Positions 1 to 64,000 of a stretch of 64,000 bases of DNA are shown here, one piece after another; position 1 is the stretch's first letter; each line of letters begins with the position of its first letter. The notes beneath the pieces are model-generated. The model had not been told where the DNA came from, ran no database searches, and saw only the letters and a program-made list of their open reading frames with translations. The translations under genes were made by a program, and so were the position numbers. The DNA is from Mobula hypostoma (taxonomy: Eukaryota): the NCBI RefSeq assembly GCF_963921235.1, contig NC_086097.1:167092001-167156000 (forward strand). Direction: 5' to 3'.

Positions 1-2389
1 CAGCAACATCAAGGCCACTTTCGTCACTTTGCACTAAAATGCACTTTGACTTTTTCTGTTCTAATTGTGTTCTTTCTTGTAAAAATTGTGAATAATTTAT
101 GTTTTTCCTGCGAATGCTGCATAGATAGTGTTATGTGCCTGTGATCCTGTTGAAAGATTTCATTATAGTTCAAAGCAATTTTATTATCTAAGTACTGGAT
201 ATTTATATGTTACCATATACTTCTTCGAGATTCTTTTTCAGCTTGCAGCTGGGCATACATGTACTTGTGCAAATGAGAATAGACCTGACTTTGACTGACA
301 GATTTAAAATGCACATCACAGGAATGGGCTGTTCAGCAATGATGTTGGGCCAAACTAATTAAATAATGACAACTCATTAAACTTAACCGTTTTGTTCCAC
401 TAAGAGACTCACTGGAAGAGGGGATGAGATTGTAGTAGACTTGAGAGGCCACATAGCCTAAACTTGTTTATTTCCCCTGAATTTACTGCCAATTCATTTC
501 CAGTATAAGTTCAGTGCCTCTGTGCTCCTGCATTATATGTATTTAATATGCTGATTGATAGTACAACCCAAGATCAGTAGTTACAAAACAGGGATTGAGG
601 CAGCAGTTCAAAATGCAAGGCTTTTAACTTTTTTTACTTGAACATTCTCGAGAAGGTCTAATTTTACATGATTTGTCTTTACACAGTAGTTGAAACTTTT
701 CACTGCTCCATTTTGAAATTTAGCAATAACTGTGTAAAAAATCCATCCAAATTCACAAATAAGTTTTCAGGGTTATAATTCAAGTAAATCCAAAATAAAC
801 TCTGCTTTATTTCAAGTGAACATTCTTTGCAAAAAAAGAGCCTGTAGTAAGCTGGCAAGCACCTAAGATCCTTGCTAACTGCAACTCCAAGCAGGAAGAT
901 AAAGCTGGCGAGCTAGCTCCAATTAATTTTTATTATGTGACTCATAGCTGAGTGATTTGCCAGAATCTAATCATGGTGCACTCAGTAAAAATCAATTAAA
1001 GAACAGGCTTGGAATTTGTTATGGCTCTGTGTAAAATTTTGTTGCTTCGTAACCTTAGGAATTTCACCACTATATTTCATGAATGAACAAAGGTTAGATT
1101 TAAAGATCTGGCTGCACAATACCAGCAGTGGCAATGCCCATCTCTATTCCAACTGGAGAGATGCCGGAATCAGAGGCTGTCCATTTCCACTCTCACAAGC
1201 AAAAGTATTAGCAGACACCTGGCTGAGAGGTCAATGCGAAGACCTGCTGAGGTCCTCCAGCATTTGTGCGCTGCTCAAGATTTTCAGCATCTGTAGAATT
1301 ACTTGTGTCTAGGGAATGAACAGAAGGCAATGCTGGTAGAATGAGACCAGGTGCATAAAGGGTGGCGGGGAATGGGTAAACAGTTAATGCCTCTGGGGTG
1401 TATATCCTATGAAATGTCCTTCTAGCCTACAATGCCTTCAATGCAAACTTGACAAATCATAAACCTCAAATTCCAATGGGGTTGCAAAACAATCAAAATG
1501 GCTTTAAAATTTATGCCTCCCTCTTATAGGTTTAAGAGTAATAGAATCATACAGCATGGAAACAGGCCCTTTGGCCCCTCTAGTCCATGCCAACCAAAAT
1601 CCCCCAAGCTAGTTCCATTTGCTTAGTGGTAAGAATTGCCTGTTCAGCTGTTTAAATAATGCCATCACTCGAGAAAAAAATACCTATACCGCAAAGGCAG
1701 CTAATTAAAAGTTGAGGAATACTCGTCTTTAGTTTATAAAAATGGTTTAATTGGAAGGAGGGGAAATCAATGTTTCTCTGGCTTTTAACTTACAAATGGG
1801 CTGTGGAGGAGAGAAAGAAGTGAGCTTGGAGTATGGAGAATAATGGAGGTCATGAGAATGCAGAGCGCCTGGTGACTCTGAAAGCACGTTCAAAAGTAAC
1901 ATGCAGGAAATCTGAAATAGAATTAAAATATATGGCTCAGCAGGTTAGGGAGTATCTGTGGAAAGAGAGAGTTTCAATGACTTTCAGCTGAACTGGTGAA
2001 TCTAATCATCAGCTCAAATGGTTAATTCTGCTGCTCCATCATTGGTGCTGGGGTGCAACAGTAACCAATCTAACACTCCCAAACCAGAAATGAAATTTTG
2101 GTTCCCAAACCCCTGTATGACTGCAAGAAGGCAAAGGTCACCTTGTGAGGAATGGGAAAGGCCCTTCTAACCATAATAGCACAGACAAAGTCATTCCCTC
2201 CTCCAAAAGAGGCTGAATTTCTAAATCCCTGGGAAATGGGCTATTTGCTAAATAGTTTATTTTTGTCACATGTATTGAATTCAATGAAAAGCTTTGCTTG
2301 CATGCCATGCACTGTCTCTGTATATCCTGTAGTGTTTTATTCCCTACCTCAATCATTCCATACACAAGTACCTATGAAAGGGGATATAA

Positions 2390-2790
2390 AAACAAAATAC
2401 AGAATATTGAGTTACAGTTACAGATAAAGTGCCAAGCACTTAGACAAATAAAATGCAAAAACAGTGTCAAGATAGATTGAGTGATTAAGAGTTGATCTTC
2501 ATTGTGTGGAAGATCTGTTCAATAGTCTAATAGCAATGGAATGAAGCTGTCCTTAAACCCAATGGCACGCATTCTCAAATTTTTGTATCATTTGCATGAC
2601 GGAAGTGCAGAGAAGAGAGAACAATTGGGATGGGAGGGTTCCCTGATTATGTTGGCTGCTTTGCTATGTCAGTGGGAAATGGAAACAGTTAATGGAAAGA
2701 GCCTGGTTTCCATGATGGACTGGGCTGTATGCACAATTCTCTGCAATTTCTTGCCGTCTTGGACAGGGCAGTTGCCATGTTGTGATGGAA
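2390..2790 (-). mobile_element. Degraded Rex1/Babar-type LINE 3' fragment
   Basis: Reverse strand encodes a decayed PSGRRY...RFKDSF-like C-terminal motif shared with the Rex1-like copy at 31185-32472. Confidence 0.5.
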
Positions 2791-4179
2791 TTATAAATTA
2801 TAAATCCACTCTCAAGCTCCTACCAATTGATTTAAATCCGTGTTCCCTGTTCACTTACCAGTAGGGTATTTTTTATTCGCCCTCCAAGGGGTTCTCCTGA
2901 TTTTCCACAGCAACCCTCACAACATAGCCTCCTCAATACTATTCCACACTCAATTTTTTCAATGACAGGTAATTGATGTTTGGCTGTTTTCATTGTGTTA
3001 AGATCACATGCACTTGCTTTGGTCTTCAACCCTCTTCAATCTTTTCCTAACTCACCACTCATGAGGCCAGTAACATCGATCTCTTGATCCATTTTGTTCT
3101 TCACATCAGAAAAAGGTTAAATAACATTGCAGATAGATTATTCCATTCTCCCACAGATAGGAAGATGTGAAAAAGAAAACAAAAGTCTTGGTTTGTTAAA
3201 GCCAAAGTGACATGATCAAAGGCTCACTGATTTTTAACTGCACAATACTTTTATTTCATAAAAGAAATTAAACTTATAAACATCTTTCATCTCAATAATT
3301 AATGATTAAGCAAGTTTATGTAACAATATAGTTCTTGTCAGTAGTAGCAGGTTTCAGTTAAAGCAATCTATCATGATATTATACATTGATCAATTACCAC
3401 TTGCTGCAGGCATCATTTGTGAAATTGGGCTGGTCATTTCAGAGATAAGAGTCAATGACAGGGTGTGAAAGTGGAGTTGATTACAATACAAAAATATTAA
3501 ACTACCGACAGTACCAATGTAACCCCATAACAATGCAAGCTATGTAGCACATGTCCAAAGTCACTCATTTCAACTCTCCACTTTACTTTTGACAACCAGA
3601 GACTGGTGATGGGGATGAGTGATGAGAAGCTATTGGAGCTCCTCAAATGCCTCTACAAGCAAGCCGTGCTCATTTTTCCCTGTAAGTTTCTTCCAATGTT
3701 CCTCCTCTTGTTCATACCACAGCACAAAAAAAGTTAGCCATTTTGATATCATTACTGTTATTTGAATATTTCTATTATCTGGTTATGTACTTACTGCTGT
3801 GACGAATCATTATGGCCTACCTATAATGCTGCTAAAACCTTTGGGTTATCCCAAATGTTTTAATTATCATCATTATTAATAATATTATTCCTACTCTCAC
3901 CGATATGCTCTCTTCTGTTTGCAGTAAGTTAGAGGATTCTTCTGTCATTTTGATGGAAGACCAAAAATATTTATAGACAGTCAAAGGCTTTCATGTTGGG
4001 TCAACAGAAAGCTTCAAACCATACTTTCTTTTTCAAATAATATAATTGACTTGCCTTTAAAAGCTTCTGGAAAGAGGATGTTCAACATATTTACTTTTAT
4101 TTTTTATTTATTTAGGCTCTTCTGGCCTAATAAGCCTATGTCACCCAATTACACACACGTGACTATGCTGGTACATTGC

Positions 4180-4826
4180 AGAGGCAGTGCAGATGGAGTG
4201 AGTCATTCAGAGAGTTGTTGAGGCAGAGGTGTTCCAATGCCCATACAGCTGGCTCTGATGAGAGTCTGGATTTCTCATGACACTGAGCCGATTTGCAGAA
4301 ATCAAGAGTTTTGGGCTAGGCAGCGAAATCTAGGCCAGGAGCAAGTCACTGGGTGGCTTGTTCTAGGCCTGGAACCTTTCGCTGCAGCGGTGCCTGGATC
4401 CTAGTGCTATTTGGACAATTTAAATCATATATTGAAAAGACAGGACATTGTGATCAGAGGCAAGAGCCGATCCTGCTCGCTCTCCTGCAGTGTTCGCTCC
4501 TCTCTCCATGGCACTGAGGCTATGAAGACCGCTCCTGGCTGCTGTGTTCCACGCACGTTAATATAAGGACTGATACTGAGGCTTTGGGCCTACTCCAGGG
4601 TTCGGATACAAAGATGCACTTTGGTTCAGTATGTTGTTGCTCATTTCTATTGTTTGCATGCTTTGTAGTTGTTTCCCCTTTCCTTGTGCATTGTGTGTTG
4701 GTCTGTATCTTTTTTAAATTGGGTTCTTTTGAGTTTCTTACTTTGTGGCTACTTGTAAGTGAACAAATCTCAAGGTTGTATAATTTATACATTCTTTGAT
4801 AATGAATGTACTTTGAACTTTGAACC
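4180..4826 (+). mobile_element. Non-autonomous retroelement with Rex1-like (TTTGAAC)n tail
   Basis: Ends in AATGAATGTACTTTGAACTTTGAAC; its 3' part resembles the minus-strand copies near 12404 and 58030. Confidence 0.4.
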
Positions 4827-4911
4827 AACTGACCCGTATATGTCTTTAGAATGTGTGAGGAAACTTGTGCGGTCACGGGGAATGTACACACTTCCTACAG
4901 TCGGGCAGAAT

Positions 4912-5446
4912 TAGGGTTGCCAACTTTCTCACTCCCAAATAAGGGACAAAAGTAGCGGTCAAATACGGGACACTTGTGTTTACCCCGAGGATAGACTACC
5001 ATGACCATGAAGCCTTACGCGGGCACCTGTGTGCATATGCGTGACGTGCGCATTCTTGTACGTATCAATTTTTTTCTACAAATCGGTTTAGGCTTAATCT
5101 TCCTGATTCTGATACATTGTACATACATTATTTCTACTTTATATAGGCTGTGTATTTATCATATCATTCCTGCTTTTACTATATGTTTGTGTTATTTTAG
5201 GTTTTATGTGTTATTGGTATGATTTGGTAGGTTATTTTTTGGGTCTGGGAATGCTCAAAAATTTTTCCCATCTAAATTAATGGTAATTGCTTCTGCGCTT
5301 TACGCCATTTCGGCTTACGAATGGTTTCATAGGAACGCTCTACCTTAGCAGGGGAAATACTGGACAAGGGTGGTCCTGTATGGGACAAACCGATTTAGCC
5401 CAATATATGGGATGTCCCAGCTAATACGAGACAGTTGGCAACCGTA
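4912..5446. mobile_element. hAT-superfamily MITE (535 bp), copy 1
   Basis: TIRs TAGGGTTGCCAAC / GTTGGCAACCGTA; perfect 8-bp TSD GGCAGAAT (4904-4911, 5447-5454); highly similar to 34882-35421. Confidence 0.9.
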
Positions 5447-5605
5447 GGCAGAATTGTCATTTTGGTGACTTTGTAACAGTGCTGTGCTAATGGCTATCCT
5501 ACTGTGCCACCATTGATGGAAGATATATGGCTAAGTGACAGAAATAGATGCTAAAACATAGATAATCATAGATTGTTCAAGTATTGTTCTCAGCCAATAG
5601 TACTA

Positions 5606-7195
5606 ATTTTCAATCCTCTGGCCCTGACTGCTTCAAATTCACCATGGATGTCCAGTCCCTGTATACTTCTATCCCCCAACAAAGAAGGTCTTAAAACTCT
5701 CTGCTTCTTTCTCAATAAAAGTATCAACCAAATCCTCTCCACTACCACTCTCCTCTATCAAGCAGAACTGGTCCTCACGCTCAACAATTTCTCCTTCGGT
5801 TCTGCCCACTTTCTCCAGACTCGAGGGGTAGCCACGTGCACCAGCATGGGCCCCAGCTATGTTTGCCTTTTCATTGGAGCAGTCCATGTCCCAAGCTTTC
5901 CCCAGTAATGCTCCCCAACTCTTCCTCTGCTGCATTGACGACTACATTAGCGCTGCGTTTGACAATTTCATCGACGTTGCCTCCAACTTCCACTCTGGCC
6001 TTAAATTCACTTTGTCCAGTTCTGACGTCTCCCTCCCCTTTCTCAATCTCTGTCTCCAACTGTGGGGACCAACTGTCGGCATTTTATAAACATATCGATT
6101 CCCACAGCCATCTTGACTATACCTCTTCCCACTGTGCCTCCTGTAAAAATGCTACTTCATTTTCTCAGTTCCTTCATTTCTGCCGCATCTGTTCTCAGGA
6201 TGAGGCTTTCTTTTCTCAAGACATTAGTGACGTCCTCCTCCTTCAAAGAACAGGATTTCCCTCCCTCCACCATTAATGCTGCCCTCACCTGCATCTCCTC
6301 CATTTCCTGGACATCCACTCACCTTATCTTCCCTCCGTCTTTATCATGACAGAGTTCCTCACCTAACACCCCATGAGTCTCCACACTCAACACATCATTC
6401 TTCACCAATGGGATCCTACCACCAAACACATCTTTACCTTCACCACCCTCCCATTCTCTGTTTTCCATAATAGTTGCTCTATTCGCCCCGCCCCACTAAT
6501 TTCCCTCCTGCCACTTATCTCTGCAAGCAGCCAAAGTGCTACACCAGTCCATTCACCTTCATTCAGGGCCTCACCCAAACAATCCTTCCAGGTGAGGCAA
6601 AACTTCATCTGCGAACCTGACGGGGTCATCTATGACATCCAGTGCTCCAGATGTGGCCTACTCTACATTGGTGAGACCCATCATAAATTGGGGGACCTTT
6701 CGTCGAGCAGTTCCACTCCAACTTCCCGGTGGCCAAACATTTTGATTCCAATTCCCGCTCCAGTTTCTGTCCAGACATGTTGGCCCATGGACTCCTCTTG
6801 CGTCATGATGAGGCCACCCTCATGCCTCCAACCTGATGAGATGAATATTGGATTCTCCTTCCAATAAAATAAAATTCTTCCCCTCCCTTCTTCTACTATT
6901 ACCCACCCTGGCCTCTTACTTCTTTCCAACTGTCTATTACCTCCGCTGTTGCCCCCCCCCCCTTTCTATGGTCCACTCTCCTATCAGATTTTTTTCTCTC
7001 CAGCCCTTTACCTTTCCCACCCTCCACCTTTTTATTCTGGTATCTTTTCCCTTCCTTTCCAGTCCCGAAGAAGGGTATTGTCTCAGAATATCAACTGTTT
7101 GTTTTTTTCCCATGGATGCTGTCTGAACTGCTGAGTTCCTCCAGCATCTTGTGTGATGATTTGGATTTCCAGTATCTGCAGAATGTCTTCTGTTA
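5606..7195 (+). mobile_element. Penelope-like element (Neptune type), degraded RT + GIY-YIG + terminal repeat
   Basis: Frameshifted RT pieces (ELVLTLNNFSFG, GVA..MGPSY, LFLCCIDD) and GIY-YIG (GVIYDIQCSRCGLLYIGET), then a pyrimidine-rich 3' region ending in the CCAGTATCTGCAG terminal motif. Confidence 0.85.
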
Positions 7196-7454
7196 GTGAT
7201 AATAAGGTATTTATTAAATACACACGATGGATTCTGTGCATGTTTTGAAGGATGGAATTTAAAAAAGCTTTTCAATTGTGAACTTGTATTTGTTTCATCA
7301 AACACTTACAAGTCAATGATTTCTCCAGTTCTAGCATTACTAATGTTCAAGCTATGCAAATAAAATATAGTTTGCAGCTAAATGGCCAGGTGTCTTTCAT
7401 TCACAGACTCCTGTACAAAGTGCCAACTCCCACTCTTTGTACCATAGTTTCCAG

Positions 7455-7740
7455 TTCTCAGAATCAGGTTTATCATCACTGACATGTGTCATGAAATTTG
7501 TTGCTCTACAGTGCAAGACACAAAAAATTACTAAGCTACAATGAGAAATCAACCTAACACCTAACAGCACAAAAGAAGAAAAAAAAAATCGGTAGTGCTC
7601 ACAGACTATTAGGAAACCTAATGGCAGAGGGGAAGAAGCTGTTTCTAAAACAATGAGCGCACATCTTCAGGCCCCTATACCTCCGCCCTATTTGCAGTGA
7701 TAAGAAGAGAGCATGTCCTAGATAGCGAGGGTCCTTAAGC
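7455..7740 (-). mobile_element. Rex1/Babar-type LINE 3' fragment
   Basis: The plus strand begins with the reverse-complemented tail (cagaatcaggtttatcatc) and contains GAAGAAGCTGTTTCT (NSFF on the reverse strand). Confidence 0.55.
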
Positions 7741-8144
7741 TACCATTATCATCACCCTCATTCCTCCCCAAGCCTCTCATCTCTCCAGAACCTCAATCTG
7801 GTGGCTTTGTGATTGGAGCTTTGGCAAGCAGGCTAATGGGATGCAGAGGGACTACCACTGACACCTTCCAGCAGTTCAAGTCATCACTGATCCTTGGACG
7901 CTTTCAATATTCAGCTTACTTTAGCAGCCTTGTCATCTGTATTTTGGAACTTGAACTGAGGCACCAGGAAGAAGAGAAGGGGAAGATGGTGAAATGGGTG
8001 TTCAAAATGATTGCTGTACTTTAAAGTGCCTCAAATCATATCCATCTCGTGACATTTTAAATAGTAGGAGTAAGCCATCCTGTCATTCACCAGCCCCGCA
8101 TTTCATTGAGATGATGGCCTCAGTAACACTTTCCAGCACTTTTA

Positions 8145-8765
8145 CTTGTTCAAGGGCCCATCCCTAGTTGCCATCAGGAAGATGGTGGTGAGCTGCCTTC
8201 TTGAACCACTGCCATCCTTGAAGTGTAGCTTAACAATGCAATTGGGAAGTGCTCTAGTATGTTGACTTGGCGATGGTGAAGGGATATTGATACATCTCCA
8301 AGTCAGAATTGTATGCGACTTGGAGAGCAACTTGCAGGGATTGTTGTTTCCAACCTTTTGCTATCCTTGTCCTTCTGGCTGGAAAAGATTGTGGGTTTGG
8401 AAGGTGCTGTCTGGGTGAGTTGCTGCAATGTACAAACTGCCACTGGTGGAGCGAGGGAATGGTTGTGGATGAGGTGCCTACCATGCTAGTAATGTTATGT
8501 AGGTACATGGAAAGGTACATGGAAAGGTACAGTGCAGGAAAGGCCTTTGGGTCCACAATGTCTGTGCTGAACGTGGTGCCAAATCAAACTAACTCTCTTC
8601 TAGTGTAAACCTTTTGGATGTTGTCCAAGCTGCGATCATCCAAGCACATGGAGAGTACTTCATCCCATTCCTGACTTAAGGCCTGTAGATGATGGGCAGG
8701 CTTTAGGAGTTGGGGGATGAGTTATTTACTGTAAGATTGCTACCCTCTGTCCTGCTCTTGCAGAT
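8145..8765 (-). mobile_element. Old LINE 3' fragment (CR1/L2-type)
   Basis: Reverse strand carries the GGTTCAAGAAGGCAGCTCACCACCATCTT...AACTAGGGATGGG tail seen in chondrichthyan LINE/SINE families; degraded. Confidence 0.45.
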
Positions 8766-10575
8766 ACCGGTAGATTGGTACTATTTCTGTAGCCATGATT
8801 CCTATTTTGAATACACATCACAACTAAGTCTTGACAACAATCAGAATAGAGAATTCAAAAGATTCATCACTGAGTGAAAAATTTCTTGCCTACCCCTAAT
8901 TCTGACACTGTGCCCTTTAGCTGTTCAGTCAAGGCAAACAAACTCCCTGCATCCCACCTCTGAAACTCTTAAGAATTTTGACGAGGATTCCTCTAACTCT
9001 TCTAAACTCTACATAATACAGTCCTTGACTATTCACTTTCTTATCATATGGAATCTCTCTTCCTCTGCTCAATTTAGCTCTGGTTAATTAAGAGGACATT
9101 CAATCAAATGCCATGCCCTCCATTCAGTCCTTACTGTGTTATTTTAAACTTTTCACTGAATTTCCCACCCACGGATGCAGAAGTGCAAGTGGCACATTAC
9201 AAAGCTTGACCTAGGTAACCTTGCAATTTTTGGATAAGCATCTGAATAGGGTCTAGAAGCAAAGGGATTTGGAGCAAAAGATTCAAAGATCACTGATAAA
9301 TTAGGCCATTGACCACAGTGATTCACGTCCAAAGGGACAGGCCTGAAATACAGAAGAATCATGCTGAACCTGCATTGAACCTTGCTTGCTTAGACCATAC
9401 TTCCATTTCAGTGCACAGTTCCGGTCTCTGAATTACATCAGGAGCAGGTGCAAGGAATTTACTGGAATAAAGGCAGAACTAAGAGGATATATTTTTGAGG
9501 CAAGGTTGAACCATCAGGAAAAGATAGATGACATTGTAAGATGGGAAACAGAGCATGCCCACAACTTACTAACCCTAATCTGTACACCGATGTGGGAGGA
9601 AACTAGAGCACCCATTGGAAACCCACTCAGTCACAAAGAGAACAGACATACTTCTTACAGACAGCACTGGAAATCAAAGTCCAGTCTTACAGATGGCACT
9701 GTGTTGTGCTACATCTACACTACTGTATTGCCCATTAATCCCTTTGGCCAATAATGGGGAGGATTGTTGGATTGGATGGTGGGAGGGATGGAGGCTCACA
9801 TATAGCTATGTCAGTTGGGTTGAACACTCTGACTTTTGCCAAAGTAATTTGTTTAACCCTTTGCAACTATGGGTAGATATCTAACCACCAGCTCTCCGCA
9901 TACAAACACAGGGGTAAGCAGAATGTCTTGTCACGAAGAGCTGCATGTTGTGGAATGTGGTGAGAAAGCAATATGAAGGGGAACAAATAAGGGAGATAAT
10001 TTTGGGAAGAGGGAATAGGGTATCCAGTGGGTGGAGTGGGTGGGCAATTGGCAGAGAGATTAGCTGGGGAGGAGAAAGAAATATGAATATGAAGGTCTAG
10101 AGAAAGTGATGGATAAAAGGATATACATGAGGCTCTTCCTCCCCTGGCAGATGAGAGAAAGAAAGAAACAGAGAGAAAGGAGGAAAAAAAATCTGTAGTC
10201 TCTTGTGTCTCAGTTTCATTCAACACAGGCACAGTCAAACATTCCGACTTTCCAGTATGAAAAAAGCATACTCTTGGCTCTGTTCCTCGATTTAAGCTAC
10301 AAGGCTTTCCTGTGTTATATTAATCCTGTCACCTGGGTGTTCAGGAATGCATTTTACAGGTCCCAAGAGGAGTATCTTGCACCCCAAAATTCCAAACCTA
10401 TAATTACCCAATACCTTTACACATTAGCTGTTTGGAAATAACAAATGCTGTGACTTATTATAGCAGAGAAATTATATTCTACAATCTGAACAAAGGATCG
10501 TATAAAATTATTTGGTTCACTTTTTTTTTCAGCATCCACAGAAGGCCCATTAGTTCTTGAATTTATGCCAACACA

Positions 10576-10760
10576 ATGGGTGGCGCAGTGGTGCAGCCAC
10601 AAACACCATTAGCCCATTGCCCCAGCAACCCAGGTTCGATTCTTACTGCTTGTGCTGTCTATGTGGAGTTTGCATGTTCTCCCTGTTGCTGCCCGGACTT
10701 CAGTGCTGGAGTTACTTCCCACAACCCAAAGACACACTGGCAGGTCAAATGGCTGTGATG
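10576..10760 (+). mobile_element. tRNA-derived V-SINE (HE1-like)
   Basis: A-box-like TGGCGCAGTGG, B-box GGTTCGATTC, V-domain core GTGGAGTTTGCATGTTCTCCC...CCCACAACCCAAAGAC. Confidence 0.7.
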
Positions 10761-11606
10761 AAGCCCTTCAGTGCAGCTCAATCACGAAAAGAAACAAAGG
10801 TAAGTTGATGGGCCTGTGTAATGGAGAATAAAGTACAGAGATGCTGGGAGATGTATTTTGTTTAATATTTTATTACTTATTTGTCTACTTATATTTTTTA
10901 AATATTCTTATTTTTTAAATTATTCATTAGTTTCTAAATTTCTCTGCCATCAAAGATAATTCTCACAAACAGCATATTTCCCCTTCATACTGCTGACTGT
11001 AAAGAACGTCAGGGGAATTTTGAGGCTGGAACTTCTCACAGCACCAACTAATCCTTAAATATCTGGACCTAATGACTGAGGTCTGAGATACAGCAAGGCC
11101 CCTGCATCTGCACACAATGAAAGCACAGGAAAAACGTGGGGATCCTGGGCAGATAGCTCAATCTGGCCCATTCAAATGTCCAGTAACATCATGAACTGAA
11201 TCATTTAAACTCTGGTGGAAATAATGAGAACTTCATTTTTTCATTTTTTTTCATTATTTTTCATTTCTAGTAATAATCTACACTTAAGCTTTTCCAGTAA
11301 GTTTTTCTCTGTCTGAGAAATGGGATGTTCCCAGGTCAACTCAAAGTTTTGTTTCTTCTATGGCATTACAAGGAATGAATGGGAGGAGGCCAACAATCAA
11401 TCTGCTGGAGAACTCGGTTGGTTGAGTAGCATCTATAGGAAGAAAGGAGTCATCGACATTTCAGGTTGAAACAGTGCACAGAACTGAGTGGAGAGGTGAA
11501 GTGACCAATATAAAGTGGAGATGGATAGTTCATCCTAAAACATTGATATTTCCTTTCCCCTCCACTCCCCCAACAGATCCTACATAATCTTCTGAGTTCC
11601 TTCAGC

Positions 11607-12237
11607 ATGCTGGTCTTCATAACAAGGGAAATTGAGTATAAGAGCAATGAGGTCCTTCTGCAGCTGTACAGGGCCCTGGTGAGACCACACCTGGAGTACT
11701 GTGTGCAGTTTTGGTCTCCAAATATGAGGAAGGACATTCTTGCTATTGAGGGAGTGCAGCGTAGGTTCACAAGATTAATTCCCGGGATGGCAGGACTGTC
11801 ATATGTCGAAAGATTGGAGCATCTGGGCTTGTATACTCTGGAATTTAGAAGGCTGAGAGGGGATCTTATTGAAACATATAAGATTATTAAGGGATTGGAC
11901 ACGCTGCAGGCAGGAAGCATGTTCCCGCTGATGGGTGAGTCCAGGACCAGAGGCCACAGTTTAAGAATTAGGGGTAGGCCATTTAGAACGGAGTTGAGGA
12001 AAAACTTTTTCACCCAGAGAGTGGTGGATATATCGTATGCTCTGCCCAGAAGGCTGTGGAAGCCAAGTCTCTGGATGCTTTCAAGAAAGAGATGGATAGA
12101 GCTCTTAAAGATAGTGGAATCAAAGGTTATGGGGATAAGGCAGGAACTGGATACTGATAGTGGATGATCAGCCATGATCACAGTGAATGGCAGTGCTGGC
12201 TCGAAGGGCCAAATGGCCTACTCCTGCACCTATTGTC
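11607..12237 (+). mobile_element. CR1 LINE 3' fragment (ORF2 C-terminus + 3'UTR)
   Basis: ORF LYRALVRPHLEYCVQFWSP...RRLRGDLIETYKI; CR1 3'UTR ending CTCCTGCACCTATTGTC; inserted into a Penelope terminal-repeat remnant. Confidence 0.92.
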
Positions 12238-12403
12238 GCTCTGGATTCCAGTATCTTCAATCTGTTTTGTTTACACAGGAGTAGGGCCTTCAGCAACTCC
12301 CCACATCTGTCCTTCTTTGCACGCTGTGCTCTAGCACTTCCTGCAAAGCCAAAATTGAATATTGCTGTCCACCTCAACAGGAAGGAGTATTAAGGAGCTC
12401 AAC

Positions 12404-12800
12404 AGTTAAAGTACATTTATTATCAAAGTATGTTTGCTCTTTGCCGCCCTGAGATTCATCTTTCCACGCGCAGTGTCAAAACAATGAAACACCATGGAAC
12501 CCGTTGAAAGAAAACACCAAACATCCAAAGCGCAAAAAAAAACATGCAAACAGCAAAAAAGTGAAAAAACAGAATTTAAAACATCAAACCACAGAGTCAT
12601 TTAAACAGTCTAGAATGCTCTGTTTAACTCAGTTCAGTTCAATTTAGCGCTGTATTGTTTCTTGACTGCCAGTCTGCCATGATCAAAATTACACAAAACA
12701 GTAATAACAAAAAGGAGTAACTAGAAGCCATAAGCATATATAACATGAACTGCAGAGTTCAATCCACAAACTGTGTTGACTAAACCTTGCCCTTGATCCC
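12404..12800 (-). mobile_element. Non-autonomous element with Rex1-like tail
   Basis: The plus strand begins with the reverse-complemented tail gttaaagtacatttattatcaaagta; related to 4180-4826 and 58030-58830. Confidence 0.4.
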
Positions 12801-12829
12801 AATGTCATTCTCCGGTAGCACTGAGATCT

Positions 12830-12990
12830 CTTACTATCTCTTCTTTCAGTTAATCCTGACGAAGGGTCTCATCCCGAAACGTCGACTGTGCCTCTTCCTA
12901 GAGATGCTGCCTGGCCTACTGTGTTCACCAGCAACTTTGATGTGTGTTGCTTGAATTTCCAGCATCTGCAGATTTCCTTGTGTTTGCCTC
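12830..12990 (+). mobile_element. Penelope terminal-repeat (pLTR) fragment
   Basis: Highly similar to the 3' end of 23090-23236. Confidence 0.85.
12852..12887 (+). ncRNA. Minimal type I hammerhead ribozyme motif (core intact, one stem I mismatch)
   Basis: AATC-CTGACGA-A-GGG-TCTCAT-CCC-GAAA-CG-TC-GACT. Confidence 0.65.
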
Positions 12991-14089
12991 TCATCATTCC
13001 ACTTGGTCTGCACCCAGACAAACACCTATCACAGTTCAGTTGACAGTAATAACTCCCATCGCCTACACTGACCATCCCCAAAGTCTACACTTTACAAATT
13101 GATCCCCAAGGACCATCAAGGCTATGATTTCACATTATGATTTTGGGGGTAATTGTTCATTTTTGACCCATGTTAAATTCAGGTGATGGACAGATCTCAG
13201 GAATAGAGATAACACAGAGGTCACTCGCATAGGCAGGGCAAAGGGCTGGAAACTCCCCCCTATGCACAGGTGCATAAAACTAGAGCGCACAGGTTCAGGG
13301 CAAAAGACAACCAAAGGTACTGAAGTGGGATTGAAGTTAGACTGACTGCTTTCTTTCAGAACATTGATGGGTATTTATCTTGAAATCTGAAGCACAATTC
13401 CCAATAAGTTAGATTGTTTCATTGGTACCAAAGAACATATCCATAACCACACTCCAATATATTCAACTATGCACAGATTTGGAAAGTAATAACAAGAGCA
13501 GCAAGCTTTTCATTACAAATTTTAAAGTTCTTCAAGCACAGGAGAAAACAATTTACTACAAATTATATTGTCTAATTTATGGAACAGATTTCCACATAAG
13601 AAAGATTTAATTCTGCCCCAAGTGCAGAGTTGTGGGATTACTTTGTTGAGAGTAAGTTTAGTTATGTGGCTAAATATAACTTGGAGAGGAGATAAGGATA
13701 AAAACGTAGAGGAAGTTTAGAAAGGTGAAAGCAAAAAAAAACACAAACTTAAACATAGCTGTGCAGAAATGTTTAACAGTTGATATTCGGCACACATGAT
13801 AAGGTGCTGTTTAGACTAAGGAGATTTATCATGCGATTTTAAGCAAACTGCTGCCAAATATCTAAAAACATCCGTCACAGTTCACTACATTTCAAGTAAA
13901 AAATCCATCACTGGTGAGTTCTTCTTTGATAGTAATATCAATTACTATCTGAATATATTAGTGTTATAAACCCCTAGTTATTAAAGTTAATGTACCTTAT
14001 TACCTTAGCATCTGGCTGTCAAAGGTAATTTGGAATGATCTGTCAGCCCATCCCCTTTGTGCTAAATCACTTCCTGCACTACAATAGAC

Positions 14090-14550
14090 ATCTATGCCTC
14101 TAGCATGATGGCGTAAATGTTGCTTTCTTCAACTTCCAGTAATCTCTTCCGCCTCCCCCTTCTACCTTTTTCCATTCCCTATTCTGGCTATCCTCCAAAC
14201 CTTCTCTTCTCCTCATCTTCATCACCTCCTTCTGGATCCCCTCCTCTTTGTTCTTTTAACGTCAACTGTCTTCCCCTATCAGATTCCCTCCTCGTTAGCT
14301 CCTTATCTCTCACACCGATTCCCTCCCAGCTTTTCACATCATCACTGCTTGCCACCTTCCTTCTCACCTGGTCTCACCCATCATGTGCCAGTCTGTACTC
14401 CTTCTCCTCCCAATTTCTTATTCTGGTTCTTCTTCCTTCCTTCCCAGTCATAATGAAGGGTCTCAGCCTGAAACGTCAACTCCTTATTCTCCTCTATAGA
14501 AGCGTGACTATCTGAGACCCTCCAGACTTCTGTGCATGTTGTCAAGATGT
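14090..14550 (+). mobile_element. Degraded Penelope 3' end / terminal repeat
   Basis: Decayed ORF end (...DGVNVAFFNFQ*), pyrimidine-rich UTR, and mutated hammerhead AGTC-ATAATGA-AGGGTCTCAGCCT-GAAA-CGTC at about 14446-14481. Confidence 0.7.
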
Positions 14551-14554
14551 CCGG

Positions 14555-14556
<2 letters not shown>

Positions 14557-14585
<29 letters not shown>
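14557..14585. repeat. (TG)n microsatellite
   Basis: About 14 TG units, followed by further alternating purine/pyrimidine sequence. Confidence 0.95.
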
Positions 14586-14589
<4 letters not shown>

Positions 14590-17218
14590 ATATACGTACG
14601 TGCGCACACACAGACACACACATACAAGTTTTTCTTGTGAGTGCTGTATCACTGATGGTATGAGCCCGTGATGCTGCTACAAGTAAGGCATATGATAATA
14701 CACTTGACTTTGACCTTGATGCATCTTCAAAGAGGATGAAGAAACCAATCAGAGTACTGTAGTAGCAGCAGTGGGTTCGCCAATGACCTGGAAATACACT
14801 CCAGCCTCTTTATATACTGCACACAGACACCACATGGTACATAGGTGTGGAGATGATCCCAGAAAACCCAGAAATTAATTCTTAGGCACCAACACTGGAC
14901 CTATATACACTGAGCTATGTACTTCACTCACATTTCCTAAAGGGCTTTTATCAAAATTTGTCACCTTCTCTATAGTACCCGTGTCCCATTTCTGATGAGA
15001 AGGGCACTGAAGAAAATGAATTTTCATAGATATCAAATGTCTAAGTTTCAAAAGCAATTGGCACTCAGAAGAGTTAATCTGTTGTTTTATGTCAAGGATT
15101 AGTACTGCTTAATTAGATTCAATCGTTTCAGAAGTGATTTCCTTAATTACCATGCACCCTTTATTAGCTTTCCCCTGCCTTTGCCATCCTGAAAAGTTCC
15201 ATGAACTATATTTATTTAACACCTGGTTCAATAGAAACAATTGCCCATTTCTGCAAAGTGCTTTCAATTTCTATTGAATCCAGCTTCCAGACTTATTTTG
15301 AAAATTTGGGAACAAAAATACAGGAATACAGAACAGGTCAGGAGAAACACAAGTCATGCAACTAATATTTCAGAATAAAGTGCAGTTGGATTTGAGGTGA
15401 AAGAGGCATTTTAAAGTTCTATATGAAGAAAAATAACCTCCAAATATATAAAAAATGTTTTCATAAAACCACCAACTAAAATTAATAACAGCTGCCTGTG
15501 TTAGAACTATGCAGTGACATATAATGACTAAATGTCTCTGAAACTTTAAGAGTTCAGCTGATTAGATTCTCACCAACTCCAGATGGATGAAGAGTTTACC
15601 AAATCAAACCCATTCTAAACAGTTAGGAATTGCTTCAAACTTTTTTCACACATTTTACGATATTTGTGTTTATAGTATTACTTCTCTCACTTTGGGCCAC
15701 AAGTTTTGCTATATAATAAGTTCACAGAAAAGTACTACAAGTCAGGCTATGACACTGAACTGGTTTTCCTGAATCTGTTCTGTTTGTGGCCACTGACCTT
15801 AAATGACCAAAAAATATTTTCTCTCTGTTAGTAAGCGACATTTTGTGGTTAATTTCTAGCACAGCTGCTGATTCCTTTGACCATCCCCTTACCATAGCTT
15901 TCACTTCAATCTCATAAAAACACTGACTCAATCTCCTACAGAGTCGAGACACCTGATAAATGCAGAATTCTAATCCAGATCTCAAGTTTCAACGTGCCAT
16001 TCCCACTCATTTTTTTTAAATTCAGAGTTCCTCGTTAAGCACAACACTTCTTGGCAAATTAACTGTGTGTTTACCAGCAATTATGTGCTCTCTGTATCCT
16101 GACAGAGCCAGCCGTTATGAAGCACAGCATTAAGTGATGAATTTAAGCAGTGTTGCAATGTGGATTTAAGTCAAGTGAGAACTGGAATGCGACTGCCAAT
16201 ATTAAGTTCACTTAAGATCCTAAACAGCTGTCAATGAATGTTTTCACTTCCTTTCCCAATGTTGGACGTGAACCAGAGGCAAAAGCCTATGACTGAGGCT
16301 ATTGTCTCAGCCAAAATGGACTCACCAGTTTCACCATTTCTAGTTAATTTTAACACTGCCAGAATTGGCAATGCCACTAATACAAGAAGTATTCAGATGG
16401 GGATAGTCGGCTCCAATCCCTTGTGACCATATCATCAGTTACGTCTTAATTGATGAAGTATTTAAACTATACAGGCTTCCTGAATTGACTGTGGGTACAT
16501 TCTATAACATATGTATAAATGCATGTACAAGAAAAAAAACTCATAATAGCAGCACTTCACCAATTGACCACTTCTTACAAGATGCCTATAATATCTTAAG
16601 GTTATATTTCAAGTTATCCTAAGGTGCAGTTTGAACCTACATTCTCCTGGGGTTTATAGGCTACTACCTTAACAAGATCTTTGGAGAACATTAATAATTG
16701 CACGTGCACAAACTGGAGTTTAGTTTATTAGTGCAATAAACTGTAAAGATACAGAAACTGTTGTTGCCCAACTGAGGGATTCAACCAAGGATTACTTTAG
16801 GTTTGAGAATTGCTGAGCCTGCTGTTTCACTCATTTGCAGTTTCCTGGAGTTCTGCTAAAATCAGCCAAACATTAAGCAACATTACTAAAGAATTATGTG
16901 CTGGGAATTGAGTAACTCAGGTTTATTGACCAGGTGCTTGCAACTGTGCTAGGTCAAGTTTGTTACACGAGTTTTGTACAATAAATGCTGTAAATTCTGG
17001 ACACCAAATGACAGGTACCCCACTACCCAGTTCTTTTTTGTAATGGCCTCTGTGCATGCTCCAGTCATCCCCTTCACTAACTCAATGTAGTGGTGGCCAA
17101 GATTTTAACCAGCATCTTTTCAACTACAACACACCTGTCCTTTCAATTCTGCTCACACGATTGCTTTGTAATTAAAGTCCCGATTTCACACAAAGAGCTC
17201 ACGGTCTCTGTTGACCAT

Positions 17219-19790
17219 CAAAGTCAAAGTAAATTTATTATAAAAGGTCATATATGTCATCATTTATGACCTTGAGTTTCATTTTCTTCGATCTTAAGTG
17301 GGAAGCTAAATCATTTAAATATTTAGGAATAACCCTGCCGAAGGATCTTTCAATGCTGTCACAGGTAAATTATGGGCCATTAATCTCAGAGATAAAAGCA
17401 GATATGCATAGATGGAATCTTATCCCCTTTTTAAGTTTAAATTCAAGGATAAATACTATAAAAATGAATATTCTTCCTCGATTACTGTATCTTTTCTGTA
17501 CTTTACCTGTGGAGGTGGATGATAATCAATTCAGGGAATGGGACAAATGGATTTCCCGCTTCATTTGGCAAGGAAAGAAACCTAGAATTCGATATAACAC
17601 CTTACAGTTAGGGAAGGAAGGAGGAGGTATGGTTCTTCCTTGCCTGAGAAATTATTTTTATGTCTCACAGATAACCCCTCTATTATATTGGTGTAATAGG
17701 GAATATAAGGCTAGGTGGAAGGAAATAGAATTTGGATTAGTTGACAGTTTTCCTCTACAGGCCTCAATAGCTGACAAAGGATTGATGGCCCAATTGGAAA
17801 AATTTAAAAACAGTTGGATAAATCTTACATTAAAAGTATGGCAGAAGGTGATTAATTCGTGTGGAATTAATAACATGTTAAAACTCTTCAGATGGTGTGC
17901 ATATGATACCGAATTCCTTCCCAACAGAGGAGATAAAAGATTTAAATTATGGATAAAGAAAGGTCTTACAACCTACTTCTCATTTATAGATAAAAGAGTA
18001 TTACAAAGTTTCCCAATCCTGCAGGACAAACATGGCCTAGTACACAATGACTTTTTTTAGGTACCTTCAAGTACGAAACTATGTTAACCAGAGTTGTAGA
18101 TATACAGACCTATCAACAGTAGAATTAGAATTTTTCAAGATCCTGAATTCGGCTTGCAGTTCAATACCTAGTAAATCAGTTTCTCGATTATATAATGCAC
18201 TCTCCCATGCTAAAAATGTAAACACATTGTATATTAAAGAGAAGGTGGGAGAAAGAAGCGGGGTTGGTACTTTCAGAGGAGGCTTGGGGGAAAATATGCA
18301 GCTTTCAGTGGTCCTTGACTAATTCTTCGACTTGGAGAGAACATTGTTGGAAAAATATTGTAAGATACTTCAAGACCCCATATCAGGAAAAATATAAAGA
18401 TACAAACGTGACGTGTTGGAGAAGGTGCGGCTCCAAGGAGGCAAATCATTTTCATATTTTCTGGGATTGCCCTAAATTAAGTATACATTGGGAAAGTATT
18501 CATAGAACATTAGTTAAGGTACTTAGGTCCCAGATACCTCTGAACTTTGAGATGCTCTATTTGGGGCATGTATTGTTTCTTGAACAGAAGGAAGATATAA
18601 AGTTGCTGCAGGTCCTCTTAGCGGCCAGTAAGAAATTAATCACTAGAAAGTGGCTAAATCCAATACCACCTACATTAGAAGATTGGCACGAAATTATCTT
18701 GGAAATATTTAAAATGGAAAAGTTGACTTACTTCCTGAGAATTCAAAAAGAAAAATTTTATCAAATCTGGAATAAATGGATTGAATATATAACCCCAATG
18801 CGAGCAGACTTCAGATGACTCTCCTAATGATTTATATTGCTCTTCTCATCAACACAGTAATATTGCTAACGTAAGCACCCCTAGTCTAAATGATTACTGT
18901 TTTTGTTTTCTTTTGGAAAATAGAAAATTAATACAAGTAAAGGAAAAGATTTGGGAAAGGGATAAAAAATGATAAAATTAAGTAAATAAGTACATAGGGA
19001 TTGGATAATTATGTCTGGGGGCAGGAGCAAGCATGAACAAGTTAGGATATAAACATCTACAATGGTTGTTACATCGGCTTACATACAACATTTTGGACCA
19101 GAAGAAATGGTCCAGAAGAGATTTATGGAAACTATTGTTACTATGTTTCTTAACAACTAATACCATTACTTAGCATAATAGATTAGAATTACCACTGTAC
19201 ATAATTATCTATTTAAGTGTCTAATTTCCTTTTATATCATCTCAATATGTACTTAAGAATGTATAAATAATTATAGTTTTATACATATAAAAAATGGTAA
19301 AGGTTATAAGTGTGGAAAAAGTACATGATACTTGTGAATTCCTTATCCAAATAAAAATAAAATTTTAAAAAATGTTTCATTTTCTTGCAAGTACTTACAG
19401 GAAAACAGGAAATGCAGTTTATGAAAAACTATACATAAACAAAGACTGAACAAACAGACAATGTACAAAAGACAAAAAGTTCAAATAAAAAAAACTAAGA
19501 GCATGAGCTGTAGAACACTTGAAAGTCCGTCTGTAGGTTACGGAATCAGATCAGTGTTGAGCTGAGATACTACAAAGTTATTCATGCTGGTTCAGGAGCC
19601 TGATGGCTGCAGGATAATAACTAATCCTGAACCTGGTTGTGTAGGATCCAAGGTTCCTGTACCTCTTGCCTGATGGTACTGGTGAGAAGCATAGCCTGTA
19701 TATTGGGGGTCCTTCATAATTGGAAACTGCTTTCTCGTGGCAGCACTCCCTATAAATGTGCTCAGTAGTGGGCAGGGCTTTGCCTGCGAT
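17219..19790 (-). mobile_element. Rex1/Babar-type 3' fragment split by an L1 insertion (17219-17288 and 19374-19790)
   Basis: Reverse-complemented tail caaagtcaaagtaaatttatt at 17219; PSGKRYRN..TTRFR-like motif on the reverse strand near 19600-19680; the halves join across the L1 TSD. Confidence 0.65.
17289..19373 (+). mobile_element. 5'-truncated L1-clade LINE (ORF2 C-terminal half, frameshifted)
   Basis: FKYLGI, RINTIKMNILPRLLYLF, GKEGGGMVLP, zinc knuckle CWRRC..HIFWDC, stop at 18818, AATAAA and A-rich tail; 13-bp TSD GTTTCATTTTCTT (17276-17288, 19374-19386). Confidence 0.93.
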
Positions 19791-19794
19791 GGAC

Positions 19795-20050
19795 CCAATA
19801 CCTATTACGCTAATTTTACACTAATTGTGTTTTGTTCCCATCAACTCACATTGTCCCCAGATTCTACACACACCCACCATGCAAGGCAATTTTCAGTGGT
19901 CAGTTATCTTACTAACCCATCACATCGTTGGAACGTGGGAGGAAAACAGAGCATCTGCAGGAAATGTATCTAGTCATCGGGAAAATGTACAAAATTCACA
20001 AAGGAGGTCAGGGTCGAACTTGTGTCACTAGCCCCATGAGGCAGCACCTC
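19795..20050 (-). mobile_element. V-SINE, degraded
   Basis: Reverse complement of the SINE core (gtgggaggaaaacagagca...gaaaatgtacaaaattcaca) and B-box region. Confidence 0.55.
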
Positions 20051-22425
20051 TGTTATTGACAACACTGGATTCACAGAGTCATAGAACACTACAGCACAAA
20101 AACAGGCTGCTTGGCTTAGCTAGTCCATGGCAAACTTGTTCTGTCTAGTCCCATCAACCTGCACTCAGACCATAGTCCTCCACACCCTTCCCGTCCAAGC
20201 ACCTATCCAAATTTCTCTTAAATCTTGATATCAAACCCACATCCACCACTTCTGCTGGCAGCTCGTTCCACACTTCACCACCTGAGTGAAGTAGTTCATC
20301 TTCATGTTCCCCTTAAATATTTCAATTTTCACCTTTAACCCATGACATTTAGTTCTAGTTTCACCTAACTTCACTGCAAAAAGCCTGCTTGCAATTATTC
20401 TATCTATACCCCTCAATTTTTAATATCTATCAAATCTACTCTCATTCTGTTACACTCTAGGGAATAAAGTTTTAACCTGTTCAACTTTTCCCTATAACTC
20501 AGGTCCTCAAGTCCCAGCAACATCCTTATGAATTATATCTGCACTCTTCCAATTTTATTGACATCTTTTCTGTAGGTAGGTGACCAAAACTGCACAAAAT
20601 AGTCCAAGTTAGGCCTCACCAATGTCTTATACAAGTTCAGCTTGACATCCCAACTCCTGTACTCAATTCTTTGATTTATGAAGGACAAATGACTTGTTTA
20701 TGACTCCATCTACTTGTGACACTACTTTCACTGAATTATAGATCTGTATTTCCAGATCCCTCTGTTTGACCACCCTTCTTAGTGTCCCACAGCTTGCTGT
20801 GCAAGTCCGACCCTGTTTTCTCCTCCCAAAAGTCCAACACCTCACACTTCTCTGCATTAAATTCCATCTGCCATTTTCAACCTATATTTCCAGCTAGTCC
20901 AGATCCCGCTGCAAGCTTTGTTAGCCTTCCTCACAGTCCACTATGCCCACAATCTTGGTGTCAACCCCAAATTTGCTGATCCAGTTCTTTGCATTATCAT
21001 CAGATCATTACTATAGGTGACAAAGAACAGCAGACCCAGCAGCAAACCCTGTGACATACCGCTTGTCACAGGCCTCTAGTCAGTGAGGCAACCACCTACT
21101 ACCACGCTCTGGTTTCTACCGTGAAGCTAGTGTTTAATTCAATTTACAACCTCATCCTGAATGCCAAGTCACTAAACCTTCTCGACCAACCTCTCTTGCG
21201 TGACCTTGTCAAAGGTCTTGCTACAAGTACATCCACTGCCTTGCCTTCAATAATTTTCCCAGTAACTTCCTCAAAAACATCCTCAAGATTGGTTTGACCT
21301 AACTTACCACACACAAAGCCATGTTGACCATCCTCAATCAGTTTATGACTTTCCAAATATGTATATATCCAGTTCCTTAAAATGCTTTTCAATAACTTAC
21401 CCATGACTGATATTAGGCTCAAGGGTCTACAATTTCACAGCTTATTCTTAGAGCCTTTCTTAAGCAATGGAACATTTATAAACCTGTTATCTTCAGACTT
21501 TTATCCTAACAGGCACATACAAACTTTGTACTCTCAAAATTGTGCTTTTGAAAGCATCCCACACTTGCCAGATCCTTCTGATACTATCAAAATTGGTTTT
21601 TCTCCCACTTGGAGTCTCAACCCGCAGACCAGAACTATCCTTTTCAATATTTACTTTGAAGCTAATGGCATTTTGATCACTAGATGCAAAGTGTTCCCTT
21701 ACACAAACTTCTGTCACCTGCCCCGTTTCATTCTCTAACTGCAGATCAAGTGTCACATACTCTCCCATTGGGACTTCTACATACTGATTAAGGAAACTTT
21801 CATGGACACATTTGACAAACTCTATCATAACTAGTTCTTTTACAGTATGGGAGTTCCAGTCAATATGTGGAAAGTTAAAAATCACCTTCTAAAACAGCCT
21901 TTTGTTTCTTGCAACAGTCTGCGATCTCTCTACAAATGTGTTTCTCTAAATTGCGCGGACAGTTGCATGGTCTGTAATGTAATCCCATTAACATGGTCAT
22001 CGCTTTCTTATTCATCAGTTCTACCCATAACACCTCACCAGTTGATTTCTCCAGTCTGTCCCGACTGAGCACTGCCACGGCATGTTCCCTGACTAGTAAC
22101 ACCACCCCTCCTGCTTTAATCTCTGCCACTCTGTTGCGTCTAAAACAACAGAACCTTGGAATATTAAGCTACCAGTCCTGCCTCTCCTGCAACCAAGTCT
22201 CACTAATAGCTACAATATTATAATTCCATGTGTTGATCCGTGCCCTGAGGTCATCTGCCTTTTCTATGACACTTCTTGCAATATCCTATGATACTTCATC
22301 AATATGTGGGAAGTTATACAACTCAGGACATTAGTTGCACTATGCACAACATTTTGATTAACGCAACAGCAATTTTTATGTGTGGTGAACGCAGCAGGCC
22401 AGGCAGCATCTGTAGGAAGAGGTGC

Positions 22426-22461
22426 AGTCGACGTTTCAGGCCGAGACCCTTCGTCAGGACT
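22426..22461 (-). ncRNA. Minimal type I hammerhead ribozyme motif (intact)
   Basis: Reverse strand AGTC-CTGACGA-AGGGTCTCGGCCT-GAAA-CG-TC-GACT: stem I AGTC/GACT, CUGANGA and GAAA cores, palindromic ACGU, GUC cleavage triplet. Confidence 0.8.
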
Positions 22462-23105
22462 AACTGATGGAAGAGTGAGTAAGGGATTTGAAAGTTGGAG
22501 GGGGAGGGGGAGATCCAAAATGATAGGAGAAGACAGGAGGGGGAGGGATGGAGCCAAGAGCTGGACAGGTGATAGGCAAAAGGGATACGGGAGGATCATG
22601 GGACAGGAGGTCTGGGAAGAAAGACCGGGGGCGGGGGGGGGGACCCAGAGGATAGGCAAGGGGTATATTCAGAGGGACAGAGGAAGAAAAAGGAGAGTGA
22701 GAGAAAGAATGTGTGCATAAAAATAAGTAACGGATGGGGTACGAGGGGGAGGTGGGGCATTAGCGGAAGTTAGAAACAGATGGGGTACGAGGGGGAGGTA
22801 ACTTCCGCTAATGCCCCACCTCCCCCTCGTACCCCATCCGTTATTTATTTTTATATACACATTCTTTCTCTCACTCTCCTTTTTTTCCCTCTGTCCCTCT
22901 GAATATACCCCTTGCCCATCCTCTGGGTCCCCCCCCCCTTTGTCTTTCTTCCCGGACCTTCTGTCCCATGATCCTCTCTTATCCCTTTTGCCAATCACCT
23001 GTCCAGCTCTTGGCTCCATCCCTCCCCCTCCTGTCTTCTCCTATCATTTTGGATCTCCCCCTTCCCCTCCAACTTTCAAATCCCTTACTCACTCTTCCTT
23101 CAGTT

Positions 23106-23141
23106 AGTCCTGACGAAGGGTCTCGGCCTGAAACGTCGACT
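23106..23141 (+). ncRNA. Minimal type I hammerhead ribozyme motif (intact)
   Basis: AGTC-CTGACGA-AGGGTCTCGGCCT-GAAA-CG-TC-GACT. Confidence 0.8.
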
Positions 23142-24396
23142 GTACCTCTTCCTACAGATGCTGCCTGGCCTGCTGCGTTCACCAGCAACCTTTATGTGTG
23201 TTGCTTGAATTTCCAGCATCTGCAGAATTCCTGTTGACAACATTTTGATTCCTGACTTTGTCCTAAATCTTAACAATATCTGCCTTCACAATCTCTCTAC
23301 TATCTGATCTGGCACTCTGCCTCCTCCCCCCCCCCCCCATCCTCCTTTAAATCTAGATTAAACAGCCCTCCTCCCCCTGTTCAGCACTAGCAAAACTTGC
23401 TTCTAGGATATTAGTCCCCCTCCAGTTCAGGTGCAAACTGTCTCTTCTGTACATGCCTCAGCTTCCCTGAAAGAGAGCACAATGAACCAAAAATCTTATG
23501 ACCTTCCTCCTACACCAAATCCTTAGCCACATGTTGAAATGGATAATCTTCCTAGTTCTGGCCTCACTAGCGTGTGGCATGGGTAGCAATCCTGAGATCA
23601 CAACCCTGGAGGTCCTGCCCTTCAACTTAGCACCTAACTACATAAACTCACTTTGCAGGACCTTGTCACTCTTCCTACCTATGTCATTGCTACCTATATG
23701 GACCACTATCTCTGGCTGTTCATCCACCCACTTAACAGACCTGAGAACTCAAACTGAGATGTTCTGGACCCTGGCACCCTAGAGGCAACATACCATCTGG
23801 GAATCTTGTTCTCATCCACAGAACCTCCTGTCCATTCCCCGAACTAATGAATCCCCTTTCGACACAGCTCACCTCCTCTCCCCCACTTCCCTTCTGAGCC
23901 ACAGAGCTAGACTCAGTGCCAGTGACCTGCCTGCTGTGACTTACCTCTATTAAGCCATTACCCCACCACCCAAACAGTATCCGAAATGGTACACCTGTTG
24001 TTGAGGGGGTGGCCACGGGGGTCTTCTTCACTTCACCCCTTTCCCCTTCCCGATTGTCATCCAATTTCCCATGTCCTGCATCCTGGGTGTAGCTACCTCT
24101 CTATATGCCTTATCTATCACCCCTTCAGCCTCCCAAATAATCTGGAGTTCATCCAGTTCCAATTCCTTAACAAGGATTGTTAGAAGCTGCAGCTGGATGC
24201 ACTGGAGGCCTCCCTGCCTTCCCTTATGCAAGTAGAGCGTTCAACTATCCTGCCTGGCATCCCTCCTGTTCTAACTGAGCAAGTATAGAGAAGAAAAAAT
24301 ATAAGTAAACTGTGGGGGGGAAAAAGATCTACCTTCAGATTTTCACTTTCTCTCACTGGTCTTCAAGAGCTGAAGTCTCAAAATTCCCACTCTATT

Positions 24397-25327
24397 TTCC
24401 AACGGGATCCCACCACTAAGCACACCTTTCCCTCCCCCCCTCTCTCTGCATTCCGCAGGGATCGCTCCCTACACAACTCCCTTGTCCATTCATCCCCCCC
24501 ATCCCTCCCCACTGATCTCCCTCCTGGCACTTATCCGTGTAAGCGGAACAAGTGCTACACATGCCCTTACACTTCCTCCCTTGCCACCATTCAGGGCCCC
24601 AAACAGTCCTTCCAGGTGAGGCATCACTTCACCTGAGAGTCGACTGGGGTGATATACTGCGTCCGGTGCTCCCGATGTGGCCTTTTATATATTGGCGAGA
24701 CCCGACGCAGACTGGTTTTCATGCTTTGCTGAACATCTACGCTCTGTCTGCCAGAGAAAGCAGGATCTCCCAGTGGCCACACATTTTAATGCCACATCCC
24801 ATTCCCATTCTGATATGTCTATCCACGGCCTCCTCTACTGTAAAGATGAAGCCACACTCAGGTTGGAGGAACAACACCTTATATTCCGTCTGGGTAGCCT
24901 CCAACCTGATGGCATGAACATCAACTTCTCTAACTTCCGCTAATGCCCCACCTCCCCCTCGTACCCCATCTATTACTCATTTTTATGCACACATTCTTTC
25001 TCTCACTCTCCTTTTTCTCCCTCTGTCCCTCTGAATATACCTCTTGCTCATCCTCTGGGTCCCCCCCGCTTGTCTTTCTTCCCGGACCTCCTGTCCCATG
25101 ATCCTCTCCTATCCATTTTGCCAATCACCTGTCCAGGTCTTGGCTCTATCCCTCCCCCTCCTGTCTTCTATCATTTTGGATCTCCCCCTCCCCCTCCAAC
25201 TTTCAAATCCCTTACTCACTCTTCCTTCAGTTAGTCCTGACGAAGGGTCTCGGCCTGAAACGTCGACTGCACGTCTTCCTACAGATGCTGCTTGGCCTGC
25301 TGCGTTCACCAGCAACTTTGATGTGTG
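24397..25327 (+). mobile_element. 5'-truncated Neptune-type Penelope element (Cys linker + GIY-YIG + terminal repeat), young
   Basis: PGTYPCKRNKCYTCPY linker, GVIYCVRCSRCGLLYIGET, FAEHLRS...LGSLQPDGMNINFSNFR* (stop at 24943); 13-bp TSD TTCCCACTCTATT (24384-24396, 25328-25340). Confidence 0.92.
25233..25268 (+). ncRNA. Minimal type I hammerhead ribozyme motif (intact)
   Basis: Identical 36-mer to 23106-23141, on the coding strand of the Penelope element. Confidence 0.8.
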
Positions 25328-25514
25328 TTCCCACTCTATTGCTGTCCAGTCCACCAATGGCCGCTTTGCTCATCCCTGCCTTATTTTAATTTGTTTTCTC
25401 AATCAATTCTCATCACTTACTGGCTGATGTAATCAGTCAGCGAACCTGATTGAGCTACATCTTCTCATGCTTTGGATCTCCAATTGACTGCTGCTCAATG
25501 TGGAAAGTTAAAAT

Positions 25515-25755
25515 CACCCTGAAATGTTTAAGGGGAATATCAGGTAAAATGTCTTCACTCAGAGGGTGCTAAGAGTTGCCAGTGCAAGTAGTAGATGTGA
25601 TTTCAAGCTAATGGATGGGAGGGGTAAAGTGGGATATGGTCCAGGTGCAGGTTGGTGGGTCTGTGGGTCTATGCAGTTTAAATGGTTTGGCATGGTCTAG
25701 ATGGTCTGAAAGGCTCGTTTCTGTGCTATAATTTTCTATGACTTTATGACTCTAT
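25515..25755 (+). mobile_element. CR1 3' end fragment
   Basis: FKGNIR..FTQRV-like remnant, then 3'UTR ending TTCTATGACTTTATGACTCTA. Confidence 0.65.
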
Positions 25756-25759
25756 CCCA

Positions 25760-27890
25760 TCCAGCCCTTTTACAGTATGGGAGTCCAAATCAGTATGTGG
25801 AAAGTTAAAATCACCTACTATCAAAACCTTGCGTTTCAAGCAACAATCTGCAATCTTTCTATAAATTTGTTCCTCTAAGCCCCACTGACTGTGGGTGGCC
25901 GATAATTTAATCTCATTAATGTGGTCATCTTTTCATATGCCTCAGTTACACCCATATACAATACCCATGAGGACAACATGAGTGAGGTTGATGTTCTGGA
26001 GCACGTTAATATTAAGGGAGAGGAGATGTTGGAGTTGTTAAAATACATTAGGACAGATAAGTCCCCGGGGCCTGACGGAATATTCCCCAGGTTGCTCCAT
26101 GAGGTGAGGGAAGAGATTGCTGAGCCTCTCGCTAGTATCTTTGTGTCCTCGTTGTCCACAGGAATGGTACCGGAGGATTGGAGGGAGGCAAATGTTGTCC
26201 CCTTGTTCAAAAAAAGGTAGTAGGGATAGTCTGGGCAATTATAGACCAGTGAGCCTTACGTCTGTGGTGGGAAAGCTGTTGGAAAAGATTCTTAGAGATA
26301 GGATCTATAGGCATTTAGAGAATCATGGTTTGATCAGGGACAGTCAGCATGGCTTTGTGAAGGGCAGATCATGTCTAACAAGCCTGATAGAGTTCTTTGA
26401 GGAGGTGACCAGGCATATAGATGAGGGTAGTGCAGTGGATGTGATCTACATGGATTTTAGTAAGGCATTTGGCAAGGTTCCACACAGTAGGCTTATTCAG
26501 AAAGTCAGAAGGCATGGGATCCAGGGAAGTTTGGCCAGGTGGATTCAGAAATGGCTTGCCTGCAGAAGGCAGAGGGTGGTGGTGGAGGGAGTACATTCGG
26601 ATTGGAGGATTGTGACTAGTGGTGTCCCACAAGGATCTGTTCTGGGACCTCTACTTTTTGTGATTTTTTTTAACAACTGGATGTGGGGGTAGAAGGGTGG
26701 GTTGGCAAGTTTGCAGACGACACAAAGGTTGGTGGTGTTGTAGATAGTGTAGAGGATTGTCAAAGATTGCAGAGAGACATTGATAGGATGCAGAAGTGGG
26801 CTGACAAGTGGCAGATGGAGTTCAACCCGGAGAAGTGTGAGGTGGTACACTTTGGAAGGACAAACTCCAAGGCAGAGTACAAAGTAAATGGCAGGATACT
26901 TGGTAGTGTGGAGGAGCAGAGGGATCTGGGGGTACATGTCCACAGATCCCAGAAAGTTGCCTTACAGGTAGATAGGGTAGTTAAGAAAGCTTATGGGGTG
27001 TTAGCTTTCATAAGTCGAGGGATAGAGTTTAAGAGTCGCGATGTAATGATGCAGCTCTATAAAACTCTGGTTAGGCCACACTTGGAGTACTGTGTCCAGT
27101 TCTGGTCGCCTCACTATAGGAAGGATGTGGAAGCACTGGAAAAAGTACAGAGGAGATTTACCAGGATGCTGCCTTGTTTAGAGAGTATGCATTATGATCA
27201 GAGATTAAGGGAGTTAGGGCTTTACTCTTTGGAGAGAAGGAGGATGAGAGGAGACATAATAGAGGTGTACAAGATAATAAGAGGAATAGATAGAGTGGAC
27301 AGCCAGCGCCTCTTCCCCAGGGCACCACTGCTCAATACAAGAGGACATGGCTCTAAGGTAAGGGGTGGGAAGTTCAAGGGGGATATTAGAGGAAGATTTT
27401 TTTACTCAGAGAGTGGTTGGTGCATGGAATACACTGCCTGAGTCAGTGGTGGAAGCAGATACACTAGTGAAGTTTAAGAGACTACTAGACAGGTATATGG
27501 AGGAATTTAAGTTGGGGGCTTATATGGGAGGCAGGGTTGAGGGTCGGCACAACATTGTGGGCCAAAGGGCCTGTACTGTGCTGTATTACTCTATGTTCTA
27601 TATACAAACTCTCCAGCCTGCTCTGTCTGAGCTCTGCCTTGACATTTTCCGTGACCAGTAATGCAACCCTCCCACTCTGTCATGTCTAGAACGACAGAAC
27701 CCTGGACACTGAGCTGTCAATCCTGCCCCCCTGCAACCAAGTCTCACTAATGGCTACAGTGTCACAATTTCATGTGCTGATCCAAGCCCCAAGCTCATCC
27801 ACCTTCCCTCCGATCTTCCTTGCATTGAAATATATACAGCTCAGAACATTAGTCCCACCATGCTCAATCTTTCAATTCATGACTTGTATT
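25760..27890 (-). mobile_element. Degraded CR1 APE-region fragment split by a younger CR1 (25760-25961 and 27600-27890)
   Basis: Reverse strand YRPP and VGDFNF motifs; homologous to 21840-22340. Confidence 0.6.
25962..27599 (+). mobile_element. CR1 LINE, 5'-truncated, RT domain to 3' tail, young
   Basis: [53 protein letters not shown]; few frameshifts; tail CTCTATGTTCTA; probable 8-bp TSD ATATACAA (25954-25961, 27600-27607). Confidence 0.95.
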
Positions 27891-28850
27891 CCTCAGTAAG
27901 TCATCCTTTCTTTACTTCAAACTATTTCATTTCACATAGACCATAGCTGAACTTCACCAGTGAAGCATAGCTCTACACATAGTAGAAGAACTAAATGTGT
28001 TAATAACTAGAGACATAGTTTTACAGCATTGAAACAGGCCCATCATCCCACCTCACCCATGCTGTCCAAGATGCCTGTCTGAGCTGGTCTCATTTGCCTA
28101 TATTTGTTCCATATTCCTTCTATCCATACAGCAGGCCAAACACAAACACATCTTAAATATTATAATTGGACCCACTTCTACTATTTTCTCTGGAAAATTG
28201 TTCCATATACCCTTTACTCTCTGTCTCCTTAAACCTGTGCTCTTGAATTTGAGACTCTCCTATTCAGTGAAAAAGGTTTGTGTCAGAAAGCTGAAGATTC
28301 TGAAAATTCATTAGAATAGATTAAGAATGCTTGGGAGACAATACAAAACAGGACAGTAAAAAGACAAAGTGCAGTTTATTTACATATGCACAAGTAAACT
28401 TGTATGTGCACAGGTGCAATGAAAAAGCTACTTGCAGCAGCATCACCGACACTGAGCTTCATACAAATAACATTCATGTTACGAGGATAACCAAGATTTC
28501 TTCATTAAAAAAGTGCAAGTAACAGATTTTCTGATTGTTTATAGGAAGATAATCTACTGACCTGTAAGGCAACAGAACAAAGGTGAGACACAGAAATGCC
28601 ATCCACATTCACTTCCCTAAACTAAAGCCCCTCAGGGAAGGGTAAGGGAATGAAAACAATGGAAAGACTGGAAGAGAGGAGCTGCCACTCAATGATCACA
28701 TGGATAAGGAAAATGCGGAAGGAAGGATCACTGATTACATGTAGTTTCTTTGACTTAAGAGGGTGATGTGATGAATGTTCCAGGTGCTTTTGTGTTATTC
28801 AAGCTGCATCCACAGCTGTGACACACAAAGAATACTCATCGCTTACCCAT

Positions 28851-28870
28851 TGTGGTTTGACCTTTGACCT
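28851..28870. promoter_or_regulatory. Candidate RUNX site abutting a perfect DR1 nuclear-receptor element
   Basis: TGTGGTT (28851-28857) immediately followed by TGACCTTTGACCT (28858-28870, AGGTCA-A-AGGTCA on minus). Motif match only. Confidence 0.3.
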
Positions 28871-28874
28871 AAAG

Positions 28875-29215
28875 AGTCATAGAGAGATACGGCATAGAAA
28901 CAAGCCCTTCAGCCCGCCATCTACACTGACAACCAACTACCAGTTTATACTAATCTTGCATTAATCCCAATCCCAATTTTTAAAATCTCTATTCCCAGGT
29001 TTTACCACTCACCTACACACCAAGGGCAATTTACAGTAACTGACTAACCTACTTACTTGCACATCTTGGTGATGTGGGAGGAGGGGGAGAATGGAGCACC
29101 CAGAGAAAGCTGAGAGGGTCACAGAGAGATCACACAAGTGCCATAGAGCTCATTATTGAAACTTGATTCCTTTGGCATTGAGGGAATGATTCTACCAACT
29201 GCACCACTGTGCCTC
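28875..29215 (-). mobile_element. V-SINE with CR1-type tail, degraded
   Basis: CR1-like tail (agagtcatagagagatacggcatagaaacaagccc) plus reverse-complemented SINE body. Confidence 0.5.
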
Positions 29216-30505
29216 CCATTATCCATTTTCCTCTCTCCACAGATACTGCCAAGCCTGCTGAGTGTTTCCAGCATTTTCTGCTCTCATTACATATCTCTCA
29301 ACATTGGTCCAGAATACGATGCTCCGTGGAGACAAAAGCTTTCTGCCGTCCAAATTAATTTCTCTCCTGTACGTTTTAGAGGCAAGGTCTTTAATTGTTC
29401 TGTTCCTGTTGCTCTCAAAAAGGTAAAAGAGACAAATTATCTATTCTAGAATTAACTGACGCTCATTTGACAATGGACGTTTCAATGAATAATGCCTCTA
29501 ACATTAGGCAAAAAAAGCTATATTAAAAAATGTTTTACCGATTCCTATTTTGCTGATGAACTATTTTAAAGGTTTGAAACTGGTCCTTCCTCCAGCAGGA
29601 ATTAATGTGTGACGCATATGCAAAATTGAAACACTAGGTCAGAGCACAGTAAGAACTGGGATAACACTACTGGCTATTGAAAATGCAATAAATCCATCCT
29701 TAAAGTATGTGTTCTTTGGTCTTTCTGCTGCCACACAACTGTATCCAAGGTAATGATTTAAATTCATGGTTTCCAATGAAGCTGAATGGGAGGATGCATG
29801 CAAGTTACCTTCCTTCCCTCTAGCAACACCCTGGAGCCAACTTCGTATTTATAATTTTTCCTCAAAATTTTTTACAACACAAAAGGAAGGCATTCAACCC
29901 ATCGGAACTATTCCAACTCTCAAAGCAAACCCTTCATTCCTATCCCCCACTTACATCTCAGGAACCACATCTTGCAATCCTATTATCTACTGCCACTAAT
30001 TCACAGACGCCAAGCAGTGTGTCTTGGAAATCCACGCAATAACACAGCTAAACAAAGCTATGGAAACTCAGCCCTTTGATCCAAACATAGTATTTCTGGC
30101 CTCTGCTTAATGCCCTTGATTAATGAATACCCTGACAAATGACTATTCTTATTGTCTCCACTACAAATGGCTATGATCTACACAGGACAGGATAGTTGGG
30201 TGTTATTCATGGCAGTAATTTACAATTTACTGACATAAAATGAAGAAATATAAACACAAAACATTCATAACCAATTTGGTCTTGGCAATTTCTTCAACTA
30301 ATACCGCACTATTACTTGCAATTAATGCATCTTATATAGCAATACACATTTAAATTTTTATTGAATATTTTCAGACAACACAAATTTAGTACTAGATGTT
30401 CCAACTAAACATAACCAAAGGATAAAAGAAACAACACTTGATTGGGTAACATCACACACATTACACTTTGCTTTCACCCATGCAGCTTGATATAAATGTT
30501 CTTAC

Positions 30506-30601
30506 CTTGCATTGTCTTTCTTGTAGGTTCGGAGAAGAGTGGAATAAGGAGGAGGAAGATGAGGTAGACAAATGATAGTCCATTGTATCGAAACAAACAT
30601 G
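30506..30601 (-). CDS. PIEZO2: PIEZO2 internal coding exon (exon 2 equivalent), piezo-type mechanosensitive ion channel component 2
   Basis: Minus strand reads ...cttgcctttcAG|CATGTTTG...ACAATGCAAG|GTaag, 96 bp, phase 1 at both ends. Translation (A)CLFRYNGLSFVYLIFLLLIPLFSEPTRKTMQ(G) closely matches the recalled PIEZO2 N-terminus ACAFRYNGLSFVYLIYLLLIPLFSEPTKTTMQG, and the length matches the recalled 96-bp mammalian exon 2. Exons 1 and 3 were not found in the window. Confidence 0.95.
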
Positions 30602-31184
30602 CTGAAAGGCAAGTGAGAATGGTTACTTGCTTCTGAACTCTGTGCATTAGCTTCAGATTAACAGTTATCACCAAAAAAATGAATTTACTGTTTATTTATG
30701 TGCTCAACATTCAAGAAAAACTTACTACCAGTGAGATAGTGGTAACAGCCTTGTATATCATATGAATGATAGCACCAGCTGACTAATGTAATCTAATATT
30801 TGGATTTTAATTGGAAAGCTGGAGAAGAGGCCTTGAGGCACTGATGCATAAATATCTGATTTGTTCAAGAAACGTATTCAATTTAAGCTTAGTCATATAT
30901 AAAGCAAAGCAACGTCAAACAAAACCCATTAAACTCTGTAATGAGATCAGAAATATCATATTTCTTCAATGCAAGGTACACAGTTACTACAGAATCATCC
31001 GTGATGACAGGTTTCTTGGGTCAACTTTTAACTTATTCAAGATGAAGCTGAAGTTATCACCATTTGGTTTTACACAAAAAACAATAATTTGACATTCCTC
31101 CTTGCACAAGACCACACAGCAGGCCTGAAAAAATTGCTTCACCTATGCTTTTGCAGTAGAGCTAAACAGAAATTATATCTTTCT

Positions 31185-32472
31185 TTGGACCCATTGCAAT
31201 TTGCCTATCACCAATAGGTCAACGGCAGATGCAATCTCAATGGCTCTCCACACGGCTTTAGACCACCTGGACAACACAAACACCTATGTCAGGATGCTGT
31301 TCATCAACTATAGCTCAGCATTTAATACCATCATTCCCACAATCCTGATTGAGAAGTTGTAGAACCTGGGTCTCTGTACCTCCCTCTGCAATTGGATTCT
31401 CGACTTCCTAACTGGAAGACCACAATCTGTGCGGATTGGTGATAACATCTCCTCCTCGCTAACTATCAACACCGGCGCACCTCAGGGGTGTGTGCTTAGC
31501 CCACTGCTCTACTCTCTATATACACAACAGTGTGGCTAGGCATAACTCAAATACCATCTATAAATTTGCTGATGATACAACCATTGTTGATAGAATTGCA
31601 GGTGGTGACGAGGGGGGGTACAAGGCTGAGATATGCCAACTGGTGAAGTGGTGCTACAGCAACAACCTGGCACTCAATGTTAGTAAGACGAAAGAGCTAA
31701 TTGTGGACTTCAGGAAGGGTAAGACGAAGGAACACATACCAATCCTCATAGAGGGATCAGAAGTGGAGAGAGTGAGCAGTTTCAAGTTCCCGGGTGTCAA
31801 GATCTCTGAGGATCTAACCTGGTCCCATCGATGTAGTTATAAAGAAGACAAGACAGTGGCTATACTTCATTAGGAGTTAGAAGAGATTTGGCATGTCAAC
31901 AAATACACTTAGAAACCTCTATAGTTGTACCATGGAGAGCATTCTGACAGGCTGCATCACTATCTGGTATTGGGGCGGGGGGGCAGGGGGGGGCTACGGC
32001 ACAGGACCGAAAGAAGCTGCAGAGGGTTGTAAATCTAGTCAGCTTCATCTTGGGTACAAGCCTACAAAGTACCCAGCACATCTTCAGGGAGTAGTGTCTC
32101 AGAAAGTCAGTGTCCATTATTAAGGATATCCAGCACCCAGGGCATGCCCTTTTCTCACTGTTACCATCAGGTAGGAGGTGCAGAAGCCTGAAGGCACACA
32201 CTCAGCGATTCAGGAACAGCTTCTTCCCCTCTACCATCCGATTCCTAAGTGGACATTGAATCCTTGGACACCATCTCACTTTTTAAAAAAATATACAGCA
32301 TTTCTGTTTTTTGCACATTTTTTAAAATCTATTCAGTATACTTATACTGTAATTGATTTACTTATTTATTATTTTTTTCTCTCTCATCTAAACGATGTAT
32401 TGTATTGAACTGCTGCTGCTAAGTTAACAAATTTCACATCACATGCCAGTGATAATAAACCTGATTCTGATT
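31185..32472 (+). mobile_element. Rex1/Babar-type LINE, RT domain to 3' tail
   Basis: [61 protein letters not shown]; tail AATAAACCTGATTCTGA. Confidence 0.9.
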
Positions 32473-34769
32473 TTTCATATTTATCATTTTCTCTCTCCAA
32501 CTAAAATATTGCTTCAGAGATATATAGCATGCATCCCCAACTTCCTTAGTATCAAACCCAAAATGGCTCTCAAAAGTAGCACTTACATTTCACAATTCAC
32601 ATTTCTTCCTCAGATGGCTTTTCACAGATCTCTTCAATGGCCATCCTATAGGTATCTCATAAAGAGGCAGTTGACTTTGGCTGGGCTGCTGACCCTGAGG
32701 AAAGGCAGCACAGGAATGCAGCACTGCAAACATCCTCTCCCCTGTTACAGACGATGTGCTGCTCATGCCTGGCTCTCAGGGGAATGTGCTTTTGACGGAA
32801 GGCAACTTGTTTCCAAGTGCAGTACAGCAAAGCAGTCATGTTACAGTGACACTACTCCCACTTCGTCCAGCATAGGTTGTGATTTGCTGCCCTGTTTGAA
32901 ATGGATGTTACACTTGCACTCTGCTTTTTTTTTAAAAAGGGACCCAATTGGACACTGGTATTACATACAATGCTTTGGTATTGACAATGGCACAACTCAA
33001 TTTCTACATAAAGATTTCCCAGCCTTCAACACTTTTAACTGTGTCTCGGGAAGAATTCATATGCTCCTAGGGCATTTTCTTCCCCAATTTTGCCTAACAA
33101 CGTTTTAGACTATAGAACTGTGTCCTTCAACCCACAATGTTGAACCTATCAATCAATCTAACTCTTCCCTCCTGCAAAGCCCATAACCATGTATTTTTCT
33201 TTCATCCATTTGCCAATCTAAGAGTTTCTTAAACATTCCTAATATATGAGCTTCCAGAACCACCACAGCAGTGAATTCCAGACACTGACAACTCTCTCTA
33301 CAAAAACAACCTACCACTGACCTCTCCTTAAATATTCCTTCACTCAACCTTAAAAAAGATGCTATGTTCAGGCTTCATACTACATTGGATGTTAAGTGTG
33401 TATGCAGGTATTGGAGAAATCATAAAGTTCTTCACTGTACTTCAGTACATGGGAAAATAACAAATGAACTATACTGTCCTATGGCTTAAGGAAGACAAGA
33501 GAAGGAGATTTGGAAAATGCTATGACTGAAAACATACATTTTATTTTTCATTTCAAAAAAGTATTTCCAAGATCATTTGCAATCCAACTGGTGTTTTGTA
33601 AAAGCTTAATTGCCATTGTAAAGTAGGCAGCATGGTTGCCATTTACGCACAAGAGCTCACAAGTAACAAGGTGATAATTGACCAGTTAGCCTGCTCTTTA
33701 GCTTTGAATGATCAAATAATGAGGATGTAGTTAATCAGACAAATAAGAAGAGATGGAAGACATGTGAAATACAAATATGATGATTTGGGGTTGGGACAAG
33801 AAACATCCTAGATCGTTCCACAATTAAGCTGCTCACTTAACTAAAGTTAGAATGGACCTCTGTGGTAGCTCATTTGGGCAAAAATCCACAACCACATCAA
33901 CACTACCATCTTTCTCTAGTCTTTGGATGAACTGTAGCTTTAATTCACTCTATTGGTAATTCAGAGGCTGCTGCAGTAATCGAAGCAAGTGACAGCCCCA
34001 ATACAACCTGTGTAACGCTTGAAGTAGTTCATCTAACTTGTGCCCATTTGTTCATGCTGCACAGGCCCCATCTAGTCCAAATACTGCCTGCAATGATCAA
34101 GTCAGAATGACATCCTATATGTAGCTGTGCTGTGGACCTGTGACTCAGAAATTGATAGGGAGTGCAGGCGAAGTTACACAAGAATGCATGAAAAGAGAAC
34201 AGTAGTCAGCCAACCTTGAGCCTGTCACACCATTCAATACAATCATGGCTGATTTCCCCTTAGCCTCATCCTCTTCTGCAATTCTCCATTGCCCTCAATG
34301 CCCAAATATCATCTACCTTCTCCAGTCTCCACAACTCTCCGGAGTAGAGAACTCCAGAGACGCACCATGATCTTCATGAATTCTTACACTCCTCTGCCTT
34401 AATGGCTGTTTACTCATCTTGTAAATAAAAGATTCTCTCACCAGTAGAAACAATGATCGTGACCTCCTGGGCTGAGGAAATAAAGTGAGGATGGAAGAGA
34501 AAGCAGTTCGAAGCAATAGAGAGAAGAATGATCTGTGTTAACTATCTGAAGAGATGAGAATGTCCTTTAATAGAAAGTTGCTTATTAAATATAATAAAAT
34601 ACTTTTATATCTACTATATACTGAAGCCTACTCCTGTGATACAACTCAATTAGTAACATTCTTAGTGCTGATTTAAGAAGACTGAGTTCAAAATTGCGTC
34701 TAGAGATTTGTGTATGAAATTAAGGCTGATATCTCCATGCTGTCTTCTTTCAGTCGTGCAGAGTCAGAA

Positions 34770-35465
34770 GTCACAACAGATTCTGCAGATGCTGGAAATC
34801 TTGAGCAACACTTACAAAAAAACTCAGCAGGTCAGGCTCATCTATGGAGGGAAATAAACAGTAGACTCTTCGGGCTGAGAACAGGGTTGCCAATTTTCTC
34901 ACTCCCAGATAAGGGACAAAAGTAGCAGTCAAATACAGGACACTTGTGTTTACCCCGAGAAAGACTACCATGACCATGACCATGAAGCCTTGTGCAGGCA
35001 CCTGTGTGCGCATGCATGACGTGCGCACGTGTGTACGTGCCGATTTTTTTCTACAAATCGGTTTTGGCTTCATCTTCCCAATCCTGATACACTGTACATA
35101 CATTATTTCTACTTTACATAGGCTGTGTATTTATCATATCATTCCTGCTTTTACTATATGTTAGTGTTATTTTAGGTTTATATGTTATTTGGTATGATTT
35201 GTTAGGTTATTTTTTGGGTCTGGGAACGCTCAAAAATTTTTCCCATATAAATTAATGGTAATTGCTTCCTCGCTTTACGCCATTTCAGCTTACGAACACT
35301 TTCATAGGAACGCTCTACCTTAGCGGGGGAAATACGAGACAAAGGTGGTCCCGTATGGGACAAACCAATTTAGCCCAATATACTGGATGTCCTGGCAAAT
35401 ACGGGACAGTTGGCAACCCTAGCTGAGACCCTTAATCAGGATTGGAAAGGAAGGGGAAGAGGCCC
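34770..35465 (-). mobile_element. Penelope terminal-repeat remnant split by a hAT MITE
   Basis: ctgcagatgctggaaatc...gtagactcttcgggctgaga [MITE] gctgagacccttaatcagga, the reverse complement of the hammerhead-bearing terminus. Confidence 0.7.
34882..35421. mobile_element. hAT-superfamily MITE (540 bp), copy 2
   Basis: TIRs CAGGGTTGCCAA / TTGGCAACCCTA; 8-bp TSD GCTGAGAA / GCTGAGAC (7/8). Confidence 0.9.
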
Positions 35466-36854
35466 CACCTTCTAATTCTGGTTTCTAATATATGCAAGCA
35501 GAAGACATGAATTAATTGAAATCAATGATTATTGCACAAATTCCTTGTACAGCTGGGTTAATTACAAACTTACAGTAATTCCAGCCACCCAACCCCCAAC
35601 AAAAATACTCACAAATATAAAACTAGTTGCTAACAGTAGTGGTGACCGTAGAACTGTTGGATAAATGAGCAAAAGAGATCTGATTTCCAAATGTCCTTAA
35701 GGAAAGAAAAGCTGCCATCTTCATCCTGAGTGGTCAATTTCTGACTCCAGACCCACTAACGAGCTCAGTTTAAAATGCCTCCTGAACTGGCCTAGCAAGG
35801 CACTCAGTCCAGGTGAGGATAATCAGGAATGAACAATAAATGCTGGCTTTGCAAATACCCTGATTTCTTTAGAAAGCAAAGCAAAGTTATTTGTTTTCTT
35901 CAATTGCTGTGTTAAAGAAGTGAGCTGTCAAAACACAAAATAAGTTTGCAAATTTATAGAGTCAGAAGCTGCCAATTATGTTTGACATAAGGAGAAAGAG
36001 AAGAGCCTTTCATCTCACAGCTGCTGGGTGATTTTAGACTGTGGCCAACATCAGAGAATATTATTAAACAATTACAAATGAAAAGAAGGACTTCAAGGCC
36101 ACACTTCAGGAATGAAGTGATCAGCAACCCATTTGCTCTCAAAATGAATAATTATAAACTCGTTACTGACTTCCATTGTTGGAATTGGACTGCATTATTG
36201 AAAATTGCTACTTGCTTGAATAATACCTCAATTGAAAAGTGCAATTAGTATCTTATCAGATATACTGTATTTTAACACTTTTCTAAGAAGATAAAGTGCA
36301 TTTAACTCGTGTCTTTTTCAAATTACTTTATACATCTTAACTTGTAAAGGAGGTGACATTAATTTATGTGGGCATGCTCTTACACAATAACAATTGAACT
36401 TCCTAAAGAATAAGAACCAGGATTTGCAATTAATCTCTTTATAATTGCTTCTGTGCTTTATGATTAGTATGTCCACATAAATATTTGCAGTTTTTCAACA
36501 TAACTATTAATCTGTTTGTTTTTAAATCTATTTAAGTTTATTTTATACAATTCACCTGATATCTTTTTGCAAAGGGATTCTGATTTTCCATTGGACGTTG
36601 TGTTCACCACAGCTTTAGTTTTTCATCATTAACCAATGATAGGAGTCTCCATTAATTTCACTAGGTTATCCAAAAATTAGACTCTTCTCTTTTACTGAAG
36701 TCACTTAGAACAAGGCTTCAGTTCAAAAGGTTACTGATACATGGCAACTGTGATATCTTGGAAATGGCTGAGCAGCCAATCATATTGAAGAATTCTCATG
36801 GACCATCATACTGGGAAGCAAAAGGCACCATTTTGAACCAATTTTGTATAAAAT

Positions 36855-37200
36855 CTGAATCAAGTTTATTATCACCAACATACAGTATGTCATGAAATGT
36901 ATTGTTTTATGGAAGCAGGACACTACCAGAGCATAAAATATTACTATACATTACAAAAAAAACTAAACAAATAGTGCAAAAGAGAAATAGCAACACAATA
37001 TTCATGGACCATTCAGAAATCTGAGGAAGAAGCTGTTCCTAAAATGCCGAGTGGGGGTCTTCATGTTCCTATACCTCCTCCTTGATGGTTTCAATGTGAA
37101 GAGGCACTTAATGATGGGTGCTGCCTTTTCGAGGCACTGCCTTTGGAAGACATCCTGAATGGTGGTGTTGAGTCTACAACCCTCGACAGTAGTGTTGGAC
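36855..37200 (-). mobile_element. Rex1/Babar-type 3' fragment
   Basis: ORF remnant CLEKAAPIIK...PSRRRYRNMKTPTRHFRNSFF; reverse-complemented tail at 36855. Confidence 0.7.
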
Positions 37201-37644
37201 AACCTTTTACATTCCATGCGTCAATTTTTTCACTCACGAGTTCAGATGCGCCATACAACTCTTGTATCCCCATTCAATTCTTGTAAAAATATGTTAATAT
37301 AGAACTTGTGCGTGAAAAAATCGCATCTGAACTCATGCCACTTTACCAATAATCACTAGGGTGATTCAACCTCTGGTTAATTCATCACTTGAGAGAGCCC
37401 TAGTCCTAGGTGAAGACAATTTCATCATCTCCATCCACGTTGTCCATCACCTCCACTACAGCCTTTAATGCTGCTGTTCTGTCACTACTGTTTTTGACGT
37501 GCTGAGTCATGCTGCAACTATGAGATATGTGGGAACTGCACAGGTCTTATTTAGCATATTAATGAATGTACAAAATGCCAAAATGCTACTTCTTGCATAG
37601 AATTGATCAATTTTTAGCATTTGTTGTCCTCAGAAATTGGAGTT

Positions 37645-38130
37645 GATGTTAACACATATTTATTCAAGCCAAGTTTACTGGCAAATATACAAGCGCCAGG
37701 AGGCACAGGTAAAATGACACATAGCTACAGACAACACACAGAACAGAAATCGTATATAAATTGTACAAAGCAGCGAAGAGAAAATAAATTGCGCAAAACA
37801 AGAAAAACACAACCACAGACATATCCATGGAAATGCAAAAGATGGTCCTTCGTGTTCTGTTGCCATGGTAAGGTATGGATGTGCAAATCAGTTTAAGAAC
37901 TTGGTAGCTGTTTCTGAGCCTGGTGGTGTGGGACTTCAGGCTTCTGTACCTCCTGCCTGATGGTAGCACTGAGAGGAGATTTAACTCCAATGATGGATAT
38001 CCTTGAAGGTAGATGCCATCTTCTTAAGGCAGTTCCTCCTGTAGATGCTGTCAGTGGCGAGGAGGGGCTGTGCCCATGATGGACCAGGCTGTGAGCACCA
38101 CCCGCTCCAGCTTCTTGTATTTTCATGCAC
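37645..38130 (-). mobile_element. Rex1/Babar-type 3' fragment
   Basis: LPSGRRYRSLKSHTTRLRNS motif. Confidence 0.7.
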
Positions 38131-38299
38131 CAGGATCAAAACAGGATGAACTCCATTTCCCGATGTTAATTGCGCAAGCCCTCTGAAATTTTTACAAAAT
38201 TAAACATTAGATATTTGGATATGCTTGTTGCTGGTGCTCAACAGTCATAATATAAACTCCCTCCGGCAAAACATTCAAATCTGGGTCGGCCCAGTATTC

Positions 38300-39090
38300 A
38301 TTGAGGGCCATAAATCCAGCGTAGCCCAAACTTGTGCTATGACAACAACCTTTTCCTCGAAGTCAGCAAAAGGAAGAGAACTGGTCATTGACTTCAGAAA
38401 GGGGGGGGGGGGTGTCCTGCACCGGTTCCTATTTACATCAACAATTCTGAGGTGGAGATGGCTGAGACCCTCAAGTTCCAAGGTGTAAATACCACTGATA
38501 GTTTGTCCTGGTCCAACCATGTAGATACCATGGCCGAGAAAGAGCATCAGTGCTTCAACTTCCTGGCACGCATCTATTGACTCTCACCACAGACAACAAT
38601 TTTTCTACACGTAGAGAAACCACCCTGCCTGAGATGAGAAGAAACTGCAGAGAGCTGTAGATACAGCTCAGCACATTGTGTAAACCAGCCTCCTCTCCAT
38701 GGTCTCCATCTACACTTCCGATGCCTCAGAAAAGCAGCCAATATAATCAAAACCCCCTCCTGGCCCAAATACATTCTCTTCTCCCTCCTCTCATTGGGCA
38801 GAAGGTACAAAACCCGAAAGCACATACCAGCAGACTCAAAGACAACTTCACTGTTGTTATGCTATGGAACAGAGCTCTTGCATGCTATGATGGACTATTG
38901 ACCACACAATCTACCTCCTCATGGCCAGGAAGATTATTGTCCACCTGCACAGCACTTCCTTTGCAACTATTATACCATATTCTGCATCCTGTTATCCCTT
39001 GCACATCCTCACTCTACTGATGCCATGGATATGGATGGTATACAAAACAAGATCTTCACTATGTTTCAGTGTATGGGGCAATAAAAAAAA
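38300..39090 (+). mobile_element. Rex1/Babar-type LINE fragment
   Basis: KGRELVIDFRK, CLRKAANIIK-like and TSRLKDNF motifs; AATAAA near 39080. Confidence 0.7.
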
Positions 39091-40048
39091 ATCAATTACC
39101 ACTTTTATATAGAGTGGCCTTTCCTGACATCACAATGGTCATCTTGTAAAAGGACCGGAGAGTCAGCAAATGGCTACATGGCTTATTGGAAGCTGGAGTC
39201 AAAGAGGGCAGGTGTTGAAGAGCTTGGGGCTGGTGAGAAGGGGGGTGGGGGTGTTATGCATCGGGTGGGGACTGGCAGTTTGCAATCGTGAGGCCATAGT
39301 TTTGTCTCGCCTTTGTTCTCAGTGTTCTATGTAAGTGGTGTCATTGAATGAAGCACAGGGTAATTCTTTTTTTTTAATTTTTTTAATTAATTTTTTATGT
39401 GTTTCTACAATAGAGCTACAGAAAAAAAATCAACAAAATGGAGATTTATACAGTGCAAAACAAACAAGTCCAATATATAATTAATAACATTAAAAAAAGC
39501 ACCCAAAATAAAATCATGTAAGATTAGTGTCCACCCCAACCTCCCACTGAAAACAAAACCCAGGCCAATCATTTCTGTGTATAAAAGAAAAAAAATTAAT
39601 CGGAGCATTCAACCCCACAGAGCTGCAAATATATATGAGAAAAGGAAGTACAATGCCGACTACAAAAACTATATTGTAATTCACAACAAAAAACCGTAAA
39701 ACTTACAGGGAAAAAAAAGCTGAAAGTAAGGGATTGTAGCATACAAAAAAACAATAAACTTAACCTAAAGAGGAGTTATGAAAATATTCAGAAGGTCCCC
39801 ACACCTTGTGAAACTTTATGTCCGAATTAAGAAATGAATAATGTATCTTTTCAAGGTCTAAACAGGATATAATATTACTAAGCCATTGAGCGTGAGTGGG
39901 TGGGGCAGCATCTTTCCACCTAAGAAGAATTAACCATCTAGCCAAGAGAGAGGAAAAAGATAATGTTCGACCTTTACCCTGACTCAAGTGCATATTTACT
40001 TCACCCAAGGTGCCAAAAACAGCAACCAGAGGGTTAGGTTCTAAATGG

Positions 40049-40938
40049 TGTGACGAGAATACACATAAATTAAGATGTTTGCTGGCCTGGGCTAGCACCA
40101 GTGGCATCAGCAGTGGTCTGCCACCTGTCCTCAGGGGAGGGAGAGATAAGGAACACAATGAAGCAGCATTTGGAGATGTTAATGAAGGAGCCATCAGTCT
40201 GGGTATTGTCAAGATCGGCTCCCCCTTTGAACCCTGAACTGTTTGAAGTGTGATGGACAGGCGATACCCCAGCAGGGGGGATAAAAAGGGACAGGTTCGC
40301 TAAGGCAACACACACGACACCACGAGGTAATGAGACCCTGGAAGCGGTGCCCCCCACCCCCCGCAAGTCGGCGGGAGTCGTTTGGAAGGCTGGTTGCGGA
40401 ACCAAGCCATAGACGCACAGGGTGGAAAGGTACGATCAGCAGGAACCCGGTGTGTGTCCACCCTTGCTTGGGTGCCAGGTTCACTGCAGAGGATCGACCG
40501 CATCTGGAGGAGGGGTCACAGTCGGTGACCTCAGGTGACATCACAAAGGACTCGCCCGAAAGCTGCTTGTGAGCAATATCGCAGGTCTGTGAGTGGAAGC
40601 CATTTTGAATGATCATTCGTTCTTGTTCTCTCTCTCTTTCCCCCCACATTGTCCATTGCCACGGCAACGATTACTGCGAACTGAACTAAATTGAACTGGA
40701 CTTTGTGTCACTTTGAAATTGGTCATTTACCCCTAGACAACGATAGAGCTTGATTGATCTTGTTATCTTAATTCTGTGCACATGTGTGTTTATCATTGCT
40801 GAACGGTTGCATTTATTATCCTTTCGATTACTGTGTTGCTTGTTTCTTTAATAAAACCTTCTTAGTTCGAGTAATCCAGACTCCAACTGAGTGATCCATT
40901 TCTGCTGGTTTGGCAACCCAGTTACGGGGTACATAACA
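40049..40938 (+). mobile_element. Solo LTR (890 bp), probably Ty3/Gypsy-type
   Basis: TGTGACG...CATAACA termini, 4-bp TSD ATGG (40045-40048, 40939-40942), AATAAA at 40850-40855, CpG-rich; L1 reading frame is continuous across it. Confidence 0.85.
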
Positions 40939-40960
40939 ATGGCAATTAAGGATATGAGAT

Positions 40961-42573
40961 TTTTTTAAATTTCAAAATATACTTTATTCAAAAATAAAAT
41001 TAGATACAATAACCATTCAGTAACTTTCCATCTTTTACATACGTTTCCATTATTGTCTATACATATCCATACTTATAGCCACCCATGTGGCCTTCAGTTG
41101 TTCACCTTACCACATCATTGTTGAGGGGTATACTCCCCGCCCACCGACCCCTCCCACTCCCACGGGTGGAGAAACCTATACCGTGGTCCTTCCCCACCGG
41201 GCCCTTGCGGTGGCTGCACCGAGTTTCAGTGCATCCCTCAGCACGTACTCCTGCAGCCGAGAATGGGCCAGTCGGCAGCATTCTCCCACAGATATCTCCA
41301 TGTGCTGGTAGATCATCAAGTTTCGGGCTGACCAAAGAGCGTCTTCATCAAGTTGATGATCTGCCAGCAGCACCGGATGTTGGTCTCCGTGTGCATCCCC
41401 GGGAACAGCCCGTAGATCAGAGAGTCCTCTGTTACACAGCTGCTAGGGATGAAACGTGACACTAGCCCGTCCATCCTCCTCCACACCCTCCCTGCGAACT
41501 GACAGTGTGCAAAGAGGTGGGTCACAGACTCCTCCTTACTGCAGTCCTCCCGTGGGCAGTGGGGTGCGGAGACGACGTCCCGGGCGTATAGGAAGGATCT
41601 GACTGGGAGGGCCCCTCTCACCGCCAGCCAGGCGAGGTCCTGGTGCCTGTTGGTGAGATCTGGCGATGAGGTATTTTGCCAGATGAACTGGACAGTCTGC
41701 TCAGGGAACCACCCCACTGTGTCCATCATGTCCTTCTCCTGCAGTGCCTGCAGGACATTACGTGACAACTACTGCCTGATGGCCCTGTGGTCAAAGGCGT
41801 TGTCCTGGAAGAACTTTCCTATGAAGGACAGGTATGGCGGCAACGACCAGCTGACTGGGGTGTTGCGCAGGAGTGGGGCCAGACCCATCCTTCGTAGCCA
41901 GGGCGACCGGTAGAACCTGGGCACATAGTGGTACTTGGTGCCCACATACCTGGGTTCTACACACAACCTGATACAGCCACACATGAAGCTGACCATCAGG
42001 GTGAGGGCAACATTGGGGACTTTCTTGCCCCCATTGTCCAGGGACTTGTGCATGGCAGCCCGTCTGACCCGCTCCATCTTGGATGCCCAGACAAATCTGA
42101 AGACAGCGCGGGTGATTTCCGAACTGTAGGAGTGGGGGACGGGCCACTCCTGCGCCAAGTACAGCAGCCCTGAGAGCACCTCACACCTAATGACCAGGTT
42201 CTTGCCCGTTATCGATAGGGAGCGCCCTCCCCACAGTCCCAGTTTCTGTTTCACTTTGGCAGTCTGCTCCTGCCAGTTCTTGTTGCACGCCTCAGCCCCT
42301 CCGAACCAGATCCCCAACACCCTCACGTGGTCAGACCTGATGGTGAAGGGGACACTGGATCGGTCGGGCCAGTTGCCGAAGAGCATGGCTTTGCTCTTCA
42401 TGCGGTTGACCTTGGCCCCCGATGCTAGCTCGAACTGTTCGCAGGTGCCAATCAACCTGCGAACTGACCTTGGAACAGAGCAGAAGACGGTGACGTCGTC
42501 CATGTACAGGGAGGTTTTCACTTGGGTCCCTCCACTGCCTGGCAGCGTCCACCCTCTTATGCCCTCATCCCTC
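40961..42573 (-). mobile_element. Tx1-type (L1-Tx1 clade) retrotransposon, 5'-truncated
   Basis: RT YMDDVTVF, ASGAKVN, VLGIWF, CPREDC..ESVTHLFAHC; ORF ends RWGRTTV* at 41176; AATAAA plus A tail; GC-rich; possible 3-bp duplication GAT (40958-40960, 42574-42576). Confidence 0.9.
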
Positions 42574-45500
42574 GATAGGGTTGAAAAAACTTCTCTCCAG
42601 AATTTCTCTAGACTAGGACAGGCCCAGTACATATGGATAAGAGAAGCCTCAGCCCCTTTACGCTTATCACAAATGGGACTAATGTCAGTGTAAAACGGCG
42701 ATAATTTAGTTTTGGATATATGAGCCCTGTGCACAACCTTGAACTGCAAACGGCAGCGGCGAGCACATAGAGAGGTTGAGTTGACTGACTTAAGAATTGA
42801 ATCCCAAATCGCATCAGATAAAGAAATATTTAGATTATGTTCCCAGGCAGTTCTAATTTTATCGAAGGGGGCACACCTCAAAATCACTAACTTATCCTGA
42901 ATAGCAGATATTAAAACTTTACACAATGGATTGATACAAAGAAACAGGTCCAGAACATTTTTCTCAGGCATCTCAGGAAAGTTTGATATTAAAGGGTTAA
43001 TGAAATGTCTAATTTAAAGATATCTAAAGAGATGAGTATTAGGTAGGTTAAATTTTACAGACAGTTGTTGAAAAGTTGCAAAACGATTATCTATGAAAAG
43101 GTCTTCAGAGCGCCTAATACTGTTGCTATACCAATTGTAAAACATTGAATCCTGCATAGAAGGTAGGAAAAGGTGATTGTGTAAAATAGGGCTAGAGAGA
43201 GAAAAACCATGAAGACCATTACATTTTCTGAACTGAGCCCATATTCTCAGAGTATGTCTAATAAGAGGATTAACAATAAGTCTAGGCAAATGACAAGGAA
43301 GTGCGGAACCGAGAAGTGCAGAAATGGAAAGATCCTTAGTAGAATTCAACTCCATTGCCACACATTTTGGGCAGTCAGACTGATCATGGAAGAAAGACCA
43401 AAAAATAAGACAACGAATATTGGCTGCCCAATAATATAAACAGCACAGGGTAATTCAAACTTCAGGGAAAACCACTTGCTGGTCAGGAGGATTGAAATTT
43501 GTGTCAGAGGCTTCCTTTGTATGTGTACAAGGCTTTCAGTTTGCTTCAGGCATTCATAAAGGAAACTCCTTGTTTGTTTTCAAATGACAGGAGATATTCA
43601 TCTATCATTTTCAGGCTAAATATCTAGGCCTTTTTATTACTTCAAAGGAATGTCACTTACGCAGCAAATTGTCGAGTGTGTTTGTTAAAAACCTGGAGAT
43701 CAGTGTATTGAAAACGCAAAGAAATGCTTGATGTAGAATCAGTTGCCACTGAATTGAAAATCACAGCAGACATTTGCAATCAATTAATACTGCAGATAAA
43801 ATCTGCACTTCAGGATATTAAATAACAGAAACTGCACTTGGCATTATTAATTGTGCCTAGAAATAAATCTTCACAAACATTAGCACAGACTGCATGGAAG
43901 TCATGCTGAAGAGAAACAAACATCTGAGACAAAGCAGCCCTCAAATCTGAAAACAATATGCTCCTTTATTCAAGCTATTACTAATTCATTGTTACTAGAC
44001 AATAACTATCTCACTCGAATGCCCAATAGTTACTTATCTCACATTCTTCAGTTTGGTAAACATGACACTGAAAGCTTCTGAAAAACATTCCTTCAACAGA
44101 ATTTAACAACGAATAAAGCCCACAGGCCAGGCAATGATAAAACAGCTGGATGTCTCCATGGCTAACTCCAGAATAAATACAATTTGGCTAAATACAAAAA
44201 GAATTCAGTTGACTTCCACACAAGACACAACCCTAGTATCACTGCAGCCAGATATTATTCATTTTTTCGTATTACCTCTAGCCAATTTATCTTTAAGCTA
44301 TTTTCAGGATCCAAGAAAATGGATTGATTATTCACATTCAGATAAGACTATCAAGAGAAATACAAAGGGAACTGTTCAGATTTCAGAATAGCTTATTTGC
44401 AAAGAAGGCTTTTCACAGGAAAAGTTATCCATGACATACTCAGGAGGATGCAGAAGTCTGCCTACAGGAAATCTTTGCTTTGCTTCCAGCTGTGGTTTCT
44501 ACCATAGCACAGAATATATTGATCTACTCAAACCTCAAGAAGCCCTAATCTTCTTCTTTTGTTAATCCAATTCTTTGCCTTCAGTATTAACCAATCAATC
44601 TAGGGTTAAAAGCTAACTGAATCGTTGTACACCAACCACAAAGTTAGTCCAGGAGCAAGGAGGTACCAAGATAATTGGAGGTTAAATTCTGCCACACAAA
44701 CACCACCCTCTATACCCCCTGGCTGTACAGACAAAAGAAGTCCTGTTCAAACAATTTACAGCCCTCAAAAATCATACTTAATGTGTTTGTCTTAAAAGAA
44801 GGGAACTAATTGAAGTATTACAAATTGGCATTGTTGACATTTCATAATATAGAAATAGGGAGACCACCAAGCCTCTTAAGCCTGTTGCAATGAGATCATG
44901 GGTAGTCTGTGACTTATGATTAGGCACTTGAAGGAACAATAGACTGTGGATGCTAGAAATGTGGAGCAGCACAGAAAATATTGGTCATTCCAACACCAGT
45001 ACAGAAGAAGGGTTTCAGCCCAAAATTTTGACTGTTAATTTCCCTCCATAGATGTTGCCTGGCCTGCTGAGGTGCTCCAGCATTTTGTGTGTTGCTGCAA
45101 GTACTTGAATGTCTTCATATCCCTTTTAACCAGCCGTTATCATAATCCCATCAACATCAAGTTTATAATTGATGATTGTTGTCTGCAGATGCAAGCGTAT
45201 CCTGGTCCAATTTATCCTAAGAAATTGTACTTATGCCTGCAGTATACTTATCAATCAGCTTACACTGAAAAAGTTAACTAGCTAGCATCTGTATGCAGTT
45301 TTCATTGTTGGACCGGGTCAATATGTACAATTACTGTAAAAAAAAACGTCTCTGAGAAAGAATGTTCTGATAGTTTCTATAAAAGTCAAAAATTTAGAAA
45401 ATGATATGCACTGGGTGAAAGAGGCTTATCTTCCAATCAGCTTCAATGGATTTATTCAGATACTTTTGACCCATGGTTAGATATCCTGCTGTTCTTAATT

Positions 45501-45639
45501 GCAAAGTCAAGGTCAAATATGTGCATGAAAAAATCTAAGCTATTCCAGTGGTCATGATAAGCTGTTGATATTACTGATGTTAACACTCTACAGAGATCCC
45601 ACTAAAAGATAAACCTAAACTCTGTTGTTTTGGTGAATA

Positions 45640-46479
45640 CAGTGGTTTTGTGTTAATTGGGCCATAGGTTAATCAGGACAGCTACTTATTTGGGAGAACT
45701 CTTAAAGAACAAAAATTAATCCAGAAAATTGCTGGGTTTTCCTTTGTTTATTTAGGACACTACGCTTCTTAATTGGGGAGACTGTTGCTGAACATTTTCT
45801 CACTAGCATCAGACACGTGTACTTGCTTGGCTGCTAGGCACTACAGTGTGCTTAGAGAAAACAGTTTTTAAATAGTGTCAGTGGCATTTACTTGTGTTCA
45901 AGACACAGTGATTTTTTTGTCACTGATAGTTGGCTAGAAATAAGTTGTAAGACAACTCAGGGCTGTTTTGCTCAGTATGATTTCAAGCATTCAGGCTTGG
46001 AGATACCAGAAATGGCCAGGAGTGAAAATGAAATGATTTCACAAGTTCAGTTAGGAACTCAGAAGAATTTGACGGTATCAACAATCATCTTGAATGTTAC
46101 AATGAAAATAAAGATTTGGAGGATGCAATCTTCAATAGCATTGTATGAAGGCAGTCAATGATCTACAATAGGAGACTATGTTGATCTTGTTCATTTACAG
46201 TCAATCAAAAAAACCATGCCAGCACACATTAGATGAATTCCTCCATCGATAACCATTAGGGACTAATACACAAGTTTTATAGTACTGTGGTGGTACTGAG
46301 AGTGTTCTAATTAGTTCTGTATTTAATTTGAACACATAATTTATTACTCAGTTAAATAGTAGTTCGTCTTTTTTATACCATTTTAACTATTTCCATGAAA
46401 CTTCAGCTAATTGGAGCAGCCACTTAATTGGGCCAAAATGTACTGGTCCCAATGTGTCCCAATGAACAGAAATCCACTG
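45640..46479. mobile_element. Tc1/mariner (Tigger/pogo-like) non-autonomous DNA transposon
   Basis: TA|CAGTGGTTTTGTGTTAATTGGG ... CCCAATGAACAGAAATCCACTG|TT; TIRs match 19/22; TA target on the left. Confidence 0.75.
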
Positions 46480-49400
46480 TTTTTGAAAACTAATCTATTA
46501 AAAGAAATCATTCTGAATTCATTTCTAGTAAAAATATAACAAGATAAAACAAAACACAAAGAAATGGAAGAACTCTCTGTGTCAGGCATATTTATATAGG
46601 CTAAATAGGTAATTGATGTTTCAGATCCTGACTCTTCACCAGACTAAGAAACAGAGGGGAAACAGCCAGCACAAAAAAGGGCTATAATAGATGCTAGGAT
46701 CCAAGTTCCTTGTGTCTACAATATAAAACAATATTGCAAAATATATTGTTTCAACATTTTACATTTTTTTTAGAAAAAAAATTGAGAATTTAATACATTG
46801 CTTTCTCCAGAGGACAATTCAGCAATTGTTTCGAAGGTGATCATTTGCATTCTAAATCTTTATATCCAGAAGCATCTTAATGATACTAACTAGAAATCTG
46901 CCTGGGTATAAGTCCCTTAAAATAGAACATGAATTTTCTGATGGTTTAAAGAAAACAAGGTCCATTTATTTGCCAACTATTATCTAGTGGTTGGAAGCTA
47001 AACTATTAATGGGTTTGGATGGAACAATTTGAACAGTTTAGAATAAAATAGTAAACTGAACTAGCCAATTTCTGTAGATCGCCAGTTCCTCCCAGGCATA
47101 ATAATATTTACACTATCATGCCTCAAATTATTTCAATATCTGCTATACTGCAAAATGTAACTTCCTTAAATTCTCATGTGGATAATCAATATAATCTATG
47201 TGGGTTGATCTATGAAGTTGGTTTCATAAATCAACCCTGACATAATATTTCACCACATCTCTCTCTCTCTCTCACTCTCACTCACACACACACCACACCC
47301 TATTTTCAGAAAATGGGATCTTTAGCTCTGTCAGATAATATTCTGAAAAAAATGGAACAGCAGGTTCAAGTCCCTAAAAAATCATGACAAAAAACCCAAT
47401 AATATTTACTCAGTTTTCTCTTTTGAATTTACAGCTTGACTGTAAGATTCTTTCTCACAAATCATTTAGTTCTCTTCATAATTTAGATTATATTATTTAA
47501 ACTTCTTATGTCATTTTCATAGTGAATATATCTTTTTCATACTGTGGAAATTAAAATAGTGCATGATCTCTGAAGTTTGGTTATCCAAATGATTTATTAA
47601 GTACCTCAGTATTTTGACTCCATACATCCCTTTTACATTTGTCCCAACATCTGAATTCCTTTATTCACTGCCACTGAGTATTGTAGTGAGAAACCCAAAT
47701 AATACTTATAAACTTGTATCAAATCTCCCCTCAGCCTTTACCACTCCAGGGAAAACAACCCAAATTTTGTCCAACTTCTCCCTATAGTACATGTGCTCTA
47801 ATGCAGGCAGCAACCTGGTAAATCTCTTCTGCATCCTTTCCAATGCCTAAAAGTCCTTCCTGTAAAGGGGCAACCAGAATTGAATCCAACACTGCAGATG
47901 CAGCAAAATAAGTGTTTTAGTTTACTCTGTGAGTTCCATGTGAACAAGTGATTTTATTACACCCTGTTGCATGTGAAAATAACCTGATCTGAACCAAATA
48001 CTTCAACTTCTTCCACTGCCTTATTCCCACAGCAACGAAGACTTTACTGAAACCTACTACTTTTCCTTTCAAAGCTCACAAGTCACATCACTGTAAAAAA
48101 AGTGAGTTGCATCATCAAAATCCTCCTTGATGAAGCTTTATTTGCCCTTTTTATGCTCTTATTTCTATTCAGGAGTATGTCCATATTTCTTTATGACACA
48201 GAAGGCAGAATTCTGGTTTACACAGTAATCCCATTCCCCTATCAATTTTCACTGTAACCTATTCTCACATTCCAACAATTCCACCCTCCCCCCCCCCACC
48301 CCGCCTCCAAGATTCTACCCTTCATCTACAGTCTAGGAGCAGCAATTAGGCCTACCAACCAATACGTCCCTGGGCCATGCGAGAAATTTACACAATCACA
48401 GTGAGAATGTGTACATACCTCACAGACAACGAGAGGTAGGATTGAACCCAGGTGACTGGAACTGTGAACTAACAGCTTTAATCTACACCACTGTACCCAA
48501 GGTAGCTTTCTAGCTACTTAAAGATGCCAATGATTCAATCTAAGAAGGATATTTGATCAAAGTTTACAAGATCACAAATTTTGATAATAAGTGTACTTTG
48601 AACTTTTTTTGAACATCACATTGTTAATGATCTGCTTTCAATTTTTCTAGTTTTTGATAATTAGTTTATTATTGCCACGTGTGCCGAGATATAACAAGAA
48701 AATGTCTTGCATGTCATCCATATAGATCATTCAAAAACTTAACTACAATGGAGAAAGCAATAACAGGATGCAGAATGTAATTTTACAGTTACCATCACAA
48801 AGGAAGTGCAGTGCAAGTAGACAAATACGGTGCAAAGGCCACGTTAAGGTAGATTGAGAGACCAACAGTTCATCTTTATTGTACAAGTGGCCGATTTAAG
48901 AGTCTTATAATATCAGGATAGAAGCCAATCATGAGCCTAGTGGCATGCGTTCTTAAGCTTTGGTATCTTCTGCCCGGTGGAAGGGGGAGAAGAGTGAGTC
49001 ATCTGTGGTGAAAGGGGTTCTTGATTTTGCCGGCTGCTTACCAAGCTGAGGCGCACCCAGACAGGATGCATCCTATGGTGCATTAATAAAAATGGCGAGG
49101 ATATTTCAACAATTTTGTTTTTTTTAAATGATTTCAAGTGGCATAGAAACTGTTATAATGTCTCTCAGTTTGGACAGGAAGCAGAACTCCAGCCCGTTTT
49201 ACCACCTGTCAAAGGTGGGGCTATCAAAAGCCTACCAGCTACACCTTTGCAGCCAGATTTATGTGCGTGGAGAACCATTCCAGATCAGATGAACCTGGTT
49301 GGACACGGACCACAGAAGGCAGTAAACCAGATCCGACAAAATCCAGTCCACAGTTTCCTGGGTTACTTTTGCTACCATGTTATAAAAATGGTCTAACATC

Positions 49401-49949
49401 TGCTTTACACAGTCCCCAAGCTGCTCCCTGGATGATTTGTACAACACATCCTTCAATTGTTTTCCCTGACTTCCTCAAGGATCCCTGGATACATTTTATC
49501 CCTATGATTTATTTACCTTAAGTCTGCACAGCTGTTTGGCAAGTGTGTGAGGTGAGATGTCTGGGTTCTCTCTTTGCCCACAGTGGGAGGCGTTGAATGA
49601 ACTTACCAAGACCCAAAACCCAAGAGCTACAACAAATATGTCAGTTTATTCCAATGGTGCCCCTTGATTGACTCCAGAAGCTTCTACAAAAAGTGAAGCA
49701 ACCCAGACAGCAGAAAACAACCCTACAGTGCACTTAAAGAGGGAAGAGCTTCAATCAACAGCCAACTTTTTATAACCAATCCTACATATATTTTTTCCTT
49801 TGACAAATCTTCAAAGATGACTTGATGGTATACATACATTGAAGGGATCAGTGATGGTGGCTCACAGCCACAAAAACGTGGACAAATTTGGACCTCCACT
49901 GATGTTTGTGTGGAGTTTGCAGGTTCTTCCTGTGATGGAGTAGGTTTAC

Positions 49950-50905
49950 AGAATGGTACAGTACAGGCCCATCAGTCCACAATGTTGTTTCTAGATTTTA
50001 ACCTACTCTAAGATCAACCTAACCCATCACTCCCATGTACCACTCCATTTTTCTTTTATCCATGTGCCTAAGAGTAACTGACGTGTCCCTATTGTACCCG
50101 CTTTTACCAACACCACAATACATTGCACGCACTTCCCACTCTCTGTATAAAAAAAAAGCACCTAGCATTAACATCCTCCCTACACTTTCCTCCGATCACC
50201 TTAAAAGTATATCCTTTCATACTTGCCATTGCCACCCTGGGGAAAAAAGGTGGCTGTCTACTCTGTCTATACCTTACATAATTTTCTATACCTCAAGTCT
50301 CCTCTCAACCTCTTTTGCTCTAAAGAGAAAAACTCTAGTTTGCTCAACCTTTCCTCATAAGACATGCTCTCTAATCCAGACGGTATCCCAGTAAATTTCC
50401 TCTGCATCATCTCTAAAGCTTCCACACCCATCCCAAAATGAGGCGACCTGAACTGAACACAATATTCCAAGTATGGTCTAACTAGAGCTTTATATAGAAC
50501 TGCAACATTATCTTGGGGCTCTTGAACCCAATCCCCCAACTAACAAATTAACCACATATGCCTCCTATCAACTTGCATGGCAACTTAAGGGATCCTTCTG
50601 TTCCTCCATACTGCTAAGAATCATGCCATTAACTTTGTACTCTACCTTCAAGTTCAACTTTCCAAAGTGTATCGTATCACACTTCTCCAGGATGAACTCC
50701 ATCTACTGCTTCTCAGTCCAGTTCTACATCCTGTCAATGCCCCATTGTACCCTACAGCAACACTGTCTACAATGCCATCTACCTTCATGTCACCTGCAAA
50801 CTAACTAACCCAGCCTTCCACTTTCTCATCAAAGTCACTTATAAAATTCACAAAGAGCTGGGGTTCCCAGGCAGATCTCTGCAGAACATCACTGGTCCAG
50901 GCAGA
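49950..50905 (-). mobile_element. Degraded CR1 3' portion
   Basis: LYKALVRPYLEYCVQF, KRLRGDL, decayed VPQGSVLGP motif. Confidence 0.8.
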
Positions 50906-51799
50906 ATACACTCCACCAACCAGCATAAGACCATAATACATAGGCGCAAAATTCGGCCATTTGAGTCTGCTCTGACATTCGATCATGGCTGATTCAATTT
51001 CCCTGTAGATTTATAGAGCACTACAGCACAGAAACAGGCAAATTGGCTCATCTGGTCTGTATTCATTCCACACGTGCACCAGCTTCTGATTAAAGTAGTT
51101 CTCCATCAGGTTCCTGAAATATTTCACCTTTCATTTTTAACCTATGACCTCTAGTTTTAGTCTCAGTGGAAAAAAACTGCCGGCATTTGCCCATTTATAC
51201 CCCTCATAATTTTGTATACTTCTATCCAGTTGCCCTTCATTCTCCTCTACTCCAGGAAATAAAATCCTAAACTTTTCAACATTTCTCTAAAACTCCCAGC
51301 AACATCCTCATAATTTTTCTCTGTACTCTTTCAATCTATTTTGTAGGTGGGTGCCTAGACCTCTGGATTTAACTGATTTGATGACCCTTATTTGTCAAGG
51401 GAAAAGTGAAAACAACCATGTCTCTATTACCTCAGCATTGATCAAACTCTGAGGCACACTTCCAAGTTTCTTGGTGAGGCCAAATTTTGGAGTGCATTTC
51501 TGGTCAGCTACCTATATGAACAAATACAAATTCAAATATACAATATTTTAACAAGGTAGTTTAAACTTCTGAGTTGATAAATGTGATAGATTGGTGGACA
51601 TATTTTGGCAAGTAAAATAAAACCAGGAAATACAAGAAACTCTCCGGATGCTGCCTGGATTTGTTATGAGGAGTGCTCAGAAGCACTTAAGTTGTTTTCT
51701 GTAGCGAAGCTGTGGGTAACCCTAACAGAAGTTAGAAAGGTAGCATGGTGCATAGAGGTTGGCATGGTAACATAGAGGTTGCACGGTAACGGATAGAGG

Positions 51800-52110
51800 T
51801 TGCACGGTAACGGAGTGCTTAGTGCAATGTTTTGCAGCACCAGCAATCAGAAGATTGGGGTTCAATTCGCACCACTCTGGAAGGAGTTTGTACATTCTCC
51901 CTGTGATTGTGTGGGGTGTGGGATGTGGGATTTCTCTGGGTGTGCACTGCAGAAGACCAATGGGTGAGGGTTAGTAAGTTGTGAGCATGCTGTGTTAGTG
52001 TTGGAAGCTTGGTGACACTTGTGGGCTGCCCCACCTCATCCTCTGACTGTGTTGGTCATTGGCACAAATGGCATATTTTGCTGCATGTTTTGATGTACGT
52101 ATGACAAATA
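51800..52110 (+). mobile_element. V-SINE with Rex1-like tail
   Basis: B-box GGTTCAATTC, core GGAGTTTGTACATTCTCCC, tail TGACAAATAAAG. Confidence 0.6.
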
Positions 52111-52124
52111 AAGATAATTTTTAA

Positions 52125-52910
52125 TCTCAAGTCAAGTTTATTGTCATTTAACTATATAGATGTACACCGCGAAATGAGACAACATTTCTCCGGACCAGGA
52201 TGTAAAGCACAGTAGTACACATAACAAACGTGCAACACACAATAACAAAGGAAACTAAGAATTAAATCTACAAATGAATTACATATAAATTGACAAAGTG
52301 TATAAATTAAATATTGTAGGGCACGGTACAAAGTAAATGGTGACAGTTCAAATGTGATGCAGCAGGAAGTTCAGAAGCCTAATGGCAAGAAGCTGACCTT
52401 TCTTGTCTTTATGCTTTGGGGTCTTCAGATGAAGAGGGTGCTGGATGGATGGGTGGGATCCTTGATAATACTAAGGAACCTATGTACACAGTGCTCCTGA
52501 TTAAAGTCCCTGATGGATAAGGGAGACCTCTATGACCCTCTCAGCTATTCTCACAGGGACTCCGGTCCAATATTCTGCTGCTCCCATACCAGATGAAGAT
52601 GCAGCTTGTCAGGAGACCCTCAGTGGTGCTCCTGCAAAATTCAGTTAAGATGATAGGGGTGGGGGGTAGCCTCGCGTGCCTCAATCTCCTCAGGATGTGG
52701 AGGTGCTACTGTGCCTTCTCATTCAGGGAGACGATATCGAGGGACCAGGTTAGGTGACCTGGTGCACTTACAAACGTTTGTAACTCTCTCTACGGAGGAG
52801 GCAGATATGCACAGAGGGGAATGGTTCATCTATACTTTCCTAAATTCCCCAATAATTTCCTTGGTCTTCTACACGTTCAGACTTAGGCCATTGTCTCACA
52901 CCACTCCACC
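52125..52910 (-). mobile_element. Rex1/Babar-type 3' fragment
   Basis: Reverse-complemented tail caagtcaagtttattg; decayed ORF2 C-terminal sequence. Confidence 0.55.
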
Positions 52911-53874
52911 AGCTGCTCCACTTCCTCCCTGTACTCTGGCTCATCATCATATTATAAAATTATGAGAGAGATTTTATATTCTGGTATCTTTTTCCCATGG
53001 ATGAATTGTCTATTACTAGAGGGTATGCATGAAAGTAAGAGAGGGTAAATCTAAAAGAGATGTACAGGGAAGATTTATTACACAGAACGTTGTGAGTGTC
53101 TACAATGCATTGCCGGGGTGGTGGTAGAGGCAAATATATCAAAGGTGTTGAAGAGGCACCTAGACCGGCGCATGAAGTTGCAGAGAATGGAGGGCTAAGG
53201 ATATTGTGTAGGCAGAAGGGATGAGTGGTGTTAAGTGTTGAATTACTACCATCAGGGAGAGGGTGCTGGAGCCTGAAGACACACACTCAATGTTTTAGGA
53301 ACAGCTTCTTCCCTCCACCATAGATTTCTGAATGATCAATGAACACTAACTATTATGTTTTTGCTCAATTTTTGCACTACTTATTTAATTTGTTATACAT
53401 TTCTTATTATAATTTATTGTATATTTTATGTACTGCTGCTGCAAAACAACAAATTTCACAAGATATGTCAATGATAATCATCCCAATTCTAATACGAGTT
53501 TAATTGGGCCGAAGGGCCTGTTTCTGCACTATGTTCTACGCTTTATAAGACCACAAGACTTAGGAACAGAATTAGGCTATTCAGCCCACAGAGCTGCTCC
53601 TCACTGGTTTTTTTTTTGTTTTTCACACTATTCTCCACAAACACTTGAGACTGTTGAGCTGGAAAATCCCAAGACATCAGCAGTTTCTGAGATATTCAAA
53701 CCACCCCTTCTGGCACCAACAATCATTCCATTATCCTGCTTTTTGTGCTCCTCGTCTCTGTTCTAAAAGGATGGCCTTCAAATCTGAGGCTGTGCTGTCT
53801 GGTTGTAGACTCACATATTATTAAAAACTTCCTCTGCACGTCCGCTAACTGGGCCTTTCAATCTTCGGTAGGTC

Positions 53875-54185
53875 ATTGAGAGACACGGCACATAAACAGG
53901 GCCTTCAGACCACCGAGTCTGTGCCGACCATTATCCACTCATTTACACTAATCTCAATTTATGTTTATTCTCACCAAATTCTCTTCAACTTCCCCAGGGT
54001 TCCACCACTCAACTACACACCAGGGCATTTTACAGTAGCAAATAAACCTACCAACCTGGAATCTCTTGGGATGTGGGAAGCAACACATTGCCATTGCAAG
54101 CAGAACATGCAAACTCCACAGCAGCTGAGATCAGGATTGAACCCAAATCTCTGGGGCTGTGAGGCAGTGACTCAGCTGACTGCAT
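53875..54185 (-). mobile_element. V-SINE
   Basis: Reverse strand GGGTTCAATCC B-box and GTGGAGTTTGCATGTTCT core. Confidence 0.65.
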
Positions 54186-55309
54186 TTTTCTACGCTCTCT
54201 TAAAAGAGCCATATTAGCATTTATATTTGACATTGCTGAAAGTAAGTTGAGAGTCAACAGCCACTTGGATGTTATAAATATTATGAACATCATGAATTCC
54301 GATTTCCAAATATCCCAGGATAATCTCACAAAAAGCTATCACACATGATGGTGCCATGCAACTGGATATAGTAGACTGATTTATTTTTTCCAAGTGTAAT
54401 AAATACAAAAAATATTGCAATAGTCATCAGGTCAGGCCACATCTGTGGAAAAACAAAATGTTCAGGTCAAAGACCTTTCCTCAGAGCTTTCTCTTCCCAC
54501 AGATCAGGCCTGATTTGCTGAACATTCCCAGTATTTTCTGCTTTTCTTTTGGATTTCAAACATATGCAGATTTTTTACATCATATTCTACATCTTCAAGT
54601 GGCTTGTGCTATGTACTTTGCTGAATGTACTTAGAGATTTTTTTTTTCCCTAGTTCATTCATTCAAGAGATATGAACATCACTGGAAATCCAAGAATCTT
54701 CTGTCCATTCTTGCTTCCCCTTAGACTGAGACCGCAGTTGAAAAGCAATCAGATGTCACATCTAGATTGCACACGTAGGTGCCATATTGGACTGGGCAAG
54801 AATGGACATCAGCAAACCATATGAGTTTCTCTGACAATCCATTACTAAGGCTAGCTTTTTTTTTTAAATACTTACTCCAAATTACCTAATTTTACATTCA
54901 AGTTATATTAATGCTGTAACTTAATAAATCAATTATACCTCAATGATCATAATGATGCACAAATTTAGTTCATTATTGAATGAGCTTTTTTTAAATAAAA
55001 AACCAACGTCAAATATTTGAATTCGTGTTTATATCCCGCATAACCTCTCCATAAAATTACCTCAGTGAGGGAACAATGAGTTCACCAAGTGTTTTTCCAC
55101 TTGTGCAATATTCCATTATCATTTTCAACACATATAAATTATGCAAGGTTGTTGGATATTCAAGTCTGATGGAATCATAATATATAATATTGCATGCCAT
55201 TTAAATCAAGCAATAAACATGTCAACAGCATATGGTGAAAATTAAAGTTCTACATTTTACAGTGGAGAAATGTGAGGTGAAGGCCATGCTTGTTCATTTG
55301 ATATACTTG

Positions 55310-56285
55310 TACAGCATACAAATAGGCCCCTTGTATTCATCCAACTTATACTGATCCCACTTGCCTGTATTAGGACTGTACCCTTCTGTGCCTTGCCGAT
55401 CCATGCGTCTGTCTAAATGATTCTTAAATACAGTAATTTATCTGATTCTGCAACCTTCTCTAGCAGCACACAAAGATCAGAAGTCCTCTCACTTTCCAAT
55501 CATATCCTTACTTTTCATACCCTTCATGTGGGGGAGAAAAGATTTTGACCATCCATCTTATTTTTGCCTCTCAGTCTCACGCAGTTCTATCAGGTCATCC
55601 CTCAGCCTCCTTCATTCTAGGGAAAACAAATCCAGCCCACCCAATCTCTCCCCACAACTAAAGTTAGGCACTACGGTGGTGTAGTGGTTAGTGCAATGCT
55701 ATTAGAGCTTGGGGAGCTCCAGAGTTCAATTCTGCTGCCATTCTGTAAAGAGTCTCTGTACATGCTCCCCATGGGTTTTCTCCAGGTTCTCCTGTTTCCT
55801 CTCACAGTCCAAATACTTACCGGGTAGCTTATTTAGCCTTTGTAAATTGTTCCATAGCTAGGCTAGGGTTAATCACGTTTGTCAGGAATCGCTGGGACAA
55901 CAAGGCTTGAGGGGCCTACTCCGTGCTGTATCGCTAAAAATAAAATAAAGGCCTCCAATCCAGGCAACATTCTGGTCAATCTCCGCTGCACTCTTGCCAG
56001 CTCAACCTCATTCTTCCTGTAGTGTGGCAAGCAGAATTGAACACAATACTCCAAGTGTAGTAGAACCATGGTTTTGTAAAATTACAACATCACTGCCCAA
56101 CTTAAATAAAATGTCCCCTTCTTGTGAAGGCAAGCATGCCATTTTCCTTCTTCACCATGGTAACCACCTATTCTTCCACTGACAGAGAGTTATGGATGTA
56201 GACCTTCAGTTCCTCAGAGTCCTGCCATTTACCTATAGATGTCCGAACCTGATTTTACTTCACAAAAAGCATCACCTCACACTTG
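55310..56285 (-). mobile_element. Degraded CR1 3' portion split by a V-SINE
   Basis: HLEYCVQFCLPHYRK...VQRRLTRMLPGLE on the reverse strand. Confidence 0.75.
55666..55950 (+). mobile_element. V-SINE inserted in CR1
   Basis: A-box GGTGTAGTGG, B-box GAGTTCAATTC, V core, tail CTAAAAATAAAATAAA. Confidence 0.7.
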
Positions 56286-56752
56286 TTATCCGATAAAACA
56301 TTAAACGATACAATTGTTAATTGAACATCTTAAATTCTGGTGCACCAAAGCCTTTCAGTTTTGTTCATTGTTTCTCAGATTTCAGTCTTTACTTGGAAAA
56401 TTTGATAGTACTCTATTTTTATGTTATACTAAAAGCAATATATACCCTTACTAACAATTATGGTTAAAATCTATTCAGATAGTTTTAGAGCAGGTGATAA
56501 TTATTGATTTTTCCAATCATCCTTATCCCCATCCCCAAGTTGTGAATGTATCAACTTAACACAAGTACCTGCATTCCCGTCAAACAGTATCGGAAACATC
56601 AATCTCAATACATCCAGCAGGTGTAGTTTTCGGAATGTCTGAACTTCTTGGCCAGAAAGGAAGTGATGGGTCCCTTATGCTGCCATTCGTCAAACCCTGT
56701 TACGTTGAATAACATTGTATCAGGCTGCTCAGCTAGTGACCATGAAATACGT

Positions 56753-57005
56753 TGGGCAGCACAGTGGTGTACCACTTAGTGTAGGAGCACCAGTAACCTG
56801 GATTTAATTCCACCCCCGACGGTAAGGAGTTTGTATGTTTTCTCCATGACCATGCAGTTTTCCTCTGGGTGTGCCTGTTTCCTCCCACATTCAAATGACA
56901 TATGGGTTAGTAAGTTAAACTGGTCACATGGGTGTAATTGAGCTGCATGGGCTCATTAGGCCAGAATGGCCTGTTATCAGGATGTATCTCTAAATAAATT
57001 AACTA
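56753..57005 (+). mobile_element. V-SINE
   Basis: GGGCAGCACAGTGG start, core GGAGTTTGTATGTTTTCTCC...TTTCCTCCCACA, tail CTCTAAATAAA. Confidence 0.7.
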
Positions 57006-57364
57006 AACAATGAGTCATGTGGAGCAAGTAAATTATCTCATAAATGTTACTGTACCAAAAAATTCCTGAAGCACACCCTTGATCAGTAATTCTTTCTAAT
57101 ATTGCTCAATAAACTTGAGAGGTTAAAAGGATCAACACTGGCAAATAACTGGGTACGTCTATAAGACATAAAACAACTTTGGAAGCTTCACACCTACCAT
57201 AGAGGCTCACACTGATGGGAGCCCACTTTAAAAAAAAATCCAGCATTGGGCTGATGAGGGTCTGACAAGGACGACCTTAGTCTCTGAATGTCTTCCTCAG
57301 AAACCACAGAGGATAGGATTTGCCCTGGCATCTTATTTCCAAGTCCAATGAAATCACTATATCA

Positions 57365-57960
57365 ATAGAGACACAGAGAACACAGAGGCAATCAGGCTCT
57401 TTGGCCCAACACATGCAAGCCAAAGATATCTATCTGAGCTAGCCCCATTTGCCTATATTCCTCTAGGCCTTTCCTATTATCAAGCATCTGTCCAAATGTC
57501 TTTTAAACATTGTAATTGTAATTGCCTATAGCTTCCTCTGGCAAATTGTTCCATGCACGCACCACTCTCTGTGTGAAAAAAAATTGCTCACAGGTCCCTT
57601 TTACATCTTTCTCACCACTTTAAATCTATGCCTGATAGTTTTAAGACTCTCCTACCATGGGGAAAAAACTGACCATCTACCTTACCTGCACCTCAATTAA
57701 TTTTATGTACCTCTGTAAGGGCACTCTCAACCTTCTATACTCCTGGGGGTTGGGGGGGACACCTATCCAGTCTCTCCTTATAATTCAACCCATCCAGTCT
57801 CAGTAATATCCTTGTGCATCTTTTCTGCGCCCTTTCCAGCTTAGTGATATTCTTCCGAAAGCTGGACAACCGGAAATGAACATGATACTCCAAGCGTGGT
57901 CTGACCGGTGACTTGTACGATTATAATCTCCCAATTCCTGTACTCAATACACCAACTGAA
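57365..57960 (-). mobile_element. Degraded CR1 3' portion
   Basis: Reverse strand VRPRLEYHVHF motif and CR1 3'UTR. Confidence 0.65.
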
Positions 57961-58029
57961 GTCATAATTTGCATCCAAAAGGCTGATTTTAAAAATTTTC
58001 AGGTGCTGGTCTTAAATAGTAATAAATAA

Positions 58030-58830
58030 AGGTTCAAAGGTTCAAAAGTTCATTTATAATCTAAGTGTACAACCCTGAAATTCTTCTTCTCCAGATAGCC
58101 ACGAAACCAAGAAAGAAAAAGAACATCAGCACGATCACCAACCTCTAAATCCCCCCTCCCCGCACAAAAACACAAACGAAAATGGAACATGCACAAGGGC
58201 CCCCAAATCCCCCAAGCCTGCACACACAAAAAAACTGAAAGATCGGGTGAAAAACACAAAATATAAAAAACTATAAAAGTCCATAATCCAAGTCCATATC
58301 CAAAATGCAGAAAACCTGGGTAACGTTCTCCAGGCACAGCAGCAGGCTAGCCCCTTTCAGGTCGCAGAGCAATCCCGAATGACCAAAAGGCAGGCAGCCA
58401 GTGCTCACCTTGATGTTTCAGTGTCTCTTGTTCCTTTCACTGGTGAACAATGGAAGCTTTAATCAGTGAAATGGAGTCAAACTGTGGCTTGCCCTGTCCC
58501 ACAGCCTTCTCGCCATGAAGTTTGCACACACTGCCTCTGTCTCCCAGAATCCTCTCGGAGACTATAGAGAGCATTGTAACATCCAAACGATCTCCAAACT
58601 TCCACATTTGCCTTAATGTCTCAATCTCCTTCGTCACTTTAATCGGTGAAATGGAGTCAAACATTGGCTCATGCCCTGTCCCCCAGCATGCCTGGAATCC
58701 TCTTGGAGACTGCAGAGCACTGGATCACCCAAACGATCTCCAAACTGCAAACCACAGTTCCAAAATCACATTCAAAATGAAAAGCAAATGTAAAGGACAT
58801 AGGAAAGGAAAGGTACGTCACACATCCAGA
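58030..58830 (-). mobile_element. Non-autonomous element with (TTTGAACC)n tail and internal ~180-bp tandem duplication
   Basis: Reverse-complemented tail aggttcaaaggttcaaaagttc; duplicated block TTTAATC.GTGAAATGGAGTCAAAC at about 58458 and 58638. Confidence 0.5.
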
Positions 58831-59012
58831 GTTTCTCCAGTTAGCAGATAATTTCCCTCCACGCCTCTCTGACGTAGTGGGGAACCGCGTACAAGGCAAG
58901 TTACAGCAGTAGTTTGCCATTGCCTTCTGCCGGGTGAGTTTCCAAAGAGATCACCAGCTCGTAATCCAATTCAGCCTAGGCTGTAGGACAAAGTGAACAG
59001 TAACAAATTGGC

Positions 59013-59144
59013 AAACATGAGGAAATCTGCAGATGCTGGAATTTCAAGCAACACACATCAAAGTTGCTGGTGAACGCAGCAGGCCAGGCAGCATCTTTAG
59101 GAAGAGGTACAGTCGACGTTTCGGGCCGAGACCCTTCGGTCAGG
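59013..59144 (-). mobile_element. Penelope mini-insertion consisting only of hammerhead + terminal tail
   Basis: 10-bp TSD ACAAATTGGC (59003-59012, 59145-59154); hammerhead core has a 1-nt insertion (CTGACCGA). Confidence 0.85.
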
Positions 59145-59876
59145 ACAAATTGGCTTTGCTTTAAACTGCCAACTCAATTAGGAGGTTCCATTAATTTCAA
59201 CAGAATTGGGCAACAAGCAGAACATGAAAAGCAAGGCCGAAGTGAGGGCAGAAAATGCTGGGGAAACACTTCAGGTCAGATGACAGGGTAATGAAGTTGA
59301 CCATTTCACAGACCTGAAATATGAACAGCTCCCTCCCCACCTCTGCTACCTGACAATTGAATGTTTCAAACATTTCCTTTTTCATTTCAGACATCAAGCA
59401 TTTGTAGGATTTTGAGTTCAATTTGATGTTTTAAAAATATTTATTATGGACAGCTTGTGATGGATTTTCACCCCAAAGATTTACTTAAATTAAAGTTGGA
59501 TCAATGGAGGAAGCTTTCTGTTTATACTCTCTGGCTATAAAGTAACATTATGGGATCCCATGCACAGAGGAACACAGAGTTTGGTACCTCACAGTTAATT
59601 TTCTTTCATTGTGTCCTCAATCCCAGCTTTCCTCCTCTGTGCTGCTGCCTTGCACGACCGTCCTGGTCTTTCACCTACATTCCTCGACAACCCAGAAAAC
59701 CAGCTAGTTTCAGCACCGAGACATTTCTTGCTAAAACAACACACACTTATGTGAAGCCATGTAGAAAAGTTCCAAATGGACTTAGTGCTAGAAAAAGCTT
59801 CAGGTACTAGACGTGTTTTTATTTCAGATATGATTCCACAAAAACTCTTTCAAATCCATGGGAATGAAAGGACAGC

Positions 59877-59877
<1 letters not shown>

Positions 59878-59914
<37 letters not shown>
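59878..59914. repeat. (CA)n microsatellite
   Basis: About 18 units. Confidence 0.95.
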
Positions 59915-59916
<2 letters not shown>

Positions 59917-60085
59917 GTAATGAAGGAATGTAACAGGTCTACCAGCATCTATGGAAGAGTGTTTTTAAATTAATGATTTGATCTTTATTTCACTAACTGT
60001 CATTAAGAGTCCATTTGTTCAATATATCCTGCCCCAAGATGCATGTTAATTTACACAACATAATTTATTGCTGCTCCATTAATCT

Positions 60086-63003
60086 TAAACATGCAAAATG
60101 CTGGAAATTCAAAGCAACACACAAACACACACACAGTTCTGGAGGAACTCAGCAGGTCAGGCAGCAGCTATGGAATTGAATAAACAGTTGACATTTCAAG
60201 CCAAGATTCTTCTTCAGGACTGGAAAGGAGATGGAAAGACAGCAGGATAAAAAGGTGGAGTGAGAGGAAGGAGGATGGCCAGAAAGTGATAGGTGAAGTC
60301 AAGTGGGTAGGACTAGTAAAGGGCTAGAGAGGAAGGAATCTGATAGGAGAGGAGAGTGGACCATAGGAGAAAGGTAAGGAGGAGGGGACCCAGATAGAGG
60401 TGATAGACAGGTGAGAAGTAGAAAGGGGCCAGTTTAGAGGTGACCCAAACGGAATGTAAGGTGTTGCTCCTCCACCTGAGGGTAGCCTCACCGTGGCAGA
60501 AGAGGAAGCCATGGACTGACATTCCAAAACTGGAATGGGAATAGGTATTAAAATGTTTGACCAACGGGAAGTTCTGCCTTTAACAGGTGGAGTGGAGCTG
60601 CTCGACGAAGCAATCCCCCAATTTACTATGGACCTCAGCAACGTAGAGATGGCCACACTGGGATCACCGGAAACAGTAGATGACCTCAGCAGATCTGCAG
60701 GTGAAGCGTTGACTCACCTGGAAGGACTGCTTGGAGCCCAGGATGGAGGTCTGGGAGGAGGTGAATGAGCAGGTCTAGCACTTTGGCCACTTGCAGGAAT
60801 AAATGCCAAGTGGGAGATTAGTGGGGAGGGTTGAATGGACAAGGGGATCATGGAAGGAATGATCCCTGTAGAAAGCAGAGGAGGATGTGTGAGGTAAAGA
60901 TGTTTTTGGTGGTAGGATCCCTTTGGAGATGGTAGAATTTGTGGAGGAGGATGTGTTGGATGCGGAGGCTCGGGGGTGGTAGGTAAGAACAAGAGGAACT
61001 CTATCACTGTTAAAGTGGCAGGAAGATGAGGTGAGCATGGATATTTGAAAATGAAGGAGATGCTGGTGAGAGCAACATCAATAGTAAAGGAAGAGAAATC
61101 CCATTCTTTGAAGAGGAAGGACATCTCTGATGTGCTGAAAAGGAAAGTTGCATCCTAGGAACAGCTGCAGTGAAGACAAAGGAACCATTGATGTTGCCCT
61201 CAGCCACAGCTTATCAATTTCCTGAATATTGGCGCTCATCCCATCTTCCCTGCAAATGGCTGAAGTGCTACACCTGACCACTCACCTCCTCCCTCACCTC
61301 CATTCAGGGCCCCAAACTGTCCTTCCAGTTGATGCAACACTTAACTTGTGAACCTGCTGGGGTCGAATATTGCGTCCAATGCTCCCAATGCAGCCACCTC
61401 TACATCGGTGAGACCTATGGTAAATTGGGGTCAGCTTCATCGCGCTCCTCTGCTCCAAATGCCAAAAGCAGAACTTCCTAGGGGCCAGACATTTTAATTC
61501 CAATTCCCATTCCCGTTCTGACATGTCCGTCCCCTTGCCTTCCTCGTCCCAAGGTGGAGAAGCGACACCTCATATTCTGTCTGGTTAGCCTCCAATCTGA
61601 TGACATGAATATTGACTTCTCATAAGAACATAAGAAATAGGAGTAGGAGTAGGAGTAGGCCATCCGGCCCATCAAGCCTTCTCCTCTGATAAAAGTAAAC
61701 TTTCTCCCCCATCTCCTCTTCTTCAGTTCCCCACATTGCCCTCTTCCCTCTTTTCACCTGCCTATCACTCCCCCCAGTCTCCTCCTCCTCACCTGCCTAT
61801 CACTCACCCCAGTCCCCTCCTCCTTCTCACATGCCTATCACTTCCCCCGGTCTCCTCCTCCTCCTCCTCCTCCTCCTCCTCACCTGCCTATCATTCCCCC
61901 AGTCTCCTCCTCCTCACCTGCCTACCACTCCCCCCCAGTCCCCTCCTACTCCTCACCTGCCTATCACTCCCCCCCAGTCCCCTCCTACTCCTCACCTGCC
62001 TATCACTCCCCCCAGTCCCCTCCTCCTCCTCCTCACCTGCCTATCACTCCCCCAGTCCCCTCCTCCTCCTCCTCACCTGCCTATCACTCACCCCGGTCTC
62101 CTCCTCCTCCTCCTCCTCCTCCACTACCTCACCTGCCTATCACTTCCCTGGTCCCCTCCTCCTTCTCACCTGCCTATCACTTCCCTGGTCCCCTCCTCCT
62201 TCTCACCTGCCTATCACTCCCCTGGTCCCCTCCTCCTCCTCCTCACCTGCCTATCACTCCCCTGATCTCTCCTCCTCCTCCTCACATGCCTATCACTCCC
62301 CCAGTGCCCTCCTCCTCCTCCTCCTCCTCATCTGCCTATCACTCTCCCCAGTCTCCTCCTCCTCCTCCTCACCTTCCTATCACTTCCCCCAGTCCCCTCC
62401 TCCTCCTCCTCACCTGCCTATCACTTCCCTTGTCCCCTCCTCCTCCTCCTCCTCCTCACCTGCCTATCAGTCCCCTGGTCCCCTCCTCCTCCTCCTCCTC
62501 ACATGCCTATCACTCCCCCCAGTCCCCTCCTCCTCCTCACCTGCCTATCACTCTCCGCAGTCCCCTCCTCCTCCTCACCTGCCTATCACTTCCCCCTGTC
62601 CCCTCCTCCTCCTCACCTGCCTATCACTCCTCTCGGTCCCCTCCTCCTCCTCCTCACCTACCTATCACTTCCCCCAGTCCCCTTCTCCTTCTTACCTGCC
62701 TATCACTCCCCCCAGTCCCCTTCTCCTTCTTACCTGCCTATCACTCCCCCCAGTCCCTTCCTCCTTCCCTTTCTCCTGTGGTCCACTTTCCTTTCCTTCA
62801 TCTCCAGCTGTTTACCTTTCCTACCCACCTGGCTTCACTTATCACCTTCCAGCTTGTATCCACCCGACCCCCCAACTTTTTGATTCTGGCTTCTCCCCAC
62901 TTCCTTTCCAGTCCGGAGGAGTCTCAGCCCGAAACATCAGCTGTTTGTTCATTTTCATTCATGGTGCCTGACCTGCTGAGTTCCTCCAGCATTTGGTGTG
63001 TGT
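60086..63003. mobile_element. Large Penelope fold-back insertion: minus-strand arm (about 60086-61140) and plus-strand arm (about 61270-63003)
   Basis: Both arms carry degraded GIY-YIG and terminal repeat pointing outward; flanking duplication TGCTCCATTAA(T/C)CT at 60072-60085 and 63004-63017. Confidence 0.8.
61754..62760. repeat. Minisatellite, about 25 copies of CTCACCTGCCTATCACTCCCCCAGTCCC(CTC)n (roughly 35-55 bp)
   Basis: Counted by recurrence of CCTATCA; unit derives from the Penelope 3'UTR in which it sits. Confidence 0.95.
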
Positions 63004-63568
63004 TGCTCCATTAACCTGCCAGTTTAAACCAGTGCAATCAAGTACATTTGAAAATTACACATAATTAAACATGATAATTTACTAAAACTAAGTAATTTTT
63101 TAAGATTATCACCTGATATAAATCAATCAAGACTCACCCAACTGAGCTGAGCAAGAAAGGCTGTCTTGGAATAATATAACTTGCCTTGCCTTGCCAGATA
63201 CTTAACACAAAGAAAGCTTTAATGTAGATCAATCCAAGTGAATTATGGGAGTACTACATTCTATTGAATCACTTTGTAGAGTAGATCTTGTTAAGATGTT
63301 TAAACATTTCGGTCTTTATAAACATTTTTAGCTTAAATTGCAAGTGAAAATCTAGTGTGATTAACAAAATTACTTTGTGATTTTGCTCGTCTTTCAGGAG
63401 AATTGGAGAATCCAATGAAGCTTATACCGATTTAGTTTATTTCTACTAATCAGTTATAGTCATAAACAGCTTTCACACTTGGTCTACATCTCTGGAAGGG
63501 CATACAGCAACTTGATCCAGATGTTATACTAATTGGTGAACTGGCCTCCTTTAACATGTTATAAAATG

Positions 63569-64000
63569 CAGACATCCCACCTCTTCTGGAAGTTCCGGGA
63601 GTCTCCTGCGTATGGATAGTGGCTCCCTGATGCCCGGAAATTATATACAATATCCCGGAAATAGATTTTTTTGAGCGGGAGAGGGAGAGGGATAGCGAGC
63701 ATCCTGATTGGTCTCTCTTCGTGCCAAGGGTGGTCCCCAACCACCAGGCTGCGAGGAAACAATATGATTTGGCGATATGAAACAATATGAATCAGCTGCA
63801 CCTTTCCTTATTCCCTGTCACGCCCACTGTTGAATTTTAATGCATGTGAGGTCATCAGTGACCCAAGACGTGCAAAGGAATGGGTCCGTGACCCACTTGT
63901 GAATGTCCCCGGTGAACCTTCCATGTCAGCGCAGGAAGGAGATCAACTCCTCGAGCTTGCAGATGACGGTGGGCTGAAAAGTATGTTTGACATAACATCT
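63569..64000. mobile_element. Putative DNA transposon end (hAT-like), running off the window
   Basis: Abrupt CpG-rich sequence starting CAGACATCCCACC with repeated CCGGGA/CCCGGA subterminal motifs; the other end is not visible. Confidence 0.35.

Follow-up and report, generated by a model that had tools for sequence, protein, structure and literature searches.

Minimal hammerhead ribozymes (min-HHRs) of Penelope-like elements (PLEs) form a class that is already published (Cervera and De la Pena 2014, PMC4209133). According to that study, a single motif did not cleave and dimers or trimers did so weakly; it further reports Neptune elements of fish, coelacanth and frog genomes with thousands of single, dispersed motifs, opposite-strand motif pairs 100-700 bp apart, and a G10.1-C11.1 consensus above 80%, with G10.1-U11.1 occurring in several motifs, including those of Schistosoma, cichlid and Xenopus. 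For PLEs in general, an inverted truncated partner is described as standard architecture (Craig et al. 2021, PMC8557442). In PAc, a Poseidon element of the green anole, the ribozyme needed the element's protein in order to cleave, mutating it left insertion in vitro unimpaired, and reverse transcription, with uncut RNA as its main template, set out from an internal stem-loop in the tail (Frangieh et al. 2024, PMC11167929). Li et al. 2026 (10.64898/2026.07.22.740005) report Neptune and Poseidon as the only PLEs of vertebrates, as well as non-LTR retrozymes in vertebrates, including one chondrichthyan. Cartilaginous fish are not among the motifs examined from Figure S3 of PMC4209133, and our literature search, PMC4350176 included, returned no study of PLE hammerheads in sharks or rays. 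A search on intronic ribozymes added nothing on PLE motifs.

Here we describe how such motifs are distributed over a 64-kb window, which is the whole stretch of DNA that was analysed. A single 36-mer occurs three times in identical form (Table 1), where 100 shuffles gave an expectation of 0. We consider it highly probable that we are dealing with minimal type I hammerheads, borne by the end repeats of truncated copies of a very abundant PLE, likely a Neptune, and that they are likely passive passengers of the PIEZO2 gene. With 11 matches to a profile built from the window's own copies (E<0.01), intronic copies are to be expected.

Table 1. Coordinates of the features discussed, numbered from the first letter of the window.
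Feature	Position	Strand	Remarks
min-HHR	22426-22461	-	sole intact copy sense to PIEZO2; predicted cut between 22430 and 22429
min-HHR	23106-23141	+	in insertion A, on its right arm; antisense to PIEZO2
min-HHR	25233-25268	+	in insertion B; antisense to PIEZO2
3' splice-site-like signal	22460-22490	-	pyrimidine tract and CAG/TAG; stem I opens with its final AG
Insertion A	22360-23236	.	one PLE insertion with two pseudo-LTR arms head to head
Insertion B	24397-25327	+	PLE truncated at its 5' end, retaining linker, GIY-YIG remnant and pseudo-LTR; antisense to PIEZO2
Broken ORF end of insertion B	24391-24943	+	CX4CX2C linker, YIG motif, CCHH residues, stop just before pseudo-LTR
Older related PLE copy	5600-7187	+	reverse transcriptase and endonuclease remnants, decayed HHR 7061-7096, tail (translations)
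Short same-family copy	12826-12978	+	about 26 nt, HHR and tail; antisense to PIEZO2
Solo HHR and tail insertion, 132 nt	59013-59144	-	sense to PIEZO2, upstream intron
PIEZO2 coding exon, 96 nt	30506-30601	-	residues 23-53, with acceptor and donor

The preliminary description had listed the three identical 36-mers, a near-intact copy at 12852-12887 and seven decayed copies, and all of these were recovered: the three are exact at their positions, the near-intact copy carries four mismatches (one of them in stem I) around an intact core with C11.1, and the decayed copies were found in seven out of seven cases. The descriptor search that it had proposed as a check matches exactly three times in the window, at the 36-mers, and not once in 60 order-3 Markov simulations. 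Its account of the anatomy (both catalytic boxes, stems I and II, a GUC triplet, and a palindromic ACGU in place of stem III) agrees with the sequence. Stem I is AGUC/GACU, 5 bp including a closing U-G, and the core reads CUGACGA, an extra A, stem II, GAAA, CG and UC, such that the boxes CUGANGA, GAAA and NUH are present in all three. Stem II is GGGU/GCCU, 4 bp with a CUCG loop and a G10.1-U11.1 wobble. The extra base sits between 9 and 10.1, as in PLE min-HHRs, and A15.1-C-G-U16.1 is palindromic without a stem III loop, the same as in published motifs; the cut is predicted after GUC. While the 10.1-11.1 pair is G-U in the three 36-mers, it is G-C in the copies at 12852 and 59111, the latter with a 1-nt insertion inside CUGANGA. 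The copy at 34860 is one half of a motif split by a MITE (a small inverted-repeat element), the other half lying at 35406-35456. Across the old and young subfamilies within the window, all core nucleotides are kept.

The 36-mer fits the published min-HHR consensus and closely resembles PLE motifs listed there, such as that of the Acropora Neptune (PMC4209133). It shares with the motifs of that study the CUGANGA box, the extra base, stem II, GAAA, the palindromic CG, the UH and a short stem I, and its surroundings share a pyrimidine-rich 5' flank, a pseudo-LTR 3' of the endonuclease and a prevalence of single motifs from truncated copies. It differs in its stem II, which is short (4 bp) and in the youngest form closed by G-U, and 11 matches in 64 kb is a high density by comparison. 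The notion that U11.1 is a disabling change is not supported, since the same base is present in published motifs; a literature search on its kinetic effect gave nothing usable.

What carries these motifs? The copies at 22426 and 23106 are the arms of one insertion, and the three 36-mers are therefore carried by two insertions, not three. In insertion A, the left arm (22360-22799, minus) and the right arm (22799-23236, plus) are about 95% complementary, flanked by a 14-bp target duplication (22346-22359 / 23237-23250). This inverted twin arrangement did not figure in the preliminary description. As a side observation, Rfam matches to microRNAs at 22660-22912 reflect the inversion hairpin, and all score below the gathering scores. 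Insertion B is flanked by a 13-bp duplication (24384-24396 / 25328-25340), and in translation its GIY-YIG remnant is broken by one stop and one frameshift; its Pfam match (E 0.037) is below cut-off. The min-HHR lies about 290 nt past the GIY-YIG stop, i.e. within the pseudo-LTR. The translations are 89% and 93% identical to the ray protein P0001, which has a weak GIY-YIG match itself, and the nearest of 17 matching proteins are those of Mobula hypostoma (89%) and Hypanus sabinus, which makes a myliobatiform ray the likely host. Reverse transcriptase precedes GIY-YIG in the relatives P0001, P0005 and P0016, with Pfam matches below cut-off, and the older copy at 5600-7187 shows the order of reverse transcriptase, endonuclease and pseudo-LTR within the window, in which no intact ORF is present.

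By published definitions (PMC8557442), the CX4CX2C linker excludes Penelope and Poseidon, and the CCHH residues exclude Hydra, leaving Neptune or Nematis. As such, the carrier is likely a Neptune-type PLE, placed by these linker and CCHH definitions, and the preliminary description's placing of the min-HHR in the pseudo-LTR of such an element is supported. Like Neptune as defined there, the family combines a reverse transcriptase, a CX2-5CxxC linker, a GIY-YIG with CCHH and a hammerhead in the pseudo-LTR with 5' truncation, an inverted truncated partner and a variable 3' tail; unlike it, the insertions have clear target duplications of 10-14 bp and do not lie in (TA)n microsatellites. The 10-bp duplication belongs to the solo insertion (59003-59012 / 59145-59154), and around the copies at 12852 and 45000 we sought one but saw none that was clear. 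The motif is followed by about 60-105 nt before a copy ends, around a hairpin predicted in the tail. Since the motif is near the 3' end of the element, nearly every truncated copy retains one. A 25-letter pattern from this tail had 0 loci in metagenome contigs and 0 in viral contigs.

The position of the hammerhead upstream of the tail hairpin at which copies end, and the retention of the uncut motif, are as in PAc, and copies that retain an uncut motif fit with unprocessed RNA serving as the template, as reported for that element (PMC11167929). PAc differs in having no cysteine linker (Penelope/Poseidon clade), and its ribozyme was assayed while the ray motif is known from sequence. Retrozymes likewise carry type I hammerheads related to those of PLE pseudo-LTRs; they form head-to-tail tandem arrays, whereas the ray copies are dispersed monomers or a head-to-head pair (10.64898/2026.07.22.740005). 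A retrozyme array was thus discarded as a candidate: tandem units are absent, and intact motifs on the same strand belong to separate insertions, at distances of 2.1 and 10.3 kb.

The location inside PIEZO2 introns, as claimed in the preliminary description, is borne out by the coding exon at 30506-30601, which matches PIEZO2 (PDB 6kg7) at 27 of 31 residues with an E of 1.4e-12, compared to 1e-4 for PIEZO1. It also matches the Pfam family Piezo_TM1-24. Going by the structure of the human gene, we take it to be exon 2. No further PIEZO exon was recognised among 34 splice-bounded candidates, or by eye among 156 hydrophobic frames of the minus strand. The strand of the gene (minus) had not been given before. 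It follows that three of the four intact-core copies (12852, 23106 and 25233) are antisense to PIEZO2 and cannot form a hammerhead in its pre-mRNA. Between the one sense copy, at 22426, and the closest exon identified there are 8 kb; the young family has its next sense copy 36.7 kb off, with a broken core, and a second intact sense copy that could act as dimer partner is not present within the window.

Folding was predicted with a nearest-neighbour model, in which tertiary contacts, proteins and kinetics are ignored. In the predicted fold of the pre-mRNA, all 36 bases of the sense motif pair with its twin at 23106-23141, and forcing the hammerhead fold would cost 73 kcal/mol with both arms present and 7 with the left arm alone. 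The isolated 36-mer is predicted to prefer an inactive fold in which the core GACG pairs with CGUC, and a double-hammerhead fold is placed at -9.5 kcal/mol vs -20.0 for two inactive monomers. With a folding z-score of -0.37, the motif is not unusual in this respect. As the sense copy is predicted to be locked in a long hairpin with its twin and the other intact copies are antisense, the motifs are likely inert in PIEZO2. The earlier suggestion that potentially self-cleaving RNAs were seeded throughout this gene therefore does not stand, with just one of four intact cores sense, predicted to be sequestered by its antisense twin and left without an intact sense partner. The conserved intronic hammerheads known from amniotes have the canonical form, are competent as monomers and are each conserved at a single locus. 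They too are borne by introns; the ray motifs instead are minimal, multicopy, mostly antisense and decaying. Judged as a host-co-opted intronic ribozyme, which would be sense, foldable in context and conserved beyond its flanks, the locus does not qualify, and the invariance of its 36-mers is not above chance.

Between the arms of insertion A, 17 of 386 columns differ; the other two comparisons among the three repeats give 20 of 381 and 19 of 381, for a divergence of 4.4-5.3%. At this divergence, an invariant run of 36 columns has a probability of about 0.06 at the place of the motif, and of 0.90 somewhere in the repeat. We rejected the reading that the three 36-mers are identical because of selection, as 13 of 355 windows of the alignment are invariant, and a run of at least 36 appeared in 90% of 20,000 random placements. 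A contig of a second organism (record 17) spans the left junction of insertion A with 120 and 49 letters on either side, and includes a private micro-inversion at this junction. Since insertion A is common to this second organism, it predates that split. The family had been called young and recently active: it is younger than the decayed copies, a relative statement only, with repeats 4.4-5.3% apart and an insertion that two organisms have in common.

Family-wide variation was read from contigs aligned to 22240-22620, originating from four runs and three organisms (A, B and C), with 87,368, 76,114, 13,119 and 5,670 records; run X15 is only putatively RNA and consists of contigs only, the other three are DNA-type, and depth in these contigs is not copy number. 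Contigs diverge at the borders of stem I (22425/22426 and 22459-22461) at five of the six listed loose-end places in each of the DNA-type runs, and at two of six in run X15. At 22425 and 22461, the loose letters look like the flanks of the older subfamily, which makes the motif a conserved island among subfamilies. Inside the 36-mer, eight of eight variant sites are CpG-type transitions among the 40 of 65 variant rows listed, and the catalytic G12 is changed to A in 3.5, 5.5, 8.7 and 2.3% of the depth of the four runs. Such CpG-type changes, including that of G12, fit neutral decay after insertion. The three 36-mers each keep all four CpGs; family-wide, each of these sites is changed in about 7-15% of depth. 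The share of depth with C at position 11.1 is 19% in organism A, 29% in B and 75% in C, and 21% in the putative RNA run, such that U11.1 is a subfamily trait and the dominant form in organisms A and B.

An excess conservation of the catalytic core over the rest of the terminal repeat had been put forward as a check, and it proved weak, although the motif as a whole does behave as a conserved island: core mismatches amount to 13 of 66, vs 58 of 210 in the tail of six old copies, and variant sites to 0 of 36 within the motif vs 8 of 202 outside it, counting change classes listed in full (P 0.26). A second Fisher test, with 0-1 of 36 vs 24 of 202 sites (P 0.016-0.079), was set aside because CpG-type sites were dropped only inside the motif, and it drew on 40 of 65 variant rows. 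Variants of G8 and G1.1 are not among the 40 of 65 rows listed; three C>T places beyond the listed rows of run X1 match three unlisted CpGs, and this absence therefore is no evidence of conservation. The sense copy is conserved no better than the two antisense copies.

The outer edge of stem I has features of its own. An AG is found at this edge in 8 of 11 copies examined, with a pyrimidine fraction of 0.75-0.95 in 9 of 11, and the edge at 22460-22490 also fits the initiator-like YYANWYY, which is a common pattern (1.4% of sites). The loose ends behind 22459 and 22460 are long with low agreement (0.33-0.35), like unique flanks, and the copy at 59013-59144 starts inside the 5' strand of stem I, as judged by alignment and target duplication. 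No loose end at the cut site is found among the 24 of 999 rows listed, and no places with many molecule ends are listed in the family contigs. In Drosophila virilis, the Penelope intron 416-491 (PMC2377424) ends at the 5' end of helix I (PMC4209133). From sequence, it is plausible that a discrete RNA or cDNA end lies at the outer edge of stem I, with a candidate splice site or start there, but loose ends of this kind could also arise from old subfamilies mixed together. We put forward, with considerable reservation, that the smallest mobile unit is an uncut ribozyme-plus-tail RNA of about 130 nt, with its 5' end at the AG opening stem I and not at the cut site. If true, the end of reverse transcription would be set by the fold of the ribozyme, by a 5' intron or by a start at the AG, PLE ends would become SINE-like hammerhead elements, and this would offer a direct handle on the role of the PLE hammerhead.

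Could the motif then have been kept as a structural or boundary signal that no longer cuts, even in the RNA of the element itself, acting as a splice acceptor, start site, protein-binding site or reverse-transcription stop? Short copies that hold the whole uncut motif, such as that at 59013-59144, would agree with this, as would, in the 24 of 999 loose-end rows listed, the piling up of ends along stem I's 5' edge and not at the cut site, the replacement of the consensus C by U11.1 in the dominant form of organisms A and B, the predicted preference of the monomer for pairing its core GACG with CGUC, and the unimpaired insertion of anole ribozyme mutants in vitro (PMC11167929). Conversely, the wobble also occurs in the published min-HHRs of Schistosoma, cichlid and Xenopus (PMC4209133), and the core nucleotides have all been kept in old and young subfamilies, which would be needless for a pure boundary signal. 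Taken jointly, loss of cutting and such a signalling role appear unlikely to us. That the likeness to a hammerhead is a chance match in an ordinary repeat is scarcely credible: the folding z-score is unremarkable and the Rfam search of the window returned 31 matches at E<=1 with hammerhead not among them, yet the descriptor stayed empty in all simulations, the conserved island is bounded by stem I itself, and the motif combines its placement in a pseudo-LTR with all four published min-HHR hallmarks except for the wobble (PMC4209133).

A further alternative is a sense copy that cuts the PIEZO2 pre-mRNA, for instance helped by PLE protein or by another PLE RNA as dimer partner, and thereby tunes how the mechanosensor is spliced or expressed. 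Its core is intact and sense to the gene, the insertion is common to two organisms, and protein-assisted activity of a PLE ribozyme is possible (PMC11167929). Against this, the antisense arm is transcribed ahead of the sense copy and is predicted to pair with it completely, there is no intact sense partner in the window and the nearest exon found is distant; furthermore, conservation is no better than in the antisense copies, and the invariance is expected by chance. We regard such cutting as very improbable. Under the reading that we prefer, of hammerheads in PLE end repeats that ride along in PIEZO2, two motifs in the element's own RNA would pair through ACGU and thereby build stem III, and cutting after GUC would be slow, probably occurring only with the element's protein, as in other PLEs. 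Selection on master elements would retain the motif while its flanks change, and copies would decay neutrally once inserted. Within the PIEZO2 pre-mRNA, the antisense arm would be made first and trap the sense motif in a hairpin of about 400 bp, so that no cleavage follows.

Were the PIEZO2 pre-mRNA really cut, this would make a striking example of a sensory gene acted on by the ribozyme of a transposon, but nothing here points in that direction. Rather, intronic PLE motifs would usually be harmless, most of them being antisense, broken, or paired with an inverted twin. With these findings, the known range of minimal hammerheads in PLEs comes to include a ray-type genome, and the family is abundant enough for counts of insertion ends and of conserved core positions, with a bearing on the role of the hammerhead in endonuclease-bearing PLEs (PMC8557442).

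At the inversion junction of insertion A, where a minus-strand and a plus-strand arm of the Penelope-like element (PLE) family meet, 33 nt of the left arm are duplicated (22767-22799), as a template switch would do. These duplicated nucleotides form a hairpin and are the source of weak microRNA-family matches. The micro-inversion in the tail of the same arm (see table) is also carried by organism B, one of the three organisms.

Features of the PLE family and other retroelements in the window
Feature	Position	Strand	Remark
Micro-inversion, 18 nt	22360-22382		Tail of insertion A left arm; inside predicted tail hairpin
Second acceptor-like signal (pyrimidine tract, CAG), ATG directly after	23151-23160 and equivalent places in other copies		About 15 nt past the hammerhead
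Old hammerhead copy, two halves	35456-35421 and 34880-34778	minus	Interrupted in stem II
Long pyrimidine-rich tandem region	61634-63014		Just 5' of decayed hammerhead at 62910
Further retroelement remnants filling introns	26108-27438, 11547-12167, 17233-18818, 31463-31873, 41316-43454

Head-to-head pairing is also seen in older PLE copies, namely 60096-61300 (minus) with 61263-61621 (plus), 11391-11611 and 54424-54572, while tail-only relics lie at several places (1241, 1969, 29234, 59959). The tandem region is possibly an expanded pseudo-LTR. Among the scanned frames of the further intronic remnants, four out of six match RVT_1. The split hammerhead copy is interrupted by an element of about 520 bp, with terminal inverted repeats of 11 nt and a target duplication of 7-8 bp, which we take to be a hAT-like MITE; a third terminus of the same kind is located at 4913.

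Within 22240-22620, the putative RNA run X15 shows T>C at 15 places, versus 3-5 in the DNA runs, which corresponds to A>G on the sense strand of the element. CpG decay is furthermore about 1.5-4 times lower in X15 than in run X1. For a run that is only putatively RNA, and from another individual, this pattern could reflect either editing, or expression from a few young copies.

The second acceptor-like signal, together with its ATG, is present in both young and old copies of the family. In the sense copy, the pyrimidine tract ahead of the splice-acceptor-like CAG/TAG carries a private change at 22468, where the family letter at the equivalent position accounts for 97-99% of contig depth. Such a change would make a cryptic splice acceptor in PIEZO2 less effective; only one base is concerned, and the difference may be due to chance.
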